Shown: positions 1 to 64,000 of the stretch, piece after piece
How the letters are laid out: every line of letters begins with the position of its first letter
Numbering within the stretch: position 1 is the first letter of the stretch
Source of the DNA: an uncultured Eggerthellaceae bacterium
GTDB lineage: Bacteria > Actinomycetota > Coriobacteriia > Coriobacteriales > Eggerthellaceae
Assembly (NCBI GenBank): GCA_947626195.1
Contig: CANQRF010000007.1
Span: forward strand, 15,948-79,947
Length of the DNA: 64,000 bases
Direction: 5' to 3'
Translations under genes and position numbers: made by a program
Notes under the pieces: model-generated
Databases searched by the model: none
What the model saw: the letters and a program-made list of their open reading frames with translations, nothing else
What the model was told of the DNA's origin: nothing

Positions 1-835
1 CGCCGAGACAAGCAGCAGCGAGTACATTGCATGCATTTATCTTGGCTATGATAACATCATCATATTTGTAATCCGTATACTGATTTAATTTCTCATAAAA
101 CTTAGCCTCGTCTCTTCGATATTGAGCTCTTTCCGCGGCGGTACCACTGTATCCCCATGCAGCGCCATGTCGTCTCCAAACCGAAGTAGGTTCTGGAGAG
201 AAATAGACTTTCCCAATCAAAGACAGATAAATAAAAAGCGGAAGATCGGAGATTGACAACATGGATCCATCCCCGCCACCAATCTTCTTGAACAAGTCAG
301 GCCGATTCGCGGCATCGGACTTCCGAAACAAACACGTATTCAATTGTGGCGGGCAATTTTCCCACATCATAATCTTTTCTGGGGGGACATCGCCGCTAGG
401 CAAATTTGTTTTAGCAAGCTTCATCTTATTGCCAAATAAGTAATAGTAGTTTGTCAAGCAAAGAGAATAGTCTCGATTGCTCTCCAAAAAGTCCACTTGT
501 TTTTGAAGCCTATCTTCCGTTATCCAATAGTCATCACCGTCGCAATAGGCGATATATTTTCCTTGCGCCGTTGGATAAAAATAATCCCAGATAATATCAC
601 CGCCGTTTTTTCTTTGGTTTCTTTCCTGAAATATCGGTTTAATAATAGCTGGATATCTATTTGCATATTCCTCAATTATGCTTGATGTGCTATCAGTTGA
701 TGCATCGTCATTGCATATTATTTCAAAAGGGAAATCTGTCCTTTGTCCCACTAAGCTTTCTAAGGCTTCCGCAATATATTCTTCATGATTGTAAGCCAGA
801 CAACATATAGAAACAACTACCTTATTTTGGTTCAT
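1..835 (-). CDS. Glycosyltransferase family 2 (partial; C-terminus runs off the window start)
   Basis: Absent from the ORF track because it is open at position 1. Reverse-strand ATG at 835-833 gives MNQNKVVVSICCLAYNHEEYIAEALESLVGQRTDFPFEIICNDDASTDST...IAYCDGDDYW. This is a GT-A N-terminal fold with DDAS and DGDD (DxD-type) motifs typical of GT2. I found no in-frame stop down to position 1. Confidence 0.7.
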   Translation of the reverse strand, partial: MNQNKVVVSICCLAYNHEEYIAEALESLVGQRTDFPFEIICNDDASTDSTSSIIEEYANRYPAIIKPIFQERNQRKNGGDIIWDYFYPTAQGKYIAYCDGDDYWITEDRLQKQVDFLESNRDYSLCLTNYYYLFGNKMKLAKTNLPSGDVPPEKIMMWENCPPQLNTCLFRKSDAANRPDLFKKIGGGDGSMLSISDLPLFIYLSLIGKVYFSPEPTSVWRRHGAAWGYSGTAAERAQYRRDEAKFYEKLNQYTDYKYDDVIIAKINACNVLAAACLG

Positions 836-852
836 TTTTGCTCCCGAATAAA

Positions 853-2301
853 TCATAAGCTGAAAGATTCGTGTTTTCTATTTTTATTTCGAACCATATT
901 CTCTGTAGCTTTTCTGGTAGTCATAAGAGATACTTTTTTATGATTGGAAATCTTAGCACTTCCTGTTTCGCTTGAAAATATCGCATAGATAATTTGAAAA
1001 ATGACAAGTTGTGAGAAGTTGTAGGCAAAGCCGAAGCAAAAAAGGGAAACGATTAGCGCTCTCATCCAACCGGAGTATTTTCTGAAATAACTCCAGTACA
1101 TAACAAGGTAACAAATCCCCCCAGCAATCCCCACCCCAGCAAAAACCGACGCGAAGTCTGATTCAATTGTCCACACCCTCCCAAGAAACTCATTTCCTAA
1201 ATACTCTTCAATCGCATTGTGATAGCTTGTAAAAATAACGCCTGAGGATTTAAAACCAACTCCAAGCACCGATATATCTGGTGTAAGCGAAGTAAGCTGA
1301 ATAAATGTTTCCGGGATAAGCAACAAGTGCCTTGCCGTTCCTATATCATCCGTTAAAATGAGCATAGAGCCTTGGTTATTGAATAAATTGAATCTGTATA
1401 GGAATTTTAACAAAGTCTCCTGAATTGCAGGAATGTTTATTAATAAAACAACAATAGCTACTATTACTATTATTTTAATAGTAATAGTAGCTATTGTTGT
1501 TTTTGTAATAACAGAACTGCCACTTCTCTTATTGTCGAAGAGTCCAATTATTATAAAGGCAAGGAAAAGTGCTGCAAAACCGAGAATAGTGGCACGTTGT
1601 GTTGAAAGAGCTGCGCACAAAAAATAAATTCCTCTAAAGTAATTGCTCTCATCAATAGCAAATCCTATTATCAATAAAAATCCAAGAAAAGCACCTTCGT
1701 GGTTCAGACCAGTTAATCGAAAGGCATTTCCTATTTGGGTACCAGATAGATTAGTCCATTCCTCCTGTCCCAATCCTCCTAGAAAATCCCCCAGAAAAAC
1801 TTCAGTCAGATTGAAGTTAAAAATAGTCCATAAAATATATTGCGCGATTGCCCATAACGCCTGTATTCGACACGTGTACTTGAGAGAAAGCTTTAGACTA
1901 TCAACTACTCTGTTTCTGGAATATAGCAATATACATAAAGGTAGCGCTAATACTGCAATTTGTATTGCAGTATATATATTTGTTTGAAGATATTCATTCG
2001 GAAGAAATGTTCGCGTTAAGGCCAAGATTGAAGAAAGCAAGCAAATTAATAAAAACCAGAAATATGGAGTTTTGACCGGGATGGAGATCCTTTTCATGGT
2101 AAACAGAAGATAAAGAAGCAGAGGGATGGGGGCTATAGTGTTTAATGAAATACTATCGATTTTAAGCAATCCATCGGTCATTGCTTCTAAATCAATACTT
2201 GAGCCAACGATAGACGAAAAGAAAACTGCGATAAAACATACCATGAGCTCTAAGCTATTATTTCTATTTTTTATTTTTTTCTGAGCCATGCTCTTATTCA
2301 T
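853..2301 (-). CDS. Polytopic membrane protein, Wzy-type O-antigen/EPS polymerase or O-antigen-ligase-like
   Basis: 482 aa and very hydrophobic, with about 10 or more predicted TM segments and one larger polar loop. It lies inside a glycan gene cluster. Assignment rests on topology and context only, with no strong motif. Confidence 0.5.
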   Translation of the reverse strand: MNKSMAQKKIKNRNNSLELMVCFIAVFFSSIVGSSIDLEAMTDGLLKIDSISLNTIAPIPLLLYLLFTMKRISIPVKTPYFWFLLICLLSSILALTRTFLPNEYLQTNIYTAIQIAVLALPLCILLYSRNRVVDSLKLSLKYTCRIQALWAIAQYILWTIFNFNLTEVFLGDFLGGLGQEEWTNLSGTQIGNAFRLTGLNHEGAFLGFLLIIGFAIDESNYFRGIYFLCAALSTQRATILGFAALFLAFIIIGLFDNKRSGSSVITKTTIATITIKIIVIVAIVVLLINIPAIQETLLKFLYRFNLFNNQGSMLILTDDIGTARHLLLIPETFIQLTSLTPDISVLGVGFKSSGVIFTSYHNAIEEYLGNEFLGRVWTIESDFASVFAGVGIAGGICYLVMYWSYFRKYSGWMRALIVSLFCFGFAYNFSQLVIFQIIYAIFSSETGSAKISNHKKVSLMTTRKATENMVRNKNRKHESFSL

Positions 2302-2324
2302 TCAATTATAGACAAATGCTCTAT

Positions 2325-3368
2325 TCATTCGGATAAATATTCAAGGAGATTAATTGCTGAAGATTTCCATGAATATTTCTGCAGAATATTATTGGCCGTT
2401 TCTTCGTGCGTTTCAGATAATAAGGTTTTGATGCGAATATTTGGGTCTTCGGGATTTATATAAATCGCAGAGTCCCCGTAAACTTCGCGGAACACCGGAA
2501 TATCCGATATGACAATTCTTGCACCTAAAGAGAGTGCTTCCAAAGGTGGCATCCCAAAACCCTCGTATAATGAAGGGAATAAAAAAGCTTTGCAGCTCTT
2601 CATGAGGAGAGCTAGGATTGCATCGCTTACATAACCAAGCTCAATCACATTCGGCAGAAGCGTGGTCGCATCATCTTTATAAACCCTCCCGTTTACATCA
2701 CCAGCAAAAACAAAGATTTCTTCAGGATTATATTGAGCAAGCTTCGTTATCCATGAGAAATTTTTATACTTTGCCCGCGAGGCAACTGCGAGTAAAAAAC
2801 CTTTTTCTTGAAGCCCTAATGATACGAGCGAAGACACATCAGCTACATTGATTTCCGTCATATGTTGCCACCCGGGGGCAACAACCGTCATCTTGTCTGC
2901 GATTTTGGGGTAAATTTTTTTAACTTCCGACACGGTAAAGTAAGACGTGGCAAAGAATTTTTCTCCCTTTTGCTCATACCGTCTAAAAAGCGTCCGATAC
3001 CAAAGCTTATAAAAGGAAGAGTACGCTTCTGCAAAGTTGCGGAAAAGTAGGTCATGGACGCACACCACGCCTGGATACGAAAGAGGTGCCGCGTTGCAGA
3101 GGTTTAACGGCGTTCTATTCACTCTCTTTGCATACGATGGAAATTCCGTTTGCTCCCACATCACACCAGTCTTTGTACCTAAAGCAATAATTTCAATGTT
3201 TTTTAGGCTAAGATCATTTAGGATCTTATCGTGAGGACAAGCAAGCATAAACATTCCTTGCGGGACAATGCGATCAAGTGCCAAAACAAGTTCTTTGGCG
3301 TAGCGTTGCACTCCGGTTAAGCGCTGAGTTAAGAACTTTCCATTGATGGCATATCTTTTTTTCGTCAT
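2325..3368 (-). CDS. Glycosyltransferase family 4 (GT-B, group 1)
   Basis: 347 aa. The C-terminal signature FPSLYEGFGMPPLEALSLGARIVISD matches the E-x7-E/EGFG motif of retaining GT4 enzymes. Confidence 0.75.
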   Translation of the reverse strand: MTKKRYAINGKFLTQRLTGVQRYAKELVLALDRIVPQGMFMLACPHDKILNDLSLKNIEIIALGTKTGVMWEQTEFPSYAKRVNRTPLNLCNAAPLSYPGVVCVHDLLFRNFAEAYSSFYKLWYRTLFRRYEQKGEKFFATSYFTVSEVKKIYPKIADKMTVVAPGWQHMTEINVADVSSLVSLGLQEKGFLLAVASRAKYKNFSWITKLAQYNPEEIFVFAGDVNGRVYKDDATTLLPNVIELGYVSDAILALLMKSCKAFLFPSLYEGFGMPPLEALSLGARIVISDIPVFREVYGDSAIYINPEDPNIRIKTLLSETHEETANNILQKYSWKSSAINLLEYLSE

Positions 3369-3377
3369 GCGGCTCGC

Positions 3378-4430
3378 CTACGATCCCAAGCTGATGCTAT
3401 CTGGTAAGGAAGCGCCCCCCCCAGCAACTTTTCTTCGCCACCACGAAAGAAGATCTTCCATGGTCTGCTCAAAGGGGATCCTAGGTTCCCAACCAGTATG
3501 AGCTTTAAACTTTGAGCAATCTGGAATCTGAAGGTCTGCGTCGATCGGCCTCAGCCGCGCTGGATCGACTTCAACACGTAACTTATTTTTTAACGGTGAG
3601 AGCGAAATCAGCGTATTGAGCGTATCCCCAACTTCGCAAGTATACGTACCACCAATGTTGTAGTATTCTCCCGGCACAGGATCTTTCGTTACCAGCATAT
3701 AATATGCGTGTACCGCATCGCGTACATCGGCATATGTACGAAGTGATTTTAAATTACCTACCTGAATGACTGGCTCAATCTTACCAGCCTCGGCAAGTGC
3801 AATTTGCTTCGCAAATGTTGACTCGTGAAAGACATCCCCTCTTCTTGGACCAGTATGCGTAAACATACGAGTTGTCATGACGCACATGCCGTAAGCCTCC
3901 GCATAGAAACGCCCCAAAAGGTCGGTTCCAACTTTTGAAATCGCATAAGGTGATGCAGGATGAAACGAACACTCTTCATGTATTCCGCTCTCTGGCTTTT
4001 TCTCGGGCGGTATCTTACCGAATACTTCAGAAGAGGCACAGATATGAACTACGGGACGATAAGATGGAACACGGTCGATTGCATTGCGCAAAGCCTCTAA
4101 TAAACGTGCTGTTCCAAGAATATTCGTATTCAAAGTATCAAGAGGGGTCGTAAAGCTCGTCAAAGGATAACTTTGAGCCGCCAAATGGAACACATAATCC
4201 GGCATAACTTCATCAATAACATGAATCAGAGATATCTCATCATTAACGTCAGCATATCGAAAATATACCCTATCATTTCGGTTTGCTCGGTCAAGGAGAT
4301 GTTCGACATTCTCAAGAGGGCTACGCCAACGACAAACGCCATAGATATCCCAGTCAGTATTTTCGAGAAGATAATCGCTTAAATGGCTTCCCACCATTCC
4401 CGTTATTCCGGTAATCAAAGCTTTCGTCAT
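3378..4430 (-). CDS. Extended SDR, GDP-sugar (GDP-heptose/GDP-mannose) 4,6-dehydratase-like
   Basis: Rossmann motif ITGITGMVGSH, catalytic SSE (ICASSEVFG) and YxxxK (SPYAISK). It is adjacent to GDP-heptose biosynthesis genes, as DmhA/WcbK-type enzymes are. The exact substrate is not provable from sequence. Confidence 0.65.
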   Translation of the reverse strand: MTKALITGITGMVGSHLSDYLLENTDWDIYGVCRWRSPLENVEHLLDRANRNDRVYFRYADVNDEISLIHVIDEVMPDYVFHLAAQSYPLTSFTTPLDTLNTNILGTARLLEALRNAIDRVPSYRPVVHICASSEVFGKIPPEKKPESGIHEECSFHPASPYAISKVGTDLLGRFYAEAYGMCVMTTRMFTHTGPRRGDVFHESTFAKQIALAEAGKIEPVIQVGNLKSLRTYADVRDAVHAYYMLVTKDPVPGEYYNIGGTYTCEVGDTLNTLISLSPLKNKLRVEVDPARLRPIDADLQIPDCSKFKAHTGWEPRIPFEQTMEDLLSWWRRKVAGGGASLPDSISLGS

Positions 4431-5353
4431 AATTGTATTCCTTCAAGTTCTTGCCTATACGCCTCTGAAAAGGAACGCGTCCGGATAATTCCGAGATTAT
4501 AGAGATATATGCTCTCCATTTGTGTTATCGCAGGTCGGCCCATATAAAATACGGATCCCGGAAATTCGATTGAATAACTTATCTCAGAAACCCATCTTGA
4601 GATTTCATCCGCCATACGCACCTTGCTCACTAGCTCAGTGCCTGCGCAATTCAAAAACTGTGAGTCAAAACTGTTCCAATTTTTCTCAAGCCAAATCACG
4701 ATCTTAATAACATCGCTAAGACAAACTACGTTTCTGTAATAGGGGTGATAAATTCTTGCCTCTTGCCCTGATTGGATACAAGACAAAAGGTACGAGGTAA
4801 GTTTATCTTGCGGTGAAGCTACATAAGAGAGCCGTAGAGCTTTGAAGTCTTTCTCTCCTAAAAAGTGATTCTCAACTGCAGCTTTCATTTTCCCATAAGC
4901 AAATTGGGGATCAGTAGGGCTGTTTTCATTGTATACAGATGCACCTTGAGAACTATAGACCGCATCACTTGAAAAAAAGAGTACTCGAACACCCTGCTTG
5001 AGCATGCGCTCAATGCAATAAACCGTACCAGTTACATTAACTGCCCATGCATGATTATAATCATTTAGGCAAGCGTCAGGACTCGAAATCGCTGCTGTAA
5101 ATATTGCATAATCAGATGGATCAAGGAGCTGGTAGTCGAAAGCTTCAGGACTCGTTAGCTCAATAGCTAGATCTGAAGAACAACGATCCAAACCCACTAC
5201 TTCGTAATGAGCATCTGCGAATGATCTTGTGAGGCTTTTACCTATATAACCATTAGACCCTATGATAAAAACACGAGATACCCTATTCACCCACTCTCGC
5301 AAACGGCACCCCGGCTCTTTTCGCTGCTTCAGCATCTTTTGGTTTGTCTCCAT
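4427..5353 (-). CDS. NAD-dependent epimerase/reductase (SDR), candidate 4-keto-6-deoxy-heptose reductase/epimerase
   Basis: GxxGxxG (IIGSNGYIGKS) and YxxxK (FAYGKMK). The first roughly 70 nt of the ORF overlap the upstream gene, and the Rossmann motif starts at about residue 30. The true start is therefore probably internal and is uncertain. Confidence 0.55.
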   Translation of the reverse strand: METNQKMLKQRKEPGCRLREWVNRVSRVFIIGSNGYIGKSLTRSFADAHYEVVGLDRCSSDLAIELTSPEAFDYQLLDPSDYAIFTAAISSPDACLNDYNHAWAVNVTGTVYCIERMLKQGVRVLFFSSDAVYSSQGASVYNENSPTDPQFAYGKMKAAVENHFLGEKDFKALRLSYVASPQDKLTSYLLSCIQSGQEARIYHPYYRNVVCLSDVIKIVIWLEKNWNSFDSQFLNCAGTELVSKVRMADEISRWVSEISYSIEFPGSVFYMGRPAITQMESIYLYNLGIIRTRSFSEAYRQELEGIQL

Positions 5354-6467
5354 GCATGATACAAGAACTGGGATCAGCCTCGAACTCAGATAGAGCTTTC
5401 AAAAGCATGCCTGGCTCTGGTTTTCGACAGGAACATTCTCCCGTAAAGTCAGGATGATGAGGGCAAAAGTAATAAGCATCAATATATGCATCTTCATCGG
5501 CAAGAGCTTCATCCATAACGTCGTGAAGTATATGCATATCAGTCTCTGTATATAAACCTTTTGCTATACCTGCCTGATTTGTTACTACTACCACCTTATA
5601 CCCCTTGCGGTTGTAATTTCTTATAAGATCAACCGCTTCCGGAATAAGAACAAGATCTTTTGAATCATGCAAATGCCCTATATCGACGTTAATGGTTCCG
5701 TCCCAGTCAAAAAAAGCTATACGTGCTGGTAGACATATATCTCGTAAGATCTCATGGGCAGATTTATAGCTTTCGGGAGTTCCGATATCAATAAATCGTC
5801 CCTCAAAAACGCATCCATAAATTCTGCCTTCTGACGCCATCCTCTCGAAAAAGTCGTATTCAATTGAAAAAGCTTTCGGATAATTTGCAAAGGCGTCTTT
5901 CTTGATAAGATAAACTCCGGAACTTATCATTTGAGAACAGCTTTCGCCTTTTTCGATAAAAGATTTAATCTTTCCTTCAGCATCGAAACTAACTCCTCCA
6001 TAGCGGTCTGCATCCTTATGAAGAACACATCCGACAATGCATGACACTAAAGGATTGATGGCAATAACTCGGTTCTTGCATGTCAGCAGTACATCTGAAT
6101 TGAAATCACAATAGCTATCGCCATTAAGTGCAAGCACCCATTCGTCACGGCAAAAAGAAAGCGCCCGTTTCAAGGCACCTCCTGTTCCTAAAGGGCTATC
6201 TTCTCTACTATATGTAATATGCATGCCCCGATAAGACACACCAAAGTACTTCTCTATAGCAGCAGCCTTATAACCAACCGCCAAAATCACATGCCGTATA
6301 CGCTGGTCTGATAGTCGATTGAGTAAATAAACGAGAAAAGGCTTCCCTGCTACTTCCGCCATTGGCTTTGGCAGATCACTCGCTATGGCATTTCGAAGCC
6401 GTGTTCCCTTGCCTCCCGCAAGGACCACTGCCTCCCGTATAAGTTTATTTTTCACGCTCATTGCCAA
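5283..6467 (-). CDS. Bifunctional fusion: D-glycero-D-manno-heptose-1-phosphate guanylyltransferase-like (HddC-type) N-domain + GmhB-type HAD phosphatase C-domain
   Basis: The N-terminus VVLAGGKGTRLRNAIASDLPKPMAEVAGKP is the sugar-1-P nucleotidyltransferase signature. The C-terminus IAFFDWDGTIN...VVVTNQAGIAKG...YYFCPHHPDFTGECSCRKPEPGM...GDKPKDAEAA carries HAD motifs I-IV plus the Cys-rich Zn loop of D,D-heptose-1,7-bisphosphate phosphatases. Confidence 0.75.
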   Translation of the reverse strand: MAMSVKNKLIREAVVLAGGKGTRLRNAIASDLPKPMAEVAGKPFLVYLLNRLSDQRIRHVILAVGYKAAAIEKYFGVSYRGMHITYSREDSPLGTGGALKRALSFCRDEWVLALNGDSYCDFNSDVLLTCKNRVIAINPLVSCIVGCVLHKDADRYGGVSFDAEGKIKSFIEKGESCSQMISSGVYLIKKDAFANYPKAFSIEYDFFERMASEGRIYGCVFEGRFIDIGTPESYKSAHEILRDICLPARIAFFDWDGTINVDIGHLHDSKDLVLIPEAVDLIRNYNRKGYKVVVVTNQAGIAKGLYTETDMHILHDVMDEALADEDAYIDAYYFCPHHPDFTGECSCRKPEPGMLLKALSEFEADPSSCIMHGDKPKDAEAAKRAGVPFARVGE

Positions 6468-7119
6468 AAAAATGATTCTCGAGAGTACGGCAAAGGGTGT
6501 GATAAAGAGGCAGAGTGAGTTCCTGAATAGCTGCAGTTTCTTGCCCAGGAATTCGAATCGTCACTTTGCATAGTTCTGATAAACGAGAATCATTGCTTCC
6601 CGTTATGGCAATTGTGGCCATATGCAAAGCTCGTGCTACCTTTGCTGCTTCGACGATGTTCTGGGAATTACCAGAAGTGGAAAAACAGAGAAGGGCATCT
6701 TGAGATCGCCCATATCCAAAAACTTGCTGTGCGAAAACTGCTTCGTAACCGCAGTCGTTTCCAAGTGCCGTCAAAAGGGATACCTGAGAAGAAAGCGAGA
6801 TGGCAGGAAGCGCTGGCGCAAGATAAGCAGGCGGTAGCTCCCCATTTGCGTCTTTATATGCTCGGCAAAACTCATTGCTCAGCGAACGTTGGCGCTCAAA
6901 GTTTTTCATGAGCTCCCCAACCATATGTTCTGAATCGGAAGCTGATCCCCCGTTCCCGCAAACGAGAAGCTTCCCTCCTCGCTCAAAACAAGAAACAAGG
7001 ACGTTATACGCCGCTAAGATCGAATCCCTGCATGACAAAAGGCTTGTATACTGCTGAAAAAGCTTATCAAACACCATTATGCTATCCGCGTCACCCAAGG
7101 TCATACTCTTCAGGTTCAC
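6445..7119 (-). CDS. gmhA: Phosphoheptose isomerase (SIS domain), copy 1
   Basis: 224 aa SIS protein with LLVCGNGGSASDSEHMVGEL and FSTSGNS motifs. It sits between the heptose kinase and the nucleotidyltransferase. Confidence 0.8.
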   Translation of the reverse strand: MNLKSMTLGDADSIMVFDKLFQQYTSLLSCRDSILAAYNVLVSCFERGGKLLVCGNGGSASDSEHMVGELMKNFERQRSLSNEFCRAYKDANGELPPAYLAPALPAISLSSQVSLLTALGNDCGYEAVFAQQVFGYGRSQDALLCFSTSGNSQNIVEAAKVARALHMATIAITGSNDSRLSELCKVTIRIPGQETAAIQELTLPLYHTLCRTLENHFFGNEREK

Positions 7120-8083
7120 AGAAAATTACCCGCGAACCCTTATCCTCAAAATTGAAAGGTATCTCAAGAAGATCGGAGAGAGCGTTTCTTAAGCATTCTT
7201 GAGCATCGGGTTCCACATAAAACAAAAGGAAACCACCACCTCCGGCACCAAGCAACTTTCCACCTGTCGCGCCATGGGAAACACCCTTTTCGTAAATGGC
7301 GTCGATATATGGGGGTGACACCTTCTCCTCAATGCTTCGCTTTAGCTGCCATGAATAATTGAGGAGTTCGCCAAAACGCGAAAGATTGGACGATTTGTTG
7401 GTCAGCAATTGCTGGGCTTCATCAACAAGAGACACCATCTCATTCAGCGTTTCCGTCTTTTTATCGAAACGCGTCGATTTTTGGATTTCCGCAGATGTTC
7501 GCGTGAAGCCAGTAAAAAAAAGGAGGAGATTGTTTTCTAGTTCTCTCTTTTTTTCTGGATATATGATCACCGGAGAGACCTCAAACCCCTCTTCTGAAAA
7601 ATCAATGCGATTGAACCCGCCAAAGGCAGCAGCGATTTGATCTTGCCAGCCACCCGCTTCATCGCAGAGTTCCCTCTCTAAATGAATAGCTTCCTGTGCC
7701 AATTCTTTCGGGCTTTTGTAAGAACCCTTAAGACTATGAAAAGCCTGGAGCATTCCTACAGCAAACGAGGACGATGTTCCAAGTCCTGTTCTTGCCGGAA
7801 GATCACCCTCATAGGTAAGACGAATTTCTCTCATATCCAGAAGTCGCATAGCTTCCCTGATGACAGGATGCTCGATATCCTCAAGAGAGCTGACACGTTC
7901 TATGCGAGAGTAAGAAAGTTCGGTTGAATAGCTGAAGAATCTAGGAAGATGCCTTGCGTTCACATAGCAATACTTGTCGAACGTGGTCGAAAGTACTGCG
8001 CCACCATGTTTTTTAAAATGAGCCGGGACATCGCTTCCCCCGCCAAAGAATGACATTCGGAATGGTGTTTGAGTAATAATCAC
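7091..8083 (-). CDS. hddA: GHMP kinase, D-glycero-alpha-D-manno-heptose-7-phosphate kinase type, copy 1
   Basis: 330 aa. N-terminus MIITQTPFRMSFFGGGSDVP, GHMP motif II PARTGLGTSSSF and C-terminal GGKLLGAGGGGFLLF. Confidence 0.75.
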   Translation of the reverse strand: MIITQTPFRMSFFGGGSDVPAHFKKHGGAVLSTTFDKYCYVNARHLPRFFSYSTELSYSRIERVSSLEDIEHPVIREAMRLLDMREIRLTYEGDLPARTGLGTSSSFAVGMLQAFHSLKGSYKSPKELAQEAIHLERELCDEAGGWQDQIAAAFGGFNRIDFSEEGFEVSPVIIYPEKKRELENNLLLFFTGFTRTSAEIQKSTRFDKKTETLNEMVSLVDEAQQLLTNKSSNLSRFGELLNYSWQLKRSIEEKVSPPYIDAIYEKGVSHGATGGKLLGAGGGGFLLFYVEPDAQECLRNALSDLLEIPFNFEDKGSRVIFCEPEEYDLG

Positions 8084-8164
8084 AACAACATTTCTTTCTG
8101 CTTCATATGAGAGATTTTTTCTATTTAAGGTGCATAAAAATCATAATTATTCGTCGACAAAACA

Positions 8165-9289
8165 TTATGGCTCAGGAGATTCAATTGCGCGTTCACATGC
8201 CAATTTTATATTTTCGCGAAATGCCTCTCGTGAAAACTGACGAGCGCGTTTAACCATCGCCTCTAAAGATATTTCCGACGTTCCAGAGGCTTGTCCATTT
8301 TCAAACTCCTCAATACAACGCACGAGAGCGTCTGCAGTTTGTTCATAAAAGAACAAACCCGTCTTTTTATCGATGACGGTTTCCAGAGCTCCACCTTCGC
8401 CGAAGGCGATAATGGGGCAGCCTGCCGACATAGCCTCAACCGGCGTTAAACCAAAATCCTCTTTCCCGGGAAACAGAAGCGCCTTAGCACCTGAATATAA
8501 TAGCCACTTCTCATCATCGTTAAGAAATCCCGCAAATGTGACCGTAGGCCCCGCAATCTCCTTAAGAGCCGGAAGTTCTTCTCCTTCGCCCACAACAATA
8601 AGAGGTCGCCCAAGCTGGGTGCAAGCACGCACGGCAAGATCAACTCTTTTATACGAAACCAACCTTGATACAACAAGGTAAAAATCATCTCGCTCAGAAG
8701 GTACCGATAAAGGACTCACTTTGATACCAGGGTATATTATCTCCGAATCTCGGCGATAATACTTATTAATACGCTTCGCTACATTGTGACTGTTCGTCAT
8801 AAAATAATCCACTCGTTGCGCAGCAAGGTAATCCCATTGCCTCACTTTGTGGATAAAATACGGCATAGCAAGTTGTTTATAGAGAGGGGCACTCTTTAAA
8901 TAATCATAATAAAGATCCCACAGGTAACGCGTGGGGGTATGGCAATAGCAAACATGCTTTGCCGAGGAAGAAGTAATGACACCCTTACAGCAGCTCGAAC
9001 AAGAGGAAAGAACCAAATCGTAAGAGGTTAGATCGAGTGCCTCCCAAGCTTGGGGCATCAAAGGAAGCAAAAGTTTATGGTGTGTTTTAGCGCCTGGAAT
9101 TTCTTGGAGATACGTTGTCCTTATTTCACATTCGCGCGTCCATGCTGGCGCTTTCTCATCATCATATACTAGGGTATAAATAGGCGCATCAGGGAAAATG
9201 CTGTGGAAATCATAGAGAACCTCTTCTCCTCCACCCGTTCCCACTAGCCAATCATGGACAAGCGCTACTTTTACTTTTTCTAGTCCCAA
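8165..9289 (-). CDS. Glycosyltransferase family 4
   Basis: 374 aa. N-terminal VALVHDWLVGTGGGEEVL and C-terminal FPGKEDFGLTPVEAMSAGCPIIAFGEGG (GT-B/GT4 motif). Confidence 0.75.
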   Translation of the reverse strand: MGLEKVKVALVHDWLVGTGGGEEVLYDFHSIFPDAPIYTLVYDDEKAPAWTRECEIRTTYLQEIPGAKTHHKLLLPLMPQAWEALDLTSYDLVLSSCSSCCKGVITSSSAKHVCYCHTPTRYLWDLYYDYLKSAPLYKQLAMPYFIHKVRQWDYLAAQRVDYFMTNSHNVAKRINKYYRRDSEIIYPGIKVSPLSVPSERDDFYLVVSRLVSYKRVDLAVRACTQLGRPLIVVGEGEELPALKEIAGPTVTFAGFLNDDEKWLLYSGAKALLFPGKEDFGLTPVEAMSAGCPIIAFGEGGALETVIDKKTGLFFYEQTADALVRCIEEFENGQASGTSEISLEAMVKRARQFSREAFRENIKLACERAIESPEP

Positions 9290-9407
9290 ACCAACTTCTC
9301 CCGTTTAAAGTAGATATTGCCTTTCAATTCATCTCAATTATTCCCGTAAAGAGCGTCATGCGTAAGAACTATTTGAATCAATCAAGAACCCTCTGATCTC
9401 AGCAGCA

Positions 9408-10031
9408 CTACAGGATTCGAAAATCTCGCTTCTCAACAGAACCATGTTCTTTACATAACACCGACATCATCATGTGATCGAGCACCATATGTATATCTTC
9501 GGCTATTTGCATATCATCTACAGGAACGTGCAAATGATAGTCGACCATCTGCCCCAGTTTTCCGCCATCGTAGCCCGTTAAAGCAACAGTAAAGACACCA
9601 AGCGCTTTCGCCTCTTCGCTAGCAAGACACACGTTCCGAGAGTTGCCCGAGCCTGATATAAGAATCAAAACATCGCCAGATTCCGCAAGAAGCTTCAATT
9701 GGCACGAAAAGATGTGATCGTAATCGATGTCGTTTGAAATAGCAGTAGCCATCGGTGTGTTGTCGCTCAAACACATCATTTTGAAAGGGATGGAGGTTGC
9801 TTCTTGGATACCCTTTGAAAAGTCGCATACAAAATGGCTTGCCGTTGCCGACGATCCCCCATTGCCGCATACAAAAAAACGGGCACCTTCACGAGCCTTA
9901 TCAACGAGAAAGTTCATGACATGGGACACGTTTTCTAAGTCTAGAGCATCTAAAACACGCTTTTCACGTTTGATATAAGATGCTAGTTCCTTGGTGTAAT
10001 CAGTCATCAATATTTTTTGCTTTCTTGCCAT
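9408..10031 (-). CDS. gmhA: SIS-domain phosphoheptose isomerase paralogue, copy 2
   Basis: 207 aa with FFVCGNGGSSATASHFVCDF and ISGSGNS motifs. It is clearly diverged from the 6445-7119 copy. Confidence 0.7.
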   Translation of the reverse strand: MARKQKILMTDYTKELASYIKREKRVLDALDLENVSHVMNFLVDKAREGARFFVCGNGGSSATASHFVCDFSKGIQEATSIPFKMMCLSDNTPMATAISNDIDYDHIFSCQLKLLAESGDVLILISGSGNSRNVCLASEEAKALGVFTVALTGYDGGKLGQMVDYHLHVPVDDMQIAEDIHMVLDHMMMSVLCKEHGSVEKRDFRIL

Positions 10032-10978
10032 CGAAGGGCATCGCTTAATATTTCATCTATAGCGCTGTATGAAGCATTCCACTGAAGAACTTCAGATGCT
10101 TTTTTCGAGGATGCAACAAGGCTTTCAGGATCACCCTCTCTTCGGGAAGCAATACGGTAGGGGACTGGTTCTCCCGTGATCCGAGAGAGAGCCCCTATCA
10201 TCTCAACAACCGAATACCCATGCTCGCTTCCAAGGTTGAGGCAGACCGAACTCCCACCACCATGAAGATATTCGAGAGCTTTAATATGAGCATCCGCTAT
10301 ATCTAGGACATGAATGAAGTCCCGAATACAAAACCCATCAGGAGTAGGATAATCATCGCCAAACACTTCAAACGGCTTTCCCGTTAATGCGGCCTTAATC
10401 ATAACTGGTATCAGATGTGTTTCCGGGCTATGAGCTTCCCCTATTTGGGCGTCTTTGGAAGCACCTGCTGCGCAGAAATACCTAAGAGCGCAAAATCGAA
10501 GCCCATATGCATGAGAATAATCGTAAAGCATGCGCTCATCAATCAGCTTGGTCGTACCATAGGGGTTAATTGGGTTTTGTGGGTGAGCCTCGTCAATGGG
10601 GGTGTAAAGCGGTTTACCGAACGTGGCGGCAGAAGATGAGAACACCATGTAACGCACACCGTGTTCCACCATCGAAGAGAGCAAGGTTTCCATTTTCGAA
10701 ACGTTATTCATGTAATAACGCGCAGGACGAATAACCGAGTCCGGAACGCTCGCAAATGCTGCTAAATGTATTACCGCGTCAATATCATGCTCGGCGAAAA
10801 TTTGGTCGAGCAGAATCCTGTCCCCATAATCACCCTCGAAGAAGCCGCCCGAGAGAACCGCCTCTCGATGCCCATCGCTCAAATCATCGAGCACGATGGT
10901 ATCGTAGCCAGCCTCCCTCAAAGCCCGATTAACATGGCTTCCTATATATCCTGCTCCACCTGTGATTAACACACTCAT
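10007..10978 (-). CDS. galE: UDP-glucose 4-epimerase
   Basis: 323 aa. MSVLITGGAGYIGSH Rossmann motif, SSSAATFG and YGTTK (YxxxK), with GalE-type length. Confidence 0.85.
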   Translation of the reverse strand: MSVLITGGAGYIGSHVNRALREAGYDTIVLDDLSDGHREAVLSGGFFEGDYGDRILLDQIFAEHDIDAVIHLAAFASVPDSVIRPARYYMNNVSKMETLLSSMVEHGVRYMVFSSSAATFGKPLYTPIDEAHPQNPINPYGTTKLIDERMLYDYSHAYGLRFCALRYFCAAGASKDAQIGEAHSPETHLIPVMIKAALTGKPFEVFGDDYPTPDGFCIRDFIHVLDIADAHIKALEYLHGGGSSVCLNLGSEHGYSVVEMIGALSRITGEPVPYRIASRREGDPESLVASSKKASEVLQWNASYSAIDEILSDALRWQESKKY

Positions 10979-11544
10979 ATAGCTTCACCAAGTATCATTT
11001 CAACAGCAGAAGTGAGGTCGTGCGCCTTAACCCAGTTGGAAGCATCCGCCTCTCCATCATCAACAAGAATACCTTTGATTCCGCATGCATCAGCAGCTTC
11101 CATATCGCTTTTACTGTCGCCAATCATAAACGATCTGCTTTTATCTATATCGAAGTCTTCAAAGGCTTTCTTGAACAATCCTGGTTTCGGCTTACGACAT
11201 TCGCAAGTACCATCCTCATGTGGGCATACATAAATAGCATCAATACGAGCACCGCACTTACATAGCTCTTCTTTCATATATTTATGAATGCTCTCAACAT
11301 CCGCCATCGTCATAAGCCCACGAGCAACACCTCGCTGATTTGTTGCAACAACCACGAGATACCCCGAATCGTTTAAGCGCTTAATGGCGTGTACCACATT
11401 CGGCAAAAGTTCAAACTCTTGCACATTCCTCACATAGGTGGCTGGTATCCCTGTTTTCTTGTTAATGACACCATCGCGGTCTAAGAACACGCAAGGGAGA
11501 GCTTTTGAAGCAATACTAGTCACAGCAGATAATGCGCGTTCCAT
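10975..11544 (-). CDS. gmhB: D,D-heptose-1,7-bisphosphate phosphatase (HAD-IIIA), stand-alone copy
   Basis: VFLDRDGVINK, VVVATNQRGVARG, YVCPHEDGTCECRKPKPGLF and GDSKSDMEAA: HAD motifs plus the GmhB Zn-binding loop. Confidence 0.8.
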   Translation of the reverse strand: MERALSAVTSIASKALPCVFLDRDGVINKKTGIPATYVRNVQEFELLPNVVHAIKRLNDSGYLVVVATNQRGVARGLMTMADVESIHKYMKEELCKCGARIDAIYVCPHEDGTCECRKPKPGLFKKAFEDFDIDKSRSFMIGDSKSDMEAADACGIKGILVDDGEADASNWVKAHDLTSAVEMILGEAI

Positions 11545-12484
11545 AGCTGGTGAAAGTAAACGGGAGCTCTTTCAAGTCAAGGTTTTTTCTTACTTCATCT
11601 TGGCGCTCTTCATCAACATAGAAAAGAAGGAACCCGCTTCCTCCTGCGCCGAGCAGTTTACCTCCCAGAGCTCCAGCTTCCAAGCCTTTCCGATATAACT
11701 CGTCGATCCCTGAGTTTGATATTGAGCCGGCAAGCGTACGTTTTAGTCTCCAACCCTCCGAGAGCAGCTCTCCGAAATATGCGTTAAATCCGTTCGTTTC
11801 GAGATCTTCCTTCAGGCTGTATGCTTGATCCCTCATACGGCACATCGTTGCCTCATTTCGGGACATTTCCTTTTTCTGCTCTGCAAGTATCTGGGCGGTT
11901 TTATGCTCACCGCCCGTGTAGAACATCACCAACTTGCGATCGCTTTTGCGGTAATCATTGTCCGAGAGATTGATGCGTTCCCGCACCACTTTTCCATCCT
12001 GGCAAAAGGCAAAAAAGTTCAACCCGCCACAAGCTGAAGCGTATTGGTCTTGTTTCCCAATGGGGTTTCCGAGAATATCGATTTCAATCTCACACGCTTT
12101 TTCTGCCAGATCGAGCGCTGAAAGCTGCGACCCTTTATAAAGATAGAGCGCATTCAAAAGACCGACGGTGAAGGCCGAGGACGACCCCAGACCCGTTCCT
12201 TTCGGAATGTCGGAAACCGATGTTATCTCCACACCATGCGTGATACCCGTCATGCGAAGGCATTCGCGCACAATATCGTGTTTGACCTGGCTCGCGTCAT
12301 CGACAATTTCTGTATCCGAATACGACACACGCACCGAGTCGTCAAAACGTCGATTCACTGTGATATACATATACTTGTTTATAGCAGCGCTCACTACCGC
12401 CCCGCTGTATTTGGAATAGAAGTCTTTGATGTCAGTACCGCCACCGACAAAACTTATCCTAAAAGGCGTCTTTGAAATTATCAT
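11516..12484 (-). CDS. GHMP kinase paralogue (heptose-7-phosphate kinase type), copy 2
   Basis: 322 aa with MIISKTPFRISFVGGGTDI, PKGTGLGSSSAF and GGKLLGAGGSGFLLF. The architecture matches 7091-8083 but the sequence is diverged. Confidence 0.7.
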   Translation of the reverse strand: MIISKTPFRISFVGGGTDIKDFYSKYSGAVVSAAINKYMYITVNRRFDDSVRVSYSDTEIVDDASQVKHDIVRECLRMTGITHGVEITSVSDIPKGTGLGSSSAFTVGLLNALYLYKGSQLSALDLAEKACEIEIDILGNPIGKQDQYASACGGLNFFAFCQDGKVVRERINLSDNDYRKSDRKLVMFYTGGEHKTAQILAEQKKEMSRNEATMCRMRDQAYSLKEDLETNGFNAYFGELLSEGWRLKRTLAGSISNSGIDELYRKGLEAGALGGKLLGAGGSGFLLFYVDEERQDEVRKNLDLKELPFTFTSYGTRIICCD

Positions 12485-12485
12485 T

Positions 12486-13121
12486 CTATTTTCCCGTGCG
12501 CTTAAACAAGACTTTCACTGTCAGCACTATAATCTTTGCATCAAGCGCTATTCCTTGATGCTCAACATAATAGAGTTGTAGTTTCTTTGCTTCTTCGCTC
12601 AAATAGGGAACGCTACTTCTCCCAATTACTTGCCAATATCCGGTAATGCCTGGACGCACCGAGAGTAGTAAATCTTCATTTTTGCCATACGTTTGCGCCT
12701 CTCGAGCAGTGACTGGCCTTGGTCCGATTAAGCTCATCTCCCCCACGAGAACATTCAATAATTGGGGGAGTTCGTCGATGTTGTGAACCCTGAGAAATCT
12801 CCCGAGGCGCGTTATCCGCGGATCATCGAACGACTTATCACCTTTAAGATATAGTTCTAGCTCTTCTTTCGATAAGTATTTTTCCAAGTTATCCGAGTCT
12901 TCCACCATGCTTCGAAATTTGAGCATTTGAAACGGCTTTTCACCTTTACCGAGACATGCTCGTTTATGAAATACTTCTCCGCCGTCTGATAGTTTTATCG
13001 CGACACCTACAATAACGCACGGAACGAATACCACAGTAATAGCCAGAAGCGATATGACAACATCGAACGATCTTTTTATGGGGTGGTAATACCACTTTGG
13101 CTGCTGCTCAGAATTCCGCAT
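12486..13121 (-). CDS. Initiating phosphoglycosyl transferase (bacterial sugar transferase family, small PglC/WbaP-C type)
   Basis: 211 aa with one N-terminal re-entrant/TM helix, followed by KFRSM, DELPQLLNVL.GEMSLIGPRP and RPGITGYWQV motifs. Confidence 0.8.
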   Translation of the reverse strand: MRNSEQQPKWYYHPIKRSFDVVISLLAITVVFVPCVIVGVAIKLSDGGEVFHKRACLGKGEKPFQMLKFRSMVEDSDNLEKYLSKEELELYLKGDKSFDDPRITRLGRFLRVHNIDELPQLLNVLVGEMSLIGPRPVTAREAQTYGKNEDLLLSVRPGITGYWQVIGRSSVPYLSEEAKKLQLYYVEHQGIALDAKIIVLTVKVLFKRTGK

Positions 13122-13821
13122 AGGTAATCATCCTATGCGGGGAGCTAAACAGGAATTTAGTAAGCCCCCCCCCAGGTCTAAATATTGCGCTTACAGTCTT
13201 GACTAATACCCAAGCGTCAAATCTCAAACTCCTATGATCGATATAATATAGTTCAAGCTGTTGTCGCTCGTGATCTTTATATCTCGTCTTCCCTCTTCCC
13301 ACGACTTGCCAATACCCCGTAATGCCGGGTCGAACCGACAAGAGCTTACCGATGTCGTTTCCATAAGCCTGAATCTCGCTTTTGACGACAGGACGTGGTC
13401 CCACGATTGACATTTGCCCAAGAAGCACATTTATAAACTGCGGGATCTCGTCAATGGATGTCTTTCTTAGGAATCTTCCAAGAGGAGTCACCCTTGGGTC
13501 GTTTTCCAGTTTTCGTTCCTGCCTCCAAGCTTCTAATTGACGATCATCCAAATACTTTTCAACATCATCTGCATCTGCGACCATAGTTCTGAATTTCAAC
13601 ATCGGAAATGTTGCAAGCGGTTCTTTTGGAGTTTGCTTCTTGCAACATTGCTGTGAGTATATTGGCGCACCAAAACTTGTAAGAGATATAGCTATACATA
13701 CTATTAGTGCTGGAATGCATAAAACAACAATTACAAGCAACGAAAAAACGATATCAAAGGTGCGCTTAAAGAACAGATAGGCTGTGTTTTCTCTTGCAAT
13801 GTTGCCCATACTTAGCGTCAC
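13108..13821 (-). CDS. Second initiating phosphoglycosyl transferase (tandem paralogue)
   Basis: 237 aa with the same motif set (KFRTM, DEIPQFINVLLGQMSIVGPRP, RPGITGYWQV). It is the first gene of the minus-strand cluster. Confidence 0.8.
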   Translation of the reverse strand: MTLSMGNIARENTAYLFFKRTFDIVFSLLVIVVLCIPALIVCIAISLTSFGAPIYSQQCCKKQTPKEPLATFPMLKFRTMVADADDVEKYLDDRQLEAWRQERKLENDPRVTPLGRFLRKTSIDEIPQFINVLLGQMSIVGPRPVVKSEIQAYGNDIGKLLSVRPGITGYWQVVGRGKTRYKDHERQQLELYYIDHRSLRFDAWVLVKTVSAIFRPGGGLTKFLFSSPHRMITYAEF

Positions 13822-14386
13822 TCATGCCAACGATATATTATGAGACCGTCGGCTCAACCTCCTTTGTTTAAAACCTTCACGAAAACACATGCGATGAATA
13901 GCAATTGCTAGAACCGGATGCTTCGCAGGACTACGCTGATGTGTGTCAACGCATTACCCTGCTTATGGCATGGCTTCGCCATTGCCTAAGGCTTTATGCT
14001 GCTATTCCCACAACGAAACGCACACGCGGCATCGTTTCGTCTCTATGTTTCCGCTGATAACCAACGGGGCAAAACTTCTTTGAGCAGTATAGTATACTCG
14101 TTTCTAAATTGCAGGAATATTGTTAACTTTGTGCATGTCTATACATGGAAAAATGATAATGAAGCGCCTAACAGGTTCTCGGAATCAGCCTTCGAGGGAA
14201 GCCCGAGAAGCTTTCTTCGCTCATGGGAATCCTATACAACTCAAGTAGGTCATGTTGCTCAATTGTGATGACATTCCCTGAAACGGCTGCTAAAATCCCC
14301 CAAGCAGATAAAGAAACTCGACGGCGGCTACCGGTCGTTTTGACCGACGTGCGGCCAAATAGTGGAATATAGAACAGGGATAGGAA

Positions 14387-15037
14387 ATGACGCTTTTTGA
14401 TCTTTTGAATTTGATGCGCAAACGTCTTTGGATGGTGATTGCCTTGCCGCTCGTCTGCGCCTTGGCCACTGCCGCTTATAGCTGGCTCATGCTTCCAAAC
14501 ACCTACACATCAAGCGTGACTATCTACGTGCTCGCACGAAACAGCGTTGACCAATCGAACCTGAGCAGCGAGCTTTCCGCCAGCCAGATGATCACCAACG
14601 ATGTCGCAAGCCTCGTGAAAAGCGCGCGCGTTACGTCTCAGACGGCTCAAGAGCTCGGTTTGCCTGATTTAGACAACTATTCGATCAGCGTTAACAGCGC
14701 TACCAACACACGCGTTATCACCATCTCTACGACTGGCGCATCCCCCATGCACGTTGCAGAGGTTGCGAACGAACTTGCCGCTGTGACAAACGATATCGCG
14801 CAGGAAGTTATGGATGTGGAAAGCGTTAACGTGCTTGATAAAGCCGCGCCACCCGCAGACCCTTCAGGCCCACCACGGACGCTTTATACTTTAGTGGCTG
14901 CAATTGCTGGCTTCTTTCTCGCTGTTGCCGCCATCGTTCTGCGAGATAGCATGAACACAAAAGTTCGCACACCCGACGATGTTGAGGAGCTTTTGGGCGT
15001 CCCCGTCGTCGGCCGGGTGCCTTCAATGAAGCACTGA
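14387..15037 (+). CDS. Wzz/CpsC-type polysaccharide chain-length determinant (tyrosine-kinase modulator-like), no kinase domain
   Basis: 216 aa with an N-terminal TM (LWMVIALPLVCALATAAY), a periplasm-like middle region and a second TM (LYTLVAAIAGFFLAVAAIVL). It ends with DDVEELLGVPVVGRVP, the segment that normally precedes or contacts a BY-kinase domain. Confidence 0.7.
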   Translation: MTLFDLLNLMRKRLWMVIALPLVCALATAAYSWLMLPNTYTSSVTIYVLARNSVDQSNLSSELSASQMITNDVASLVKSARVTSQTAQELGLPDLDNYSISVNSATNTRVITISTTGASPMHVAEVANELAAVTNDIAQEVMDVESVNVLDKAAPPADPSGPPRTLYTLVAAIAGFFLAVAAIVLRDSMNTKVRTPDDVEELLGVPVVGRVPSMKH

Positions 15038-15238
15038 GGTCGGTTCTACTTCCGGTCTTGATGGAGGTCAAGCTTATCGTGCTCACAAAATCTTCATATG
15101 AACTTCGTGCACGGGTAACGTTTTCGTCGCACCCCGAAACATTTTAAGAAAATTCACCAAAAGTGCTTTTAATCTGCTAGTATGTTTAAGTCCGTTATGG
15201 GATAGGTATGTTGTGAAACGAAAAGGAAAGAGGATGTT

Positions 15239-15874
15239 ATGAAGAAATTACTCGCAGTTCTTTTTACCGCAATGCTAACGATGGCTCTGCCGGCTGCTGC
15301 GTGGGCGCATGGCAGTGACTCCACCATAGTACCAGGCCCAAGCTATGAAGGCCAATCGGGTGGTGCTACCTATCAAATCGCTGGCGCTCCAGCTGGAACA
15401 ACTCTTGAGATTTCTGGCGGAGCAGTCGATGTCGCAAACGTTGCCGACCAACTGAATGCAACGTTTGGCACCAATGCCACCTATGTTGCCGGCGCTGTCT
15501 TTGACTTCAACGCCCTGCTCAATGGCGCTGCTTACAAGCTTCCTGCGGATGCCATGCTCACCATCGCTTTCCCCGTGCCTTCTGAGTACAACGGGCATCG
15601 CGCACAGGCCGTTGTTATCCATGACGATGGCACCACGCAAACATGGTCGAACCTCACCGTGACCAATGGCAGTGTAACGCTCTCTGGCATTCAGGGCACC
15701 AGCACGGCCTATATCGGGATCACCGACGAGGTTGTTTCCGGTGGCGCCAATGCTGGCAGCACCTCCCCTCAAACTGGCGTTGACTTCACGGGCGTTGCCC
15801 TCATCACCGGAGCTGCAGCTGTAGCGGCGTGCTTCGCGGGCATCACCCTTCGTAAGAAAGTAACCAACAAGTAA
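15239..15874 (+). CDS. Secreted cell-wall-anchored surface protein with SPQTG sorting signal
   Basis: Signal peptide MKKLLAVLFTAMLTMALPAAAWA. The C-terminus is SPQTG, then a hydrophobic stretch (VDFTGVALITGAAAVAACFAGI), then a basic tail (TLRKKVTNK). This is a classical tripartite sortase sorting signal. Confidence 0.65.
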   Translation: MKKLLAVLFTAMLTMALPAAAWAHGSDSTIVPGPSYEGQSGGATYQIAGAPAGTTLEISGGAVDVANVADQLNATFGTNATYVAGAVFDFNALLNGAAYKLPADAMLTIAFPVPSEYNGHRAQAVVIHDDGTTQTWSNLTVTNGSVTLSGIQGTSTAYIGITDEVVSGGANAGSTSPQTGVDFTGVALITGAAAVAACFAGITLRKKVTNK

Positions 15875-15908
15875 GTAGTCTTTTCGTGATACATACCTTA
15901 ATCCTTTT

Positions 15909-15946
15909 AAGAAGAAGGAATCTTTCGGGATTTCTTCTTCTTTTCT
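15909..15946 (+). terminator. Rho-independent terminator after the surface-protein gene
   Basis: Stem AGAAGAAGGAATC / GATTTCTTCTTCT (one mismatch) with loop TTTCGG, followed by a T-rich tract. Confidence 0.5.
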
Positions 15947-16075
15947 TGCCCAAACCCTTGCATGAGCACTGCCTAAAGTGATGTAATATTCAATCGTTGC
16001 TCATATGTTGTTTTGCGAGATGAAACGGCATATTGCAAGAGACTAACCACCGGCCAGCGCGGCGGCTCGACGCCA

Positions 16076-17032
16076 ATGCGCAGGCAAACTTTCGAAGGGA
16101 TGGCTTGGCACATAATGGCGTCAAAACACAGCAGTAATACACCACGGCGCCAGCCAAGCCACTCCGCCTCTTCACAGCACTCCACAGTTGACCGGCCTCA
16201 GCGGCAAGACCGTGGGAAGCAGCCCCCCAGCACCCCGAAGAAGAGGAAACCCTCCACAATCGCGCTTGCCATCGTCCTGGCCGTTTTGATTGCTATCGTA
16301 GCGGGAGGTATCGGCTACATCGTATGGCAAAACGCCGAGATGCAGCGTGCCGCCGAGGAGCTGAAGAACACGCCCATCCCCGAAACGCCCGTGGCTAACG
16401 ACACGCCTGAGAACGTGGCGCCGGACAACCGCGTGGAGAACCCCATTGATTTCGCAACACTTATGGCGGAAAACCCCGATATCTATGCCTGGATCTACAT
16501 CCCTGGGACCAATGTGAACTACCCCATCGTGCAAAACCCCAATGACGACAGCTTCTATCTTGACCATAACGATCATCAGGAATACGCTGCCGAGGGCGCT
16601 GTCTATTCCGAGATGCAAAACGACAAGCAATTCACCGATCCGGTGACCGTGCTCTATGGCCACACGATGAACGACACGAGCATTATGTTCGGCACGCTGC
16701 ATTACTTCGAAGACCCCCAGTTCTTCGAGCAAAACGACACGATGTACATTTACACACCCACCGAGATACTCACCTACCGCATTATCAGTGCCTACATCTA
16801 CGACAACCGCCACATCCTGAATTCCTTCAACTTCTCTGAGCGGAGCGTTCTGCAGGAATATTTCGATTACGTGGCGAACCCGTCTTCGATTATCAGCAGC
16901 GTTCGCAGCGGCACGGCCTTGGATGCGGCGACCAGCCGAATCGTGCAGCTGAGCACCTGCACTTCCACCCACGACCGCCAGAGCCGCTATATCGTCACAG
17001 GAGAATTGGTTGATGAGCAAGAGACCTTCTGA
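16076..17032 (+). CDS. srtB: Class B sortase
   Basis: Cytoplasmic tail and TM (IALAIVLAVLIAIVAGGIGYIV). Then NPDIYAWIYIPGTNVNYPIVQ, catalytic His in VLYGHTMND, Cys in IVQLSTC and Arg in SRYIVTG. The start is uncertain (candidates at 16013 TTG and ATGs at 16076, 16100, 16115). Confidence 0.8.
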   Translation: MRRQTFEGMAWHIMASKHSSNTPRRQPSHSASSQHSTVDRPQRQDRGKQPPSTPKKRKPSTIALAIVLAVLIAIVAGGIGYIVWQNAEMQRAAEELKNTPIPETPVANDTPENVAPDNRVENPIDFATLMAENPDIYAWIYIPGTNVNYPIVQNPNDDSFYLDHNDHQEYAAEGAVYSEMQNDKQFTDPVTVLYGHTMNDTSIMFGTLHYFEDPQFFEQNDTMYIYTPTEILTYRIISAYIYDNRHILNSFNFSERSVLQEYFDYVANPSSIISSVRSGTALDAATSRIVQLSTCTSTHDRQSRYIVTGELVDEQETF

Positions 17033-18344
17033 TTACCCGAACCAGCCGCGCCCAACACAGCGCGACTCAAAGCAGAGCTCACCCGCCATATACGGCATGC
17101 CCCAGCAGAGCCGCTCTGCAGCCAATCGTTCGCAGGCCACCTCTTCTTCATCCTACCATCAGCCAAAGCATCGTTCGTCCTCCAGTGAGCTTTCGCGCGA
17201 ATACGTGAAAACGAAGGACGGCACGACGATCGTCCGCGTGAAGAAGCGTAAGAACAAGGCGAGGCGCCGCATCATCATTGTAGCGGTGGTCGTGCTTGCC
17301 ATCGTGGGCATCGGCGCCGGCACGGTGTTCGGCCTTACCTCGATGGGCAAGGCAAACCTTCACCAAGCACCCGAAGAGATCGAGGTGAACGAGGAGGCCG
17401 TTTCCTTTAACGATGGACGCACCGTCGAATACAACGGCCACACCTACGCATATAATGAGAACGTAGTGTCCATCTGCCTCATCGGCTACGACCGCACGGG
17501 CAACCAGGAGGAAGAGGGCATACGTGGCCAATCAGACGCCATTATGGTGGCCGCGCTCGACACCGAGACCGGCAAGGCGTCGGTGATTGCCATTCCGCGC
17601 AACTCCCTCGTTGATGTGCCCGAGTATTACAACGGGCAATACCTCGGCACCCAAAAGGATCAGATCTGCCTGGCCTTCGCCTCGGGCGCTAACGACGCCG
17701 AGAGCAGCGAGATCGTCACCACGGTGGCCTCGCGCGTGCTGTACAACATGCCTATCAACTATTACTACGCGATCGACCGGCAGGCGCTTGGCATGCTTGC
17801 CGACGCCATCGGCGGCGTGTCGCTGACCGCGCTGCAGACGATTCCCGGCACCAACATCTATGAGGGGGAGGATGTGATCCTCCTGGGGAACAACGCCATC
17901 AAGTATGTGCAGTGGCGCGACACCACGAACTACCTCTCCCCGCTCGATCGCCAGGAACGGCAGATCCAGTTCGTGAAAGCCCTTGCCTCGCAGGCGCTTT
18001 CCGCCCTGAAGAGCAACCCCTCGATCATCGTTGACCTCTTCAACGCGATGTCGTCCTATGCCACAACGAACCTTGGCGTGAGCGAGGTGAGCTATCTGGC
18101 GAGCGTGCTTGCCTCGCACGGCATTTCAGACCTGAATATGATCAAGCTTGAGGGAACGATGGAGCCGCGCGAGTATTCTTCGGAATTCATTCTCGACCAG
18201 AGCAGCGTTTACCAGACAGTGCTCGACGTGTACTACACGCAACTGCCCGATTCCGAGAGCACTGCTGCGGGCGATGCGAACGCTGCTGAAAACACCGCTT
18301 CAGAAGCCTCTGGCGCCGCAAGCGAAGGTAACAACGTCGAGTAA
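17010..18344 (+). CDS. LytR-CpsA-Psr (LCP) family cell-wall glycopolymer ligase
   Basis: 444 aa with an N-terminal disordered tail, a TM (RRIIIVAVVVLAIVGIGAG) and an LCP core (ICLIGYDRTG...SDAIMVAALDTETGKASVIAIPRNS). Confidence 0.85.
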   Translation: MMSKRPSDYPNQPRPTQRDSKQSSPAIYGMPQQSRSAANRSQATSSSSYHQPKHRSSSSELSREYVKTKDGTTIVRVKKRKNKARRRIIIVAVVVLAIVGIGAGTVFGLTSMGKANLHQAPEEIEVNEEAVSFNDGRTVEYNGHTYAYNENVVSICLIGYDRTGNQEEEGIRGQSDAIMVAALDTETGKASVIAIPRNSLVDVPEYYNGQYLGTQKDQICLAFASGANDAESSEIVTTVASRVLYNMPINYYYAIDRQALGMLADAIGGVSLTALQTIPGTNIYEGEDVILLGNNAIKYVQWRDTTNYLSPLDRQERQIQFVKALASQALSALKSNPSIIVDLFNAMSSYATTNLGVSEVSYLASVLASHGISDLNMIKLEGTMEPREYSSEFILDQSSVYQTVLDVYYTQLPDSESTAAGDANAAENTASEASGAASEGNNVE

Positions 18345-18498
18345 CACCGTTGAGTCATGGACGAGGGTGCAAGGCATTTCTCACTGTTCCACTTAGAGTA
18401 AATCAGCATCGGTTTAACTTTTGTTTAATCGTAATTAGTATAAATATGATATAACAATATCTGCTATCACGAAGACTTCTTTCTGAGAGGAATACACG

Positions 18499-19914
18499 AT
18501 GCCTTTTGTGGGCAGAAACGCCGAACTTTCAACTCTTGAGCGGCTCTATACGAGCGATCGCTTCCAAATGCCTATCATCTACGGGCGTCGCCGAGTCGGG
18601 AAAACATCGCTCATATCTCATTTCATCCAAGGAAAACCTGCAATTTATTTTTCTGCGATTGAATCAACCGCCAAAGAAAACCTTATGGCGCTCAGCAGGG
18701 CTATCGTAAGCTTGGAATCTGACGGCATTCCTCGTGCAAATGACGCGCCCGCGCTTACTTTCAACACTTTTGGCGAAGCCTTCACCTATGTGTTCGATTT
18801 GGCGCGCACGCGCCGCATCGTTTTCGTCATTGACGAATATCCTTATCTCGCGCTCAGCGATAGATCGGTCTCCTCGGTGCTGCAGCATCATATAGACACC
18901 GAAAAAGATACGAGCAAGCTCTTCCTCATTCTCTGCGGCTCGTCCATGAGCTTCATGGAGCATCAGGTGCTTGGCTACAAGAGCCCGCTCTATGGAAGGA
19001 GAACCGCCCAGATTCGCGTTAAGCCATTTACGATCATGCAAGCAGCAGAGCTTTTGCATACAAGCAACGCCGAAGATATCGTATCGTGGTACGGCATGGT
19101 CGGCGGGGTTCCCCTCTATCTTGAGCAGTTCGATCCAGCGATGAGCCTGCAGGAAAACATGGCGTTCAACGTCCTGCGGCCTGCCTCGTTTCTTTACGGT
19201 GAGCCCGACTCATTTCTGCAGCAAGAGATACGGGAACCAGCGCGCTACAATGCTCTCATCCGGACGATTGCCGAAGGCGAGGGCAAGCTCACTGAGATTG
19301 CCGATTCGACAGGCATTGAGCGCTCTGCCGCCACGAGCTACCTAAAAGGTCTCATGGAGCTTGGCATCATCCGCCAAGAGAAGCCGGTAGTTGATGCGAA
19401 TCGAAAAAAGGTGCGCTACGTTTTATCTGACAACCTTTTCAGGTTCTGGTATCGCTTTGTGCCGCGGTATCTCACGCCCATCCAGGCAGGACGTTTCAAG
19501 GAAGTGGGTTCCCTCATCGCAAGCAAGCATCTCAGCTCCTTTCTGGGTCCCGCGTTCGAAGAGATATGCCGTCAATGGCTCGTTGCCTCTATGGGCACAA
19601 ATGACATTCCGCTCATTCTCGACATCGGACGATGGTGGGGAAACGACCCGCTGCGAAAGGAGCAGGCAGAGATGGACATCGTCGCTATCTGCGAAGATGG
19701 CAGCTTGATCTGCGGAGAATGCAAGTGGCGGGAAAAGCCCGTTGATGCATCCGTGCTAGCTACCCTGCAACATCGAGCCGACCTCATCAAGGAGGATCGT
19801 TTCGTGCGCTTCCTCCTGTTCTCGAAGAGCGGTTTCACCGATGAGTGCCGTGCGGCGGCTGAGAAAGCGAATTGCGTGCTCATAAGCCTTGCCGACATGG
19901 GCCTTGGCGCCTAG
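18499..19914 (+). CDS. AAA+ ATPase of the archaeal-ATPase/DUF234 family with C-terminal PD-(D/E)XK-like module
   Basis: FVGRNAELSTLERLY...IYGRRRVGKTSL (Walker A) and VFVIDEYPYL (Walker B). The C-terminus EMDIVAI...GECKWREK resembles the D..E.K nuclease-fold signature of DUF234. The upstream region is AT-rich. Confidence 0.75.
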   Translation: MPFVGRNAELSTLERLYTSDRFQMPIIYGRRRVGKTSLISHFIQGKPAIYFSAIESTAKENLMALSRAIVSLESDGIPRANDAPALTFNTFGEAFTYVFDLARTRRIVFVIDEYPYLALSDRSVSSVLQHHIDTEKDTSKLFLILCGSSMSFMEHQVLGYKSPLYGRRTAQIRVKPFTIMQAAELLHTSNAEDIVSWYGMVGGVPLYLEQFDPAMSLQENMAFNVLRPASFLYGEPDSFLQQEIREPARYNALIRTIAEGEGKLTEIADSTGIERSAATSYLKGLMELGIIRQEKPVVDANRKKVRYVLSDNLFRFWYRFVPRYLTPIQAGRFKEVGSLIASKHLSSFLGPAFEEICRQWLVASMGTNDIPLILDIGRWWGNDPLRKEQAEMDIVAICEDGSLICGECKWREKPVDASVLATLQHRADLIKEDRFVRFLLFSKSGFTDECRAAAEKANCVLISLADMGLGA

Positions 19915-20156
19915 TTATTGGGCAATGATCGCCCTGTTCTTTTTGGAGCTGTGGCGGGAGGTGCGAAGACATCGGACACGAAAACGACATTCGGATGCTA
20001 GACGGGAAGGGCGATAGTAGCAGCTATCGCCCTAACATAAAAACCAAGCGCCGCCCGTCCCTTTAATGTCTATCGGGCTTTGCCAGCTCCTATTCTACCA
20101 TCTTTCGCGCTCCGCGCCTATACCCGGCACCCGTTCTGTAAGAAACCGTCATTTAC
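19901..20156 (+). repeat. Direct repeat copy A (about 250 bp), partner at 23870-24118
   Basis: By-eye alignment to 23870-24118 gives roughly 80-90 percent identity with two small indels. It includes a shared small ORF, a shared hairpin and the shared block TATCGGGCTTTGCCAGC...ATTCTACCATCTT...CCGTTCTGTAAGAAACCGTCA. Confidence 0.85.
19925..20017 (+). CDS. Possible 30-aa peptide (N-terminally shortened copy of the 23849-23980 peptide)
   Basis: ATG at 19925 gives MIALFFLELWREVRRHRTRKRHSDARREGR with stop TAG at 20015-20017 inside the hairpin stem. Same frame and stop position as copy B. Expression is not shown. Confidence 0.25.
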   Translation: MIALFFLELWREVRRHRTRKRHSDARREGR

Positions 20157-20293
20157 CGCAAAGGCGGCCCACTACTGCATTCGCAGTTTAGCAAATGCGC
20201 ATACAGTATTCACGACTATTTAACCAGCGAGCACGATTTTGCTTTGCCTAATCTAAATTAGTCTAATCGTAATTAGACAAAATCATTTCATAT

Positions 20294-20382
20294 ATACCAG
20301 CAGCCAAAACTGGCTGATAAACACGATTGGTACCAGCAATCAACAAATATTGGTACCGCGGATAAACAACCTTGGTACCGCT
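20294..20382 (+). repeat. Left inverted-repeat arm with phased GGTACC-centred sites
   Basis: TTGGTACC at 20327-20334, 20350-20357 and 20372-20379 (22-23 bp apart), plus a degenerate ATACCAGCA at 20294. The arm aligns in reverse complement to 21916-21993. Confidence 0.75.
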
Positions 20383-20622
20383 TAGACTGAGCCTACAATC
20401 CCGTTCGTGCGCCCAATACGAGGCGACATGACGAAAAAGGACCCGATGCCTATGTCGAAGAGCAGAAAGATCATTATGATGCTTGCCAAAGGAGAGTCGA
20501 GCAAGACCGATACCGCAACGGCGCTGCACGTGATCAAGCGCGACGTGTCGGCGGCTTCGGCATCGTCCTTCCCCATATCCGGCGCTGGTAAAATAAGCGG
20601 GAACGTAAGAGACGGAGGATAG

Positions 20623-21773
20623 ATGCAGCAGTTCGAAAACGCCAGCGATAGCGCCCAGAATATTCCAGACGGTGTCTGGAATATTCAGAATACATCCAAT
20701 GAGCTGGCTTTTCCCAACGATATCCGATTCGACAACCACCCATCATTCGACGAGTTGGCCGATGCCATCGAGCAGGTCACAGAGCTCGCCCGCAACATGG
20801 CGGCGCGGCATGTGTATGGCGACCAGCTCTGGGCGTATTGGAACAACGGCAGGATGATCGTCGTATACGAGCAGGACGGGAGCGATCGGGCCGCGTATGG
20901 CGACCAGGCCCTCACCAAGCTCGCAAGGCGCCTGACCGCAAAGCTGGGACGGGGCTTCTCGCGTGCGAACCTCTACAACATGCGCCTGCTCTACCTCACC
21001 CACAGGAACTTCCAGACGCTGTCTGGAAAATTGTCATGGTCCCATTACTGCGAGACCATCACCTTAGAAGACGAGCTGAAACGGAAGTTCTACGAGCGCG
21101 AGGCCGCGAACTCGGGCTGGAGCGTCCGCGAGCTGCGCAGGCAGATGAACAGCCTGCTCTTCGAGCGCATACTGAACGCCAAGGACGATGCCAGGAGAGA
21201 ACACGTTCTGGCGCTGGCGAACGAAGGGGTGGCGTACAGCAAGCCCGCAGACGCCATTCGCAGCCCGCTCGTCCTCGAGTTCCTCGACATCCCCGACGAC
21301 GTCGCGCCTTTGGAGAGGGACCTCCAGCGGGCCCTGATCGGGCAGATCGAGAAGTTCATGCTCGAGCTCGGGCGGGGCTTCATGTTCGTGGGCAGCAACG
21401 TCCGGATCCCCGTCGGGGACGATACCGACTATGCGGACATGGTCTTCTACTGCAAGCCGCTTAGGGCATACGTGCTCATCGAGTTGAAGACGGACAAGCT
21501 GATGTCTTCGGCGGTGGGCCAGATCAACGAGTATCTGAACTACTACGCTGCCGAGGTCAACGACGAATACGACAATCCCCGATCGGCATCATCTTGTGCA
21601 CGGACAAGAACAACGTTCGGGCGGAATACGTGATCGGAGGGTTGAGCAATGCGATTTTCGCCTCCACATACACTCTGAGGCTCCCCGACAAGGGGCAGCT
21701 GGAAGACCAGGTGCGCAGGACCATCGAGGCCAACGAGCGCAGGGCGCTCATAAGCGGCGGAGGTGATGCGTAG
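20623..21773 (+). pseudogene. DUF1016/YhcG-type PD-(D/E)XK nuclease gene, disrupted by a frameshift at a C-run
   Basis: The ORF 20623-21633 encodes ...YADMVFYCKPLRAYVLIELKTDKL (D...ELK nuclease motif) ...EYDNP, then leaves frame. The shifted frame from 21582 continues with IGIILCTDKNNVRAEYVIGGLSNAIFASTYTLRLPDKGQLE... to TAG at 21771-21773. This is the expected family C-terminus. The break lies at CCCC 21577-21580. Confidence 0.8.
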
Positions 21774-21915
21774 CCTCGACCCGGATGCGGAGCACTTCGC
21801 GTTTTTGGACGAGACGGCGGTCAGCGGAACTATCAACACGGTGCTGGCGGCGTCGTGTCTGGTGCGGGTTCATGGAAGCGCGCGATTACTTCGCCGAGAA
21901 GAAGCTGGCTGGATA

Positions 21916-21993
21916 GCAGTACCACCTGCTATTTACCCGCGGTACCAAAAATCATTGATCGTTGGTACCAAGCCAGCTGATTGCCGGTACTGC
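21916..21993 (+). repeat. Right inverted-repeat arm with phased GGTACC-centred sites
   Basis: AGTACC at 21918, GGTACC at 21941 and 21964 (the latter inside the palindrome TTGGTACCAA) and GGTACT at 21986, spaced 23, 23 and 22 bp. The flanks CGCGGTACCAA are the reverse complement of the left-arm TTGGTACCGCG. Confidence 0.75.
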
Positions 21994-22065
21994 GAGTGTT
22001 TATTACTCACCAAAACTGACACCGCTGCACTATCGCTTGCTTTGCTTTCATAAATCTGAAAACAT

Positions 22066-22142
22066 CGATTCGCACAATCTCATAGTTATGCGCATAATCT
22101 CAACTTTGTGCGAATAAAGTCATGATTGTGCGCATAATGGTT
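22066..22142 (+). repeat. Tandem array of four 20-bp units (core TGCGCATAA / palindrome TTATGCGCATAA) upstream of the AlbA_2 gene
   Basis: Cores at 22069 (TTCGCACAA), 22089 (TGCGCATAA), 22109 (TGCGAATAA) and 22129 (TGCGCATAA), with exact 20-bp phasing. The segment is AT-rich. Confidence 0.85.
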
Positions 22143-22205
22143 AGATTATACTGTTCCCCATAAGCTTTACAGCACCCATTACGACCCTTCGAAGATTGGA
22201 TATAT

Positions 22206-23397
22206 ATGGGCTTCATAAGCGATTACAAAGATCAAATCGAAGGCCAAAGCCTTGAATTTAAAGAAGCTGGAACTCGATTGCCGGCTAATCTTTGGGAAAC
22301 GTATTCGGCCTTTTCCAATACCGAAGGCGGTCAGATCATACTTGATGTATCTGAGCATCATAATGACGATGGCCAGTGACGATGAGCTTGCGCGAATGGA
22401 GCACGATGCGCTCTCTAATGCCGATAACGCCATTGTTGAAGATTTTGATATGTCGGCCTTCAATAGCTCAACGATCGCGACTTACCGAAATCTTCTCACT
22501 CATGAGAAGCCCTCTCACCCTTGGCTAAGAGACGATGACGAGGACTTTCTCTATCATTTACGTGCTATTGACCGTGATCGTGATGGCGAATACCACCCAA
22601 CCAGAGCGGGGCTCTTGGCATTCGGCAACGAGTTTGAGATATTGCGAATTGTCACTGATTACCATCTCGATTATCGTGAGCAAACTGATCCGGATGTTCG
22701 GTGGAACAATCGGCTCGACTCCATGAGCGGAGACTGGAGCGGCAATCTCATTGACTTCTACCTCAATGTCACACAGCGCATCGATCGAGCATTGCCCCAA
22801 TCGTTTGGCCTCAACGATAACGGGATGCGGCACACGAGCCGTACCGAAATCAACGATGCAATCCACGAGGCAATCGCAAACGCTTTGATTCACGCCTATT
22901 ATGGCACAGGCGCAACCGTTACAGTTGTTTTAGAGCCTCATAGGCTCTTGGTTTCCAATTCGGGGACGTTTCTTATCAGCAGGGAAGTTGCTATTGCGGG
23001 AGGGATAACCGAGACCCGTAACCCCATTCTTGCACGCATATTTTCACTTATTGGAATTATTGATCGTGCAGGCAGTGGGTTAAGGAAGATCTATTCAACC
23101 TGGGAAGAGAAGTTTAAGGAGACGCCCCTTCTTAAGGAGGCATACGCGCCGGATAAAGTTGATATTGAGCTGCCGCTTTCAATCAACTTCAACGTGAAAC
23201 GGCCTTACACACACGTTCCTCATGAGGCAATTCTTGACCTCTGCCATAATCAGGGCGAGATAACGGTGAAAGACCTCACAGCCCAGCTTGGAATGAAGCA
23301 AAGCACCGCTCAATTTGCCTTGAGGAGCCTTGCCGCACAGGGGCAACTTGTCAGCGAACGGAGGGGCAGGGCTTTCGTTTATCGTCTTGCGAATTAA
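22206..23397 (+). pseudogene. AlbA_2 (Schlafen-like) + HATPase_c_4 + C-terminal wHTH protein gene, frameshifted near the 5' end
   Basis: ATG at 22206 gives MGFISDYKDQIEGQSLEFKEAGTRLPANLWETYSAFSNTEGGQIILDVSEHHNDDGQ, stopping at 22377-22379. This is the hallmark AlbA_2 N-terminus (SLEFKE...AFSNTEGG). The rest of the protein (TRAGLLAFGNEFE..., ALIHAYYG..., wHTH LGMKQSTAQFALRSLAAQGQLVSERRG) is in a different frame, in ORF 22252-23397. Confidence 0.75.
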
Positions 23398-23456
23398 ATT
23401 GAATCGAGCCACGCGGTCATATACGCCTAAAGTTCCTTTGTTCGTTTAATCGAGCA

Positions 23457-23640
23457 AGAATGCGCACAATGACGAAATTGTGCGCATAATCTTAACTTTG
23501 TGCGAATAAAGTCATGATTGTGCGAATAAAGTTGTAATTATGCACATAAAGTTATCTTTAAACGCATAATCTGCCAATTGTGCGCATAATCTCATGATTA
23601 TGCGCGCAGGCTTAACTTTATGCGCAATGCGCGCATCCCC
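23457..23640 (+). repeat. Tandem array of nine 20-bp units (same family as 22066-22142) downstream of the AlbA_2 gene
   Basis: Cores start at 23461, 23481, 23501, 23521, 23541, 23561, 23581, 23601 and 23621 (TGCGCACAA, TGCGCATAA, TGCGAATAA, TGCGAATAA, TGCACATAA, AACGCATAA, TGCGCATAA, TGCGCGCAG, TGCGCAATG). The period is exactly 20 bp. A roughly 45-bp stretch (ATAATCTnAACTTTGTGCGAATAAAGTCATGATTGTGCG) is shared with the upstream array. Confidence 0.85.
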
Positions 23641-23848
23641 TTTTAACAAATCCTCCTACCCGTTCCATATGAAACCATCATCTATGAAGATGCTGCACTG
23701 CCCTTACTGGCACGATACGCAGCTGTCACACGGCGTAAAGTTTTTGGGTTTGTCAACAATGCTGGCATGCAGGCGCTTCCTGCGCTACCATGTTTCGGCT
23801 GGCAAGTCCGATGCCGGGCGGCGCTTCTTCATGGAAAGGAGCACCGCT

Positions 23849-23980
23849 ATGGTGGAACGAGTTCTAGCTGCCTTGGCAGCATTGGCAACGATAGCCCTGT
23901 TCTTTTTGGAACTGTGGCGGGAGGTGCGGAAACATCGGACACGAAAACGACATTCGGATGGTAGACGGAAAGGGCGATAG
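23849..23980 (+). CDS. Possible 43-aa small membrane peptide with strongly basic tail
   Basis: RBS-like GAAAGGAG lies 7 nt upstream of the ATG at 23849. The peptide is MVERVLAALAALATIALFFLELWREVRKHRTRKRHSDGRRKGR, one hydrophobic helix plus an Arg/Lys-rich tail. The 28 C-terminal residues are conserved in repeat copy A. The listed 128-aa ORF start (23594) lies in the repeat array and is not credible. Confidence 0.35.
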   Translation: MVERVLAALAALATIALFFLELWREVRKHRTRKRHSDGRRKGR

Positions 23981-24118
23981 CGGCAACTATCGCCCCTAAT
24001 TAAAAAACCGGCGCCGCCCGTGGCTGTAAGTCTTATCGGGCTTTGCCAGCACATATTCTACCATCTTCCGCATCCTGTGCCCATACCCCCGCCCGTTCTG
24101 TAAGAAACCGTCACTTAC
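23870..24118 (+). repeat. Direct repeat copy B, partner of 19901-20156
   Basis: See copy A. This copy abuts the stop codon of ecfT (24115-24117). Hairpin GGGCGATAG-CGGCAA-CTATCGCCC here versus GGGCGATAG-TAGCAG-CTATCGCCC in copy A: identical stems, different loops. Confidence 0.85.
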
Positions 24119-24885
24119 AACAAGACGCCGAGGAGGATGGCAACAACCAAAATGCACACGCAGATGACGAGCGAGACGACATCGAGCGTCGCGAAGGGAT
24201 ACTGCTTATAGCCGCTCTCGCGCGTGCGGAGGTTGAACCCGCGCACCTCGGCGGCGATCGCCGCGCTGTTCGTCTTGCGCACCGACGACACCAGCAGCGG
24301 GATGCACAGCGGCACCATCAGACGGATCTTCTTCACGATGGAACCCTGGTCGAACTGCACGCCGCGCGCCGTCTGCGCCTCCATGATACCCGCCATGTCG
24401 TTCATGAACACGGGGATGAAGTGCACCGTGGAGGTGAACGTGAACGCGTATTTGTAGGGCACGTGCAGCACCTTCACCACCGAGTTCGCGAGGTCGGTCA
24501 TCTTGGTCACATACATCACGAGGAAAAGCGGCACGGCAGCCGCCACGAGGCGCAGGATGATCGTCACCGCGCCGATGACGCCGCCCGTGCCGATGTAGCC
24601 CCACGGCAGCGGAACGAGCACCATGCCGGTGGAGTTCGTGAGCAGCTGGATGACGGCGAGGATGAGCGAGAATATCGTCACCGCCTTCGCAAGGCCCATC
24701 GCCTGACGCGTCATCTTGCAATGCGCCGCCAAGGCGAAATCGAAGATGAGGACGCACGCGAGGAATATGAGGTTCGACGTGCAGAAGCACGCGACCGAGA
24801 TGAGCAGCGCGCAGAACAGCTTTGCAACGGGGTTCATCCGATGAAGCAAGCTGTTGCCCGGCACGTATTCGAGAAACCCTGTCAT
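24115..24885 (-). CDS. ecfT: ECF transporter transmembrane (T) component
   Basis: 256 aa polytopic protein with a typical EcfT N-terminus (YVPGNSLLHRMNPVAKL) and the Ala-Arg-Gly coupling motif (MEAQTARGV). It follows two ECF ATPase genes. Confidence 0.85.
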   Translation of the reverse strand: MTGFLEYVPGNSLLHRMNPVAKLFCALLISVACFCTSNLIFLACVLIFDFALAAHCKMTRQAMGLAKAVTIFSLILAVIQLLTNSTGMVLVPLPWGYIGTGGVIGAVTIILRLVAAAVPLFLVMYVTKMTDLANSVVKVLHVPYKYAFTFTSTVHFIPVFMNDMAGIMEAQTARGVQFDQGSIVKKIRLMVPLCIPLLVSSVRKTNSAAIAAEVRGFNLRTRESGYKQYPFATLDVVSLVICVCILVVAILLGVLL

Positions 24886-25724
24886 CGCGGCTCACCCCCT
24901 TCCGCAATTTCGAGGCCCAATGCGCGCTCCATTTCGGAAAGCGTGTTCGCCTGCCCGACGGCGGTGTTGGCCAGCTGCGGGTGCTGTGAGCCGAGCGCGA
25001 GTGAGAGCGCGACCATCTGCGGTGCGACGAGTGACGCCTCCTGCGTGAGGACGCGGTCGCGCAAAAGCTCGTAGGTGGGCCCTTGGGCGAGCACCCGCCC
25101 GGCCGACATCACGATGATGGACTCGGCGTAATCGGCGACCACCTCCATGTCGTGGCACACCATCACGACCGTCGTGCCGCGCTCGTGCAGTCGGCGGATG
25201 ATCTCCATCACCTTCGTGCATTCGCGGAAATCGAGACCCGTCGTCGGCTCATCGAGCACGACGACCGGAGGTTGCAAGACGATGATCGAGGCGAGCGCGA
25301 GCAGCTGCCGCGTGCCGCGATTCAACAGGAAGGGGTCATCATCGGGGTTCAGCCCGAACGCCGCCATGATCTCGTCGGCGCGCACCTCGGCCTCGGGCGA
25401 TTCCTTCCCCAACGCCTTGAAGCCGAACATCATTTCCTCGCGCACCGTATTGTTGCAGATCTGCCGGTCGGGGTTTTGGAAGAGAAAGCCCACGCGCTGT
25501 GCGAGCTCACTGGTTTTGAGCTCGGTGGTGGGCGTTCCGTCGATGAGCACCTGACCCTCGGTGGGCTTGAGCAGCCCGTTGATGAGCCGCATCGTGGTGG
25601 ACTTCCCCGCCCCGTTCGTGCCGACGAAAGCGACGAACGAGCCGTCCTCAATACGGAAACTCACATCGCGCAAAACGGCGAGCTCGCCATCATAGGAGGC
25701 GCTCACATGGGAAAACTCAATCAT
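24882..25724 (-). CDS. ecfA2: ECF transporter ATPase subunit A2
   Basis: Walker A GTNGAGKST, Walker B VVVLDEPT and ABC fold. There is a 4-nt overlap with both neighbours. Confidence 0.85.
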   Translation of the reverse strand: MIEFSHVSASYDGELAVLRDVSFRIEDGSFVAFVGTNGAGKSTTMRLINGLLKPTEGQVLIDGTPTTELKTSELAQRVGFLFQNPDRQICNNTVREEMMFGFKALGKESPEAEVRADEIMAAFGLNPDDDPFLLNRGTRQLLALASIIVLQPPVVVLDEPTTGLDFRECTKVMEIIRRLHERGTTVVMVCHDMEVVADYAESIIVMSAGRVLAQGPTYELLRDRVLTQEASLVAPQMVALSLALGSQHPQLANTAVGQANTLSEMERALGLEIAEGGEPR

Positions 25725-26590
25725 CGGGCGCCTCCTTCTTCCGAAGATGCGAGCGCAAGCACCTGCTCGGCCATCGCCACGGCGTCGTTCACGTTCTTGC
25801 AGACGGCGCCCTCGTAAAGCCCCGCGGCCTTCAAATCGTGGCAGAGCGTGGTCGAACGGGGGCAGTTGACGCCGATGGCCAAGAGCTCGTCGGCATGCTC
25901 AAGCACATTCTCGGGACGATCGGCAAAGCGAATGCGCCCGTCATCGATCACCACCAGTAGGTCGGCATAGTCGCACAGAAGCGCGATCTTCTGCTCAACA
26001 ATGACGACCGTCGTCCCATGTTCGCGCGCATAGCGGCGCAACAGCTCATAGACAGCGACCGAGCTCGCGGGATCGAGCTCAGCGGTCGGCTCATCGAGCA
26101 CGAGCACCTCGGGGCGAAGCGCCACGATCGCGGCGAGCGCCACCTTCTGCTTCTGTCCGCCCGAAAGCGAATCGATGGTGCGGTCGCGCAGATCGGCGAT
26201 GCCCATCGCATCGAGCGCCTCGGCGACCCGCGCCTCGATTTCCTCATGCGCGACGCCGAAGTTCTCCAGCCCATAGAGCATCTCGTCCTCAACGATGGAG
26301 GAAACCATCTGGGAATCGATGTCTTGGCACACGCTGCCCACGCGGCGCGAGATCTCGGTGAGGTCGCACTCCACCGTATCGAGCCCGCAGACGTTCACGC
26401 TGCCGTAGAAATCGCCCGGATAGCAATGCGGGATGATGCCGTTCATCGCATAGGTGAGCGTCGATTTTCCCGACCCCGCGGCGCCGGTGATGCCCACGAA
26501 AGCGCCATCGGGAATCGTGAGGTTTATATCGCGAACCACCGGATCGGCAGATTCGCGATACGTGAAACTGAAATTGCTGATCTCAATCAT
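25721..26590 (-). CDS. ecfA1: ECF transporter ATPase subunit A1
   Basis: Walker A GAAGSGKST, signature LSGGQKQKV and Walker B VLVLDEPT. Confidence 0.85.
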   Translation of the reverse strand: MIEISNFSFTYRESADPVVRDINLTIPDGAFVGITGAAGSGKSTLTYAMNGIIPHCYPGDFYGSVNVCGLDTVECDLTEISRRVGSVCQDIDSQMVSSIVEDEMLYGLENFGVAHEEIEARVAEALDAMGIADLRDRTIDSLSGGQKQKVALAAIVALRPEVLVLDEPTAELDPASSVAVYELLRRYAREHGTTVVIVEQKIALLCDYADLLVVIDDGRIRFADRPENVLEHADELLAIGVNCPRSTTLCHDLKAAGLYEGAVCKNVNDAVAMAEQVLALASSEEGGAR

Positions 26591-26633
26591 GTCGTCCTAC
26601 TTGCTCAAGCACGCTTTTCGCAGGTCATCAACA

Positions 26634-27212
26634 CTATTTCTTCAGCACCTTGCGCAGCGGCACCACGAGAATCTGCACGAGGATGCAGTTGAAGAGCGCC
26701 GTGCCGAACACCATGGGGATGTAGGTGATGAACGTGGCGAGGAAGGGGTTTCCGCCCAGGCCGCAGCCGACGATGAAGGCAAACGTATAGCCCGAAACGA
26801 CCGTTGAGATGAAGGTGTTCACAAGCGGGTTGATGTCGAGCTTGCCAATGCGCATGGGCACGAGGATCAAAAGCCCGCAGATGAGCGCACCGAGCGTCTC
26901 GGATGCGAGGTTCACCCACGGCGTGGCGTTGAGCATCGGGATCTGGCAGATGAGGCCGGCGATGATGCCGATGATGACGGCTTGCCCGACGTTCGGACGT
27001 GTGAGGATGATCGCGAGGCAATACATCGCGATGATGAAGTTCGGCTTCATGCCCGCGAAGGTGAGCACCGTGCCGAGCGTGAGCTTGAGCACCGCTCCAG
27101 CGGCGAGCAGCACGGCGATCAGGATGAGATCGTTGATCTGCAGGCCCTTCTTCTCGACGGTTTTCACCTCGCGCTTCTGCGCTGCCGGGGCTGTGGCTAC
27201 TTGTTGTTCCAT
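26634..27212 (-). CDS. trpP: ECF S component, TrpP-type (tryptophan) substrate-capture protein
   Basis: Small 6-TM protein with GMKPNFIIAM and IGIIAGLI blocks resembling Bacillus TrpP/YhaG. Start reassigned to the ATG at 27212 (MEQQVAT), preceded by AAAGGAAG. It lies immediately downstream of a T-box leader. Confidence 0.6.
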   Translation of the reverse strand: MEQQVATAPAAQKREVKTVEKKGLQINDLILIAVLLAAGAVLKLTLGTVLTFAGMKPNFIIAMYCLAIILTRPNVGQAVIIGIIAGLICQIPMLNATPWVNLASETLGALICGLLILVPMRIGKLDINPLVNTFISTVVSGYTFAFIVGCGLGGNPFLATFITYIPMVFGTALFNCILVQILVVPLRKVLKK

Positions 27213-27242
27213 TTTGTTTACTTCCTTTCTTTCTCTGCCCAC

Positions 27243-27500
27243 AAAAAAAGATCTGTCCCTTTGCTAAAGGACAGATCTTCAAATCTGCGGTGCCACCTTT
27301 ATTGGCTCATACGAACCCCCTCATGAACGTGCCATCACACGCTCTGCCATTAACGCAGGCTCACGGTCCAGATACTCGGCAAGCTTTTCACCTGCCTTTC
27401 CCCTTTCCCTCGGCGACCCATTTACCACCCAGCGTTCCTACGGGAATCCCAGCTACGCCCGCTCTCTGTGAGTGCTTTGATGGCTTGACTTTCGCCTCAT
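27243..27500 (-). promoter_or_regulatory. T-box riboswitch leader with intrinsic terminator (candidate Trp specifier)
   Basis: On the minus strand: AGAGAG box, candidate specifier GGAACGC-UGG-G, and T-box core AAUAAAGGUGGCACCGCAG (27285-27297 on the plus strand). Directly after comes the terminator AGATCTGTCC-loop-GGACAGATCT plus T7 (27243-27278). The 5' boundary is approximate. Confidence 0.65.
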
Positions 27501-27749
27501 CGGTTTCTGCTATTCAGTTGTGGACATAAGATAACACAGAAAAGCAGATGTTGTTAGTATTTTTTTGGTTTATCATGTCTTTTTGAGCATGTGCGGCCTT
27601 GTCAACCGCCCCTGACCTTGGATGACGCTAAGATAGGCGCAGATTCAAAGCAGCCTGTGCGGAGCAGTTTCGCTTCGGCATGGCGAGGGGGAAGCTTTTA
27701 AGGAGAATGCGCATGCCCGCAAGTCGAGCAAACGCAGAAGGAACATACC

Positions 27750-29672
27750 ATGCCCGATCGATATAACCAACGCGGAAACAACCAGCGTGCAAACGGCCAA
27801 CGCGGAGACGACCGGCGTTCTAACGACCGGCCGGCCAATCTGGTCGGCGGCAACAACGGTGAGAACCGTGCGAGATTTCGCGAAGACGTCTTCTATCGCA
27901 ACACCAACCAGGGAACGCGCAACACACTGCGTCCGGCAAAGGCGCAGGGGATGGCAAATGGCGCGCCCGTCGCGCAGAATGGCGCATATCCGGTTGCCGA
28001 TCAGCAGCTTTCCGATTTCAGCCGCTCGTCGGCAACCTATCAACGGGGCGGTCGCGCCCGAACGCGTGCTTCCGAGGCGGAGGCCCAGTTCGCCCAGCGG
28101 CTCCAAGGTGCGAGTGAGCCTCCGGCAGAACGGCAGCAAACTCAGCGCGGGCCGCAGGAGGCACCATACCAGACGCAACAGGCTCACCGGCAGGCGCAAC
28201 AGGCTCGTCAGCAGGTGCACGAGACTCGTCAGCCACACCCGCAACAACCTTATCCCCAGAATCCCCAGCAGCCTCGGCAGCCTTACGGCATGCCGCAAAA
28301 CGGCTATCGACAGAACCAGTTCCAGCGGGGAAGCGCCGCCTATGGCGACGTTCCCCATTACGATGTGCATGCGAGCCGCTCCGAGCGCGCGCGAGCGAAA
28401 AACGGCTACCAAGGCTATAGCGCCACGCGTCGTGTACAAGCGCAGCGCAACGGATCGAACCTCACGGGTGAGGCGGCCTATTACGGCGACGCGAACCGTT
28501 ATTCCGCCAAACGCGCGAAGAAGCCGATCAACAAAGTTGCCGTCGGCGTGATAATCGCCGTAGCCGTTGTGCTGGCGGTGGGCGTTTGGATTTTCATGAA
28601 TCCGCGCAGCTTCCCCGTCACCGTGAACGGCATCGAATACACCGTCGATCGCGGCACCACCGTGGGCGACCTCATCGACGAGGGCTATGCCGCCCCGATG
28701 CCGGGCAACCTCTTGGCGATTGACGGCAATGTGATTGAAACCGGCGGCGGCGCCGAATACAGCGGCATGATCAACGGCGATGAGAACAACGATCGCACAA
28801 CCGAGGTGCATAAGGAAGATGTGATCACCATCAACAACGGCGGCGATACCACCGAGGACTTCACCGAAGAGCAGGTCGAGATCGCACCCCAAACTGTCAG
28901 CGGCGGCATCGGTTCCCTCCATGTGTTTCTGGAAGGCGAGCCGGGCATCGTGAACCGCAAGACGGGCGTGGTTTCGGGAATCACGCAGGACGAACCCGTG
29001 AAGGAGGTCGTAAACGCGGGCTATGTGAAGTTCAATGCCGACCCCGGGCAAAAGGTGATAGCCCTCACCTTCGACGATGGCCCTTGGCCGACATCCACCG
29101 CGCAAATTCTCGACGTTCTCGACCAATACGGCGCAAAGGCCACGTTCTTCACCATCGGTAATCAGGTAAGCGATAACGCCGACGTGGTGAAGCGCGCGAA
29201 GGCAGCCGGTCATCAGGTGGCCACCCACACATGGGACCATGCGAGCGGCTCGGGGCAGGGCGTGAACTTGGGCTATATGACCGCCGAAGAGCAGATCCAA
29301 GAGGTGGAGAAGGGCTTTGGCGTGCTTGACGATCTCTTCGGAGAGAAGGTCAGCCGCGTCTTCCGCTCCCCCGGCGGCAACTTCTCAGGCGACACGGTGA
29401 CGAACCTTCAGCCCTACGTCACCGCCGAGATAGGCTGGAACATCGATACGGAAGACTGGCGCCGTCCTGGCGTGGATGCCATCGTCAGCCAGATCGAGAG
29501 TGCCTCTTCGGGCAATGTCATCCTCATGCACGACGGCGGCGGGGATCGCTCTCAGACCGTGGAGGCTTTGAGCATCGCGCTCCCCTACCTCGTGAACCAG
29601 GGGTATCAGTTCGTGACCATCGACGAGCTGCTCGCGATGCAGGATTATTCGAAGATCAAAGTCGAGGAATAA
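27750..29672 (+). CDS. Membrane-anchored polysaccharide/peptidoglycan deacetylase (NodB domain) with long disordered N-terminal tail
   Basis: A roughly 250-aa Q/R/N/P-rich low-complexity tail, a TM (VAVGVIIAVAVVLAVGVWIF), a beta-rich linker, and a NodB core (ALTFDDGPW, ATHTWDH, FRSPGG, VILMHDGG). Confidence 0.8.
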   Translation: MPDRYNQRGNNQRANGQRGDDRRSNDRPANLVGGNNGENRARFREDVFYRNTNQGTRNTLRPAKAQGMANGAPVAQNGAYPVADQQLSDFSRSSATYQRGGRARTRASEAEAQFAQRLQGASEPPAERQQTQRGPQEAPYQTQQAHRQAQQARQQVHETRQPHPQQPYPQNPQQPRQPYGMPQNGYRQNQFQRGSAAYGDVPHYDVHASRSERARAKNGYQGYSATRRVQAQRNGSNLTGEAAYYGDANRYSAKRAKKPINKVAVGVIIAVAVVLAVGVWIFMNPRSFPVTVNGIEYTVDRGTTVGDLIDEGYAAPMPGNLLAIDGNVIETGGGAEYSGMINGDENNDRTTEVHKEDVITINNGGDTTEDFTEEQVEIAPQTVSGGIGSLHVFLEGEPGIVNRKTGVVSGITQDEPVKEVVNAGYVKFNADPGQKVIALTFDDGPWPTSTAQILDVLDQYGAKATFFTIGNQVSDNADVVKRAKAAGHQVATHTWDHASGSGQGVNLGYMTAEEQIQEVEKGFGVLDDLFGEKVSRVFRSPGGNFSGDTVTNLQPYVTAEIGWNIDTEDWRRPGVDAIVSQIESASSGNVILMHDGGGDRSQTVEALSIALPYLVNQGYQFVTIDELLAMQDYSKIKVEE

Positions 29673-29735
29673 CGGGAAACTCGTAGGAGCAAGAGCCATG
29701 CGCACGCTTCCGCATAAACGCAGAGCGTGCACCCT

Positions 29736-30662
29736 TCATGCGTGGACGGCGAGGGGCAAGAACGCCTCGTTGACGATGACATGGAACATCTCGTGATAGA
29801 ATTCGCGCTCTACGGCAGGGAGAAGCGATAGCCCGAACGCCTCTTCGGGCACTGAATCGAGGATTTCGTCAATGGCGCTGAGATCTAAAGCCTGCGCTAC
29901 GCGCGAAATAGCAGCTTTCATCTGCGGATCCTCAGATTCGTGCATAAACTTGAAGGGATGGATGTGCTTCCCCTCATTATCAAGATAGAAGGAGACCCCC
30001 GTTTTGAGAGCATCCTCCCGCAGAAGCCCTTCGCCTTTTATGCGTGAGGCAAACACTTCTTCCAAGCGTTTCCCGAAAAGACAGCTCCCATTGTCGTAAA
30101 CCGGCGCAAGAACGCCGCTCTTTCCATCGGGCGAAGCTAAAACACCCCAATTGCCGTTGTTTCGATCGCCGTTTCTGATAAGGGCATCCACGACGAACAT
30201 ATCCCAAAAACGCTCGATCACCCCCTCGGTGTTTTGGAGGGTAAGCGAATGATCGATCACGGCGAGAATATCCGAGAGATATTCCCCGCCCTCATCTGAG
30301 CTGCTGGTCTGCAGCCCCGCGTCCTCCTCGTGAAGGCGGTTCTTCAGAAGCGAGATTTCGACAAGCCGCCGGTCTACGGCGAAGTCCTTGCATGCGCACA
30401 CAACACGCCCGTCGCGGACGCCGAGCAGCGTCTCGTGAACAGGGATGCCGAGCGAGGCATAGATGTGCGACCCGATATACTCGCATATCGGATTGGTGGC
30501 ATATGAAGGGTGATTGCCCCGCAGCCGCTTCAAGGACGCGGGAAATTTCAGCATCCATCGCTCGCCATCGATGTCGATGGCATATTTGGTGGAGGCCCGA
30601 CCTCCATAAACGCCGGAATAGTCCTCTTCGAATTTATTGAAATCGTATATCTCTTGTGTCAC
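29736..30662 (-). CDS. HipA-C/CtkA-like serine/threonine kinase, stand-alone
   Basis: 308 aa. WMLKFP (ATP-binding Lys region), catalytic-loop-like DALIRNGDRNNGNWG and DFG-equivalent APVYDNGS. No HipA N-domain is present. It starts 24 bp after the recN stop on the same strand. Confidence 0.65.
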   Translation of the reverse strand: MTQEIYDFNKFEEDYSGVYGGRASTKYAIDIDGERWMLKFPASLKRLRGNHPSYATNPICEYIGSHIYASLGIPVHETLLGVRDGRVVCACKDFAVDRRLVEISLLKNRLHEEDAGLQTSSSDEGGEYLSDILAVIDHSLTLQNTEGVIERFWDMFVVDALIRNGDRNNGNWGVLASPDGKSGVLAPVYDNGSCLFGKRLEEVFASRIKGEGLLREDALKTGVSFYLDNEGKHIHPFKFMHESEDPQMKAAISRVAQALDLSAIDEILDSVPEEAFGLSLLPAVEREFYHEMFHVIVNEAFLPLAVHA

Positions 30663-30686
30663 TGAACCATCACCTCTGAAGCGCCA

Positions 30687-32336
30687 TCAGCTTAACCCGT
30701 TTTTGCCGCTAGGAAAACCAGCGGAAGCTAGAAGCTCGCGGGCGTGGGCGAGGGAGGCTTCGGTCTGGCTACCGGAAAGCATGCGGGCGATCTCGCCGAC
30801 GCGCTCTTCATCTGATAGCTCCACAATGTGAGTGGTCGAGGCTTTTTTCGCATTGCCCTCGCGCATGACGCGGAAATGGCGGTTGGCATAGACGGCCACC
30901 TGCGCCAGATGCGTGACGACGATCACCTGATGAGTGAGCGAGAGCTCGGCAATGAGCTCGCCGAGCGCCTGGGCGGTCGCGCCACCGACGCCGGCGTCCA
31001 CCTCATCGAACACGAGCGACGCCACCTTGTCTCTCGTCCCGAGCACCACCTTGATGGCGAGCATCACGCGGCTTACCTCGCCTCCCGAGGCGATCTTCGC
31101 GAGCGGACGCGCGCTCAGGCCCTTCCCCGGGCGGAAGCAGAACTCAACGCTTTGCGGCGAATGGGCACTCCACTGCTCACGCGGCAAATCGGTGACCTCG
31201 CAGGTGAGCTCGGCGCCGTTCATCTGGAGGCGATCCATCTGCCCGCTCACCTGACGAGCGAACTGCGGGGCAATCTTCCGACGTGCCTTGCCGAGCTCCC
31301 GCGCCGCCTTATCCAGCGCCGCCTCGGCGGCGTCAAGCTCGGCGAGGGCCTTCTCACGGCGTTCCGTGGCATCGTCGACCATTCCCAGAAGCCGCGCCGC
31401 CTCGTCGCGCCGCGCGAACACCTCTTCCATCGTGGGGCCAAAGGCGCGCATGAGCCCTTGGAAGGCGGCAAGCCGCTCCTGCGCAGCGGCAAGCGCCTCG
31501 CCGTCGAACTCGACCTTATCGCGATAGGCGCGCATCTCACGCGACACGTCTTCGAGCATGTAGCTCGCATCGCGCAGCGTGGCAAGCGGCTTCTCGAGCG
31601 ACCCATCGTAAGCAGCCGCGTTTTCCAAGGTGGAGAGCGCCGACGAGATGCGATCAAGCGCCCCGTCCTCATCGGCAAGCGCCTCATACGCGCCGTTCGC
31701 ACCCATCGCCAGCACTTCAGCGTGCTCGGCGCGATGCGTGTCGCTGACGAGCGCTTCATATTCGCCCACCGAAGGGCTCACCGCCTCGATGCGGGAAAGC
31801 GTGAAGCGCGCCTCTTCGAGCGAGGCATCTGAGAGCGCCGCCGCATGGTCGATCTCCGCAAGCGCCGCGCTCGCCGCCTGTGCGTGCCCAAACGCTTCCT
31901 TATAAGCGTGCTGCAACGGCGCTAGCTCTTCGCCTGCCCACAAATCCAAAAGCTCGCGGTGCGTGGCGGGGCGCATGAGCGATTGGTGCTCGTGCTGGCT
32001 GCAGAGATCGATCGCGTGGCCGACCTTCTGCGAGAGCTCGCCCAAGCTCACCATCTCGCCGTTGATCGTGGCGCGCGACCTGCCGTCGGCATTCACCTGG
32101 CGCGTGATGACGAGCTCGTCCTCGCCCAAGAACAGCCTTCCCGAAACGCGCAGGGCATCGGCGCCCTCGCGAATAAGGCCACGATCGCCCCGCTCCCCCA
32201 TCAGGAGCTTGAGCGCTGAAAGCAGCGCGGTCTTGCCCGCGCCGGTCTCGCCGGTGATGACCGTCAGCCCTTTGTCGGGCATAAGGGCAGCGGAAGTGAT
32301 GAGCGCGAGATTCTCGACGCGGATCTCATCGATCAT
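30687..32336 (-). CDS. recN: DNA repair protein RecN
   Basis: SMC-like protein with MIDEIRVENLALI, Walker A GETGAGKT, a long coiled coil, and C-terminal SGGE...LVFDEVDAGVGG. Start moved from the ORF start (32456) to the ATG at 32336, which gives the canonical N-terminus. Confidence 0.9.
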   Translation of the reverse strand: MIDEIRVENLALITSAALMPDKGLTVITGETGAGKTALLSALKLLMGERGDRGLIREGADALRVSGRLFLGEDELVITRQVNADGRSRATINGEMVSLGELSQKVGHAIDLCSQHEHQSLMRPATHRELLDLWAGEELAPLQHAYKEAFGHAQAASAALAEIDHAAALSDASLEEARFTLSRIEAVSPSVGEYEALVSDTHRAEHAEVLAMGANGAYEALADEDGALDRISSALSTLENAAAYDGSLEKPLATLRDASYMLEDVSREMRAYRDKVEFDGEALAAAQERLAAFQGLMRAFGPTMEEVFARRDEAARLLGMVDDATERREKALAELDAAEAALDKAARELGKARRKIAPQFARQVSGQMDRLQMNGAELTCEVTDLPREQWSAHSPQSVEFCFRPGKGLSARPLAKIASGGEVSRVMLAIKVVLGTRDKVASLVFDEVDAGVGGATAQALGELIAELSLTHQVIVVTHLAQVAVYANRHFRVMREGNAKKASTTHIVELSDEERVGEIARMLSGSQTEASLAHARELLASAGFPSGKNGLS

Positions 32337-32459
32337 GATTCGACCTTTCTCCCAGCGTGATGAAATTGGATGCTCGGGCGCTGCCCACCACGGTTGTGCT
32401 TCTGATGCTTCGCGAAAATGTTCGACGCTTATTATACCGCCGAAGCGCCTCGCCAAAGC

Positions 32460-34577
32460 CTAGCTTCTCCGCGAAGAGCCGTAGGCTGCATGTTTGCGAT
32501 TGCCGAAGGCGCTTCCCTTGCGAGCGCCCTTTTTGAGGTCAGCGAGAACATCCTGCTCGCTCTGGCCCTCGAAATTCGCCCTCAGCCGCACGATCTGGTC
32601 GCGCAGACGCGCCGCCTGCTCGAAATCCATGTCGCGCGAAGCCTCGGCCATGTCGTCTTCCATCGAAGAGATGATGCGCAGCACCTCTTCCCGCGAGAGC
32701 TCGGCAAGCTCCTTGTTCACCTGCTCGGCGGTGGTTGAGCCCATCTCGTCGTTCACGTAGCCCATGATGTCGTTGATCGCCTTGCGGATGGTCTTCGGCT
32801 CGATGCCGTGTTCCTCGTTGTAGGCCATCTGCAGCTCGCGGCGGCGGTTCGTCTCGGAGATGGCACGCTGCATCGACTCGGTCACCTTGTCGGCATACAT
32901 GATCACCTGGCCGCTCACGTTGCGCGCCGCGCGCCCGATGGTCTGGATGAGCGAACGGTGATTGCGCAGGAAGCCCTCTTTGTCGGCGTCGAGGATGGCC
33001 ACGAGGGAGACCTCGGGGAGATCGAGCCCCTCGCGCAAAAGGTTGATGCCCACGAGCACATCGAAGGCGCCGCGCCGCAGGTCGGAAAGGATTTCCACAC
33101 GTTCGAGCGTGGCGATGTCGGAATGCATGTAGCGCGCACGGATGCCCAAATCCAGCAGGTGGTCGGTCAGATCCTCAGCCATCTTCTTCGTGAGCGTGGT
33201 AATGAGCACGCGCTCGTCCTTTTCGGCACGCGCCCGCGCCTCATCCACGATGTCATCGATCTGCCCCGTGATACCGCGCACAATGATCTCGGGATCGAGC
33301 AGGCCGGTCGGGCGGATGATCTGCTCCACCTGCGCGAGCGACACCTTTTCCTCGTAGTCGCCCGGCGTCGCCGACACATAGATGAACTGCGGCACGCGCG
33401 CCTCGAACTCATCGAAGCGAAGCGGGCGGTTGTCAAGGCAGCTCGGCAAGCGGAAGCCGTGCTCCGCGAGCGTCACCTTGCGCGAGCGATCGCCCTCGTG
33501 CATGCCGCGGATCTGCGGCACCGTCACATGGCTCTCATCGATGATGCAGAGGAAATCCTCGGGGAAATAGTCGATGAGCGTGTAGGGCGGCTCGCCGGGA
33601 GCGCGTCCGTCGAGGTGGCGCGAATAGTTCTCGATGCCGGAGCAGAATCCCATCGTCTCAAGCATCTCCAGATCGTAGCTCGTGCGCATCTCGAGCCGCT
33701 GCGCCTCGAGGAGCTTCCCCTCGGCCTTGAATTCGGCAAGGCGGCTCGCCAGCTCCTCGCGGATCGTCCCGAGCGCGCGATCCATCTTCGGCCGCGCGGT
33801 CACGTAGTGCGAGGCAGGCCAGATGGGAAGCGCCTCGTAATGGTTGATCACCTCGCCGGTCACGTGGTCGATCTCCGCGATCTCCTCTACTTCATCGCCC
33901 CAGAAATCGATGCGGAGCGGATTGTCGGCATAGGGCGGAAAGACATCGAGCGCATCACCGCGGACGCGAAACGTCCCGCGCGCCAGCTCGTAATCGTTGC
34001 GATCGTATTGGATGTCGATGAGCTGGTGGATGACATCGTCGCGATCAGCGGGCTTCTGCTTGTCGACAAACACCGCCATGCCAGCATAATCCGCCGGACT
34101 GCCGATGCCGTAGATGCAGCTCACCGAGGCCACCACGATCACATCGCGCCGCGAGAGCAGCGCCGAGGTGGCCGCATGGCGCAGCTTCTCCACCTCCTCG
34201 TTGATGGAGGCGTCCTTCTCGATGAAAGTGTCGGAGGAGGGCACGTACGCCTCAGGCTGGTAGTAATCGTAGTAGGAGACGAAATAGACGACGGCGTTTT
34301 CGGGGAAGAACTCCTTGAGCTCGGCGGCGAGCTGGGCAGCAAGCGTCTTGTTCGGCGCCATGACGAGCGTGGGTTTCTGCACGCGCTCGATCGTCTTCGC
34401 CATCGTGAAGGTCTTGCCCGAGCCGGTGACGCCGAGCAGCGTTTGGTAGCGCAGCCCGCTTGCGACGCCCTGTGCGAGCGCTTCGACGGCCTGAGGCTGG
34501 TCGCCCGCCATCTCGTAGGGGGCGACCACCTTGAAGGGCGTGGCCGCAAGTCTGACGGAGGGCAGCTTGCCCTCCAT
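32460..34577 (-). CDS. uvrB: Excinuclease ABC subunit B
   Basis: [19 protein letters not shown] box, helicase motifs and C-terminal UVR domain (FEQAARLRD). Start set at ATG 34577 (MEGKLPS), preceded by GAGGG. This avoids overlap with coaE. Confidence 0.93.
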
Positions 34578-34587
34578 TTTCACACCC

Positions 34588-35217
34588 TCAATGTTTCGCA
34601 GATGACTCGACATCTTCGTTTATGGTCTGCTTGTAACCTTCCCACCAATTGACGACCTGCTGGTAGAGCTCTTCTTTGGTGCCGTTGTTCTCGAAGACAA
34701 TGTCGCATGCCTCGATGCGATCGGCGTCGCTGATCTGACGGGAAATGCGGTTGCGCACATCCTGCTCGTCGAAACCCGACGCCACCGCGCGGGCCACGCG
34801 CACATCAAGCGGCGCTATTACCGCGATCACGACGTCGGCCGCATGGGCGAGCGAGGTCATGCGATCCTTGAAGACGGAGTATTCGACGACCACCGCCTCA
34901 CAGCCCTGCTTTTCGAGTTCGGAGACCATATCGAGATAGGTTTCCTCGATGCGCGGCATTGTCGCGCGGTTGAGCTTGCGCGTCTCCGCCGGAGAGACGA
35001 ACGCCTTATTCGCCAGCGCGCTGCGATTGATCTCTCCCTGATCGTCGAGGATGTCCTCGCCGAAGGTGTCGACAAGCTCTTCCTTCACGACATCCCAACG
35101 CAGAACGTCGTGACCCACCTTATCGAGGTCGATATAGGGAAGCCCCTGATCGACAAGGGCCTTCCGTGCGGTCGACTTTCCAGCTCCCATGCCACCAACG
35201 ATGAAGATCTTTTTCAT
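34588..35217 (-). CDS. coaE: Dephospho-CoA kinase
   Basis: 209 aa with P-loop [11 protein letters not shown] and CoaE length. It occupies the conserved actinobacterial position between rpsA and uvrB. Confidence 0.85.
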
Positions 35218-35310
35218 CCCGTCCTCCTGACACCGTCTTTGCCCTCATCATACAACAAGGGCCAGCCGTGTGGCTGACCCCTGCTATGTTCCTTAGGGAA
35301 AACGCTCGAT

Positions 35311-36612
35311 TTATTCGGCAGCGTTCTTTTCGGCCTCGGCCTCAGCAGCCGCTTCGGGCTCTGCTGATTCCGCCGGTGCCGCTTCGGCAGCTTCCTCGGC
35401 CTTCGCTCCAGCAGGCGCAGCGCTTTCAGCTCCTTCCTCCGGAGCGCCCTTCTTGCGCTTCGCAGGGCGCTCCTCATGCGGAACGGTCTCATCGACCTCG
35501 ATCTCGAAGCCGAGCTCTTCCGCGGCGGCCTTCATTGAAAGCGAGATGCGGCGACGGTCGGAATTGATCTCCATGACTTTCACCTTCACCCCGTCGCCCG
35601 TGTGAACGACCTGGCTCGGCGTCTCGATGTGCTTGCCCGCCATCTCGGAGATGTGGACGAGGCCCTCCACATTGTCGCCCAGCTCGATAAAGGCGCCAAA
35701 CGGCACGATCTTCGTGACTTTGCCGTCAACGATGGTGCCGACCGGATAAGACTCCACGAGCTTGATCCACGGATCCTCGGTGGTCTGCTTCAGGCCGAGC
35801 GAGATGCGCTCACGCTGCAGGTCGACGTCGAGCACTTCCACCTCCACCTCGTCGCCAACCTTGACGACCTCGGAGGGGTGGTTCACATGGTTCCACGAAA
35901 GCTCGGAGATGTGCACGAGACCGTCGATGCCGCCGAGATCGACGAAAGCGCCGAAGTCGACGATTGAGGAGACGGTGCCCTTGAGGCGCATGCCCTTCGA
36001 GAGCTTCGAGAGGATCTCGGCGCGCTCGTTCTTGCGGCCTTCCTCAAGCAGCACACGACGCGAGAGCACGACGTTGTTGCGGTTGCGATCCATCTCGATG
36101 ACGCGGGCCTCGATCTCGGTGCCGAGATACATATCGAGGTCCTTCACGCGGCGCAGGTCGACAAGCGACGCCGGCAGAAAGCCGCGCAGTCCGATGTCGA
36201 GGATCAGGCCGCCCTTGACGACCTCGATGACCTCGCCGGTGACCACTTCGCCGTTCTTGAATTTCTCCTCCACGCGGTTCCACGCGCGCTCGTACTCGGC
36301 GCGCTTGCGGGAAAGGATGAGGCGGCCGTCCTTGTCCTCCTTCTGAAGGACGAGCGCTTCGATCTTCTCGCCGAGCTCCACGACATCGGCGGGATCGGCG
36401 TCTTTGCGAATCGTGAGCTCACGAACGGGAATGACGCCTTCGCTCTTGAAGCCAATGTCGACGAGCACTTCGTCGTGCTCGATCTTGACGACGACGCCAT
36501 CGACAAGATCGCCCTCATCGAACTCGGTGAGCGTGCCGTCAATCATCTGATTCATCTGATCGTCGGAGATGTCGGTGAAGTCGATGACTGACGTGTTCTT
36601 GATTTCGGTCAA
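35311..36612 (-). CDS. rpsA: 30S ribosomal protein S1
   Basis: Four S1 (OB-fold) repeats (GDLVDGVV..., [54 protein letters not shown]) and an acidic/Ala-rich tail. Confidence 0.95.
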
Positions 36613-36882
36613 GATGGACCCCTTTCAAACTCGCTTCGGGGACCCTTCGCCATGAATTAATTGCTACCTGCTACGTTTGCCTGCTCGGCTTGCTCACTCG
36701 TAAAACAACAAAACATGTCTCGGGGGCCAATAGTTTCCTGCCTACATTTTATAGACGCCACAAGTATAGCATTTGAGGATTGAGCACAAGGGAAAAACAC
36801 CGAGAAGGCAGCGAATGTGCTCCGAATGCGACCCCGTGTGACCGCCCGTGCGGATGCGCGTGTGATTCTTAATGGTGAAAGC

Positions 36883-36913
36883 GAAGGGGCGCAGCAGCAC
36901 GCCACGCCCCTTC
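36883..36913 (-). terminator. Hairpin downstream of nrfA (candidate terminator)
   Basis: Perfect 9-bp stem GAAGGGGCG/CGCCCCTTC with a 13-nt loop. Only a weak T-tract follows on the minus strand. Confidence 0.35.
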
Positions 36914-36959
36914 CATACGAGGTCTCTGCCCTTGAATGCGCATTGCGCAAGGCAGCCTT

Positions 36960-38240
36960 TTACGCGGCCAAGATCGCCAGACCGGCATCGGCCGCAGCCT
37001 CCGCCTTATCGAGCGTGTCGTTGGCGAGCGCACGATTGTGAACGCCCTCGCTGTTCTCCACCATCACGAAGTCCCAATAGAACTGCGCCTCGCGGTGCAG
37101 CTTCTGCAGCTCGGCAAGCTGCTCCTCGGTGATCGTCGCATCGGGGTTCAAAGCGCTCTCCCCGTCGGTGACGGTCACTTGCTCGCCGATGCCGTTGATG
37201 AGGTCTTCGATCTTCTCGCTGATGGCGACCACGCGCGCTTCGGACTCATCCTGCCAGCCGGTGACCTGCTTCACGACATCGGAATGGCAACCTGAGACGT
37301 TGCAGTTCTCAGTGACGAGGGTCTCGTTCTCAAGCGGGCTCTGCCAATAATGGGACGTGTAGGTTTTGCCCGTCTCGGTCCTCACCTCGGGCATATGGCA
37401 ATCCGCGCAGGTGTAGCCGTTGGTTGCGGCCATGATGCTCTGGCCGGACTCGCTCTTGCCGTAGACGGTCTCGAACTCGGGATGCTGCACCTTGATCATC
37501 GCCGCGCCAGACACCGGATGCACCCAATCCTTGAACCCCATATCGTCATAGTACGCGAGGATGGCGTCGGGGCTCATGGCGGCCAAGCCGCTGTAGGGGT
37601 TCGTCGTGACCTTCGTGTCGGGGTTGAAATAGTACTCGTTGTGGCACTGCCCGCAAACCTTCGACTGCGCCGGAATGCTTCCCGCGTCGGCGCCCATGGA
37701 GTCATACCAGAATTGGTTCATGGGCTTCAAGGTCTGCACGTTGTTCTCATGGCAGTTGTAGCAGCTGATCGGCTCGGTGTAGTTGCCGATCATGTCGTTG
37801 AACTTCTCGGCATACACCCCGTCGCCCTCGGCGTTCACCTGTGCGGTGAACTGCGGCGTCTTGCAGGTGATGCAGTTCGCCAGCTGCTCCTTCTCGATGG
37901 TGCGCAACGTGTTCTTCACGCTGTCGAGCGTGTAGAGGTGACTCGCCGCCTCGTCGTAATCCAACGAGAAAGCGTAGCCCTTGTACATCGTGTTCAGCGC
38001 CGGATACAGCTCGAGGTAGTCATGCTTGCCCGAGTCGGGCGAGTTTTCGCTGTTCTGCAGGTAGGTCTCGTACTCGTCAGGCCAGGCGGCTGCCCACGAC
38101 TCAGCGGTGACGACGCCGTATTCGTCGGCTGCGGGCGTGGCCTTCGACGTCGATTGCTGAGAGCAAGCTGCCATCCCGAAGACGACGGCCAACGCGAACA
38201 CCGATGCGGCTGCGAGCACGATCTTCTTGTTTTTGAACAT
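36960..38240 (-). CDS. nrfA: Pentahaem cytochrome c nitrite reductase (NrfA), lipoprotein-type signal
   Basis: Haem motifs CITCK (the diagnostic CxxCK), CYNCH, CGQCH and CADCH, plus C-NVSG-CH at the fifth position. The N-terminus MFKNKKIVLAAASVFALAVVFGMAAC ends in a lipobox-like Cys. Start taken as ATG 38240. Confidence 0.8.
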   Translation of the reverse strand: MFKNKKIVLAAASVFALAVVFGMAACSQQSTSKATPAADEYGVVTAESWAAAWPDEYETYLQNSENSPDSGKHDYLELYPALNTMYKGYAFSLDYDEAASHLYTLDSVKNTLRTIEKEQLANCITCKTPQFTAQVNAEGDGVYAEKFNDMIGNYTEPISCYNCHENNVQTLKPMNQFWYDSMGADAGSIPAQSKVCGQCHNEYYFNPDTKVTTNPYSGLAAMSPDAILAYYDDMGFKDWVHPVSGAAMIKVQHPEFETVYGKSESGQSIMAATNGYTCADCHMPEVRTETGKTYTSHYWQSPLENETLVTENCNVSGCHSDVVKQVTGWQDESEARVVAISEKIEDLINGIGEQVTVTDGESALNPDATITEEQLAELQKLHREAQFYWDFVMVENSEGVHNRALANDTLDKAEAAADAGLAILAA

Positions 38241-38466
38241 ACCTCTCCTCCTTTCTTCCACCTCGCACGTAACATACGTTGCCGACGCCCTGCAAGCATA
38301 GTGACACTTCGCATTTTTTCGAAGGTGACAGCAGGTATTGCTCCCTTCCTATGAGCGGTGCATGCGATAAGATTATGGGCATCTTACGAGTTGAGGGGAC
38401 GGTGGGGCTTATGACACTTCTGACGTCACGCGCTGCGCCCCCAATCGCACCTATGAGTGGCTGCCG

Positions 38467-39933
38467 ATGATCACGCTCAACCAGCGGTCGAAGACGCCGC
38501 TTTACGAACAGCTCTACGAACAGTTCCGCGACGGTATCTTGGAGGGCGTCTACCCCACGGCGTCGCGCCTGCCCTCCATCCGCGCACTTGCGGAAAGCCT
38601 CCATTGTTCGCGCAACACCGTCGAGGCGGCCTATCGCCTCCTTGCGCAGGAGGGATTCATCGAGAGCCGGCCCGGGTCGGGCTTCGTCGTGATGCCGCTC
38701 CCCCTTGAGCCGCGATTCGAAGACGTCCGCGTGGTTGGCGACGTGGGAAGAACACGCGACGTTGGAGGGTCCGACAGCGTGAACTTTGCCGTCCAATCTT
38801 TCGCCGACGCGAAGAGGCGGTGCCCCCTCGTGCAGCCCCGCTATGATTTCACCTATGGAAACCTCGAGCCGGGCACCTTCCCCTCGCTGGAATGGAAGGC
38901 GCTCACCGACGACATCCTCTTGAGCATCGACGCCACGAAGGCAGACGCCTACACCGACAGCGCCGGCGAAGAGGCGCTCCGACGGGAGATCGCCCGCATT
39001 CTCTCGCAGTCGCGCAACGTGAAGGCCCATCCCGAGCAGATCATCATCCAAGGCGGAACGCAGGCGAGCCTCCAAAACCTTCTCGGCCTCTTCGACCCGC
39101 AAAACGATGTCGTTGGCATGGAGGATCCGGGCTATGACGGGGCGCGCTCGGTGTTCGAGCGCTCTCACTTCACCGTATGCCCCCTTCCCACCTATCCCTA
39201 CGATTTCGAGCGATACTTCTCCGACATCGAGCAGAGCAGCGCTCGTCTTGTCTACCTCACGCCCTCCAACCAATTTCCCTTGGGATATGTGCTGCCAAAG
39301 GAGGCCCGCTATCGGCTGATCGAATGGGCGGCGAAAAACGACGCCTACCTGATAGAGGACGACTACTGCTCCGAGTTCAACTACCGTGAGCGCCCTCTCG
39401 CGGCCATGCAATCGCTCGACAACGAGGGGCGCGTCATCTATATGGGAACGTTTTCGAAGTCGCTTTCGCCCGCACTTCGCATGAACTACCTCGTTTTGCC
39501 GCCCGCCCTTCTCGCAACGTGGCGCGAGGTGTATTGGAACTCCTATCCCGCCGTGGCATGGCTCGGCCAGGAGGCACTTGCCCGCTACTTGGCGGACGAT
39601 CGGCGCGCGCGGCAGCTGCGGAGACTTCATGTGAGGTGCCGGCGGAAATACGAGCTGCTCACGGGCGCGCTGAGGAAGACCATGGGCAACCGCGTCGAGA
39701 TCATCGAAGGGGGCGCCGGACTCCACCTGCTGGTGAACGTGCTCGACGGACGAAGCCAAGGCGAGCTCATCGCCCGCGCGCGTGCAGCGGGCGTGCGCGT
39801 TTATGAGACGGATCGCTATTGGATGGCGGAGGACCACCCGCTGAAGAGCTGCGTGCTGATGGGCTTTTCGGCTATTGCGCTTGACGAGATCGAAGCCGGC
39901 GTAGAAGCCCTCGCCCGCGCGTGGTTCGGCTAG
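38467..39933 (+). CDS. MocR/GabR-type regulator (GntR wHTH fused to PLP aminotransferase-fold domain)
   Basis: N-terminal PLYEQLYEQFRDGILEGVYPTASRLPSIRALAESLHCSRNTVEAAY (GntR HTH). The C-terminal class-I aminotransferase fold has the PLP-Lys context YMGTFSKSLSPALRMNY. Confidence 0.8.
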   Translation: MITLNQRSKTPLYEQLYEQFRDGILEGVYPTASRLPSIRALAESLHCSRNTVEAAYRLLAQEGFIESRPGSGFVVMPLPLEPRFEDVRVVGDVGRTRDVGGSDSVNFAVQSFADAKRRCPLVQPRYDFTYGNLEPGTFPSLEWKALTDDILLSIDATKADAYTDSAGEEALRREIARILSQSRNVKAHPEQIIIQGGTQASLQNLLGLFDPQNDVVGMEDPGYDGARSVFERSHFTVCPLPTYPYDFERYFSDIEQSSARLVYLTPSNQFPLGYVLPKEARYRLIEWAAKNDAYLIEDDYCSEFNYRERPLAAMQSLDNEGRVIYMGTFSKSLSPALRMNYLVLPPALLATWREVYWNSYPAVAWLGQEALARYLADDRRARQLRRLHVRCRRKYELLTGALRKTMGNRVEIIEGGAGLHLLVNVLDGRSQGELIARARAAGVRVYETDRYWMAEDHPLKSCVLMGFSAIALDEIEAGVEALARAWFG

Positions 39934-42193
39934 GGCTTTCATCGGCACCTGATTTGCCGACCTCCGCGGCGTTTGATTGCGCCGCACGAAGTTCGCGAAG
40001 CTCGCCTTCAAGGCGATGTGCTTCTATCTGGTCGATGGAAGCGAAACGAGAGTCTATGACGAGGCGCGACGGAGGGTCGTTTGCTGAGGTGTCGTCTACC
40101 GCCGCGCTGGCGGCGCGATTTTTCATTGCAGCCTCCTCGGCGATGGTGAAAAGCTTTTCGAGCGCCTCTTCAACAAGCTGGGCGTTTCGCTCACAAAGCG
40201 GCCGGATGCGTTGCGCCAGCTCCTCACGGTTCTCGTAGCAAGCGGCGGCGCGCGCAACATACGTATCGGCGGACTCATCAAGCTCACCGAGGCATTCGGC
40301 AAGCCCGAGGTTTTCGAAATGCGACTGCACCTTATCGTTGTAATTCAAGCCCACGGCTGGCTTTCCCAGAACGTGATGGATGATCGAGCAGTGCAGGCGC
40401 ATCGCGAAGCCGAGTGACGAGCCTTTCATCACGGCAAAAAGGTCGTCCATGGGTAGGCGCTCCCCTATCGCGATGCTCTTTTCCCGCTGCGCCATGCGCG
40501 CACGCACGCGTTCGTGTATCGCGACATCGGTTTTATCGAAGGGAAGGAACACTGCCGTAAGCCCCGTTTGCACGACAATGCCATCGACGGCATGGGCAAT
40601 GCGATTTTCAAAGTCGGCGGGGTTCAGGTAGAAGTCGCGCAAAGCGACGACGAAATACGGCTGTTCGGGAAGGATATAGTGCGAACGCGCCGCGGATGTG
40701 CTGATGAAGTCCGCCGCCCCGAACGCCAGATCGGCGAAGGTCTCCACTTGCGTGGGAGGAACGCCCGCCTTCAAAAGAAGCTGTGAGCTTTGCTCGTCAC
40801 GCGTCATGAGAAGCGCCCCGCTGAGCCCTAAAAGGCGCGCCATATGCTGCGGTGCGGGATTCTCGAGCGGTCCGACGCCGAGGCCGATTCCCACCGTGGG
40901 GGTATCCAGCACCCGTGCCAGAAGGCTCGTCGCCGCCTGGCAGGCAGGATTCGACCAAGGGTCATAGAGAAACTCCAGATCGCCTGCCGTGGTCGCCATG
41001 GGGTAATCGAACAGAAGGCCACCGCTGAGCGTCATGACCGATGCGCCTTTGAGCGCACGATGCACCTCCGCCTTGCTATGGAGATCCGGAGCTTCGAAGC
41101 CGAACTGCCGGCGAATCGCCTCGGGACGCGCCCCGATCACCTTTACCTCGGCGTTCTTGAAACGTCGTCGGAAACGGGAGGCGAGAAACGTCATGAGAAG
41201 GTCGTCACCGAAGTTGTCGGCGCCGTACCATCCGTAGAGAACCGGACGAACCGCCGGCTGCTCACAGCAGAGCACCGCGCGCTTCCCCCGTTCAGCGGCA
41301 AGCCGATGAAGGTTTTCAAGCAATACGGGGACATCCTCATCCAGTGGCACGAGCGAGCTGAGGAGTTTCTGCTCACGCTCGCGCATGAGCGTTGCCACAC
41401 TGCCCTCTCCGGATGAGGTTAGATCCGCCAACAAGTTCGAGAGCGTGGCGCGGGAGAACGTGGCGAGCGATCCGGTGACCATGGCGTCGGCATTTACATC
41501 GGTGAATGACTGCTCTCTGAGTTCCGCGGCCAACGAATCTTCAAGGCACACGATGAGACCTTCCGCCATCCTCAGGCAGATTTCCTCGATTCCCACCGAC
41601 TCACTCGCGTCAGTGTTTGTGCCGTGAAAGTAAACGCAAATGCTTGCGAGGCGTGCTTGAAATGCCGGATCGCGCCCAAACACCCTGAAGTCGATAAGCG
41701 GCAAATCGCACGTGCCGCCCACCGAGGCATCGTAGCGCTCCTTCCCCTCCGGCTGCGGCAGCACAACGCCATGGCGCTTGACCGAAGCATCGGCGAGAAC
41801 GGCCTGCTGATAGGAGCGATCGGGGGCCGCGGTCAGCAGAAGGTCACTCTCTCCCATGCGCGGTTTCGCGCCCACCGTGATGAGCGCATCGCAGCGCCCC
41901 TGAGCCTCAGCGCCCACAGGGTGGCGCAACACCGCGAAAAGCACGTCTTTTTCCGAAAGAAACTCGCAAGCGCCCTCATCAAGTGGAACCGTTTTCTCGT
42001 CCCAAAGGACGAGCGAGGGGTCGAACTGCCCGAAAGCTACCTGCACAAGCTCTGAAACGCTTTCCCCTTCATGGGGGTCGATAACGCACAGCGCATGGCG
42101 CTGCGCGCGAAAGACCTCTTGAAGCCGATACGTATAGCTTGCCGCACCGTCGGGCGCGGCGGCAACGAAAAGAACTCGGGCATAGCCGCTCAT
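39872..42193 (-). CDS. Large multidomain protein containing a polysaccharide pyruvyl transferase (CsaB-like) domain
   Basis: The central block VLYGWYGADNFGDDLLMTF...IGLGVGP...RDEQS...MRLHCSII matches the PS_pyruv_trans family. About 330 aa N-terminal and about 130 aa C-terminal (coiled-coil-like) are unassigned. Start set at ATG 42193, overlapping the upstream stop as ATGA. Confidence 0.65.
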   Translation of the reverse strand: MSGYARVLFVAAAPDGAASYTYRLQEVFRAQRHALCVIDPHEGESVSELVQVAFGQFDPSLVLWDEKTVPLDEGACEFLSEKDVLFAVLRHPVGAEAQGRCDALITVGAKPRMGESDLLLTAAPDRSYQQAVLADASVKRHGVVLPQPEGKERYDASVGGTCDLPLIDFRVFGRDPAFQARLASICVYFHGTNTDASESVGIEEICLRMAEGLIVCLEDSLAAELREQSFTDVNADAMVTGSLATFSRATLSNLLADLTSSGEGSVATLMREREQKLLSSLVPLDEDVPVLLENLHRLAAERGKRAVLCCEQPAVRPVLYGWYGADNFGDDLLMTFLASRFRRRFKNAEVKVIGARPEAIRRQFGFEAPDLHSKAEVHRALKGASVMTLSGGLLFDYPMATTAGDLEFLYDPWSNPACQAATSLLARVLDTPTVGIGLGVGPLENPAPQHMARLLGLSGALLMTRDEQSSQLLLKAGVPPTQVETFADLAFGAADFISTSAARSHYILPEQPYFVVALRDFYLNPADFENRIAHAVDGIVVQTGLTAVFLPFDKTDVAIHERVRARMAQREKSIAIGERLPMDDLFAVMKGSSLGFAMRLHCSIIHHVLGKPAVGLNYNDKVQSHFENLGLAECLGELDESADTYVARAAACYENREELAQRIRPLCERNAQLVEEALEKLFTIAEEAAMKNRAASAAVDDTSANDPPSRLVIDSRFASIDQIEAHRLEGELRELRAAQSNAAEVGKSGADESPSRTTRGRGLLRRLRSRQAQ

Positions 42194-43494
42194 CGTGGCC
42201 CACCTTCCTCGGCAGATTGTTTCGTCACCGATCTCCCGCCCGACAAATGCCGCCTTATCTTTGAGAGCGGATCCATCAGAGCATTCCCGATGCGGTAGGA
42301 ATGCGACCGATACGCCGACTCCGCCGCGACGCGCCATGCCGCTCCATCGGCCTGCGCGCGCAGAAGCTCGCTATCCTTCGCCGACAATTCAAGCGACGCC
42401 TCTGCGGATGCCTGGCGGCTTTCCTGCAGAAGCGCGAAAAGGAACTGCTCTGCATCCTTCTCCCGAATGGCATCGTACGCCTCGCGAAGGTGTTCGAGCA
42501 GCATTTCCCGATAGGGCAACAGAGCCTCCACCCACTCCTCTTTGAAGGCTTGGTAGATCTCGGCATATTCCTCATAGGACTGCGCGGTGCTGAGCGCGTA
42601 ATGCACATGGGAAAGGATGAGGTTCACGAGGTGCTTTTCTATCCGCGGGGTAAGCAGCCCGTGGCTTTTCCCATAATTGACAATCTTGTCCAACGCCTTG
42701 AGGCCACTTGGCCCGCGGCGCTCCTTCGTGAGGCTCGTTCCGCCATCCACGCGATAGCGATAGAGGTTCTCGTCCAAAAGAACCATGCGCCGGCAATTGA
42801 GAAACGCCTCGTAGGTGAAGACCATGTCCTCTGCGGTCACGAGATCCTCGGGAAAGCGGATGTTGAGTCCTTTCACAAACGACGAGCGCCACAGCACGTG
42901 CCACACGCTGGGAATGGCGAAATCGATGGATTGGCAGGCCGTGTCCTCAAGGCTGAACGGGCGATCGTAGAGCGCGCTTTCCCAACAACGCGGGCGCGGA
43001 TAGCCCATTTGGCGCTTTCCGAAATAGCGCTCGAAGCTGAAGATCACGATGTCGGCATCGTGGGTTTCGGCGGATTGAATGGGTTCGTACACGAAGGTCA
43101 CCGCAGGGATGTCGTCGCTGTCGGCAAACAGGAGAAACTCCCCTTCCGCTGCATCGATTCCCGCATTGCGGGCAGCAGAGGGACCGCGGGATTCCTCCAG
43201 GCTGACAAGGCGAACACGCGAAGCCGTGCCCGGGCGCGCGACAAATTCCTCGATGATAGCGCGCGAACCGTCCACTGATCCGTCTTCCACACAGATGATC
43301 TCGTATGCAAAGGGAAATTGGCTCCGCGTAGCTTCGGCGAGCTTTTCGGTTCCGTCGGCCTTTTCATCAGAGGTATGCGCCGTTTCCCGAGCTTTTTCGC
43401 CAGAAACGTGCGCCACCTGCGACGTCAACGGTTCGAGGCATTCCCGAAGATATGCCTCGGCGTTGTGCACAGGGATGATGACGCTTGCTTTCAA
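42190..43494 (-). CDS. Glycosyltransferase family 2 with internal insertion
   Basis: MKASVIIPVHNAEAYLRECL, then a roughly 45-aa acidic/low-complexity insertion, then EIICVEDGSVDGS and LLFADSDD (DxD). Confidence 0.75.
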   Translation of the reverse strand: MKASVIIPVHNAEAYLRECLEPLTSQVAHVSGEKARETAHTSDEKADGTEKLAEATRSQFPFAYEIICVEDGSVDGSRAIIEEFVARPGTASRVRLVSLEESRGPSAARNAGIDAAEGEFLLFADSDDIPAVTFVYEPIQSAETHDADIVIFSFERYFGKRQMGYPRPRCWESALYDRPFSLEDTACQSIDFAIPSVWHVLWRSSFVKGLNIRFPEDLVTAEDMVFTYEAFLNCRRMVLLDENLYRYRVDGGTSLTKERRGPSGLKALDKIVNYGKSHGLLTPRIEKHLVNLILSHVHYALSTAQSYEEYAEIYQAFKEEWVEALLPYREMLLEHLREAYDAIREKDAEQFLFALLQESRQASAEASLELSAKDSELLRAQADGAAWRVAAESAYRSHSYRIGNALMDPLSKIRRHLSGGRSVTKQSAEEGGPR

Positions 43495-43685
43495 CCGGCC
43501 TCCTCAGCCTCAAGGCGGACGTCGCGGTAGACATCGTGGAGATCGCCCACGAAAACTTCTCGTAAAACTCCATGCCCATGCTACCACATGGTAAGATACC
43601 CTAAGCGAAACACGACAGAAAGACCCGCGCACGGAGCGCGAGATATCAGAGACAGCAGCAGAAAGAAGAGGGAAAGAAGAACCCC

Positions 43686-45275
43686 ATGTCCAAAGGCACC
43701 TATTCGTTCACCACACCGATCTACTACGTCAACGCGGCACCGCACCTCGGCACCGCCTACACCACCATCGCCGCCGACACCGTGGCGCGCTACCAGCGCA
43801 TGAACGATTACGACGTCTCCTTCGTCACCGGACTCGACGAGCACGGCCAGAAGGTGGCGGAAGTGGCCGCCGATCACGGCATGACGCCGCAGGAATGGTG
43901 CGATTCCATGGTGGGCGCCTTCACGGACACGTGGGAGATGCTCAACATCACCTATACGAGCTTCGTCCGCACGACAAGCGCCGCCCAACATCGGACCGTG
44001 CAGAAGTTCTGGCAAGACCTCTACGACAAGGGCTATCTGTATAAAAGCTCCTACGAGGGCTGGTATTGCGTGCACGAGGAAACGTACTACGCGGAAAGCG
44101 ACCTTCTGCGCGACGAGGACGGGAACTTCATCTGCCCCGACTGCAAGCGTCCCGTGCAGCGCGCCTCGGGCGAGGAGAACTGGTTCTTCAAGCTTTCGGA
44201 GTTCCAGCAGCCACTGCTGGAGTTCTATGAGAAGAACCCCGAGTTCATCCGCCCGGAAACGCGGCGCAACGAGATTGTCTCGTTCGTGAGCCGCGGCCTG
44301 CAGGACCTTTCCATCAGCCGCTCGACCTTCGATTGGGGCATTCCCCTGCCCTTCGACGAAGGACACGTGTGCTATGTGTGGGCGGACGCGCTCTTGGCCT
44401 ACCTCACCGGCATCGGCTACGCCGACCCCAACCGCGAAGCGGAATTCAATGCGAATTGGCCCATGCAATACCACTTCGTCGGCAAGGACATCACGCGCTT
44501 CCACTGCGTGATCTGGCCGGCGATGCTCATGGCCGCCGGCATGCCGATCACCCACACGGTGTTCGGCCACGGCTTCTTGCTCACAAAGGGCGAGAAGATG
44601 TCGAAATCGAAGGGCAACGCCTTGAGCCCCGCCGACATGGTGAAGACCTTCGGCGTGGACGCCTACCGCTATTACTTCATGAGCGACGTGCAGTTCGGCC
44701 ACGACGGCTCCATCTCGCTGGAGCGCATGGTGCAGGTGTACAACAACGAGCTCGCGAACACGTGGGGCAACCTCGTGAGCCGCGTGTTCAATATGACGAA
44801 GAAATACTTCGATTCCTGCGTGCCCGTCGTGATGGATGACGACAAGCCGCTCGTGGAGGCAAACCCATTGCGCGAGATCGCCGACGAGCTGTATGCCACC
44901 TACGACGATGCGATGAGCATCGTTGATTTCTCGGGAGCCACGCAGGCGGTGATGAAGCTTGCCTCGCGCGTGAACAGCTACGTGGAGGAGCAGGCGCCGT
45001 GGAACCTCGCGAAGAGCGAGGAGACGCAGGGCCAGCTCGCGGCCGTTATCTACAACGCACTGGAGGCCATCCGCGTCATCGCGCTCTATATGGCGCCCTT
45101 CGCCCCGCAGACGTCCGCCGAGGTGTGGCGCCGCCTTTCGCTTGGCGACGTGTTCGCGGTGACCGACATCCAAGGGGCTTCCGTATGGGGTGCGCTTCCC
45201 GCTGGGCATCACGTGGAAACGGGAGATCCGCTCTTCCCGCGCCTTGATGTGGAAGCAATCGACTTCGAAGAATAG
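43686..45275 (+). CDS. metG: Methionine--tRNA ligase (short form)
   Basis: Class I motifs PHLGTAYT (HIGH-type) and KMSKSKGN. Zn-knuckle remnant CPDCKRPV. Confidence 0.95.
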   Translation: MSKGTYSFTTPIYYVNAAPHLGTAYTTIAADTVARYQRMNDYDVSFVTGLDEHGQKVAEVAADHGMTPQEWCDSMVGAFTDTWEMLNITYTSFVRTTSAAQHRTVQKFWQDLYDKGYLYKSSYEGWYCVHEETYYAESDLLRDEDGNFICPDCKRPVQRASGEENWFFKLSEFQQPLLEFYEKNPEFIRPETRRNEIVSFVSRGLQDLSISRSTFDWGIPLPFDEGHVCYVWADALLAYLTGIGYADPNREAEFNANWPMQYHFVGKDITRFHCVIWPAMLMAAGMPITHTVFGHGFLLTKGEKMSKSKGNALSPADMVKTFGVDAYRYYFMSDVQFGHDGSISLERMVQVYNNELANTWGNLVSRVFNMTKKYFDSCVPVVMDDDKPLVEANPLREIADELYATYDDAMSIVDFSGATQAVMKLASRVNSYVEEQAPWNLAKSEETQGQLAAVIYNALEAIRVIALYMAPFAPQTSAEVWRRLSLGDVFAVTDIQGASVWGALPAGHHVETGDPLFPRLDVEAIDFEE

Positions 45276-45302
45276 AAGAAGAGGAACGCGGAAGACCAGC
45301 CC

Positions 45303-46445
45303 TTGGCAGACGAAGCGACAGACAGCCAGACGGGCCTTGATTTGACGGACAGCGAGCAGGCGCAACCGAGCCACGTGAGCGGCGCCTTTCTCTGCCGCGA
45401 GAATGAGGCGTACCTGCGCGGCGCCTTCTTCCAGAAGCGCAAGCGGGGCACGTGGCGGCAGGTGGAGGCGCCTCGCCTCGCTGGGCCGGTGGCCGACACC
45501 CATGCCCACCTGCAGCTTCTCGACGATCCCGCACTCTCCCTCGTCCGCTGCGGAGAGCGCAACGTGGATTTCGTCGTCACGATCATCGACATCGTGGAGG
45601 ATGGCGCCGTAGCGTTTGAAAATCTCACGGCGTGGCAGGGGGAGGCGGCAAGGATTCTCTCCGAGCTTACAGCCTCCGCAGGGCTTTCACCCTCCGCTGA
45701 GCTTTCAGCCTTCGACCAGCCGCAACGACCTCCCGCGATGCCATCCACGGCAGGCTCCCCCTCTCTTTCCTCGCTCTCGTCTCTCCCCGAGCCGCCTCAT
45801 ATGCGCATCGTCTGCGGCTGCCATCCGCACAACGCGAAGGATTTCACACCCATTGCCGAGGCTGAGCTGCACCGGCGCCTGAGCGACCCACGTGTCTGCG
45901 CGGTCGGTGAGATCGGCCTCGACTACCATTACGACCTCTCTCCTCGCGAGACGCAGCGCGAGGTGTTCGCCCGCCAGCTCGCCATCGCGCGCGAATACAA
46001 GCTTCCCGTGGTGCTCCACATCCGAGAGGCCCATGACGACGCTTTCGCGATTCTCTCGTGCGAAGGATTCCCTCCGGCGGGGACGCTGCTGCACTGCTAT
46101 AACCTCGACGCCGCCGAGCTCGCACGCTGGGTGGATGCGGGCTGCTATGTGGCCTTCGGCGGAGCGCTCACCTTCCACGCATCGGACGACGTGCGCGAAG
46201 CGGCGAAAACCGTGCCGCTTGACCGCCTGCTCACCGAAACCGACGCCCCCTACATGTCTCCCGAACCGCTTCGCGGCATCAAATGCGGCCCCGAATATGT
46301 TATTTTCACCGCGGCATTGCTCTGCGAGCTCTTCGACGCGCAAAGCCCCGAGAGCCAGCGCGCATTTCTCGCCACGCTGAATAAAAACGCCCACGCTTTG
46401 CTCGACCGACGCCGTTTTGACCACTCAGAAGGAGGCAGTTCATGA
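45303..46445 (+). CDS. tatD: TatD-family metal-dependent hydrolase with N-terminal extension and low-complexity insert
   Basis: VADTHAHL (first metal site), GEIGLDYHY, VVLHIREA, LHCY and ETDAPYM motifs. The DTHAH motif sits unusually far (about residue 64) from the ORF start, so the start is uncertain. Confidence 0.8.
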   Translation: MADEATDSQTGLDLTDSEQAQPSHVSGAFLCRENEAYLRGAFFQKRKRGTWRQVEAPRLAGPVADTHAHLQLLDDPALSLVRCGERNVDFVVTIIDIVEDGAVAFENLTAWQGEAARILSELTASAGLSPSAELSAFDQPQRPPAMPSTAGSPSLSSLSSLPEPPHMRIVCGCHPHNAKDFTPIAEAELHRRLSDPRVCAVGEIGLDYHYDLSPRETQREVFARQLAIAREYKLPVVLHIREAHDDAFAILSCEGFPPAGTLLHCYNLDAAELARWVDAGCYVAFGGALTFHASDDVREAAKTVPLDRLLTETDAPYMSPEPLRGIKCGPEYVIFTAALLCELFDAQSPESQRAFLATLNKNAHALLDRRRFDHSEGGSS

Positions 46446-47083
46446 GACGACTTATCATCCTTGGATCCTCCCGTGCCCACGGGCGCAGCGCAGCCCTCGT
46501 CGATGCACTCTTTGAAGCCTGCATGCACGATTATCCCGAGGACGCTGCGGCGGTGCTTTCGGTCGCCGCGCTTTCGATCAGCGGCTGTCTAGGATGCGAC
46601 GCCTGCCGTGCAACAACTGAGATCGAGCTGCCCGACGAAGACGATCCACTCTACCCCTGCGCACGTGCGCGAAAGAGCCGCACCTCGGCGCATCGGTGCA
46701 TCATGCACGACGACATGGACCGCGTGCGCCTTGAGCTCGACGCGGCAAACGAGCTCATCGTCGTGACGCCCGTCTATTTCGCAAGCGTCCCCTCGCAGCT
46801 GAAGGCCCTGCTCGATCGCCTGCAGCCCTATTTCTGGACGAACCTTCGCACGCGGAAGAAGCGCCCCTGCACCCTTCACCTCGTCGGAGAGGGGAAAGAC
46901 CCTTGGGGCTATGACGGGGCGGTGCGGTGCGTGCAGTCGGCGCTTTCCTGTGCGGGCTTCGAGGTGGTGAGCCTCATGGACTGGGTCGGAAAGCTCAGCT
47001 CGGAAGGCGAGATCCTCGCGGACGCCGATGAATACGTGCTCGTGGAAAGCGACGAGGACGAGAGCAACGAGGACGGCGAATGA
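46442..47083 (+). CDS. Flavodoxin-like fold NAD(P)H-dependent FMN reductase / iron-sulfur flavoprotein-like protein
   Basis: MRRLIILGSSRAHGRSAAL... and IVVTPVYFASVPSQLKALLDRL match the NADPH-dependent FMN reductase pattern. There is a Cys cluster (CLGCDAC). It is ATGA-coupled to tatD. Confidence 0.55.
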   Translation: MRRLIILGSSRAHGRSAALVDALFEACMHDYPEDAAAVLSVAALSISGCLGCDACRATTEIELPDEDDPLYPCARARKSRTSAHRCIMHDDMDRVRLELDAANELIVVTPVYFASVPSQLKALLDRLQPYFWTNLRTRKKRPCTLHLVGEGKDPWGYDGAVRCVQSALSCAGFEVVSLMDWVGKLSSEGEILADADEYVLVESDEDESNEDGE

Positions 47084-47991
47084 CGCCGGAGGGAGATCAG
47101 ACCTCTCCTCTTTCGCCGCTCGCTTCGGTGAAGGCGACGCGCGAGCTTCTCGAGCGATACGGATTGCACACGAACAAGGCGCTCGGACAGCATTTCCTCA
47201 TAAGCGACGGCGTGGTGAGAAAGATCCTCGCACTTGCGGAGGTGGCTCCTGATGACGTCATTCTCGAGATCGGGCCCGGCATCGGCACGTTGACCACCGC
47301 ACTGCTCAAACGCGGCGCCACCGTGATTGCCGTGGAGCGCGATGCGAAGCTGGTTCCCGTTCTTGAGGATGTGTGCTCACCACGGCGCGAGCAGCTTGTT
47401 CTTATTCAGGGAGACGCGCTCGAACTCACCCCGCGTTCTGAGCAGCTGCTCGCGATGCCCTTCAAGCTCGTCTCAAATCTTCCCTATGCGGTGGCGGCGA
47501 CTCTCGTGCTCTCCTGCTTCGAACGCTTCGACATGCTGACCGATGCCACCGTGATGGTGCAGCGCGAGGTCTATGAGCGGATGTGCGCCCGTCCTTCGAC
47601 CAAGGCATATGGCGCCTACACCGTGAAGCTTTCGCTCTATGCCGAGACGACCGGCAGTTTCTCCGTGGGATCGCAGAACTTCTTTCCCCCGCCGCGCGTT
47701 GAAAGCACGGTGGTTCGCTTCGAGCGCACGACGCGCCTTGCCGGCGTCACGGCAGCGCAAAGGCGCGCGACAGCCATCGTGGCCGACGCGGCTTTCTCAT
47801 CTCGCCGCAAGACCTTGCAAAACGCCCTGCGCGGATACTTCTCCTCGCACGGCGATGCGTACGCGGCAGCACTCGAGGTGCTTCCCGAAACGTTCGCAAT
47901 GTGCGGCATCGACCCGAAGCGGCGCGGGGAAACGCTTGACGTCCATGAATTTTTGACGTTGGGTTGGGCACTGGCCCCTTTCTTACCTTGA
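47080..47991 (+). CDS. rsmA: 16S rRNA (adenine1518/1519-N6)-dimethyltransferase
   Basis: LGQHFL, SAM site VILEIGPGIGTLT and NLPY motif (VSNLPYAVA). Confidence 0.9.
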   Translation: MTPEGDQTSPLSPLASVKATRELLERYGLHTNKALGQHFLISDGVVRKILALAEVAPDDVILEIGPGIGTLTTALLKRGATVIAVERDAKLVPVLEDVCSPRREQLVLIQGDALELTPRSEQLLAMPFKLVSNLPYAVAATLVLSCFERFDMLTDATVMVQREVYERMCARPSTKAYGAYTVKLSLYAETTGSFSVGSQNFFPPPRVESTVVRFERTTRLAGVTAAQRRATAIVADAAFSSRRKTLQNALRGYFSSHGDAYAAALEVLPETFAMCGIDPKRRGETLDVHEFLTLGWALAPFLP

Positions 47992-48044
47992 TTCGCGTGG
48001 TATAATGCTGCTGCAAGTTATGCGTGGTTGTAAGGAAGCGTTCT

Positions 48045-48377
48045 ATGGATTTAGCGAAACAGGCGAAAATCGTCGATTCGATTCATGACACCTTAAACGA
48101 TCTCGTTGGCCAGCGCCTCAAGGTGCGAGCGAACATGGGCCGTTCCAAGATCATCGAAAGCGAAGGCGTGTTGACGCAGGTTCATCCGCAGCTCTTCATC
48201 ATGGAAGTCGACCGCAAACGCGGCCGCACGGCACGTCAGTCGTTCCAGTATGTGGACGTGCTTACGGGCACGGTGGAGCTTTCCCAAGGCGGGGAGCCGA
48301 TCTTCGCCCCCTTCATCGAGGAAGACTCTATCGAGGAAAACTTTGCGGTTGAAAACGCTTCCAAGCGTATTTTATAG
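48045..48377 (+). CDS. veg: Veg family protein
   Basis: VGQRLKVRANMGRSKIIESEGVLTQVHPQLFIMEV...QSFQYVDVLTGTVEL parallels Bacillus Veg. It sits in the conserved position after rsmA. The start is probably ATG 48045 rather than the GTG at 48024. Confidence 0.8.
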   Translation: MDLAKQAKIVDSIHDTLNDLVGQRLKVRANMGRSKIIESEGVLTQVHPQLFIMEVDRKRGRTARQSFQYVDVLTGTVELSQGGEPIFAPFIEEDSIEENFAVENASKRIL

Positions 48378-48440
48378 CGGTAATCATTGCATTTTGCCGC
48401 CATTGCCTTACAATACGTTTTTGCGCTCTGCGCGAATTCT

Positions 48441-48516
48441 GGGGATGTAGCTCAGCTGGGAGAGCATCACGTTCGCAACGTGGGGGCCGAGGGTTCGAAT
48501 CCCTTCATCTCCACCA
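48441..48516 (+). tRNA. tRNA-Ala (anticodon CGC)
   Basis: Manual cloverleaf: acceptor GGGGATG/CATCTCC with the G3:U70 Ala identity pair, D-arm GCTC-AGCTGGGA-GAGC, anticodon loop TT-CGC-AA, T-arm GAGGG-TTCGAAT-CCCTT, and an encoded CCA. Confidence 0.9.
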
Positions 48517-48524
48517 GATCATTC

Positions 48525-48551
48525 AGGTCCGGAATATTCCGGACCTTTTTC
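48525..48551 (+). terminator. Rho-independent terminator after tRNA-Ala
   Basis: Perfect palindrome AGGTCCGGAAT/ATTCCGGACCT followed by TTTTT. Confidence 0.65.
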
Positions 48552-48562
48552 ATTTCCTTTGT

Positions 48563-48592
48563 TGGTAAAGGAGTGGAGGGATTCGAACCCTG
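48563..48592 (-). other. Inverted, diverged copy of a tRNA 3' end (T-arm + acceptor + CCA-like)
   Basis: The minus strand reads CAGGGTTCGAATCCCTCCACTCCTTTACCA, against the tRNA-Ala 3' end GAGGGTTCGAATCCCTTCATCTCCACCA. No D-arm or anticodon arm lies upstream, so it is not a complete tRNA. Confidence 0.4.
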
Positions 48593-48660
48593 AGAGAACA
48601 ACGAGGGGGGCTCGACCAAGCGTGGGCGCAGTCGTCTACGAAATGCTCCAGAGAATAGGC

Positions 48661-49914
48661 CTATTTATGCTTACGGAAGGGCAAGGCTCCCCAAAGAATA
48701 GAAAGAACTAAGATGAGCACCATGAGAGCGCCGAAAGTCGGATAGAGTTCGTACGAGGCAAAACCGGTGACCGCCATTGAGTAGGTGAGCACTTGTGAGG
48801 AAGCACTGACTGCCAGACCATTCGACGTAGCGACCACTGACGTGGCCATACCCGTTTTTGTCGTTGGGACGATTTCGGTGCAATAGGTATAGAAGAAGCA
48901 GAAATAAAACGCCCAACCGAGACCCGCCACGATAAGCATGGCCGCGACTATGACCATCGAATCGGTCCAGGCAAGAACGAAAAAGGCAAGGGCAATGGCG
49001 GCAAGACCGGGGATATAGACGCGATTGGCCATTCGCTTGTAGAAGAATCCAAACACGAAAGATCCTGCGGCAGTCGAAAGTGTGAGAACGCTTGTGAGCA
49101 TGCCGATATAAGCCTCGTCGCCTATGCCCTTATCGGCCACATAGACACCGATTAGATAGAGAATGATGTAGTAGAACAACGCCACAAAAAACACTTGCAT
49201 CGTGAGTGGTACGAGCACCACCCACCAACGGGGCGAGACCGACCCCACCCTGGATGAGGGCTTTATTTCGACCGGAACCGATGCCTCGGCTATGGGCAAC
49301 GTCTCGTCGAGCACTTTTTCGGCAGCCTCGCGTGGCGGGAACGCCGGCAAAAAAGCAATCAGCATGATGAGCACGGGAATGGCGAGCCAATAGGTCTCAT
49401 AGGCCAGCTCCCATCCGCCGAGGGCCAGATAGCCCGCCACTGAAGCGAGAATCGCCCCGAGAACCGACATGCAGGAGTTGTACCATCCAACATATCGCGC
49501 GTGTCTCTCATCGTCGCTGAACATATCGGCGAGGATAGCGAAGGCTGCCGTGTTTGTTATGCCCCAGCCTACTCCGGTGGCGAGCAGACGCATGGCTACG
49601 AAGTACAAAACATTGTCATAGGCAATTCCGAAAACCGCCGAGAGCGTGAAAATCAGAAAACCGACAATCATAATGACGCGTTTATCGGCGTGGTCGCATA
49701 AATAGCCGGCGACGAGCCCAAATGGCAGACCGATGAGCGCGGGGCCGGTAATGCCAAGATTCACCAGCCACAGCGGCGAATCGGCGAAGGCCTCGTAGAC
49801 ATTGGCGACGATAGGGCTTATGACGAGGTCTCCCATCGTGCACATTGACGAGAGAAAAAGCGCTACGAGAGAGAGCGCCAAACGCAGCCTTGAAACGTTG
49901 GAAGCATCTGCCAT
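48661..49914 (-). CDS. MFS transporter (12 TM)
   Basis: 417 aa with two 6-TM halves separated by a polar central loop (PPREAAEKVLDETLPIAEASVPVE). Confidence 0.8.
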   Translation of the reverse strand: MADASNVSRLRLALSLVALFLSSMCTMGDLVISPIVANVYEAFADSPLWLVNLGITGPALIGLPFGLVAGYLCDHADKRVIMIVGFLIFTLSAVFGIAYDNVLYFVAMRLLATGVGWGITNTAAFAILADMFSDDERHARYVGWYNSCMSVLGAILASVAGYLALGGWELAYETYWLAIPVLIMLIAFLPAFPPREAAEKVLDETLPIAEASVPVEIKPSSRVGSVSPRWWVVLVPLTMQVFFVALFYYIILYLIGVYVADKGIGDEAYIGMLTSVLTLSTAAGSFVFGFFYKRMANRVYIPGLAAIALAFFVLAWTDSMVIVAAMLIVAGLGWAFYFCFFYTYCTEIVPTTKTGMATSVVATSNGLAVSASSQVLTYSMAVTGFASYELYPTFGALMVLILVLSILWGALPFRKHK

Positions 49915-49979
49915 CTATCAATCCCTCTTCATTGACCGCGTCACGCATAACTACGCCAGAAGCATCACGGCACGTTTCG

Positions 49980-51599
49980 TTATGCCTCGTAGACCACTTG
50001 GCCGTCGACAATCGTGAGCGCCACTTTGGCCTCAAGAAGCTCTGCGGGTGTCGATTTAAAGAGGTTTCGGTCCATCACGACCACATCAGCTCGCTTCCCC
50101 CGCTCCAGAGAGCCTATTTCACGCTCATAGCTTTCGGCATAGGCTGAACCATAGGTATATGCCTGGAGAGCCTGAGCCAACGAAATCCGCTGTTCAGGAA
50201 CAAATCCTCCCTCAGGCTTTCCGTCCCAGGGCTGGCAGCGCGTCGTTGCCGCAAACAGTCCTTCCATCGGATTGAACTTCCAGACGGGCACATCGGTGCC
50301 AAACGCGAGAATGGCATTGGCATCCAGCAACGACTTTTGCGGCCACATATACGGCACCCATCTCTCACCGAGAATCTTCGGATACCCCTCAACATTGTGC
50401 ACCGAATGAATCGGCTGCATCGAAGCGACGACACCGAGCTTGGCGAAACGACCCATATCCTCTGGTCGGCAGCTCTCTATGTGCTCAATGCAATTGTGAT
50501 GGCCTTTGAATCCCTGCTCGACACCCACGCGCTCGAATACATCAAGGGCCTGTTTGACAGCTCCGTTGCCGATGCAATGGAGCCGAACGGGATAGCCAGC
50601 AGCATCCGCTTGACGCACGAGGTCGAGCAACTCCTCATAGCTCACGGTCGGCTCTCCGCAAGTGGCCGGATCATCAGCATAGGGCTCGGTCAGGTAGCCC
50701 GTGTGGGCCTCGCAAACACCGTCGGTGATGAGCTTTACGCCGCCGAAGCGCACATGCTTACCATGGATGTGCTCTTCGCACCACTTCGCCCCCTCAAGGC
50801 CGTCCGTCATCTTTGGAAAGATCGTCAACCGCAGCGGTAGTTTCCCTCGTGCGTCGAAGTCGTTGAAGATCTCAACATGGGCGTGCTCCTCGACTCCGCC
50901 ATAAGGCCACACGACACCTACTGCCGTTACGCCGTGGGAGAGACATTCGCCAAATGTCAGATTGAGCGCCCGATCCAAGTCGGCCGAAACATTGCCGAGA
51001 CCCCAAACAGGGTCGCACGCGGGCGGTTCGAAAAGCAAGCCGCTTAGGCTCCCATCGTCATTGCGGCCGATATAGCCGGAATCAGGATCGGACATCTCGG
51101 GCGTATAGCCTGCTGCCTTAAGGGCTGCGCTGTTGGTCCAGCCAGTGTGCATATCCCAAGAGGCGAAATAGGCAGGACGGTCACCCACTAACTCATCGAG
51201 CAGCTCCTTTGTGGGCTTTTCGCCCTCATCCCATCCATCGAAGTTGAGATCGCTGCCCACGATCCACTTGTTCTCAGGATGCTCGGCGGCAAATTCTCGG
51301 ATAGCCACAACGACCTCTTCTTTAGTCGTCTTGCCTTCCAGCGAAAGGGTGAAATCCTCATCTTTCATGATGCCGTTTTGAAGGAAATGGGTATGGGCGT
51401 CATTGAAACCAGGGCACACGAGCGCATCCCCCGCGTCAATGACTCGGGTATCGATGCCGGCATAGAAGGGCGCTTGGTCTTGAGGCACAACGTCGACGAT
51501 GCGGCCATCAGCGATGATAACGGCTCCTCCACGCACATGAAGCGTATTGCCGGTGAAAATAGTTGTGGAATTGATGATGATATCTGCCGATACTGCCAC
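49980..51599 (-). CDS. Amidohydrolase-3 family metal-dependent hydrolase (YtcJ-like)
   Basis: ADIIINSTTIFTGN...IADGRIVDV...PGFNDAHTHFLQNG (HxH metal site) ...HCIGNGAV...HIESC...FGTDVPV. I set the start at GTG 51599 because AAAGGAG lies 5 nt upstream. The listed 797-aa ORF extends further in frame (see next feature). Confidence 0.75.
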   Translation of the reverse strand: MAVSADIIINSTTIFTGNTLHVRGGAVIIADGRIVDVVPQDQAPFYAGIDTRVIDAGDALVCPGFNDAHTHFLQNGIMKDEDFTLSLEGKTTKEEVVVAIREFAAEHPENKWIVGSDLNFDGWDEGEKPTKELLDELVGDRPAYFASWDMHTGWTNSAALKAAGYTPEMSDPDSGYIGRNDDGSLSGLLFEPPACDPVWGLGNVSADLDRALNLTFGECLSHGVTAVGVVWPYGGVEEHAHVEIFNDFDARGKLPLRLTIFPKMTDGLEGAKWCEEHIHGKHVRFGGVKLITDGVCEAHTGYLTEPYADDPATCGEPTVSYEELLDLVRQADAAGYPVRLHCIGNGAVKQALDVFERVGVEQGFKGHHNCIEHIESCRPEDMGRFAKLGVVASMQPIHSVHNVEGYPKILGERWVPYMWPQKSLLDANAILAFGTDVPVWKFNPMEGLFAATTRCQPWDGKPEGGFVPEQRISLAQALQAYTYGSAYAESYEREIGSLERGKRADVVVMDRNLFKSTPAELLEAKVALTIVDGQVVYEA

Positions 51600-51728
51600 G
51601 ATAACTCCTTTCGATAGACTCTTAAGAAGAGGGGCTGCACCAGAATCACTTCCGATACTTATAAAGAGGAGGAATCGGATACGTCGAAGTTCGTCCATGG
51701 CCTCCTCGGCCTCCTCTTCGACATCCAC

Positions 51729-52373
51729 CGTGCGAGCCTGACGGTTCTTGCGAATCGCGAGCAGGTAAAGCAGCGAGACGGCTCCGACGGCAAGAAGCAC
51801 GTAACCGAAGATCGGCCAGGCCTGAACGGCTGTCATTCCCGTTGCCCCCATAATGCTCGTGATGAGGTAAGAGGAACCGGTGGCGGCCAAACCATCGGAA
51901 AAGGCCACTATCGAGGTAGCCGTACCGGCCTTGGAGGAGGGCACGAGCTCAGTGACCCTGACATAGAAATAGCAGAAGTAGAACGGCCAGAAGAAACCGG
52001 ACACGACGACGCCGGTAATGGCCACAATCGCGCTCGGGAAAAAGCCCATGCCAATGAAGCAGAATGCAATGATGGCAACGGCGGGGATATAGACGAAGCT
52101 TTTCATTTTCTTGTAGACCGAGCCGAAGATGAATGACCCAATAGCGGTCGCAATCGTAGAGGCCGAGGCGAGCATGCCGATGAAGGCCTCGTCGCCCACT
52201 CCAGCATCGACAACGTATACGGCGATCATGTAAAGCATCACAAAGTAGCAGATGGCGATAAAAAGCACCTGCACAGCCAGCGGCAACGTCTTGACCCACC
52301 AATTCTTCGGGACAGAAACTTGGACAGTTCCCGAATCTTGGGCTGTCTTCTGTGCATCGCATTTCTGTTCCAT
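51729..52373 (-). pseudogene. Remnant of an MFS transporter gene (C-terminal six-TM half only), in frame with the amidohydrolase ORF
   Basis: Residues 1 to about 215 of ORF 49980-52373 align along their length with the C-terminal half of the MFS at 48661-49914 (PKNWWVKTLPLAVQVLFIAICYF... versus SPRWWVVLVPLTMQVFFVALFYY...). No N-terminal half exists upstream. Confidence 0.5.
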
Positions 52374-53684
52374 GACGCAGTGGATCGCCTGCTTATCACT
52401 CCCCTCAAGATAACCAGCGCCATCGGCCTTTCGGTGTCGACAGCGCTGATGATACTTGGAGAGACCCTTGATGTGCCGGGGCTTATCTATGCCTTTTCCG
52501 CATTAACTGGCTTGTTCTCGGGCATCATGGCTCAACAGTGGATCATCGCCTATCGTCGCATTAGTCTGCGTGATCTCATCTGCAGCTTCCCAATGCTCAT
52601 CACGGTGGCTATTGGCACCTGCGTCACCGTCATGTATCTACCATCACCATTCATCACCGGAACAGCGATTGCTTTGCCTTGCGCCTCCGGCATCGCTCTT
52701 CATTCAGTTCGCCGTTATCTCTTCCCACTTACCGACGATGTGATAGACCCGAAAAACCGCCCCCTTCATTTTATGATCGCGCTGCTACCTATAATTGTCT
52801 TTTATCTCTCGACGGGATTCTTTGACTTCTTCTCCGTTGCAAGTCCCTACACGTTTTTCTTCTATGCCGCGATCGCGGTGATCCCCCTCGCCATCGCGGC
52901 GGGATTCATCCTTTTGCAAAATCGTGCAAGCATCATGTCCTGCCTTGTCATCCCCTCTCTTGTCCTTACTGCGATCCTCACACCGATGTTTTGGTCTTCC
53001 GCGCTCTTGCCGGCCTCCAACTTCATAGCCGTAGGCGAATTGGGCACCGAAATCGTGCTATTCCTACTGACCGTGGGATTGGCATCCTATTTCGAGCTCT
53101 CGGCGCTTAAGATCTATGGGCTTGCCCGCGCAGTTGCGGTCGTGTTCACAACGGTAGGTTGGTACATGGCTGCGTTTTTCAACGACCATTTCGACAACCT
53201 CATAAACTCCCAGGCATCGTATGCTCTGATATTCATTGGCATCGAAATGCTGGCTGTGCTTCTCATCGTGTCCACAGTCGCCGCGCGTCGGCGGCTCGAC
53301 GCTACCGATCCTGCTCCTCTAAGCATCCCCACCGGCAATGTCGCACAGCAGGTTGTCGCAAACAAAAGAGAAAGGCGCGAGCTGAGCGAACTCGAACACG
53401 AACAGGACGCAACCAAGGCGACGGATGATGAGGCCACCGCCAATACGCATGGATTTGAACATCGTATCTCCACATTGAGCGACCAATACGGCCTTTCGGC
53501 TCGCGAACGCGACGTATTGAGGCTTTTGGCGCGCGGGTATTCGGCAGCCCGCATCCAAAATGAGCTCTATATCTCTTCCGGCACGGTGAACTTTCACAGC
53601 CATAACATATATACGAAGCTCGGCGTCCACTCAAAACAGGAAATCATCGCTCTCATATTCGATCAGGATACACAAACACCATGA
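52320..53684 (+). CDS. Membrane-embedded LuxR-family transcriptional regulator (multi-TM sensor + C-terminal HTH)
   Basis: About 330 aa of hydrophobic helices, then a LuxR/GerE HTH (LSARERDVLRLLARGYSAARIQNELYISSGTVNFHSHNIYTKLGV). The start is uncertain; the first 54 nt overlap the MFS remnant. Confidence 0.75.
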   Translation: MDSSRILGCLLCIAFLFHDAVDRLLITPLKITSAIGLSVSTALMILGETLDVPGLIYAFSALTGLFSGIMAQQWIIAYRRISLRDLICSFPMLITVAIGTCVTVMYLPSPFITGTAIALPCASGIALHSVRRYLFPLTDDVIDPKNRPLHFMIALLPIIVFYLSTGFFDFFSVASPYTFFFYAAIAVIPLAIAAGFILLQNRASIMSCLVIPSLVLTAILTPMFWSSALLPASNFIAVGELGTEIVLFLLTVGLASYFELSALKIYGLARAVAVVFTTVGWYMAAFFNDHFDNLINSQASYALIFIGIEMLAVLLIVSTVAARRRLDATDPAPLSIPTGNVAQQVVANKRERRELSELEHEQDATKATDDEATANTHGFEHRISTLSDQYGLSARERDVLRLLARGYSAARIQNELYISSGTVNFHSHNIYTKLGVHSKQEIIALIFDQDTQTP

Positions 53685-53775
53685 AGTTGCATGCGCCGCA
53701 TGCTTGCCTGCGCCGGCTATGAGCTTGGTGCCATAATCTTCAGTCATTTTTTAGGTCCAATGAATGCTTGAGGTC

Positions 53776-54060
53776 TTAAGAAGACGCGGCGAGTTCTCGA
53801 TCGATTGCGTGGCGATAAAACTCAGATTTTGTAAGACCCGTGCTGTGAATCGCACGCTCGATTGCGCGGACTCTCGATTTGGGAAGCCGAAACGACACCG
53901 TCACAAGCTCATCGGATGCCTGTTCGGGTATTCCAACCACAACGTTTTCCAGATGTCCTTCCCATTGGCCATTTTCCCATTCTGCGGCCATAGTCTCTAA
54001 GGCATCGTCATCAACCACGTTGCCATCTTGAAGTTTGTATTCCATAGCCTTCTCCATCAT
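53776..54060 (-). CDS. Ribbon-helix-helix (CopG-like) antitoxin candidate
   Basis: 94 aa. The C-terminal VSFRLPKSRVRAIERAIHSTGLTKSEFYRHAIDREL fits a beta-strand plus two helices RHH pattern. It has a 4-nt overlap with the upstream small gene. Confidence 0.55.
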   Translation of the reverse strand: MMEKAMEYKLQDGNVVDDDALETMAAEWENGQWEGHLENVVVGIPEQASDELVTVSFRLPKSRVRAIERAIHSTGLTKSEFYRHAIDRELAASS

Positions 54061-54329
54061 GCAAGATTTGTTTCTTTGAGCGTCTTTCTCGATGGCGGTG
54101 TCATACAGTGGAACACCAGCGGAGTGCCATCTTCCTGAACAACGGCAACCATTTCAAGCAATCGGCCATGCGCGTCAAACCCTACAGCTACCATTTGATC
54201 CGAATGCTCCGTCCGCCTCGTGGCGGTTGCCACTCTGCTCATCCACGCATGAGCTACGTCATCCGGTGCGATCTCGGGATGACGTTCGAAAACCCTTCCA
54301 TGAACAACGATCTGTGAATACACAGCCAA
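54057..54329 (-). CDS. Small toxin candidate of a two-gene TA-like pair (BrnT/BrnA-like gene order; family not firmly recognised)
   Basis: 90 aa and translationally coupled to the RHH gene. The block VGFDAHGRLLEMVAVVQEDGTPLVFHCM resembles small actinobacterial toxin-annotated proteins. Assignment rests on context. Confidence 0.4.
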   Translation of the reverse strand: MAVYSQIVVHGRVFERHPEIAPDDVAHAWMSRVATATRRTEHSDQMVAVGFDAHGRLLEMVAVVQEDGTPLVFHCMTPPSRKTLKETNLA

Positions 54330-54493
54330 TACCTTTCATATAATGCATTGCTGCATTATATTACTGCAATGCATCTTTCGCAAGATTCTCACCAAGCGCT
54401 GACAGGGCAAACTCATGGAGAAGAAATCTGAACCTGCATTATCAAGCAAATTACCTGCTTTCCTCAGCGGCATGAAGGTTCATAATATGCCGC

Positions 54494-55720
54494 ATGACAG
54501 ACGAGAACCACGATACGCATCAATCGCAGGGCACCGGCGGCTCCGCCCGGCAAGCTGGCGTTTTCCACCGCGTCGGCGCCTTCGCCAAACGGCACGTCGT
54601 TTTGACCATCGCCGTCGTCGCGGTCATCGCCACCATGATCTTCGTGCCGCCCGACGGCGCCTATCTCGATTATGTTGAGTGGAACACCCTCGGCCAGCTG
54701 TTTTGCGTGCTCGCCGTCGCGAATTCCCTGCGCTTCTCGGGCGCGTTCGACCATGTGGCGCACTGGACCGTCGCGCGCTTTAAGACCCCGCGGCTCATCG
54801 TGCTGGTGCTCGTTCTTTTCACCGGCGTCATCGCCACCGTGGCCACCAACGATCTCACGCTTCTCGTGATGCTGCCCTTCACGGCAACCTCGCTCATCCA
54901 ATCGGGCTGGGAGCGCTTCTGCGCGCCCGCTTTCCTCCTCGAATGCCTCTCGGCGAACCTCTGCGGCATGATCATGCCGTTCGGTAACCCGCACAACCTC
55001 TATCTCTATTCTTATTATTCCATCGGCTTCGTGGATTTCCTCGCCGTGATGGCCGCACCCTTCGCCGTCTCAATGGTGCTGATCGTCAGCTGCACATTCA
55101 TCGCTACGCGGAATGCGAAAGGTGCCTCGATCCACGCCGATGCCACGCAGAACGACCTTCCTCCGCTCGATAAACGTCGGCTTGCCATCAGCCTCGTGCT
55201 GCTGTTTCTCACGGCGTTGGCCGTATTTCGCGTGATCCCCGTTTACGTGGCGGTTGTCGTGGTTCTTATCGTGATGCTGGCGATAGACCCAAGCGTGCTG
55301 AAAGCCGTCGACTACCCCCTGCTCCTCACATTCATCTGCTTCTTCGTCTTTGCGGGAAACATGGCGCGCATGCCGTTTCTTCAGGAATGGCTCGGTAGCT
55401 TCATGGCAGCCGACGGCCTGCTCACTTCGGTGCTTCTCAGCCAAGTTATCAGCAACGTGCCCACCTCGGTGCTGCTTTCGCATTTCACCAGCGCGTGGCC
55501 CGCGTTGGTCGTGGGAACGAACATCGGCGGCACGGGGTCGCTCGTCGGATCGCTGGCGAATCTCATCACCTTCCGCACGTTCATGAACACGCGAAACCTC
55601 TTCCCCGACCACCGCGACGACCCGTGGCTCACGGCGGGTGCCTATTTCAAGCCCTATCTCATCCTGAACTTTGGATTTCTCATCGTGCTCTTCGCCGTGA
55701 GCCGCCTTTGCGAAATATAA
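54494..55720 (+). CDS. ArsB/NhaD-superfamily anion permease (YbiR/citrate-transporter-like)
   Basis: 408 aa with about 10-12 TM, an N-terminal IFVPPDGAYLDYVEWNTLGQLF block, and GTNIGGTGSLVGSLANLI near the C-terminus, typical of this superfamily. Confidence 0.6.
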   Translation: MTDENHDTHQSQGTGGSARQAGVFHRVGAFAKRHVVLTIAVVAVIATMIFVPPDGAYLDYVEWNTLGQLFCVLAVANSLRFSGAFDHVAHWTVARFKTPRLIVLVLVLFTGVIATVATNDLTLLVMLPFTATSLIQSGWERFCAPAFLLECLSANLCGMIMPFGNPHNLYLYSYYSIGFVDFLAVMAAPFAVSMVLIVSCTFIATRNAKGASIHADATQNDLPPLDKRRLAISLVLLFLTALAVFRVIPVYVAVVVVLIVMLAIDPSVLKAVDYPLLLTFICFFVFAGNMARMPFLQEWLGSFMAADGLLTSVLLSQVISNVPTSVLLSHFTSAWPALVVGTNIGGTGSLVGSLANLITFRTFMNTRNLFPDHRDDPWLTAGAYFKPYLILNFGFLIVLFAVSRLCEI

Positions 55721-55746
55721 CCCGCGAAAAGCGCTACAATGCACGA

Positions 55747-57288
55747 ATGGTTTTTTCAAGTTCAACATTCCTTCTCGTCTTCCTTCCCATCGTCCTTTTC
55801 CTCTATTTCGTCATTCCTCCGCGATGGGCGAAGAACATTCTCCTTTTGATGGTGTCGCTTGTGTTTTATGCCTGGGGCGAGCCGGTCTACGTGCTTCTCA
55901 TGATCGTCTCGATCGCCTTCAACTGGCTGTTCGCCGTGCTCATCCATCGCTCGGAACGTCACCGGAAGCTCTATCTCGTCCTCGCCGTGGCGGCGAACCT
56001 TTCCATCCTCGGCTTCTATAAGTATGAGAGCTTCCTCGCCTCCATCGTGAACGACCTTCTCGGTGCGCCGGTGGTGCCCGATCTCTCGCTTCCGCTTCCC
56101 ATCGGCATCTCGTTCTATACCCTGCAGGCGCTCTCATACGTGATCGACGTGTATCGCAAGACGACGCCCTATCAGAGAAACCCGTTCTACCTGGGAATGT
56201 ACATAGCACTCTTCCCCCAGCTGATCGCCGGCCCTATCGTGCGCTATTCAACGATCCAGGACCAGATAGAGCATCGGAGGGAAACGCTTGAGAAGTTCGT
56301 CTCGGGCTTTCGGCTCTTCGCCATCGGGCTTGCGAAGAAGGTGCTGCTCGCCAACGTTGTGGCGATCCTCGCAACGAAGATGCTGGAGCTGGGCGGTGCG
56401 CAGATCGGCGCCATCGGCGCATGGGCCGGGCTGATCGCGTTCACGTTCCAGATCTTCTTCGATTTCTCGGGCTATTCGGATATGGCGATCGGCCTGGGCA
56501 AGATGTTCGGCTTCGAATATCTGCGCAACTTCAACTATCCCTATATCTCGAAGTCGGTCACGGAATTTTGGCGGCGCTGGCACATCTCGCTGTCGTCGTT
56601 TTTCCGCGACTACCTCTATATCCCGCTGGGAGGCAACCGCGTCTCGCGGTCGCGCTGGGTCTTCAACCTTATGGTCGTGTGGTTCCTCACCGGTTTTTGG
56701 CATGGCGCGGCATGGAACTACATCTTTTGGGGCCTGTACTACGGCGCGATATTGATCGTCGAAAAGCTCTGGCTTGGCCGTGCGCTCGATCGCTTGCCCG
56801 CCGTCGTCGGGCATCTTTACACCATCGTCGTCTTCCTGTTCGGCTGGTACTTCTTCTGGATTGAGGACGTTGGAATGCTCGCTGAGTACGGGAAGGCCCT
56901 TCTTGGGTGCTATGGGGCAAGCGGCACCCTCTCGCTGTTCGAGCTCACCGCCTGGGAATATTGGCCCGTTTTCGTCGTGTGCGCACTCGCATCCACCCCG
57001 CTTGTCCCCTATCTGAGGTTCGCCCTCTTCAACTGGGTGACCCAAGAGCATAGGGGCGGCTTCCTCGCAAACGACATCGCAAACGCCAAATACCTTGAGG
57101 TCGCCGAGCTGTGCAATCCCACACCATGGCTTGAGCGCGCCGAAAGCTCCGGTGCCAGCCAAAAGCGCCTCATCGTGTTCCGTTGCGTGTATTTCCTCGC
57201 CGACATCGCCTGCCTTGCGCTTGTTCTGCTGTCGGTGTTTTCCGTGGTATCCGGTTCGTTCAATCCGTTCATCTATTTTCGCTTTTAA
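55747..57288 (+). CDS. MBOAT-family membrane O-acyltransferase (AlgI/PatA/DltB-like), copy 1
   Basis: Start reassigned to ATG 55747 (MVFSSSTFLLVFLP...). FYAWGEPVY, FDFSGYSDMAIGLGKMFGF, EFWRRWHISLS and the catalytic His context FLTGFWHGAAWNY. Confidence 0.85.
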   Translation: MVFSSSTFLLVFLPIVLFLYFVIPPRWAKNILLLMVSLVFYAWGEPVYVLLMIVSIAFNWLFAVLIHRSERHRKLYLVLAVAANLSILGFYKYESFLASIVNDLLGAPVVPDLSLPLPIGISFYTLQALSYVIDVYRKTTPYQRNPFYLGMYIALFPQLIAGPIVRYSTIQDQIEHRRETLEKFVSGFRLFAIGLAKKVLLANVVAILATKMLELGGAQIGAIGAWAGLIAFTFQIFFDFSGYSDMAIGLGKMFGFEYLRNFNYPYISKSVTEFWRRWHISLSSFFRDYLYIPLGGNRVSRSRWVFNLMVVWFLTGFWHGAAWNYIFWGLYYGAILIVEKLWLGRALDRLPAVVGHLYTIVVFLFGWYFFWIEDVGMLAEYGKALLGCYGASGTLSLFELTAWEYWPVFVVCALASTPLVPYLRFALFNWVTQEHRGGFLANDIANAKYLEVAELCNPTPWLERAESSGASQKRLIVFRCVYFLADIACLALVLLSVFSVVSGSFNPFIYFRF

Positions 57289-57303
57289 GGAGGGGTGGCA
57301 CTG

Positions 57304-58542
57304 ATGCAGAAAATCAACCGTGTGTTCAACGTATTGGTCGTGGTCTTGTTCTGCGCGATCATCGGAGCCGTCGTCCTCACGAAAGCGCCGGACCTCGTTA
57401 TGGAGAAGATCACCGGCACGTCGCATCTCAAAGCCGCTTCGCAACTTGAAGGGCGCAGCTACGCGACAGCGCCGGTGCCAGGTCTGGGCAAGGTGGCGAG
57501 CGGCGCATTCCAAAACCAGTTCGAGCAATATGTTTCGGATCTTTTCCCCGAAAAGGACCTCGCCCTTCTGACGAACGCCGCCCTTCAGCGGGATTGCATC
57601 GCCATGGCGAACCTCCCCTTCGGCTTCCCCGCCTATCCGAGCGCATTCGGATCGGAGCGCATCGTCATCCCGTCTGCCAACGCGATCACCTATATGCCGA
57701 GCAAGGTGACCGATGCCACCTTCGAGAAAGAGGACGCCTTCGCCGAAGCGGCGCGCTCCTTCGCGGAAGAGCATCCCGAGGTCGAATTCGTGTTCTATGT
57801 GGTCGGCGGATACGAAAGCCCGGCGGTCAACCCGGTGTACAGCCTCGTTTCAGATCCGCTCACCCCGCAAGCGCTCACCGAAAGCCTCGCTGAAGACATG
57901 GCAGGCGTTTCCAATGCGCTCGTTGCCTCGGTGGCATACGATTCCCTCGATAGTTATTACGAAGAGTTCTTCCGCACCGATCACCACTGGAACATCAAGG
58001 GAGCGATCAGCGCCTACAACGAGATCGCCCAGATGACCGGCGAAGACCTCATCGCTGTGAGCGACTACGAGGCGATCGAAGGCCCCGAATTCAGCGGGGC
58101 GACCGCCCGCTGGGGGCTCGATACCCTCTCCGAGCCCGTTTTCGACAGCACGCTGGACTATTCGGCGATCGAGGTGTACAAAGATGGTGAGCTGATCGGA
58201 CCCTACGAGCACGATACATACTGGGAGGCGACCCCCGAAGCACAGCACTACGGGTTCTACGAGCTCTATTACGGCGGAAGGCAGTATGACAAGCTCGTCA
58301 ATCCATCGCGCGAAGGCACCGTTCTTGTGGTTGCCAATTCGTATGTGGAAGCGATCGCACCACTGTTTGCACTGAATAACGGCGAGGTGTACGTGACACG
58401 CGAGATGCACTCCGCGAACAAAGACGATTCCCGACTGCAGGATTATTTGGAGGATATGAAGCCGGACCAGGTGGTTTTCGTGGGGCAGCCCGGAGCCTAC
58501 CTCGATTTCCTCGTGAACCATCCGAATTATTTCGAAGAGTGA
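57304..58542 (+). CDS. DHHW-family protein (AlgX/AlgJ/PatB-like extracytoplasmic acyltransferase partner), copy 1
   Basis: N-terminal TM (VFNVLVVVLFCAIIGAVVL) and the eponymous motif FFRTDHHWNIKGA. It lies immediately downstream of the MBOAT gene. The start is either GTG 57295 or ATG 57304. Confidence 0.8.
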   Translation: MQKINRVFNVLVVVLFCAIIGAVVLTKAPDLVMEKITGTSHLKAASQLEGRSYATAPVPGLGKVASGAFQNQFEQYVSDLFPEKDLALLTNAALQRDCIAMANLPFGFPAYPSAFGSERIVIPSANAITYMPSKVTDATFEKEDAFAEAARSFAEEHPEVEFVFYVVGGYESPAVNPVYSLVSDPLTPQALTESLAEDMAGVSNALVASVAYDSLDSYYEEFFRTDHHWNIKGAISAYNEIAQMTGEDLIAVSDYEAIEGPEFSGATARWGLDTLSEPVFDSTLDYSAIEVYKDGELIGPYEHDTYWEATPEAQHYGFYELYYGGRQYDKLVNPSREGTVLVVANSYVEAIAPLFALNNGEVYVTREMHSANKDDSRLQDYLEDMKPDQVVFVGQPGAYLDFLVNHPNYFEE

Positions 58543-58884
58543 GGATGAGCTGAGCTCTTCGCTTTCCATGACGCTTCGTCCTCTGCAACCGTTCGGTCGA
58601 TCAGCTCTTCGACCGAGCTCTTGATGCCGAAGAGCGTTCGCTGCGACCTCACGCAGCTCGGCTGCTCGCCCGCCGCATCGCTGAGCAGATAGCGCTTGAT
58701 GAGTTCCCAGCGACGCTCTTCCGCAGTCTGCATCTCGAATCGCATCCTTACCGTTCACATTGCTTATTGCCCACATTGCTTATTGTTCAGGTTGCATGGT
58801 TTGAGCACAACGATAGACAACACAGGCGCTCCATGCAAGTGCGCCTGCGCTCCGCCCCTTCAGCCTTCGGCAAGCTCTGTCGAG

Positions 58885-59184
58885 CTATTTCTTTTCGGAA
58901 GCGTAGAAGGTCGCGCTGTCGAAAAGGTCTTTCACAGAACGGTCGATGCCATTGATCGGAAGCTCTAAGAACTCGCTTACCGTGGGAACCAACGGGCTAC
59001 AGTCAACGTAATGACCTTTCTCGTTGATTTGCGAGGTGTCCTGAACGCGCCAGTAACGGTCGTTGACGTCGGTGAGATAGTAGGAAGCTCCGTCGACGTC
59101 CATGTAAACCGAGTGGTTGGCATGCAGATACATCGGCAAATCGTCGTAAGAAATGTCGAGCGCCTCTGTGGCCTTCATTCCCAT
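58885..59184 (-). CDS. Hypothetical 99-aa protein at the end of the minus-strand acyltransferase operon
   Basis: AAAGGAG lies 5 nt upstream of ATG 59184 (MGMKATEALDISYDDLPMYLH...). No TM or signal peptide. No family recognised. Confidence 0.4.
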   Translation of the reverse strand: MGMKATEALDISYDDLPMYLHANHSVYMDVDGASYYLTDVNDRYWRVQDTSQINEKGHYVDCSPLVPTVSEFLELPINGIDRSVKDLFDSATFYASEKK

Positions 59185-59253
59185 AGCAACTCCTTTCGCC
59201 TCGTTTAACCCTCTTGTCGTCATCATACCAGAGAGCGCCATGCACCTGAGCCG

Positions 59254-60732
59254 TTATTGTGGAACTTCCCCACCTTGTTCATCATTGTCAGCCGGCGCAT
59301 AGGCGGCATCGACCATCGACGCAAGCGATGTGTCCTCGGCAAACGTCGTCGCATTGTAGAGGAAGAGCACCTGCGTCACCTTCTCGCTTTTCATGAGCGT
59401 CGCGATGTCGTCGAAGTAATAGCGTGGATCGACGACGACCACCTTCGAATATTCCTCAGCCATAAACGGCACGAAGCAGTTGGCATACGAATCCTTTATC
59501 ACGAGCAGGACCTCATGGTTGTCCGCAAGCGTCTCGATGCGCACCACCGGATGATTGCCGCCCATGAACACTTGATATTTATCTTTTTGATTGAGCGCCT
59601 CCACGTTATAGGGCGACGATTCGATGCGTTGCTCATCGACGTAGGTGACGAGGTAGTTGTGCTCGCTGTCTGCGGAGCCGTCAATTGAATCGTCAGCAGC
59701 ACCCTCCCACGAAGGCAGATACACCTCAATCTGGTCGGATGGCGCGAAGAAGTAGCCGCTCTTCGATTTCAGCGTGCCGTCGAAATCGTCCGCAACCTCC
59801 AAAGCCTCGAAGGGCGTGACGTCGGGGTTCAGCCCCATGACTTCGCAGGCTTGGCGAAATGCCAGATAGGCGCCATAGGTGGTCCAATGATGGTCGCTCT
59901 GGTAATAGAGGCCCTCGTCCTTGTGCTCGGCGAACGTTTCCCGCACATCAATCACCCGCGCGCCCGCATCGGCAAGCCGCGCGTCCACCTCGTCAAGATA
60001 GGCGTTCTGATCGTCGGGCACCGCGGTGACGGGCAGCTTGTCGGCAAGCACGCTCACCGCCGTCGGCGCGATGAGCGCATAGGTGGGCAAGTCGGGGTTC
60101 GCGCGAACGAATTCCACGATGGCGTCGGTGGCGGTTTCGTGCTGGGGCCTCTGGAAATCCTGAATGAGATAGCCGTCGCTTCCCAGATAGACGCCGTTGG
60201 AATCGATGCCCCCGACAGCCGTGGAGATAACCGCCTGCATTCCCGCCCAGAGGTCGCGAAAGGGGAACTGGTCGTCGATGTAGGTTTGGAAGCTCTCTTG
60301 GAAACGCCCGTTGAGAATGGTCTGGGCCGTCGGCGTCGGGAAGCCCTGAAGCGAGCGGTTCTCGCTTTCCGAAAACGTCCGGTCGGGCATCACGATCGAG
60401 AGAACGACCACCACCGCGATAATGCCGATGAAGATGCGCGCGAAAATCGAAAGGTGCGCACCGTCACCGGCAACCAGCCGCAGCGCCTTCCTCCTCTGCG
60501 CGCTCATCTGCCTTGGACGGGGGGCGCTTCCATTCGGCTGCATTGGCTGCGCCGGTTGCTGCGTCGGTCGCGTAGGCTGCTGCGCCGGTTGCGACGCTTG
60601 CTGCGACGCTTGCGTCGGCTGCGCAGATTGCCCCACCTGCACGGGTTGCCCCGCCTGAGCTGGTTGCGACGCTCCTTGCTCCGCCGGCATCGGCGCAGGC
60701 ATCTTTTCCAGTATGTCTGAATGACGTGCCAT
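59254..60732 (-). CDS. DHHW-family protein, copy 2, with Q/P-rich cytoplasmic tail
   Basis: A Q/P/A-rich N-terminal tail of about 95 aa, a TM (IFARIFIGIIAVVVVLSIVM) and the motif YYQSDHHWTTYGAY. Confidence 0.8.
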   Translation of the reverse strand: MARHSDILEKMPAPMPAEQGASQPAQAGQPVQVGQSAQPTQASQQASQPAQQPTRPTQQPAQPMQPNGSAPRPRQMSAQRRKALRLVAGDGAHLSIFARIFIGIIAVVVVLSIVMPDRTFSESENRSLQGFPTPTAQTILNGRFQESFQTYIDDQFPFRDLWAGMQAVISTAVGGIDSNGVYLGSDGYLIQDFQRPQHETATDAIVEFVRANPDLPTYALIAPTAVSVLADKLPVTAVPDDQNAYLDEVDARLADAGARVIDVRETFAEHKDEGLYYQSDHHWTTYGAYLAFRQACEVMGLNPDVTPFEALEVADDFDGTLKSKSGYFFAPSDQIEVYLPSWEGAADDSIDGSADSEHNYLVTYVDEQRIESSPYNVEALNQKDKYQVFMGGNHPVVRIETLADNHEVLLVIKDSYANCFVPFMAEEYSKVVVVDPRYYFDDIATLMKSEKVTQVLFLYNATTFAEDTSLASMVDAAYAPADNDEQGGEVPQ

Positions 60733-60734
60733 CG

Positions 60735-62117
60735 TTAGAACCTAAAGTAGAGGAACGGATTATACGAGTCGAACACCAAAAACGACAGGCACACGACGAA
60801 AAGCACGACGAGCGCTGCGGTCGTGAGCGCAGGATGCGCCATCTGCTTCCTCGTGAACCAGCGCCACGGGTTCGGACGCGAGCAGATCGCCCCGACGATC
60901 AACGGCACCGCGGCGAGGCGGACAAAGTAGAGCGCATGCGCATTCGCAAACTCCACGCCGATGCCGAACATGCCGCCCAGATAGCCGAGCGCCGCTCCGA
61001 GGTCGGGCTGGCTGAAGATCACCCAGCTGACGATCACGATGAAGAGCGTGTAGAGCGAGCAGACGACGGAAGGCAGTTTCTCGAGAACACGGGCGAGCAC
61101 GTATTTCTCGACCACCAGCAGCACGCCGAAATAGAAGCCCCACGCGAGGAAGTTCCACGCCGCCCCGTGCCAGAAGCCCGTCAGCGTCCACACCACCAAG
61201 ATGTTGAACACATGGCGCGGCACGCTCACACGGTTGCCGCCAAGCGGAATGTAGACGTAGTCGCGGAACCACGAGGAGAGCGACATGTGCCAGCGCCGCC
61301 AAAATTCCGTGATCGATTTCGAGATGTAGGGGTAATTGAAGTTCTCTTGGAACTGGAAGCCGAACATGCGCCCGAGGCCGATCGCCATGTCGGAGTAGCC
61401 GCTGAAGTCGAAGTATATCTGCAGGGTGTAGGCGAGGATGCCGATCCAAAGCGCCACAACCGATGCCTCGCCTTCGCCAAGCGCGCAGACCGACACATAC
61501 ACCGCTCCCAGCGTGTTCGCCAACAGCACCTTCTTCGCGAGCCCCACCACGAAGCGTTGGACGCCGAGCGAGAAATCCACCCGCGTGATGCGCTTGTTGC
61601 GCAGCTGCTGCGCGATGTCGTGGTATTTCACGATCGGGCCGGCGATGAGCTGCGGGAACATCGCGATGTAGAGCGAGAAGTCGATGATGTTGCGGTTCGG
61701 CTCCACCTCGCCGCGGTAGACGTCGATCAGATACGACATCGCCTGGAAGGTGAAGAACGAGATGCCGATCGGAAGCGGCAGATCGTGATACGGGATATGG
61801 ATGCCGAAGATGTCGTTGATCGAGCCGAGGAAGAAGCCCCAGTATTTGAAGAAGCCGAGCATGAAGATGTTGACAACGAGCGCGAAGATGAGCTTCGGCT
61901 TCGCGTGGCGCTCGTCAGCGGCGATGTCGAGTCCGCTCACGTAGTTGAATACGCAGCTGAAGAGCATGAGGAACACATACACCGGCTCGCCCCACGCATA
62001 GAAGAGGATGCTGAAGAGCAGCAGGATGACGTTTTGCGCCCGCGCCGGCACGAGGAAATACACGATGAGCGTGCACGGCAAAAAGACGAAGAGGAAGAGG
62101 AGGCTACTGAATACCAT
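60735..62117 (-). CDS. MBOAT-family membrane O-acyltransferase, copy 2
   Basis: Start set at ATG 62117 (MVFSSLLFLFVFLP...). FYAWGEPVY, FDFSGYSDMAIGLGRMFGF, EFWRRWHMSLS and LTGFWHGAAWNF. Confidence 0.85.
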   Translation of the reverse strand: MVFSSLLFLFVFLPCTLIVYFLVPARAQNVILLLFSILFYAWGEPVYVFLMLFSCVFNYVSGLDIAADERHAKPKLIFALVVNIFMLGFFKYWGFFLGSINDIFGIHIPYHDLPLPIGISFFTFQAMSYLIDVYRGEVEPNRNIIDFSLYIAMFPQLIAGPIVKYHDIAQQLRNKRITRVDFSLGVQRFVVGLAKKVLLANTLGAVYVSVCALGEGEASVVALWIGILAYTLQIYFDFSGYSDMAIGLGRMFGFQFQENFNYPYISKSITEFWRRWHMSLSSWFRDYVYIPLGGNRVSVPRHVFNILVVWTLTGFWHGAAWNFLAWGFYFGVLLVVEKYVLARVLEKLPSVVCSLYTLFIVIVSWVIFSQPDLGAALGYLGGMFGIGVEFANAHALYFVRLAAVPLIVGAICSRPNPWRWFTRKQMAHPALTTAALVVLFVVCLSFLVFDSYNPFLYFRF

Positions 62118-62568
62118 TGAACACCCTGTCCCATTCGTCAGCCGCATCGCCGACGCCGTACACATAATAGATCCCGCGCGCATCCGAGATGTGATCGGCG
62201 AGCTTCGCCGCCTCTTCCGGCGCATAGTCACCGAAGAGCGTCGTCTGATCGTTCACGCGGTTCTCGACACATTCCTCAATAGCGGCGAGCGCCTGCTCGT
62301 CCTTCGCGCGGATGATGAGCAGCTCGTCGGCGCTCATCGGGTTCGCCGCCTTCCAATAGGCGGCTTCCTCGTACATCTCGGGCGTGATCCCCAGATAGCG
62401 CTCGAGCTGGCGCGCATTCTGCAGATCGAGCCCATCGAGCAGGCCCGATTCGGTATAGGCCGCCTCCACCTCTTGGAAGGAAACGGCAGGTGACGCATTG
62501 GAATGGTAAACGACGACGATAAAGGCGATCAGCACCACCACAAGCACATAGCGGACAATCCTCAGCAT
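62104..62568 (-). CDS. DUF4358-like membrane-anchored protein
   Basis: 154 aa with an N-terminal TM (YVLVVVLIAFIVVVY). The block ADELLIIRAKDEQALAAIEECVENR...FGDYAPEEAAKLADHISDARGIYYVYGV resembles DUF4358, a family commonly adjacent to MBOAT/DHHW genes. Confidence 0.55.
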   Translation of the reverse strand: MLRIVRYVLVVVLIAFIVVVYHSNASPAVSFQEVEAAYTESGLLDGLDLQNARQLERYLGITPEMYEEAAYWKAANPMSADELLIIRAKDEQALAAIEECVENRVNDQTTLFGDYAPEEAAKLADHISDARGIYYVYGVGDAADEWDRVFNGIQ

Positions 62569-62594
62569 AGAACAGCCCTCACCCTTGCCGATCC

Positions 62595-63428
62595 TTACCG
62601 ATACATCGCATCCGCTATCGCGAAAAGATACGGATGGTAGAAATCCATTTGGAAATGGATGCCGTCGGGTTCCAGCAAATCCATGTGCTCGAGAGCGACA
62701 GCCGCCGTGTCGATATAGGCAACGCCGCTATCTTCCTCGCAGAAGGCGCGTAACGCATCGTTATACGCCGACCATGCCGCGAGGGCGGGCTTTTCCGCCG
62801 AGGCTGCCTCCGACGAAGGGAGCGCTGACGTGACGAAGATCTCTGCCTGCGGCATCTTCTCGCGAACCTGAGCGATAACGGAGCGCAGGCTTTCGGTATA
62901 TGCCTGCGGATCGCCTCCGTTCAATATCATATCGTTTTCTCCAAACGAAAGGACGACGCGCTGCGGATGGAGATTGCTGGCAGTATCGACAAGCGGCCCA
63001 GCGGAATAGAGGCTTATGCCGATCTCCGAAACCACGTGATCAGACGATAGCAGCCCATAGTCATCGATTGCCTGCGTCCGCGAATCCCCGATAAGCACCG
63101 TGCCGTCGAAAAGCTCGTTCGCCTCCTCGAACGAGAGCGCTCCATCGCTTTGTGCCTGCTCGAGGATCGTCAGCTTATCGGCGGCGCGCTTCGCCTCAAG
63201 CTCCGCCTGGATCGTGTCGACCGGCGTGTCGGCATATGCCGCCAAGCGATCGCGGTTTTGGGTGATCTGGGATTGCGCCGTGCAAGATGGGACGATAAAG
63301 GCGAAGAGGACAACAAGGAGCACCGCTGCGGCAACAGCGATCAGCACCGCGGAAGGTCGCTTCCGCGGTGTGGCATAGTTGCCCACATGTGCTTGATTCA
63401 CCTGCACTTTTCCTCCCCCATTTGGCAT
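62595..63428 (-). CDS. SGNH/GDSL-family hydrolase (membrane-anchored)
   Basis: N-terminal TM (VLIAVAAAVLLVVLFAFIV). SGNH blocks GDS (VLIGDSRT), GxND (SFGENDM) and DxxH (PDGIHF). Confidence 0.75.
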   Translation of the reverse strand: MPNGGGKVQVNQAHVGNYATPRKRPSAVLIAVAAAVLLVVLFAFIVPSCTAQSQITQNRDRLAAYADTPVDTIQAELEAKRAADKLTILEQAQSDGALSFEEANELFDGTVLIGDSRTQAIDDYGLLSSDHVVSEIGISLYSAGPLVDTASNLHPQRVVLSFGENDMILNGGDPQAYTESLRSVIAQVREKMPQAEIFVTSALPSSEAASAEKPALAAWSAYNDALRAFCEEDSGVAYIDTAAVALEHMDLLEPDGIHFQMDFYHPYLFAIADAMYR

Positions 63429-63740
63429 AAATCACGCTTGGTATAAACCACGCATCAATCGGCAAAATGATATGCCCAAACCGAAAGAAAGTGAAGGAAA
63501 GCACGCGAATACCAACAAAATTGCGTGTGCGCGAGAGCTCCTGTGGCCTCTGTGGTCCCCTGTGGTTCCCGTGATATGCACGGTGCGCGTGCGATCACAA
63601 CCAAAAGCAGCTGTGATGAGCTCACAAGAAAAACGCGTGTGCGTTTATGCCCTTTCGGGTGCGCTTTTGGGTGCCCGCGCTATAATGCGGCACTATGACG
63701 AGCATGTGAGGTATACCATCTTATAGTACAGGGGGTTTCA

Positions 63741-64000
63741 ATGCTCAGCACCAACCTTGACAAGATCGTCAGCGAGATAGAGAAGAACTACGAAGCGGAC
63801 GAGATCTTCTTCACGAAACCGTGCCGGCGCTTTCCGAACCGCGAGGCGCTCATTCGGGTGATCAAGGAGATCCGACGCCTCTTCTTCCCCGGCTACTTCG
63901 GAACCGAATCGCTTTCCGGCCAGGCAAGCCCGCGCTATTTCATCGGCGAGCGCCTGATCGAGATCGAGCGCACCCTTCACGCGCAGCTGATCGACGCCTT
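63741..64000 (+). CDS. cysE: Serine O-acetyltransferase (partial, N-terminus only)
   Basis: Not in the ORF track (open at the window end). ATG 63741 gives MLSTNLDKIVSEIEKNYEADEIFFTKPCRRFPNREALIRVIKEIRRLFFPGYFG..., which resembles the N-terminal helical domain of Gram-positive CysE. Confidence 0.55.
   Translation, partial: MLSTNLDKIVSEIEKNYEADEIFFTKPCRRFPNREALIRVIKEIRRLFFPGYFGTESLSGQASPRYFIGERLIEIERTLHAQLIDA

Follow-up and report, generated by a model that had tools for sequence, protein, structure and literature searches.

Variable regions, or minimal mobile elements, and defence hotspots lie between conserved genes of bacterial chromosomes and are swapped by homologous recombination, a concept derived from Neisseria and from the literature on defence islands. 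Related arrangements are the islands bounded by attL and attR, the cassette arrays of integrons, whose attC sites are shorter than about 150 bp, and the type I toxin-antitoxin repeats, several of which first drew attention as long direct repeats, LDR and Sib/Ibs in E. coli among them. Of the gene families relevant here, DUF1016 proteins are known mobile-element cargo (PMC4316617), and it was not until 2026 that the bacterial Schlafen (pSlfn) family was shown to contain anti-phage effectors; its second most common architecture, HisKinase-HTH, makes up 19.2% of those found and lies outside the architectures picked for phage-challenge tests (PMC13056530).

The islet considered here belongs to a gut Eggerthellaceae bacterium, in which it lies beside the ecfT vitamin-transporter operon, at 18.4-24.1 kb of the window (the whole 64-kb stretch of DNA analysed). 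Like minimal mobile elements and defence hotspots, it places decaying defence-type accessory genes beside a conserved operon, its content varies between close relatives and it has no dedicated recombinase. It differs from them in that the homology available for exchange appears to be an internal multi-copy module of ~245 bp, and not only the flanking core genes, and in having a left flank, the LCP gene, that the contig of the sister species does not share. With a probability of slightly more than one half, we read it as a set of defence-candidate genes that is lineage-specific and in decay, in a poorly conserved, variable region just downstream of ecfAA'T, gained or lost by homologous recombination between the repeat copies.

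With attL/attR-bounded islands the locus shares direct repeats around a segment, one of them overlapping the 3' end of a gene (ecfT), together with a one-copy empty site in the sister species. The sequence-only reading had drawn this likeness, and it is not supported: the repeats are 245 bp long, 83-87% identical over their full length and mosaic, instead of a short identical core, they contain a gene and hairpins, the relative carries an extra copy at another position, and no integrase lies within ~10 kb. Integron cassette arrays, and clusters of attC sites without an integrase, similarly present genes with a conserved 3' element in series, whose order and content vary between relatives. The repeat here, however, contains a coding ORF, and its length of 245 bp, its fold into two separate local hairpins rather than a single long imperfect one with paired ends, and the lack of an intI integrase with attI near the locus (Pfam, called genes within ~10 kb) set it apart from such an array. 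With type I repeats (LDR, Sib/Ibs; Gram-positive Fst, TxpA and BsrG types) it has in common direct repetition over a few hundred bp, a hydrophobic peptide of fewer than 60 aa with a charged tail, an opposite-strand promoter-like site and shared hairpins; it differs in having no sequence match to the described families, a 5'-truncated copy in each genome and an antisense RNA and a toxicity that are putative.

Organisation of the repeat module

The imperfect direct repeat bounding the central segment, as first noticed in the sequence-only reading, is real, since blastn, repeat finding and MAFFT alignment agree on it: the two copies, R1 (19917-20156) and R2 (23881-24118), are 86% identical over 243-244 columns (E 5e-70, blastn), and between these diverged copies lie ~4 kb with two broken defence-type genes. 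The distal copy not only reaches the ecfT stop but overlaps the stop codon (24115-24117) and the last two ecfT codons. The repeat has no further copy in the 64-kb window, and searches of 79 other Eggerthellaceae ecfT loci, the JGI metagenomes and IMG/VR gave no copy outside the two species. The features of the islet are collected in Table 1.

Table 1. Features of the islet and its immediate flank (positions in the 64-kb window)
Feature	Position	Strand	Details
DUF234 cassette	18419..19914	+	promoter/operator region and intact 471-aa ATPase_2-wHTH-DUF234 gene
CTAAT-N4-ATTAG palindrome	18420-18445		operator upstream of DUF234
DUF234 gene	18499-19914	+	Pfam ATPase_2, HTH_IclR and DUF234; 471 aa, intact
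R1	19915..20161	+	begins right behind DUF234 stop; 5'-truncated relative to R2
R1 small-ORF remnant	19925-20017	+	last 30 codons
R1 hairpin B	20009-20033	+	hairpin A region also retained in R1
R1 right-end box	20130-20151	+
Two tandem CTAAT-N4/5-ATTAG palindromes	20243..20283	+	repeat finding; TRF period 15; resembles DUF234 operator
DUF1016 unit	20304..22018	+	transposon-like
9-bp direct repeat CCAAAACTG	20304-20312 and 22010-22018		flanks DUF1016 unit
Inverted-repeat ends of DUF1016 unit	~20313-20383 and 21916-22009		imperfect; three GGTACC palindromes each, 22-23 bp apart
56-aa ORF	20452-20622	+	no family match
DUF1016_N/YhcG_C nuclease gene	20623-21773	+	Pfam; frameshifted
Upstream array	22068..22150		4 units of 20 bp (14-bp palindrome of type ATTGTGCGCATAAT plus 6-bp spacer); TRF period 20
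Bacterial Schlafen pseudogene (AlbA_2/Slfn - HATPase_c_4 - wHTH)	22206-23397	+	Pfam; tblastn against P0122
Downstream array	23440..23630		~10 units of the same 20-bp repeat; TRF period 20, 6.5 copies; periodicity score 0.67
Right-end box relic, isolated	23659-23680	+	18/22 matches; no other repeat part attached
R2 ribosome-binding site GGAAAGGAG	23833-23841	+	7 nt ahead of ATG
R2	23849..24123	+	complete module
R2 small ORF	23849-23980	+	43 codons; membrane peptide with +9 tail
R2 hairpin B	23971-23995	+
R2 hairpin A with U6 run	24002-24049	-	z = -2.9 against shuffles
R2 promoter-like site	24083-24055	-	TGGGCA-17-TAGAAT with upstream TG; invariant in all four copies
R2 right-end box CCCGTTCTGTAAGAAACCGTCA	24092-24113	+	22 nt; overlaps ecfT stop
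ecfT (CbiQ family)	24115..24885	-	Pfam; last gene of ecfA-ecfA'-ecfT; convergent with R2 small ORF

Judged from its sequence, the repeat consists of two paralogues of one small module, whose normal place is tail to tail with ecfT. A 43-aa ORF with translation signals supplies the small hydrophobic peptide typical of type I loci, with one predicted membrane helix (Kyte-Doolittle 19-residue maximum 2.25). In all four copies known from the two species this ORF is open with the same stop, and it contains no indels as against three in the non-coding part; its first ~10 codons are missing from R1 and from RB, a copy in the sister species. A distant independent homologue of the peptide, 47 aa long (P0195, E 2e-4), was found among 1.84 billion proteins. 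Expression of the small gene is a prediction. The longest identical run among the copies, ~29 bp, lies inside the interior ORF and not at an edge. In both consensus and single-sequence folding the repeat forms two independent local hairpins, with conserved stems, variable loops and no well-supported pairing of the ends; hairpin A with its U run is probably the ecf transcription terminator.

The accessory genes and their state

The families originally assigned to the three genes (DUF234 ATPase, DUF1016/YhcG nuclease and AlbA_2-HATPase_c_4-wHTH protein) are confirmed by Pfam. The AT-rich DNA ahead of each is confirmed as well, the spacers having a G+C content of 0.38-0.40 compared with 0.55 for the whole window. 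Their association with defence is likewise upheld by the PADLOC scan that had been proposed, in which the DUF234 protein matches PDC-S27 (E 2.7e-55) and the DUF1016/YhcG nuclease PDC-S02 (E 1.3e-92), strong profile matches to two families that are no more than candidates and owe their names to genomic association, while the third gene has a bacterial Schlafen architecture. The description of the islet as decaying also stands, two of the three genes being pseudogenes. The claim that both are frameshifted is right for the DUF1016 gene, which lost 1 nt from a C run near 21576-21579, but the lesion of the AlbA_2 gene is an internal deletion of ~256 nt and no simple frameshift. The intact DUF234 protein ends in DMGLGA, the normal form in its family, and the CTAAT-N4/5-ATTAG motif also matches the region upstream of an 81%-identical DUF234 gene in another locus (L084).

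To speak of three unrelated single genes, as the sequence-only reading did, is too simple: the three families stand as named, but the DUF1016 gene looks, from its sequence context, like part of a transposon-like unit that inserted separately into DNA upstream of the gene in a Schlafen cassette. Repeat finding, alignment and TRF delimit terminal inverted repeats of ~57 nt at ~80% complementarity, and 1-6 nt outside these ends lies CCAAAACTG, which occurs only twice in 64 kb against 0.36 occurrences expected by chance, so that both the inverted termini and the target-site duplication of a transposon are present. The unit contains no recognisable transposase, only the 56-aa ORF and the PD-(D/E)XK nuclease, and its ends have no other copy in the window. 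A frameshifted gene inside an inverted-repeat unit with a 9-bp duplication also sets this copy apart from PDC-S02, and neither the inverted-repeat ends nor the duplication was seen at the Collinsella homologue checked.

The gene at 22206-23397 belongs, by its domain content, to the HisKinase-HTH class of bacterial Schlafens, with which it shares Slfn/AlbA_2, HATPase_c_4 and HTH domains (PMC13056530). It is 80% identical to an intact 488-aa homologue (P0122). It differs from that class in being a pseudogene without most of the nuclease domain: the first fragment matches SLFN_AlbA_2 (PF04326) at residues 12-54, HATPase_c_4 and the winged HTH are also found, and the deletion, at ~22372-22376, has removed residues 60-144 and broken the frame, so that what remains falls short of a full-length, functional nuclease domain (>100 aa). 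Genes of the Schlafen-HisKinase-HTH type have short-repeat arrays on their flanks in all ten loci checked, drawn from two phyla. These arrays are phased, mostly with a period of 10, 11 or 20 bp, and dyad-symmetric in the Coriobacteriia loci, and their sequence varies from homologue to homologue; in one case two contigs from a single sample differ in array length, with 20.6 perfect copies against 10.6. The word 'repeats' is not found in the main text of PMC13056530.

Comparison with the sister species and rival readings

The window is matched at 100% identity by contigs from four sample/run accessions (two ENA metagenome assemblies and two Logan runs), and misassembly is excluded because each of the two ENA contigs (L001/L090 and L091) runs across the two repeats and shows both lesions of the genes. 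All same-species contigs being identical, no polymorphism was seen at the locus within the species. The absence of an integrase or transposase, already remarked on, extends to ~10 kb on either side (Pfam on called genes, L001 and L090), and no ORF inside the islet has a recombinase-type domain in Pfam.

The only close relative found is an uncultured Eggerthellaceae MAG (L004), with 95% amino acid identity in ecfT and ~87-88% identity in DNA, and the comparison draws on one informative relative, whose contig ends inside its upstream repeat copy. Homology begins at 18419 and continues at 88% through the DUF234 gene and the repeat. The order in this relative is DUF234, a single repeat copy and ecfT, the 3.7-kb segment with the DUF1016 and AlbA_2 genes being absent, so that the empty site predicted beforehand does exist; one repeat and no insert at this place in the closest related species make the islet an ordinary gain-or-loss region. 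A second copy in the relative lies upstream of DUF234, where the window has none. Across the four copies 15 parsimony-informative sites split 5/5/5 over the three possible groupings, in blocks, and the relative's copy between DUF234 and ecfT is closer to R1 in its left part and to R2 in a middle block, the pattern that gene conversion or crossing-over between copies leaves. More generally, the region downstream of ecfT is unconserved among 68 Eggerthellaceae species, where 337 ORFs fall into 189 clusters, the largest present in 16 species, and in another relative a helicase, HipBA and further genes stand between DUF234 and ecfT.

The repeat, the one-copy relative, the mosaic copies, the pseudogenes and the lack of a nearby recombinase gene are observed; homologous recombination is the mechanism that we infer from them. 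Module copies would act as portable homology because several are present in the same orientation at the locus. RecA-type recombination between two of them would delete the intervening DNA and leave one chimeric copy, and could equally bring in a repeat-bearing segment, such exchange giving DUF234-R1-[DUF1016, Schlafen]-R2-ecfT in the window and R-DUF234-R-ecfT in the sister species. On this reading the trapped segment is composite, consisting of a Schlafen cassette flanked by repeat arrays of its own and a DUF1016 unit inserted separately in the upstream part of that cassette, and both genes were inactivated afterwards. The first duplication of the module is not accounted for by this mechanism, and the abrupt end of the homology at the ecfT stop and the isolated box relic are what site-specific recombination at the box would give too.

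A different origin, which we consider distinctly unlikely, is site-specific integration of cassettes at the 3' end of ecfT, with the 22-nt box CCCGTTCTGTAAGAAACCGTCA as crossover core and a trans-acting recombinase (Xer-like, of tyrosine or serine type) encoded elsewhere. Circular cassettes, each with a repeat body of ~220 bp as an attP-like arm, would then stack in tandem, and R1, R2 and the relic at 23659-23680 would be successive junctions. The homology of all four copies does break off only a few bases from the ecfT stop, and no invariant block at the repeat edge is longer than the box, but the mosaic blocks are found inside the repeat and not at the box, and the similarity of the copies runs their full length instead of being confined to a short identical core between unrelated arms. 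In the relic the box has a third, isolated occurrence (it scores 24 in local alignment, whereas shuffles average 13.6 and 0 of 300 score higher), yet no recombinase gene lies within ~10 kb. Every copy in both species has a cassette on its 5' side and the next unit or ecfT on its 3' side, and the order of DUF234 and a full-length repeat copy differs between the two species as cassette shuffling would give; the repeat body, however, is organised as a small gene plus hairpins, and its absence from the other loci and databases searched gives no sign of a spreading system. Still more doubtful is a combination in which the ~245-bp module would be the substrate of an undescribed cassette system of Coriobacteriia, with crossover at the box, a recombinase elsewhere and the peptide gene as an addiction function. 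Were this true, defence-type genes would enter, leave and change places singly at the ecfT 3' end, each with a copy of the module behind it, in a functionally integron-like manner, and integrons are, to our knowledge, essentially unknown in the phylum of Coriobacteriia.

The content of the repeat invites the view, itself unlikely, that it is a type I-like addiction module, in which a peptide toxin would be countered by an antisense RNA transcribed from the extended -10 promoter conserved on the minus strand, and whose duplicates would persist by stabilising neighbouring accessory genes, the direct-repeat geometry being a by-product. The peptide with its single predicted membrane helix, +9 tail and good ribosome-binding site, its distant homologue, the invariant opposite-strand promoter-like site and the convergent layout with shared hairpins agree with this, but the module matches no toxin family in Pfam and no RNA in Rfam. 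In the minimum-free-energy fold of 23820-23900 CUUCUUC pairs with the ribosome-binding site GGAAAGGAG, although this fold does not rise above shuffles (z = -0.7). R1 and RB are conserved as well as the complete copies despite their lost first codons, and the antisense transcript might be only ~45 nt long because its promoter lies between the ecfT stop and the terminator-like hairpin. Since an addiction module would account for the content of the repeat and not for gain or loss of the segment, it is compatible with homologous recombination as the preferred explanation. That the whole has no functional meaning, the 3' flank of ecfT having been duplicated once by chance through slippage or unequal crossing-over and the difference from the sister species being an unrelated deletion, is very improbable: the confinement of the repeat to two species and the plausibility that part of it is just the ecf terminator are set against at least two copies in each species, at differing positions and with exchange between them, the coincidence of the edge of the missing segment with repeat copies, and an ORF that is conserved and has a homologue outside.

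Implications

As a case of defence-type genes coming and going beside a core operon the islet is ordinary, and its main value is that it is clean and checkable: sister species show the one- and two-copy states, and the repeat copies are mosaic. It may be outweighed by two by-products. The repeat encodes a conserved small membrane peptide together with an antisense promoter-like site, and so becomes a candidate type I toxin-like module in Coriobacteriia, for which we know of no characterised type I system. The other is the repeat arrays of the Schlafen genes: if the HTH domain of the proteins themselves binds these arrays, the arrays would provide a testable handle on the tethering, silencing or dosing of Schlafen effectors.

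Gene content of the islet and its lesions

The three genes that the sequence-only reading had placed between the LCP gene and ecfT are upheld in their identities by Pfam (see the table), and the AT-rich DNA that it had remarked before each of them is borne out by spacers of 0.38-0.40 G+C in each case, compared with 0.55 for the window. Its statement that two of the three genes are frameshifted holds for the DUF1016 gene, where one C has been lost from a C run near 21576-21579, interrupting the conserved ...DNP-PIGIILCTDKN... stretch, but it falls short for the Schlafen (SLFN_AlbA_2) gene, whose damage exceeds a frameshift: relative to P0122, an intact homologue of 488 aa and 80% identity, residues 60-144, that is, most of the nuclease domain, are missing. 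Both lesions are seen in the two ENA assemblies of the same species spanning them (L001/L090 and L091). The same-species contigs recovered, which come from four sample/run accessions, all match the window at 100% identity, such that no within-species polymorphism was found among contigs with the same ecfT or LCP protein.

The assignment to defence-type families is likewise sustained. The DUF234 ATPase matches the PADLOC candidate PDC-S27 (2.7e-55), the DUF1016 nuclease matches PDC-S02 (1.3e-92), and the third gene shows the Slfn-HisKinase-HTH architecture, ranked second in frequency among the classes of Schlafen defence proteins that a 2026 study describes in bacteria (PMC13056530); DUF1016 proteins are also known passengers of conjugative elements (PMC4316617). 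Because of these matches, and because DUF234 is the sole intact gene, the label of a decaying defence islet is a fair one, the functions being candidate only. As to the origin of the insert (20162-23868), phage records yielded no match at the DNA level, and plasmid records gave only two short matches, both gene-internal.

Imperfect inverted repeats of ~57 nt, each with three GGTACC palindromes 22-23 bp apart, enclose the DUF1016 gene together with an ORF of 56 aa upstream of it, the ends of the unit being ATAAACAC...TTGGTACC x3. Directly outside these inverted repeats stands the 9-mer CCAAAACTG, which has only these two occurrences in the window. Judged from this organisation, the unit looks like a transposition-type insertion nested upstream of the Schlafen gene, within that cassette; no transposase is recognisable in it and a second copy was not found in the window. 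The idea that GGTACC inverted repeats accompany DUF1016 genes in general was rejected, since none were seen around a Collinsella homologue.

A CTAAT-N4/5-ATTAG palindrome precedes the DUF234 gene, is repeated as an orphan pair just after R1, the proximal repeat copy, and is also found upstream of an 81%-identical DUF234 gene at another locus (L084). The DUF234-type ATPases preceded by these palindromes carry an IclR-like HTH, and the palindromes may constitute an autoregulatory operator. On the opposite side of the ecf operon, the interval from a polysaccharide deacetylase gene to uvrB contains the genes of a HipA_C-only kinase and of a 549-aa SMC_N/AAA_23 ATPase, which might form another small pair of accessory or defence type.

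Coordinates of features at the islet and at loci with Schlafen homologues (window positions unless a locus is named)
Feature	Position	Strand	Remarks
LytR_cpsA_psr (LCP) gene	17013-18344		left boundary of islet
CTAAT-N4/5-ATTAG palindrome	18420-18445		before DUF234
ATPase_2 / HTH_IclR / DUF234 protein	18499-19914		471 aa, intact (Pfam)
R1	19915-20161		proximal repeat copy
CTAAT-N4/5-ATTAG orphan pair	20243-20283		just after R1
DUF1016 unit	20304-22018		9-mers at 20304-20312 and 22010-22018
DUF1016_N / YhcG_C nuclease	20623-21773		split between two frames (Pfam)
Upstream array	22068-22150		four units
SLFN_AlbA_2 / HATPase_c_4 / winged-HTH protein	22206-23397		split (Pfam)
Downstream array	23440-23630		about ten units
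Isolated 22-nt box	23659-23680		third copy
R2	23849-24123		distal, complete repeat copy
R2 ribosome-binding site GGAAAGGAG	7 nt before ATG	plus
R2 ORF, 43 codons	23849-23980	plus	product MVERVLAALAALATIALFFLELWREVRKHRTRKRHSDGRRKGR
ecfT	24115-24885	minus	right boundary of islet
HipA_C kinase and SMC_N/AAA_23 ATPase genes	about 29736-32336		L001 2550-5150
CTAAT-N4/5-ATTAG palindrome, L084	284-328		upstream of DUF234 homologue
Array, L095	283-590
Array, L096	5422-5520
Array, L097	5473-5562
Array, L101	3982-4393
Array, L102	3982-4193
Array, L103	flanks of 1777-3225
Array, L108	327-874
Array, L109	596-830

The direct repeat and its small gene

That the segment is bounded by an imperfect direct repeat was confirmed by blastn (19917-20156 against 23881-24118, 86% identity, E 5e-70), the distal copy, R2, extending to 24123 and so taking in the ecfT stop and the last two ecfT codons. 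Further copies are absent from the remainder of the 64-kb window, and an nhmmer profile did not detect the repeat downstream of ecfT in 79 other Eggerthellaceae species. Two different patterns of conserved sequence likewise recovered no copy from JGI metagenome contigs, IMG/VR yielded none, and Rfam gave no match in the region, whether with the whole window at gathering thresholds or with 18000-24600 at E <= 1. Logan contigs of the same strain end at 19960 and 23801, points within the repeat copies or immediately beside them, so that even copies of 86% identity suffice to fragment short-read unitig assemblies.

The 43-aa peptide encoded in R2 combines a single strongly hydrophobic segment with a +9 tail. 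Its reading frame is open to the same stop in all four repeat copies (R1, R2 and the two copies of a sister species, RA upstream of DUF234 and RB before ecfT), among which no indel falls in the ORF as against three in the non-coding remainder. A word-indexed protein search with the small ORF returned no match and Pfam at E <= 10 gave noise only; HMMER, run exhaustively over 1.84 billion representatives, recovered P0195, a 47-aa protein encoded on a 3.9-kb ENA contig from another metagenome (MFERIVYLLAALATIAAFLLEAWRMWKEHRKSRRRADDDGRKRRGRP; E 2e-4, 50-55% identity), together with its variant P0196. We take the R2 ORF to be a genuine small-protein gene, and the 43-aa membrane peptide appears to form, with P0195 and P0196, a small-protein family mostly missed by gene callers. 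R1 and RB start some ten codons into the small gene, immediately after the natural DUF234 stop, and are therefore truncated copies.

The ORF is followed, on its 3' side, by two hairpins whose stems are conserved and whose loops vary. Read on the minus strand, the ecfT-proximal hairpin is followed by U6 and its fold is better than that of shuffles (z = -2.9), and this element is likely the ecf terminator. The stretch from this hairpin to the ecfT stop includes a promoter-like site (TGGGCA-17-TAGAAT) whose -10 is of the extended type; its -10 region, ATGGTAGAAT, is identical in all copies. The right edge of the repeat is made up of its last 22 nt, CCCGTTCTGTAAGAAACCGTCA, which are conserved, and an isolated third copy of this box scores above 300 of 300 shuffles. 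Neither the R1 right flank, considered as a relic of ecfT coding sequence, nor the flanks of the different repeat copies, considered as related to one another, scored above shuffles. The repeat was not taken for an integron attC, in view of its structure and size.

Divergence of the locus between two species

The ecfT protein is 95% identical to that of L004, a rabbit-gut MAG contig of a sister species, and at most 77% identical to those of 79 other species representatives, L004 being the sole close relative for comparison of the locus. In the orientation of the window, its order is RA (incomplete, the contig stopping within it), unrelated sequence of 115 nt, the DUF234 promoter and gene, RB, ecfT and the remainder of the operon, the DUF234 homology (88% identical) beginning at window position 18419. 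The 3.7 kb with the DUF1016 and Schlafen genes are missing from L004, and in their stead stands exactly one repeat copy, which is the empty site with a single copy that had been predicted. The extra copy RA lies upstream of DUF234, where the window carries the LCP gene, and the repeat is therefore not simply a pair left by one insertion.

When the four copies are aligned, 15 sites are parsimony-informative, of which five group the copies by position (R1+RB, R2+RA), five by genome (R1+R2, RA+RB) and five in the third way, and these sites are clustered in blocks along the repeat. This pattern implies that segments have been exchanged among copies and that at least two copies are older than the species split. 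RB resembles R1 on the left and R2 in a middle block, as a deletion by crossing-over between R1 and R2 would leave it, though blurred by later conversion; both an insertion in the window lineage and a deletion in the sister lineage are possible.

In our preferred reading, to which we give a probability of about 0.55, the difference between the two species would stem from homologous recombination among copies, in the same orientation, of a small module of gene plus terminator. It is favoured by the even 83-87% identity along 245 bp, by the position of the mosaic blocks in the repeat interior, by the different placement of the copies in the two genomes and by the gene-like content of the repeat. 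The preference of the sequence-only reading for attL/attR is not upheld. The absence of integrase and transposase that it had noted holds for the called genes within about 10 kb either side, none of which contains such a domain. A mechanism of site-specific type, with the right-end box at its centre, could draw on the sharp stop of homology at the ecfT stop and on the isolated box relic; set beside the evenness of the identity and the interior mosaic, it seems to us improbable. A type I toxin-like role of the module, which would explain the persistence of the copies and would fit either mechanism, is a suggestion that we offer tentatively from the sequence.

The cassette-like arrangement noted from the sequence is borne out. 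Beyond ecfT the family shows little conservation, the 337 ORFs found there in 68 species falling into 189 clusters. One relative carries a helicase, an esterase, a PapA_C protein and HipBA between DUF234 and ecfT. The islet belongs to a known class, that of accessory regions with variable content which recombination between repeats reshapes.

Arrays of short repeats beside Schlafen genes

In the window, arrays lie on both sides of the Schlafen gene, their 20-bp unit comprising a 14-bp palindrome, ATTGTGCGCATAAT, and a 6-bp spacer. Short repeats in phased arrays adjoin Schlafen(AlbA_2)-HATPase_c_4-HTH genes (465-500 aa) in all ten loci examined, namely the window, seven from Coriobacteriia (L094-L097, L101-L103) and two Firmicutes plasmids. 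Their periods are 10, 11, 20 or 30 bp and the repeat sequence is different for each homologue; the Coriobacteriia arrays have dyad symmetry, and those of the two plasmids, directly upstream of the gene, are higher-order arrays built of 11-bp repeats. Perfect copies number 20.6 in L101 versus 10.6 in L102, a separate contig of the same sample. Three longer homologues (620-660 aa), plasmid-borne and embedded in operons, show no such arrays. Over 1.4 Mb of retrieved loci, TRF detected ten arrays whose period is 19-21 and whose copy number is 2.8 or higher; six of these adjoin Schlafen genes.

The 11-6-11 geometry and a GTGCGCATAA arm of the 20-bp array units suggested Xer/dif-like sites, a reading set aside because the units form tandem arrays of up to 20, with a sequence that changes for each Schlafen homologue. 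The simplest reading of these sequences is that the HTH of each Schlafen protein would bind its own flanking array. The word 'repeats' is absent from the main text of PMC13056530. Neighbours of the Schlafen homologue of L096, at 405-1607 and 3473-3808, are genes for an IS110-family transposase, DUF4143/AAA_14 and a TacA1 antitoxin, as well as an AlbA_2 fragment of 111 aa encoded on the other strand; such surroundings suggest that Schlafen genes are often in mobile, rearranging neighbourhoods.

The interest of the locus, which we consider moderate, lies mostly in the small-peptide module and in the repeat arrays around the Schlafen-HisKinase-HTH genes.

Follow-up and report, generated by a model that had tools for sequence, protein, structure and literature searches.

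What is the short unit that occurs twice, in direct orientation, in the 64,000-nt stretch of an uncultured Eggerthellaceae genome analyzed here (the window)? An earlier reading of its letters (the sequence-only reading) described an ORF for a small membrane peptide that ends inside a hairpin, and pointed to type I toxins. Our results suggest, with a probability of roughly 0.6, that the repeat unit (~300–375 nt) carries two genes, one for a candidate toxin and one for a predicted antisense RNA, and forms a self-contained module of the type I toxin–antitoxin kind. In the best reading, it represents a new type I toxin–antitoxin-like family whose RNA side is distantly related to the orphan motif Collinsella-1. 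The features of both copies are listed in Table 1.

Table 1. Predicted features of the two module copies, in window positions
Feature	Position	Strand	Basis
Copy B, putative mRNA promoter (−35 CTGGCA, 18-nt spacer, −10 TACCAT)	23762..23791	+	Sequence reading
Copy B, 5' UTR block 1 CTGGCAAGTCCG	23799-23810	+	Conserved across genera
Copy B, 5' UTR block 2 CGGGCGGCGC	23815-23824	+	Conserved across genera
Copy B, hairpin of anti-SD GCGCTTCTTC with SD AGGAG (23837-23841), before ATG	23820..23848	+	RNAalifold, MFE fold
Copy B, peptide gene, 43 aa, MVERVLAALAALATIALFFLELWREVRKHRTRKRHSDGRRKGR	23849..23980	+	ORF, 41 intact homologues, pN/pS
Copy B, predicted ~90-nt antisense RNA, candidate antitoxin	23953..24051	-	Covariance model R1, fold
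Copy B, hairpin, stem GGGCGATAG/CTATCGCCC, putative antisense terminator	23971..23996	-	Covariation, U-rich tract, fold
Copy B, 3' block 2' GCGCCGCCCG	24011-24020	+	Complementary to 5' UTR blocks
Copy B, 3' block 1' CGGGCTTTGCCAG	24037-24049	+	Complementary to 5' UTR blocks
Copy B, genus-specific extension with antisense promoter region and CCGTTCTGTAAGAAACCGTCA	24050..24123	.	Conservation
Copy B, antisense extended −10 promoter TGGTAGAAT	24055..24063	-	Promoter scan match
Copy A, 3' remnant of peptide ORF, last ~31 codons	19921..20017	+	Homology to copy B
Copy A, intact predicted antisense RNA gene, no partner ORF ("orphan antitoxin")	19990..20088	-	Model R1
Copy A, hairpin, putative terminator of antisense RNA A	20009..20032	-	Stem conservation
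Copy A, 3' block GCGCCGCCCG	20048-20057	+	Conservation
Copy A, 3' block CGGGCTTTGCCAG	20074-20086	+	Conservation
Copy A, antisense extended −10 promoter TGGTAGAAT	20092..20100	-	TGnTAnnnT box

Module copies and the peptide gene

The direct repeat is real, but its extent had been taken as too short: copy B reaches on its 5' side to ~23750, and the 3' ends lie at ~20161 and ~24123. The stretch gained at the 5' side of copy B holds the putative promoter and the 5' UTR. The extension at its 3' side is conserved only in the copies of this genome and its sister species, and stops at the ecfT stop codon. Both reported copies were found, but the genome also encodes a third one, beside a tRNA-Arg gene on another contig (G000:C1:135943-136222), which is full, has an intact ORF and is 87–88% identical. 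This copy and copy B are the two full ones, and copy A is the only 5'-truncated copy among the three main copies. A fourth element, diverged and of the antisense type, lies at a contig end.

The 43-aa ORF proposed for copy B is preceded, 7 nt before its ATG, by the Shine–Dalgarno (SD) sequence GGAAAGGAG (23833-23841), in agreement with the RBS noted earlier, and its product consists of a single hydrophobic helix and then a charged tail. The search for further copies in relatives revealed 41 intact homologues in ~30 Eggerthellaceae genomes. All 41 had an ATG and a strong SD. They were 30–49 aa long (typically ~40), with one hydrophobic stretch of ~20 residues and a charged tail; premature stops cut the tail in three of them. 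Of the architecture described before, a hydrophobic helix with an Arg/Lys tail, the helix holds throughout, but the basic tail occurs in this genus only and the charge is mixed across the family.

The bias between synonymous and nonsynonymous changes, a check that the sequence-only reading had asked for, gave a pN/pS of 0.40 (p = 3e-16), which indicates purifying selection; the 12 pairs compared were picked as independent, yet they come from a multicopy family where gene conversion is possible. In the helix part, outside the overlap with the antisense RNA, pN/pS was 0.32. The conserved ORF and the purifying selection on it support the earlier proposal of a gene for a small membrane peptide built like type I toxins; it is a stand-alone gene for a small (<~60 aa), hydrophobic, membrane-directed peptide. 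Many small membrane peptides of such architecture are not toxins. An hmmscan of seven diverse members against Pfam and NCBIfam (E ≤ 10) gave only weak chance matches to unrelated families and no profile match to known type I or holin-like toxins (Fst, Ldr, Hok, TisB, Ibs, Hol-Tox, and others). A word-indexed search with the 43-aa peptide found no match among 5.8 billion proteins, and the absence of the peptides from this collection explains why the module is unannotated.

The antisense RNA gene and the pairing of the mRNA ends

As described before, the stems GGGCGATAG/CTATCGCCC are identical in the two window copies (20009-20032 and 23972-23995), enclose the TAG stop and differ in their loops. 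The position of the stop inside the stem is true for these copies but is not conserved, since the stop lies before, in, or after the hairpin across the family. It drifts relative to the hairpin, and the distance from hairpin to 3' blocks is fixed. The structural constraint suspected for the stem is supported by compensatory changes at 9/9 pairs in the 41 homologues.

On the minus strand, most members have a U-rich tract 3' of the hairpin and show an intrinsic terminator (e.g., GGGACTAGTTGCCGCTAGTCCCTTTTTTCTT). The tract is weak in this genus (TTTCC; CCCTTTCC); in copy B, where the hairpin and the TAG stop of the ORF overlap, TTTCC follows the stem on the minus strand. On the plus strand, the hairpin is followed by an A-rich tract and does not qualify as an intrinsic terminator. 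Because of the compensatory changes in the stem and the minus-strand U-tract, the most plausible role of the hairpin is to terminate an antisense RNA of ~90 nt.

A TGnTAnnnT box, convergent to the ORF and 8–12 nt from the GGCAAAGCCCG block, was present in 44/44 modules and absent from chance pattern matches in unrelated GC-rich genomes. The covariance model (R1) scored 85 bits on copy B (E = 1e-24), and the fold of the copy B antisense RNA had −35.3 kcal/mol (z = −2.6). The predicted RNA covers the sequence downstream of the ORF together with the final ~20 nt of the ORF itself; the 5' hairpin of this RNA, formed by the minus strand of 24011..24049, is nearly invariant in sequence as well as in structure. 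The convergent extended −10, the hairpin, and the U-tract thus support the idea, raised before, that the hairpin belongs to an antisense RNA or a terminator, and together they define an antisense RNA gene whose transcript is predicted.

The mRNA of copy B is predicted to start near 23798. In the 41 homologues, −10 boxes (TAGAAT, TATAAT, TACAAT) lie 7–10 nt upstream of the conserved 5' block; copy B agrees in position, and its own −10 (TACCAT) is poor. Two other motifs were discarded: TGGCACG, near this promoter, fits a sigma-54-like element neither in spacing nor in the −12 element, and CCGTTCTGTAAGAAACCG does not fit the LexA consensus GAAC-N4-GTTC.

Two structures are open to the 5' UTR blocks, a local hairpin and a pairing with the 3' blocks. 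This second pairing co-varies: over 23 pairs, 99.0% of the cells were paired, compared with 36–42% in slid controls, and nine pairs had changed on both sides, a number reached in 0/500 shuffles. There were 88 G.U cells and seven A.C cells, which shows that the constraint acts on the plus-strand RNA and not on DNA; one position was U.G in 41/41 members. The MFE fold keeps the pairing in 40/41 members, and in the 253-nt mRNA of copy B the 5' end pairs with 24035-24050. No good plus-strand terminator was found after the 3' blocks.

Before the ATG, RNAalifold of the 41 UTRs predicted a GCUUC/GGAGY helix, in which four sequences show switches from U-A to C-G, and the MFE fold of copy B contains the corresponding anti-SD/SD hairpin. 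When the 3' blocks alone were masked in the folding, the cost of opening the SD rose from 4.2 to 8.8 kcal/mol in 40/41 members, and almost no effect was seen when the mask lay on the hairpin or on a window of the ORF. The SD of copy B is paired in the MFE fold even without antisense RNA, and therefore the size of the switch varies between members. From the comparison of homologues, our results show that the peptide gene is real, that the promoter, hairpin, and terminator signals are conserved, and that the 5' and 3' ends of the plus-strand RNA co-evolve.

We infer that both transcripts exist, that the peptide is toxic, and that the switch works in the following manner. The candidate toxin, a membrane peptide of ~40 aa with one helix, would be translated from a plus-strand mRNA of ~250 nt. 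The candidate antitoxin would be an antisense RNA of ~90 nt, transcribed on the minus strand from a strong extended −10 promoter and ending at the hairpin over the ORF end. The 5' UTR of the mRNA would pair with the mRNA's own 3' region. Since the 5' part of the antisense RNA has approximately the same sequence as this UTR, both would compete for one 3' site, to which the antisense RNA could pair perfectly and the UTR with the fixed U.G wobble. Once the antisense RNA occupied the site, the freed 5' UTR would refold and lock the SD, and the long mRNA–antisense duplex would probably be cut by RNase III. No peptide would be made.

We propose more tentatively, as one possible reading, that the antitoxin RNA is a sequence mimic of the UTR, acting at a distance to displace it from its co-evolving 3' docking site and so causing the SD lock, and that the module belongs to the first type I toxin–antitoxin superfamily of Actinomycetota. 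If true, Collinsella-1 would gain a function, the antisense-only remnants that frequently follow ordinary genes, as copy A follows the ATPase gene, would be retained anti-toxin "immunity" or captured 3'-end regulators, and the control logic would be one not described before.

Distribution, antisense-only copies, and alternative readings

The covariance model, which is specific to these sites, matched 78 of the 201 family genomes, spread over 31 of the 64 genera, with 1–6 copies per genome, and its matches lay antisense to the peptide matches and abutted them. A DNA pattern scan also gave about 16 matches in GC-rich Proteobacteria and other phyla, which served as negative controls and had no ORF, UTR blocks, or −10. 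At least two distinct peptide families share this RNA scaffold. In three genera, the module lies directly upstream of an isopropylmalate-dehydrogenase-like gene. A leader-peptide or attenuator reading was discarded for the module as a whole, because the genes downstream are not the same and the one at copy B is convergent. Accessory (defence-type) gene cassettes are arranged differently around the copies in the sister species.

The peptide could be a nontoxic small membrane protein, such as a regulator or a membrane-complex subunit, tuned by a cis-antisense RNA with no toxin–antitoxin logic. All the RNA and ORF evidence fits this equally well, and at three loci of related Adlercreutzia species (L021, L023, and L043) the module occupies the same place between shared flanks. 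The peptides bear no likeness to known toxins, and a tblastn search of plasmids and phages gave no match, for which reason a classical addiction role is not evident. We nevertheless consider this alternative unlikely. The module occurs in several copies per genome, adjoining tRNA genes and accessory islets, at sites that vary within a genome and in numbers that differ between relatives; no conserved neighboring gene was found that might be its partner. The repeated loss of the ORF with the antisense gene kept, never the reverse, also speaks against it, as copy A illustrates.

Copy A was reported to keep the frame and the stop, with 25 of the final 28 residues unchanged, and to have the 3' end of an ATPase gene in place of the N-terminal part. 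Both observations were reproduced: the stop lies at 20015-20017, and homology to copy B begins at 19921, just past the stop codon (19912-19914) of a DUF234 ATPase gene (18499-19914). Copy A abuts this gene and has no promoter, 5' UTR, SD, or start codon, and model R1 scored 73.2 bits on it (E = 8e-21). The sister species has the same junction (88% identity over 1736 nt), which by this comparison predates the split of the two. A search upstream of the window's ATPase gene found no 5' remnant of the module. Comparable orphans follow unrelated genes in other genomes. Of 20 antisense-only loci inspected, about half were modules truncated on the 5' side that had lost the ORF, and 0/41 ORF-bearing modules lacked the antisense gene. 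By its sequence, copy A is therefore an antisense-only remnant, a recurrent state in which the toxin half was lost and the antisense gene kept. This asymmetry resembles that of toxin–antitoxin systems and gives the main reading indirect support.

The orphans might also mean that the module is first of all a Collinsella-1-type sRNA whose targets or protein partner lie elsewhere, and that the peptide mRNA is just one target or a carrier. The persistence of antisense-only copies behind unrelated genes (copy A in two species), the one scaffold with its different peptide families, the nearly invariant 5' hairpin, and the related orphan sRNA already in Rfam agree with this reading. It seems improbable to us: all 41 ORFs have the RNA, and the ORF itself is under selection. 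The invariance of the hairpin can be ascribed to a three-way constraint, under which the antisense RNA has to stay matched to both the 5' UTR and the 3' site, and these to each other, and the ORF-tail remnants identify the orphans as decayed modules, not independent genes.

A miniature inverted-repeat mobile element, with the blocks as DNA-level terminal repeats and the ORF incidental, would agree with the inverted repeats close to the two ends, with the multiple copies in a genome, and with neighbors rearranged relative to the sister species. This reading is very improbable, because G.U outnumbers A.C and the U.G conserved in all 41 members is a mismatch in DNA and on the minus strand. Moreover, the ORF is under purifying selection, the blocks are internal to the unit with the promoters outside them, and no target-site duplication was seen at the copy ends. 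The last possibility, that the hairpin does no more than terminate the ecfT operon (it lies 120 nt downstream of the ecfT stop, with a T-tract on that strand) and the ORF a chance frame, is excluded by the recurrence of the module, with an intact ORF, in dozens of unrelated contexts, copy A and the third copy among those not beside ecfT; the copy B hairpin may well stop ecfT read-through in addition.

Comparison with known systems

Eggerthellaceae are gut bacteria that metabolize drugs and polyphenols, and the module is widespread among them, yet unannotated. To our knowledge, type I toxin–antitoxin systems have not yet been described for Actinomycetota, and our literature search found no paper tying them to Coriobacteriia. 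Under the two-gene reading, the module offers a testable mechanism in which an antisense RNA at the 3' end would control ribosome binding at the 5' end, and suggests a role for Collinsella-1, an orphan RNA motif since 2010.

Collinsella-1 (Rfam RF01700) comes from Actinobacteria of the human gut and was considered a probable non-cis-regulatory sRNA (Weinberg et al., 2010; PMC2864571). It thus shares phylum and habitat with the module. In nine related loci, the 3' half of its model aligned to the antisense strand just after the peptide ORF, with the same parts in the same order: GCC-GCRRA-CCCG, a loop, CGGGC-RRCGC-AGGU, a spacer, and a terminal GC hairpin with a YUGCAR loop. However, these matches scored 14.7–24.3 bits, below the gathering score of 35; nothing in the ~90-nt RNAs corresponds to the 5' half of the 196-position model, and the motif has no recorded function or partner peptide. 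The recurrence at one position and strand in nine loci points to distant kinship, not membership. The window's own copies gave no match to RF01700 at E ≤ 10. An Rfam search of window positions 18000-28000 (E ≤ 1) returned only a T-box leader, and with copy B alone the hits to mir-498 and CRISPR-DR28 were dismissed as chance, the latter merely matching GGCAAAGCCCG...CGGGC.

Type I systems that overlap at the 3' end are found in Bacillus subtilis (bsrG/SR4, txpA/RatA, bsrE/SR5, and yonT/SR6). They resemble the module as predicted here in their small peptide with an N-terminal helix and charged tail, in the convergent antisense RNA over the 3' end of the toxin mRNA, and in the stronger antitoxin promoter; they belong to a different phylum and have no sequence similarity to it. 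By binding the 3' end of bsrG mRNA, SR4 changes the folding near the SD and prevents translation (PMC8167048). Folding predicts the same outcome at the SD for the module. Two differences are that the module links its 3' site to the SD through an explicit co-varying 5'–3' helix and that its predicted antisense RNA copies the 5' UTR sequence. We know of no description of either trait for SR4.

Toxin mRNAs locked by long-distance pairing of the 5' and 3' ends occur in hok/sok and aapA/IsoA, and metastable structures of toxin mRNAs have reportedly been treated in published work. As in these systems, the 5' end of the module mRNA is predicted to pair with the 3' end, with covariation and a sequestered SD. 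In contrast, the module has no mok-like coupling ORF and no sequence similarity to them. The antisense RNAs of hok and aapA target the 5' part and act after 3' trimming, whereas that predicted for the module would cover the very 3' strand with which the 5' end forms the long-distance helix.

Repeat unit and its peptide gene

The direct repeat described in the sequence-only reading is real, although it is longer than had been reported: the genome also has a third copy, adjoining a tRNA-Arg gene, and alignment with it gives a unit of about 375 nt that is complete in copy B. The 43-aa ORF claimed for copy B is borne out by the sequence, with AGGAG 7 nt 5' of its ATG, and the ORF of the third copy is intact (MVERVLIALAALATIALFFLELWREVRRHRSRKRHSDGRREGR). 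Copy A does have the same frame and TAG stop, with 25 of the last 28 residues kept. It represents the 3' two-thirds of a unit, and its homology starts directly behind the stop of a DUF234 ATPase gene; a 5' module remnant was looked for upstream of that gene and none was found. The junction between copy A and the ATPase gene is common to the window and a sister species, a rabbit-gut Eggerthellaceae MAG (1736 nt, 88%), which indicates that copy A has persisted since before the species split.

A six-frame search of 201 Eggerthellaceae genomes revealed many short open frames of the same pattern, and 41 intact modules from about 30 genomes formed the homologue set. All 41 start with ATG, 7–10 nt past a strong Shine–Dalgarno (SD) sequence, and encode peptides of 30–49 aa in which a charged tail comes after the consensus M-x-E-x-(I/V)-L...AA-x-AT(I/V)A-x-F-x-LE-x-W-R-E-x-K. 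The tail, previously described as basic, is strongly so in the window's genus only; elsewhere K/R are mixed with D/E, and premature stops cut the tail off in 3 of the 41 members. The comparison of synonymous and non-synonymous changes in 12 phylogenetically separate pairs gave a pN/pS of 0.40 (binomial p = 3e-16), and of 0.32 in the helix part, where no antisense RNA overlaps. On this comparative evidence, the ORF is a real, conserved gene. Pfam and NCBIfam had no family for the peptide, and a collection of 5.8 billion proteins held no relative of it, which shows that the gene is unannotated. Peptide profile matches occurred mainly within Eggerthellaceae, with a few in two other families of the order; a DNA pattern scan found carriers in Adlercreutzia, Enterorhabdus, Slackia, Senegalimassilia, Rubneribacter, uncultured Eggerthellaceae, and Collinsella tanakaei.

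Positions of the features (without prefix, in the window; G000, the window's genome; L-numbers, compared loci, mostly in related genomes)
Feature	Position	Strand	Remark
Copy A	19921 to ~20161		
Copy B, full unit	~23750 to 24123		
Copy B ORF	23849-23980	+	
Copy B predicted antisense RNA	~24049 to 23960	-	
Third copy	G000:C1:135943-136222		
Fourth element	G000:C13:48609-48705 (L107 1501-1597)		diverged, antisense type; 35.6 bits; outside the window
DUF234 ATPase gene	18499-19914		
Rearranged cassettes	18345-24123		compared with L098, L070
IS21-derived DUF1016 segment	~20313-22009		
Deletion site	~22375		257 nt extra in sister species (L098 2222-2478)
Outer-end motif	24092-24114, 20130-20152; L005 ~7950-7972		~35 nt upstream of antisense -10
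tRNA genes adjoining modules	L005 8457-8533 (+); L041 79-150; L046 798-881		tRNA-Arg ACG beside third copy
T-box leader match	27264-27509	-	70.4 bits, below gathering score 93; upstream of ECF S-component gene, ecfAA'T operon

Putative convergent antisense RNA gene and its hairpin

Two nearly invariant blocks lie 3' of every ORF, GCGCCGCCCG and, after a gap of 11–36 nt, CGGGCTTTGCC(A/G)G. An extended -10 on the minus strand (TGCTATAAT, TGGTAGAAT, TGGTATACT and similar) was present 8–12 nt beyond the blocks in 44 of 44 modules, truncated ones included, and that of copy B was flagged by a simple promoter scan. Where the block pattern matched by chance in unrelated GC-rich genomes, the -10 box, the ORF, and the 5' UTR blocks were all missing. 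Downstream of this -10, the minus strand has, in order, GGCAAAGCCCG-loop-CGGGCGGCGC, a short U/A-rich spacer, a hairpin and, in most members, a U-rich tract, which is the reverse complement of Lys/Arg/Glu codons in the peptide tail and is weak in the window's genus (CCCTTTCC).

In copies A and B, the stop codon lies, as had been noted, in the stem of GGGCGATAG-N6-CTATCGCCC, more exactly in its 5' arm, with identical stems and different loops. The suggestion that this structure is constrained has gained evidence that the first reading did not have, since RNAalifold with 41 sequences showed both-side changes at nine of nine stem pairs. The location of the stop in the 5' arm holds in the window's genus and is not kept in other members: the stop comes before the stem in loci L045 and L008, after it in the L051 group, and far upstream in L016. 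Because the distance from hairpin to blocks is fixed (about 37–39 nt) while the stop shifts, the hairpin is probably the intrinsic terminator of the minus-strand RNA and is not tied to the stop. The antisense or terminator role once called conceivable is thus supported by the covarying stem, the convergent -10, and the U-tract in most members, and the comparative evidence for a putative antisense RNA gene is strong.

The predicted copy B RNA folds into two hairpins (-35.3 kcal/mol, z = -2.6). A covariance model built from the antisense RNA alignment found four sites in the window's genome (copies B, C, which is the third copy, and A, and a diverged one at a contig end) and, within the family, matches in 78 of 201 genomes and 31 of 64 genera, with 1–6 copies each. 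Wherever both kinds of match were listed, the RNA matches abut the peptide matches and are antisense to them. The diverged fourth element combines the blocks and a TGGTAGAAT promoter with a different hairpin (AACCACCCTTTTGAAGGGTGGTT); its partner ORF is not readable because the contig ends 60 nt away.

Every copy in the window's genus carries the motif CC(C/A)(G/T)TTCTGTAAGAAACCGTCA at its outer end, an imperfect palindrome (GTTCT-GTA-AGAAAC) that might serve the antisense promoter as an operator; a LexA box does not fit. The copy B hairpin is on the ecfT strand, 120 nt beyond the ecfT stop, and may also halt ecfT read-through, which would add an antisense transcript across the 3' end of the candidate toxin gene.

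Predicted pairing of the mRNA ends and predicted SD switch

All modules have a 5' UTR of the form C(Y)GGCAAAGUCCG-N3-5-CGGGCGGCGC-UUC...GGAG, a sequence equal to the start of the antisense RNA and to the reverse complement of the 3' blocks. Pairs were counted on an alignment in which the 5' segment of each of the 41 modules is joined to its 3' segment, with slid partners and 500 shuffles as controls. The 23 proposed pairs were standard in 99.0% of the cells, against 36–42% with the partner slid 1–3 columns; both sides had changed at nine pairs (46 cells), and none of the 500 shuffles reached any of five measures. Compensatory changes turned GGCAAAG/CUUUGCC into GGCGGUG/CACCGCC in loci L029 and L030, and a further example is GGCGGAGC/GCUCCGCC in L028. 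The non-Watson–Crick cells are one-sided (88 G.U vs. 7 A.C). Since the plus-strand RNA alone can form these G.U pairs, the constraint is on the mRNA, which must reach at least GCCRG of the 3' block. The same asymmetry disfavours DNA-level inverted repeats of the MITE kind. One position is U.G in 41 of 41; the antisense RNA, with C-G there, would therefore always bind the 3' site tighter than the UTR does. The helix appeared in the MFE fold of 40 of the 41 predicted mRNAs, and also in that of copy B (-107.4 kcal/mol, z = -3.7), in which the SD is already largely paired. Comparative evidence that the two mRNA ends co-evolve and would pair is strong.

Directly 3' of block 2, a conserved 5' UTR segment, a conserved anti-SD (GCUUC) pairs with GGAG(Y) of the SD; this helix has U-A to C-G switches in four sequences, and its base is overlapped by block 2. 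For each of the 41 mRNAs, we calculated how much free energy it takes to open the SD, with and without masked segments; masking of the 3' blocks was a stand-in for the duplex with the antisense RNA. The mean cost was 4.2 kcal/mol for the mRNA alone and 8.8 kcal/mol with only the 3' blocks masked, with an increase in 40 of 41 members and a decrease in none. When the hairpin and spacer, or an equally long ORF window, were masked instead, the cost shifted by -0.4 and -0.1 kcal/mol. From these folding calculations we infer an antisense-driven SD switch: the antisense RNA would capture the 3' docking site, the freed leader would refold, and the ribosome site would be shut, while the duplex of ~90 bp would be an obvious RNase III substrate.

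Toxin–antitoxin reading, surroundings, and known systems

The earlier interpretation as a small membrane-peptide gene of type I toxin architecture is supported by the conserved ORF and the antisense signals, and we give a type I toxin–antitoxin (TA)-like module a probability of about 0.6. None of the 41 ORF-bearing modules lacked the antisense gene. Of 20 strong antisense-model matches that had no peptide match, about 8 have the same RNA scaffold with another peptide family (MLKEIL...LPNW...RRKNK). About 10–12 are 5'-truncated modules in which the promoter, the blocks, the hairpin, and a few codons of the tail remain right behind an unrelated gene; copy A is one of these antisense-only modules. 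Loss of the toxin but never of the antitoxin is expected for TA pairs, so this pattern gives the TA reading indirect support. Further TA-like traits are the multiple copies per genome, the three tail-removing premature stops, and the sites adjoining accessory genes and tRNA genes, the latter being frequent integration hot spots. Searches for plasmid and phage copies found none, and some copies are at the same place in related species; both count against a TA pair and would suit a regulated, non-toxic membrane peptide, which is nevertheless unlikely given that, in the modules examined, the ORF never occurs without the antisense gene and truncation removes the ORF half, never the antisense half.

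The second peptide family (31–41 aa; MLKEILxFxLxxLPNWxxxxxxxxD...RRKNK or ...YERWKYKQSDGAGEQ) was found at L109, L113, L119, L123, L125, L126, L057, L085, and L102, in Adlercreutzia, Enterorhabdus, and relatives. It shares the 5' UTR blocks, the hairpin, the blocks 3' of the ORF, and the antisense promoter, so the scaffold is common to a module superfamily. Antisense-only remnants lie directly past the stops of ordinary genes (L108, L115, L117, L120, L124, L127, and others) that have the orientation of the lost ORF, like copy A behind the ATPase gene. Their RNA would pair with the 3' UTR of that gene, and some may thus have been co-opted as regulators or terminators acting at the 3' end.

In the window, the LCP gene is followed by the ATPase, copy A, the IS21-derived remnant with DUF1016, the AlbA_2 gene, copy B, and ecfT. 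In the sister species, which lacks the IS21-derived segment, it is followed by a full module, the AlbA_2/Schlafen-type gene, a second full module, the ATPase, a truncated module, and ecfT. From LCP gene to ecfT, the two species thus order their accessory cassettes differently, with module copies at the joints, which fits rearrangement by recombination between module copies; such shuffling would explain the direct repeat that had seemed to close off an islet. The extra 257 nt of the sister species fall in the 5' part of the AlbA_2/Schlafen-type gene, pointing to a deletion in the window's gene that would account for its split N-terminal domain.

Rfam RF01700 (Collinsella-1) comes nearest among catalogued entries; it is an orphan sRNA motif known from Actinobacteria and the human gut (PMC2864571). 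The 3' half of its model aligns to the antisense strand just past the ORF, at the same blocks, in nine related loci, but these score 14.7–24.3 bits against a threshold of 35, and the window copies did not match the model at all; the relation is distant kinship, not membership. Type I systems were described in 2025 as known solely from Proteobacteria, Firmicutes, and Tenericutes (PMC12390103), and our literature search found no paper linking them to Coriobacteriia. In its predicted mode of action, the module resembles the 3'-overlapping Bacillus type (bsrG/SR4, txpA/RatA), and its predicted 5'–3' lock resembles hok and aapA, although it has no sequence relationship to any of them. In SR4/bsrG, contact at the 3' end is reported to change how the mRNA folds near the SD, with cleavage of the duplex (PMC8167048). 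The predicted switch would likewise lead from a 3'-end antisense contact to SD closure, whereas in the module the physical link would be a co-varying long-distance helix.

What the first reader, a model, noticed from the sequence alone, without database searches (positions are those of the whole stretch)
20294..21993. DUF1016 nuclease gene bracketed by inverted repeats, each with four GGTACC sites phased at 22-23 bp
Arms at 20294-20382 and 21916-21993 align in reverse complement:
- left arm: TTGGTACCAGCAATCAACAAATATTGGTACCGCGGATAAACAACCTTGGTACCGC
- reverse complement of the right arm: TTGGTACCAACGATCAATGATTTTTGGTACCGCGGGTAAATAGCAGGTGGTACTGC

Cores sit at 20329/20352/20374 (plus a degenerate site at 20294) and at 21918/21941/21964/21986, that is every two helical turns. 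Several phased protein-binding sites in inverted terminal arms are the end architecture of Tn7/Mu-type transposons and of some invertible segments. Here they enclose only a single (now frameshifted) PD-(D/E)XK nuclease gene and a possible 71-aa HTH-like ORF (20407-20622).

Sequences just outside the arms also resemble each other in direct orientation (GATTTTGCTTTGCCTAATCTAAA near 20237 versus GCTTGCTTTGCTTTCATAAATCTGAAA near 22033). I know of no described mobile or invertible unit built around DUF1016.
Basis: seen in the sequence. Interest (0 to 1): 0.75.

Follow-up and report, generated by a model that had tools for sequence, protein, structure and literature searches.

The report
Gutted IS21 insertion sequence carrying DUF1016
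The inverted arms with phased GGTACC sites are the ordinary ends of an IS21-family insertion sequence whose two transposition genes were replaced by a now broken DUF1016 nuclease cassette, so this is a decayed derivative of a known transposon and not a new mobile unit built around the nuclease.

Summary
TTGGTACC occurs 6 times in 64 kb, only in these arms, against 0.56 expected. The arms align at score 45, against 13.4 ± 2.2 for shuffles.

The arms are terminal inverted repeats of an IS21-family insertion sequence. Relatives in Coriobacteriia carry the same ends (TGAsTAsTAA, then four GGTACC sites 22-23 bp apart) around istA and istB. Examples are L025 and the 2,616-bp L154.

The window element spans 20311-22009 (1,699 bp). 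It ends TG...CA and is flanked by a 7-bp target duplication, CCAAAAC. It keeps:
- the left end, with 3 sites because one repeat unit is lost;
- the last ~12 codons of istB;
- the right end, with 4 sites.

The missing ~2.2 kb is replaced by a 1.3-kb DUF1016 cassette with its own promoter. That gene is frameshifted, and its small partner ORF is truncated. Five close DUF1016 homologues sit in other genomic contexts and have no arms.

Verdict: a non-autonomous, MIC-like IS21 derivative, a new member of a known kind, of low to moderate interest. Whether it moved as a composite is unresolved. Conserved, co-varying palindromes inside DUF1016 genes are the more unusual thing seen in passing.

The parts
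20304..20310 (.). Left copy of the 7-bp target-site duplication, CCAAAAC
   Evidence: It directly abuts the TG terminus, and an identical heptamer abuts the CA terminus at 22010-22016. A 553-bp derivative of the same IS clade in L073 also has a 7-bp duplication, GCTTCTT.
20311..20381 (+). Left terminal inverted repeat of an IS21-family element: TGGCTGATAAAC terminus plus three direct 22-23-bp repeats with GGTACC cores at 20329, 20352 and 20374 (presumed IstA binding sites). Relatives have four, so one unit is lost.
   Evidence: It aligns base for base with the left ends of L038, L128, L025, L097 and L154. W20311-20554 matches L154 1-267 at 72%, E 1e-38. TRF period 22.
20372..20399 (+). Promoter-like site for istA: -35 TTGGTA overlapping the innermost repeat, and -10 TACAAT. 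Inferred.
   Evidence: Consensus scan. The -10 position is TAGAAT in L128, L038 and L097. Function not tested.
20456..20622 (+). The first ~35 codons are the IstA N-terminal HTH-1. The tail is read from cassette DNA, and the stop is followed directly by the DUF1016 ATG.
   Evidence: 63% identity over 40 aa to L154 IstA, E 6e-15. 57% to L128 and 50% to L025. DNA homology to IS relatives ends at about 20552-20559.
20567..21868 (+). DUF1016 cassette that replaced the IS interior. It contains its own extended -10 TGGTAAAAT (20586-20594), the DUF1016/YhcG gene 20623-21773 (frameshift at CCCC 21577-21580), and the first ~35 codons of the small partner ORF (21766-21868, truncated).
   Evidence: 77-83% DNA identity to L001-L006 over W20608/20614-21868. 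Upstream homology including TGGTAGAAT is shared with L140 and L004. Pfam PF17761 + PF06250. PADLOC PDC-S02. Partner ORF alignment.
21879..21916 (+). 3' remnant of istB: the last ~12 codons, ...ARDYFAEKKLAG, then the TAG stop at 21914-21916
   Evidence: W21880-22009 matches L151 at 86% (E 1e-39), L154 at 81% and L128 at 72%. The remnant aligns with the IstB C-terminus ...REYFAKKR and with ...MREYFAKRRAEL* of L025.
21917..22009 (-). Right terminal inverted repeat: four 22-24-bp repeats (cores 21918 AGTACC, 21941, 21964, 21986 GGTACT) and the terminus ...GTTTATTACTCA
   Evidence: Alignment with the right ends of L038, L122, L025, L116, L128, L151 and L154.
22010..22016 (.). Right copy of the 7-bp target-site duplication, CCAAAAC
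   Evidence: The next two bases (TG) also match the element's first two bases, so the repeat can be read as 9 bp. All relatives start with TG, which favours 7 bp.

Best explanation
The region 20311-22009 is a non-autonomous derivative of an IS21-family insertion sequence, from a clade found here in Coriobacteriia genomes.

The normal element: autonomous members are about 2.6 kb. They encode the DDE transposase IstA and the AAA+ helper IstB. They end in TG...CA, and each end carries four direct 22-23-bp repeats with a GGTACC core. By analogy with IS5376, an IstA tetramer binds these repeats through its N-terminal HTH domains and synapses the two ends. IstB then delivers target DNA, and staggered strand transfer leaves a short target duplication.

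What happened here: such an element, or its derivative, inserted into an AT-rich intergenic stretch and made the 7-bp duplication CCAAAAC. About 2.2 kb of its interior, from istA codon ~36 to ~12 codons before the istB stop, was replaced by a 1.3-kb DUF1016 cassette. The cassette comprises a promoter, a PD-(D/E)XK nuclease gene and the 5' half of its small partner gene. Both junctions are sharp, with no more than 14 nt unassigned and no extended homology. That points to illegitimate recombination.

The result has the structure of a mobile insertion cassette: IS ends, a passenger gene and no transposase. It could move only if IstA and IstB were supplied in trans. It is decaying: one left repeat unit is lost, two right cores are degenerate, DUF1016 is frameshifted and the partner ORF is truncated.

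Shown: identity of the ends, the IstA and IstB remnants, the boundaries, the duplication, and the foreign origin of the cassette.
Inferred: IstA binding to the repeats, the order of events, and any residual mobility.
For: 1. A scan of 185,579 genomes for three phased TGGTACC sites gave more than 119 loci; I estimate about 2 by chance. In 29 of the 119, IstA and/or IstB homologues lie within the 8-kb block that holds the sites.
2. L025 has two inverted four-site arms around a 550-aa ORF (NCBIfam NF033546 IS21 family transposase, 197 bits against a cutoff of 160; Pfam rve and Mu-transpos_C_2) and a 251-aa ORF (PF01695 IstB_IS21, E 2e-40). Its IstA matches the solved IS5376 IstA structures 8Q4D and 8B4H at E ~1e-9.
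3. L154 is a complete 2,616-bp relative with 4 + 4 sites. W20311-20554 matches L154 1-267 (72%) and W21880-22010 matches L154 2478-2616 (81%). The L151 right end is 86% identical.
4. The 71-aa ORF is the IstA N-terminus: 63% identity over 40 aa, E 6e-15.
5. An alignment of 15 ends shows a shared TGAsTAsTAA terminus and four GGTACC cores in register.
6. The 7-bp duplication sits exactly at termini that were defined independently by homology. The same duplication length is seen in the 553-bp L073 derivative. IS21-family duplications of 5, 7 and 8 bp are published.
7. Cassette homology W20567/20608-21868 to DUF1016 loci that have different neighbours and no arms.
8. Literature: IS21 terminal repeats are made of multiple direct repeats, two complete repeats per end are required for integration, and the terminal dinucleotide is CA (PMC10122671).
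Against: - No autonomous IS21 copy lies in the 64-kb window. The rest of the genome could not be searched, so a source of IstA and IstB in trans is unproven.
- The combination of IS21 ends and DUF1016 was found only at this one locus (the window plus the identical L129 and L130). There is therefore no evidence that it ever transposed as a composite. The replacement may have happened in place after a full IS inserted.
- No empty site was recovered (0 hits in JGI metagenomes).
- L025, the first full relative examined, shows no clear target duplication.
- IstA binding to the GGTACC repeats is inferred from IS5376, not tested for this clade.
Confidence: 0.9

Rival explanations
1. One reading: a previously undescribed mobile or invertible unit built around the DUF1016 nuclease, whose phased GGTACC sites are bound by the nuclease or by the 71-aa HTH protein.
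For: The arms are real and bracket only this gene. DUF1016 cassettes do appear in many unrelated contexts, so the gene is mobile in some way.
Against: Arms of the same sequence family flank istA and istB in relatives. The HTH ORF is an IstA fragment, and an istB 3' fragment precedes the right arm. None of the DUF1016 homologue loci examined (P0001, P0002, P0004, P0006, P0007, P0014, P0035, P0057) has phased GGTACC arms. There is no recombinase nearby.
Confidence: 0.02
2. The two arms come from two different IS21 copies: a left end of one and a right end of another, or a solo end plus a nested insertion. They would have been brought together by deletion around a resident DUF1016 gene, rather than being the two ends of one insertion.
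For: Nested and truncated IS21 copies do exist in relatives. L038 has one copy inserted in the istA of another, and L097 has a left end with only ~100 IstA codons. The left arm has 3 repeats and the right arm 4.
Against: An identical 7-bp duplication lies exactly at both termini. The chance of that is about 6e-5 for termini fixed in advance. The two ends are also similar to each other in the diagnostic ATAAACAC sub-terminal motif, which most relatives lack.
Confidence: 0.04
3. The arms are now used by the host as operator arrays that regulate the cassette. The retained IstA HTH-1 peptide would bind the repeats and control the promoter that overlaps the innermost left site. On this reading they are more than transposon debris.
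For: A promoter-like -35 overlaps the innermost left repeat. The IstA' ORF is intact over HTH-1 and ends right at the DUF1016 start codon.
Against: The downstream genes are pseudogenes, and the cassette has its own promoter. In IS5376, DNA recognition uses HTH-1 and HTH-2 together, and only HTH-1 is retained here. There is no conservation of this arrangement in other genomes.
Confidence: 0.04

Closest known systems
IS21 family insertion sequences (IS21, IS5376, ISPve1 and others; IstA DDE transposase plus IstB AAA+ helper)
   Same: TG...CA termini. Terminal inverted repeats built from several direct repeats. A short target duplication (7 bp here; 5, 7 and 8 bp published). The left end is followed by the istA 5' end, and the istB 3' end abuts the right end. 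There is direct DNA and protein homology to bona fide members (L025, L128, L154).
   Different: It lacks functional istA and istB, of which only about 35 and about 12 codons remain. The interior is a foreign DUF1016 cassette. This clade has four repeats per end with a palindromic GGTACC core, whereas the prototypes are described with two (L1/L2, R1/R2). The window's left end has three.
Mobile insertion cassettes (MICs, for example the IS231-derived MIC231 of Bacillus cereus) and MITEs
   Same: IS ends flank non-transposase DNA, there is no transposase, a target duplication is present, and mobility depends on a transposase supplied in trans (definition cited in PMC3281130). A 553-bp MITE-like sibling of the same IS clade with a 7-bp duplication exists in L073.
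   Different: It derives from the two-gene IS21 family. It still carries stumps of both transposition genes. Only one copy is known, so mobility as a cassette is unproven. The passenger is a pseudogene.
Tn7 and Mu transposon ends
   Same: Several transposase-binding repeats at each end. The transposase is a tetrameric DDE enzyme with tandem HTH domains, and target delivery uses a AAA+ partner (IstB, comparable with TnsC and MuB). The published IstA structure is compared directly with TnsB and MuA.
   Different: No TnsA/B/C or MuA/B homologues are present. The element size, the end sequences and the remnant genes are IS21-type.

Membership tests
IS21 family (autonomous member) | Two consecutive genes: istA (HTH + DDE/rve + beta-barrel) and istB (AAA+ helper) | tested here: not met
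   Only IstA residues ~1-35 and the last ~12 IstB codons remain. tblastn finds no other IstA or IstB in the window. It is therefore a derivative and not an autonomous member.
IS21 family (ends / derivative) | Terminal inverted repeats ending 5'-TG...CA-3' | tested here: met
   TG at 20311-20312 and CA at 22008-22009, in register with 13 relatives' ends. The terminal CA is described in PMC10122671.
IS21 family (ends / derivative) | Each end is composed of multiple direct repeats (transposase binding sites) | tested here: met
   3 (left) and 4 (right) repeats of 22-24 bp. The literature describes L1/L2 and R1/R2. Binding by IstA was not tested.
IS21 family (ends / derivative) | Short direct target duplication flanking the element | tested here: met
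   CCAAAAC x2. Published IS21-family values are 5 bp and 7 or 8 bp.
IS21 family (ends / derivative) | Sequence homology of the ends and adjacent coding remnants to elements that encode IstA (NF033546) and IstB (PF01695) | tested here: met
Mobile insertion cassette (MIC) | IS ends bracket passenger gene(s), with no transposase | tested here: met
   DUF1016 cassette lies between the IS21 ends.
Mobile insertion cassette (MIC) | Evidence of transposition as a unit: several copies at different sites, or an insertion polymorphism | tested here: inconclusive
   Only one locus is known (the window = L129 = L130). No arms at eight other DUF1016 loci. The empty-site scan found nothing. The duplication shows that the ends inserted together, but not that the cargo was already inside.
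Tn7-like / Mu-like transposons | TnsA/TnsB/TnsC or MuA/MuB genes, with ends carrying their binding sites | tested here: not met
   No such genes are in or near the element. The remnants are IstA and IstB.
Invertible (phase-variable) segment | Inverted repeats acted on by an adjacent serine or tyrosine invertase, with both orientations observed | tested here: not met
   No recombinase ORF lies within several kb. Three independent assemblies all show the same orientation. Read-level data were not available.

The most novel reading that the evidence does not exclude
The chimera may be, or may recently have been, a working mobile insertion cassette in which IS21 ends move a candidate anti-phage nuclease (DUF1016 = PADLOC PDC-S02) using IstA and IstB supplied in trans. 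The retained IstA HTH-1 peptide might also act as a small end-binding regulator. That would give a concrete route for single-gene defence cassettes to hitch-hike on two-gene ATP-dependent insertion sequences.

Separately, the DUF1016 cassette carries two conserved intragenic palindromes that co-vary between lineages. These may be recognition sites for an unknown cassette-specific DNA-binding or mobility function.
Probability: 0.12. Interest if true: 0.45.

Novelty: new member of a known kind. Interest (0 to 1): 0.25.

Why it matters
- It removes a false lead. Phased GGTACC sites in inverted arms are a signature of one clade of IS21-family ends. The phased-GGTACC scan found them next to IstA/IstB genes in Coriobacteriia, Bacteroidota (Segatella, Bacteroides), Bacillota and Actinomycetota genomes. 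They are not a new DUF1016 transposon.
- For annotation, it shows how an IS21 remnant with a passenger gene can look like a novel element. The remnants are too short for domain searches: Pfam and NCBIfam found nothing in the 71-aa ORF.
- It documents one case of a candidate defence gene (PDC-S02) captured between functional-looking IS ends in a small defence-type island. The island also holds a PDC-S27 ATPase and an AlbA_2/HATPase_c_4 pseudogene.
- This is of modest interest for how defence genes move.

Tried and rejected
1. Arms as a property of DUF1016 genes. I fetched the genomic contexts of eight homologues (P0001, P0002, P0004, P0006, P0007, P0014, P0035, P0057; 62-85% identity). None has phased GGTACC sites.
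2. Segatella copri L084 has an IS21-type arm about 1.3 kb from a distant (34%) DUF1016 gene. Other genes lie between them and there is no second arm, so I treat it as coincidental neighbours in an island.
3. Empty-site or other-copy search with the right-flank 27-mer in JGI metagenomes gave 0 hits.
4. Look-up of contigs encoding the neighbouring ATPase, to find strains without the insertion. Only the same filled locus came back, or contigs that break at the nearby 237-bp repeat.
5. Pfam and NCBIfam on the 71-aa ORF gave no hits. Its identity came only from pairwise comparison with IstA of relatives.
6. Protein-level match of the istB stump is weak: 8 aa, E 0.11. The claim rests on DNA homology.
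7. It is not at the termini and is not used.
8. Rfam and tRNA scans found nothing in the region.

Full report
**Observation**

The sequence features are real. TTGGTACC occurs six times in the 64-kb window, and all six are in the two arms. The expected count is 0.56, and none of 100 shuffles reaches 6. Plain GGTACC is not enriched window-wide (8 found against 4.9 expected), so the motif is not a common genomic word. The repeat finder reports a 40-nt inverted repeat, 20327-20366 / 21932-21971, at 83% complementarity. A local alignment of the two arms scores 45, against 13.4 ± 2.2 for shuffles and 13.7 ± 2.1 for random window segments. TRF sees a 22-bp period.

The enclosed ORF is DUF1016_N + YhcG_C. 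It carries a 1-base deletion in a C-run at 21577-21580, and adding one C restores a 383-aa protein. Two other independent assemblies have the identical element, including the frameshift (L129 and L130). It is therefore probably a genuine mutation and not a sequencing error.

**What the arms are**

I scanned one genome per species (185,579 genomes) for three TGGTACC sites spaced 15-17 nt apart. My estimate for chance is about 2 hits. In 29 of the 119 blocks, homologues of IstA and/or IstB lie within the same 8-kb block as the sites. These come from Coriobacteriia, Segatella/Prevotella/Bacteroides, Bacillota and Actinomycetota.

- **L025 (Atopobiaceae MAG).** Two inverted four-site arms enclose a 550-aa ORF and a 251-aa ORF. 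The first matches NCBIfam "IS21 family transposase" above its cutoff and has Pfam rve and Mu-transpos_C_2 domains. The second is IstB_IS21. The first also matches the solved IS5376 IstA structures 8Q4D and 8B4H.
- **L154 (metagenome contig).** A second scan, using the window-type terminus, recovered a complete 2,616-bp relative with 4 + 4 sites. It also recovered L151, whose right end is 86% identical to the window's.
- **Alignment of ends.** An alignment of 15 ends from this clade shows a shared TGAsTAsTAA terminus followed by four GGTACC cores in register.

**Anatomy of the window element**

- Homology to IS relatives covers 20311 to about 20555 and 21880-22009.
- The termini are TG (20311) and CA (22009), giving a length of 1,699 bp.
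- The heptamer CCAAAAC directly abuts both termini, at 20304-20310 and 22010-22016. The termini were fixed by homology before the flanks were inspected, so the chance of a 7-nt match is about 6e-5.
- The next two bases also match, so the repeat could be read as 9 bp. All relatives begin with TG, which favours 7 bp.
- A 553-bp MITE-like derivative of the same clade in L073 likewise has a 7-bp duplication, GCTTCTT.
- Published IS21-family duplications include 5 bp (IS5376) and 7-8 bp (Paracoccus elements).
- The left end has three repeats where relatives have four. The alignment shows that one internal unit is missing.
- The right end has four repeats, and its innermost and outermost cores are degenerate.

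**The remnants**

MPMSKSRKIIMMLAKGESSKTDTATALHVIKRDVS is 63% identical over 40 aa to L154 IstA (E 6e-15). It is 57% identical to L128 IstA and 50% to L025 IstA. In IS5376, residues 1-39 form HTH-1. Domain libraries do not detect the fragment.

Just before the right end, the frame ...ARDYFAEKKLAG* corresponds to the IstB C-terminus. This rests on DNA homology, because the protein match is only 8 residues.

A promoter-like -35/-10 pair overlaps the innermost left repeat. The -10 position is TAGAAT in several relatives. That it is the istA promoter is an inference.

**The cargo**

From about 20567 to 21868 the DNA is 77-83% identical to DUF1016 loci from other metagenomes. Those loci have unrelated neighbours:
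- a prophage/IS3 region,
- a toxin-antitoxin cluster,
- housekeeping genes,
- an Abi gene,
- an integrase island,
- a conjugative relaxase module.

None of them has phased GGTACC arms.

The cassette has sharp limits. It starts about 55 nt upstream of the ATG, including an extended -10 (TGGTAAAAT at 20586-20594 in the window, TGGTAGAAT in L140 and L004). It normally ends at the stop codon of an overlapping 62-71-aa partner ORF. In the window the partner ORF is cut after about 35 codons, at the right junction.

Both junctions are tight: 20553-20566 on the left and 21869-21878 on the right. Neither shows extended homology, which is consistent with illegitimate recombination.

PADLOC classifies the nuclease as PDC-S02, a candidate single-gene defence system, and the neighbouring ATPase as PDC-S27. 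The literature already records DUF1016 genes as hitch-hikers on mobile elements and in restriction-modification loci.

**Mechanism**

By established knowledge of the family (PMC10122671), IstA binds the multiple terminal repeats and forms a tetramer that synapses the two ends. Two complete repeats per end are needed for integration. The 3'-OH at the terminal CA attacks target DNA prepared by IstB, and this produces the target duplication.

The window element retains the cis-acting parts but neither protein, so at best it is mobilisable in trans. No IstA or IstB gene lies elsewhere in the window. The rest of the genome could not be examined.

I could not determine the order of events. The cargo may have been captured before the insertion at this site, which would make the element a true mobile insertion cassette. 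Or it may have replaced the interior in place afterwards. The chimera was found only at this locus.

**Comparison with known systems, and novelty**

The element meets every end-related criterion of the IS21 family. It fails the criterion of encoding IstA and IstB. It is best filed as an IS21-derived, MIC-like, non-autonomous element.

The claim of a new unit built around DUF1016 is not supported, and neither is an invertible segment.

This is a new member of a known kind, of low to moderate interest.

**Side observations**

1. **Palindromes inside DUF1016 genes.** A 19-bp palindrome, TTCCAGAC-N3-GTCTGGAA, lies at +40 and +387 of the DUF1016 coding sequence and nowhere else in the window. At +40 it extends to 13-nt arms. 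It is conserved at the same offsets in homologues. In two lineages (L140, L146) both copies read TGCCAGAC-N3-GTCTGGCA. That is a symmetric change in both arms and both sites, and it costs amino-acid replacements. This suggests selection at the DNA or RNA level.
2. **Arrays around the neighbouring pseudogene.** The neighbouring AlbA_2/HATPase_c_4 pseudogene is flanked by 20-bp-phased arrays of the palindromic 12-mer TTRTGCGCATAA. There are 13 hits against 0.5 expected, and all are in the arrays.
3. **Large direct repeat.** A 237-bp direct repeat at 85% identity, 19920-20155 / 23883-24118, brackets the whole stretch.

Noticed in passing
window 20663-20681 and 21010-21028; the same offsets in L001, L004, L007, L135, L140, L142, L146: A 19-bp palindrome, TTCCAGAC-N3-GTCTGGAA, lies at +40 and +387 inside the DUF1016 coding sequence and nowhere else in 64 kb. 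At +40 it extends to 13-nt arms (GAATATTCCAGAC GGT GTCTGGAATATTC). It is conserved in homologues. In L140 and L146 both copies read TGCCAGAC-N3-GTCTGGCA, a symmetric co-varying change that costs amino-acid replacements. It suggests a DNA operator, a recognition site or an RNA hairpin under selection.
   Followed up: partly
window 22068-22150 and 23460-23630 (possibly a degenerate unit near 20190-20205): Tandem 20-bp repeats, each holding the palindromic 12-mer TTRTGCGCATAA, flank the AlbA_2/HATPase_c_4-wHTH gene on both sides in direct orientation. There are 13 hits with at most 1 mismatch against 0.5 expected, all in the two arrays. They look like operator or centromere-like arrays for a dimeric HTH protein. 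The IS21 derivative inserted about 60 bp to the left of the upstream array.
   Followed up: partly
window 19920-20155 versus 23883-24118: A 237-bp direct repeat at 85% identity. It contains the 3' end of a 43-aa hydrophobic/basic small ORF (complete copy at 23849-23980: MVERVLAALAALATIALFFLELWREVRKHRTRKRHSDGRRKGR) plus a GC hairpin. It brackets the IS21 derivative and the AlbA_2 gene. Several short-read assemblies break there. It may be an island boundary or a duplication.
   Followed up: partly
window 22206-23397: The AlbA_2 (Schlafen-like) + HATPase_c_4 + wHTH gene is split by a frameshift into 22206-22379 and 22252-23397. It has weak PADLOC similarity to pAgo-associated PNTD modules. Together with the PDC-S27 ATPase (18499-19914) and DUF1016 (PDC-S02), this looks like a small decaying defence island between an LCP gene and an ECF transporter.
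   Followed up: no
L001, L004, L135, L140 (also L007, L146): DUF1016 plus an overlapping 62-71-aa partner ORF (MRSL.PD.EYFAFLD.LRDSG.VNT.LAA..LVRE.P.LRAEEAKAICADWRATYHER, no Pfam hit) forms a discrete cassette. It has its own extended -10 promoter and sharp homology limits, and it occurs in at least five unrelated genomic contexts. How the cassette moves is unknown.
   Followed up: partly
L073 2157-2721: A 565-bp (approximately 553-bp interior) MITE-like derivative of the same IS21 clade. It has 4 + 4 GGTACC sites, TG...CA termini and a 7-bp target duplication (GCTTCTT), and no coding capacity. This is evidence that the clade spawns non-autonomous elements.
   Followed up: yes
L035 (Adlercreutzia rubneri) and L128 (Collinsella MAG): The ~125 nt of the IS21 left end shown for both are identical in genomes of two different genera. 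This suggests recent horizontal spread of this IS.
   Followed up: no
L038 650-1280: The right end of one IS21 copy appears to be inserted into the istA gene of another copy (left end followed by 82 IstA codons), a nested insertion.
   Followed up: no
L029, L067, L075, L111, L118 (Kiritimatiellae MAG) and L022, L027, L031, L061: Other hits of the phased-GGTACC pattern are longer tandem arrays (23-24-bp period, matching on both strands) with no IstA or IstB nearby. They are probably unrelated repeat families that share the palindromic core.
   Followed up: no
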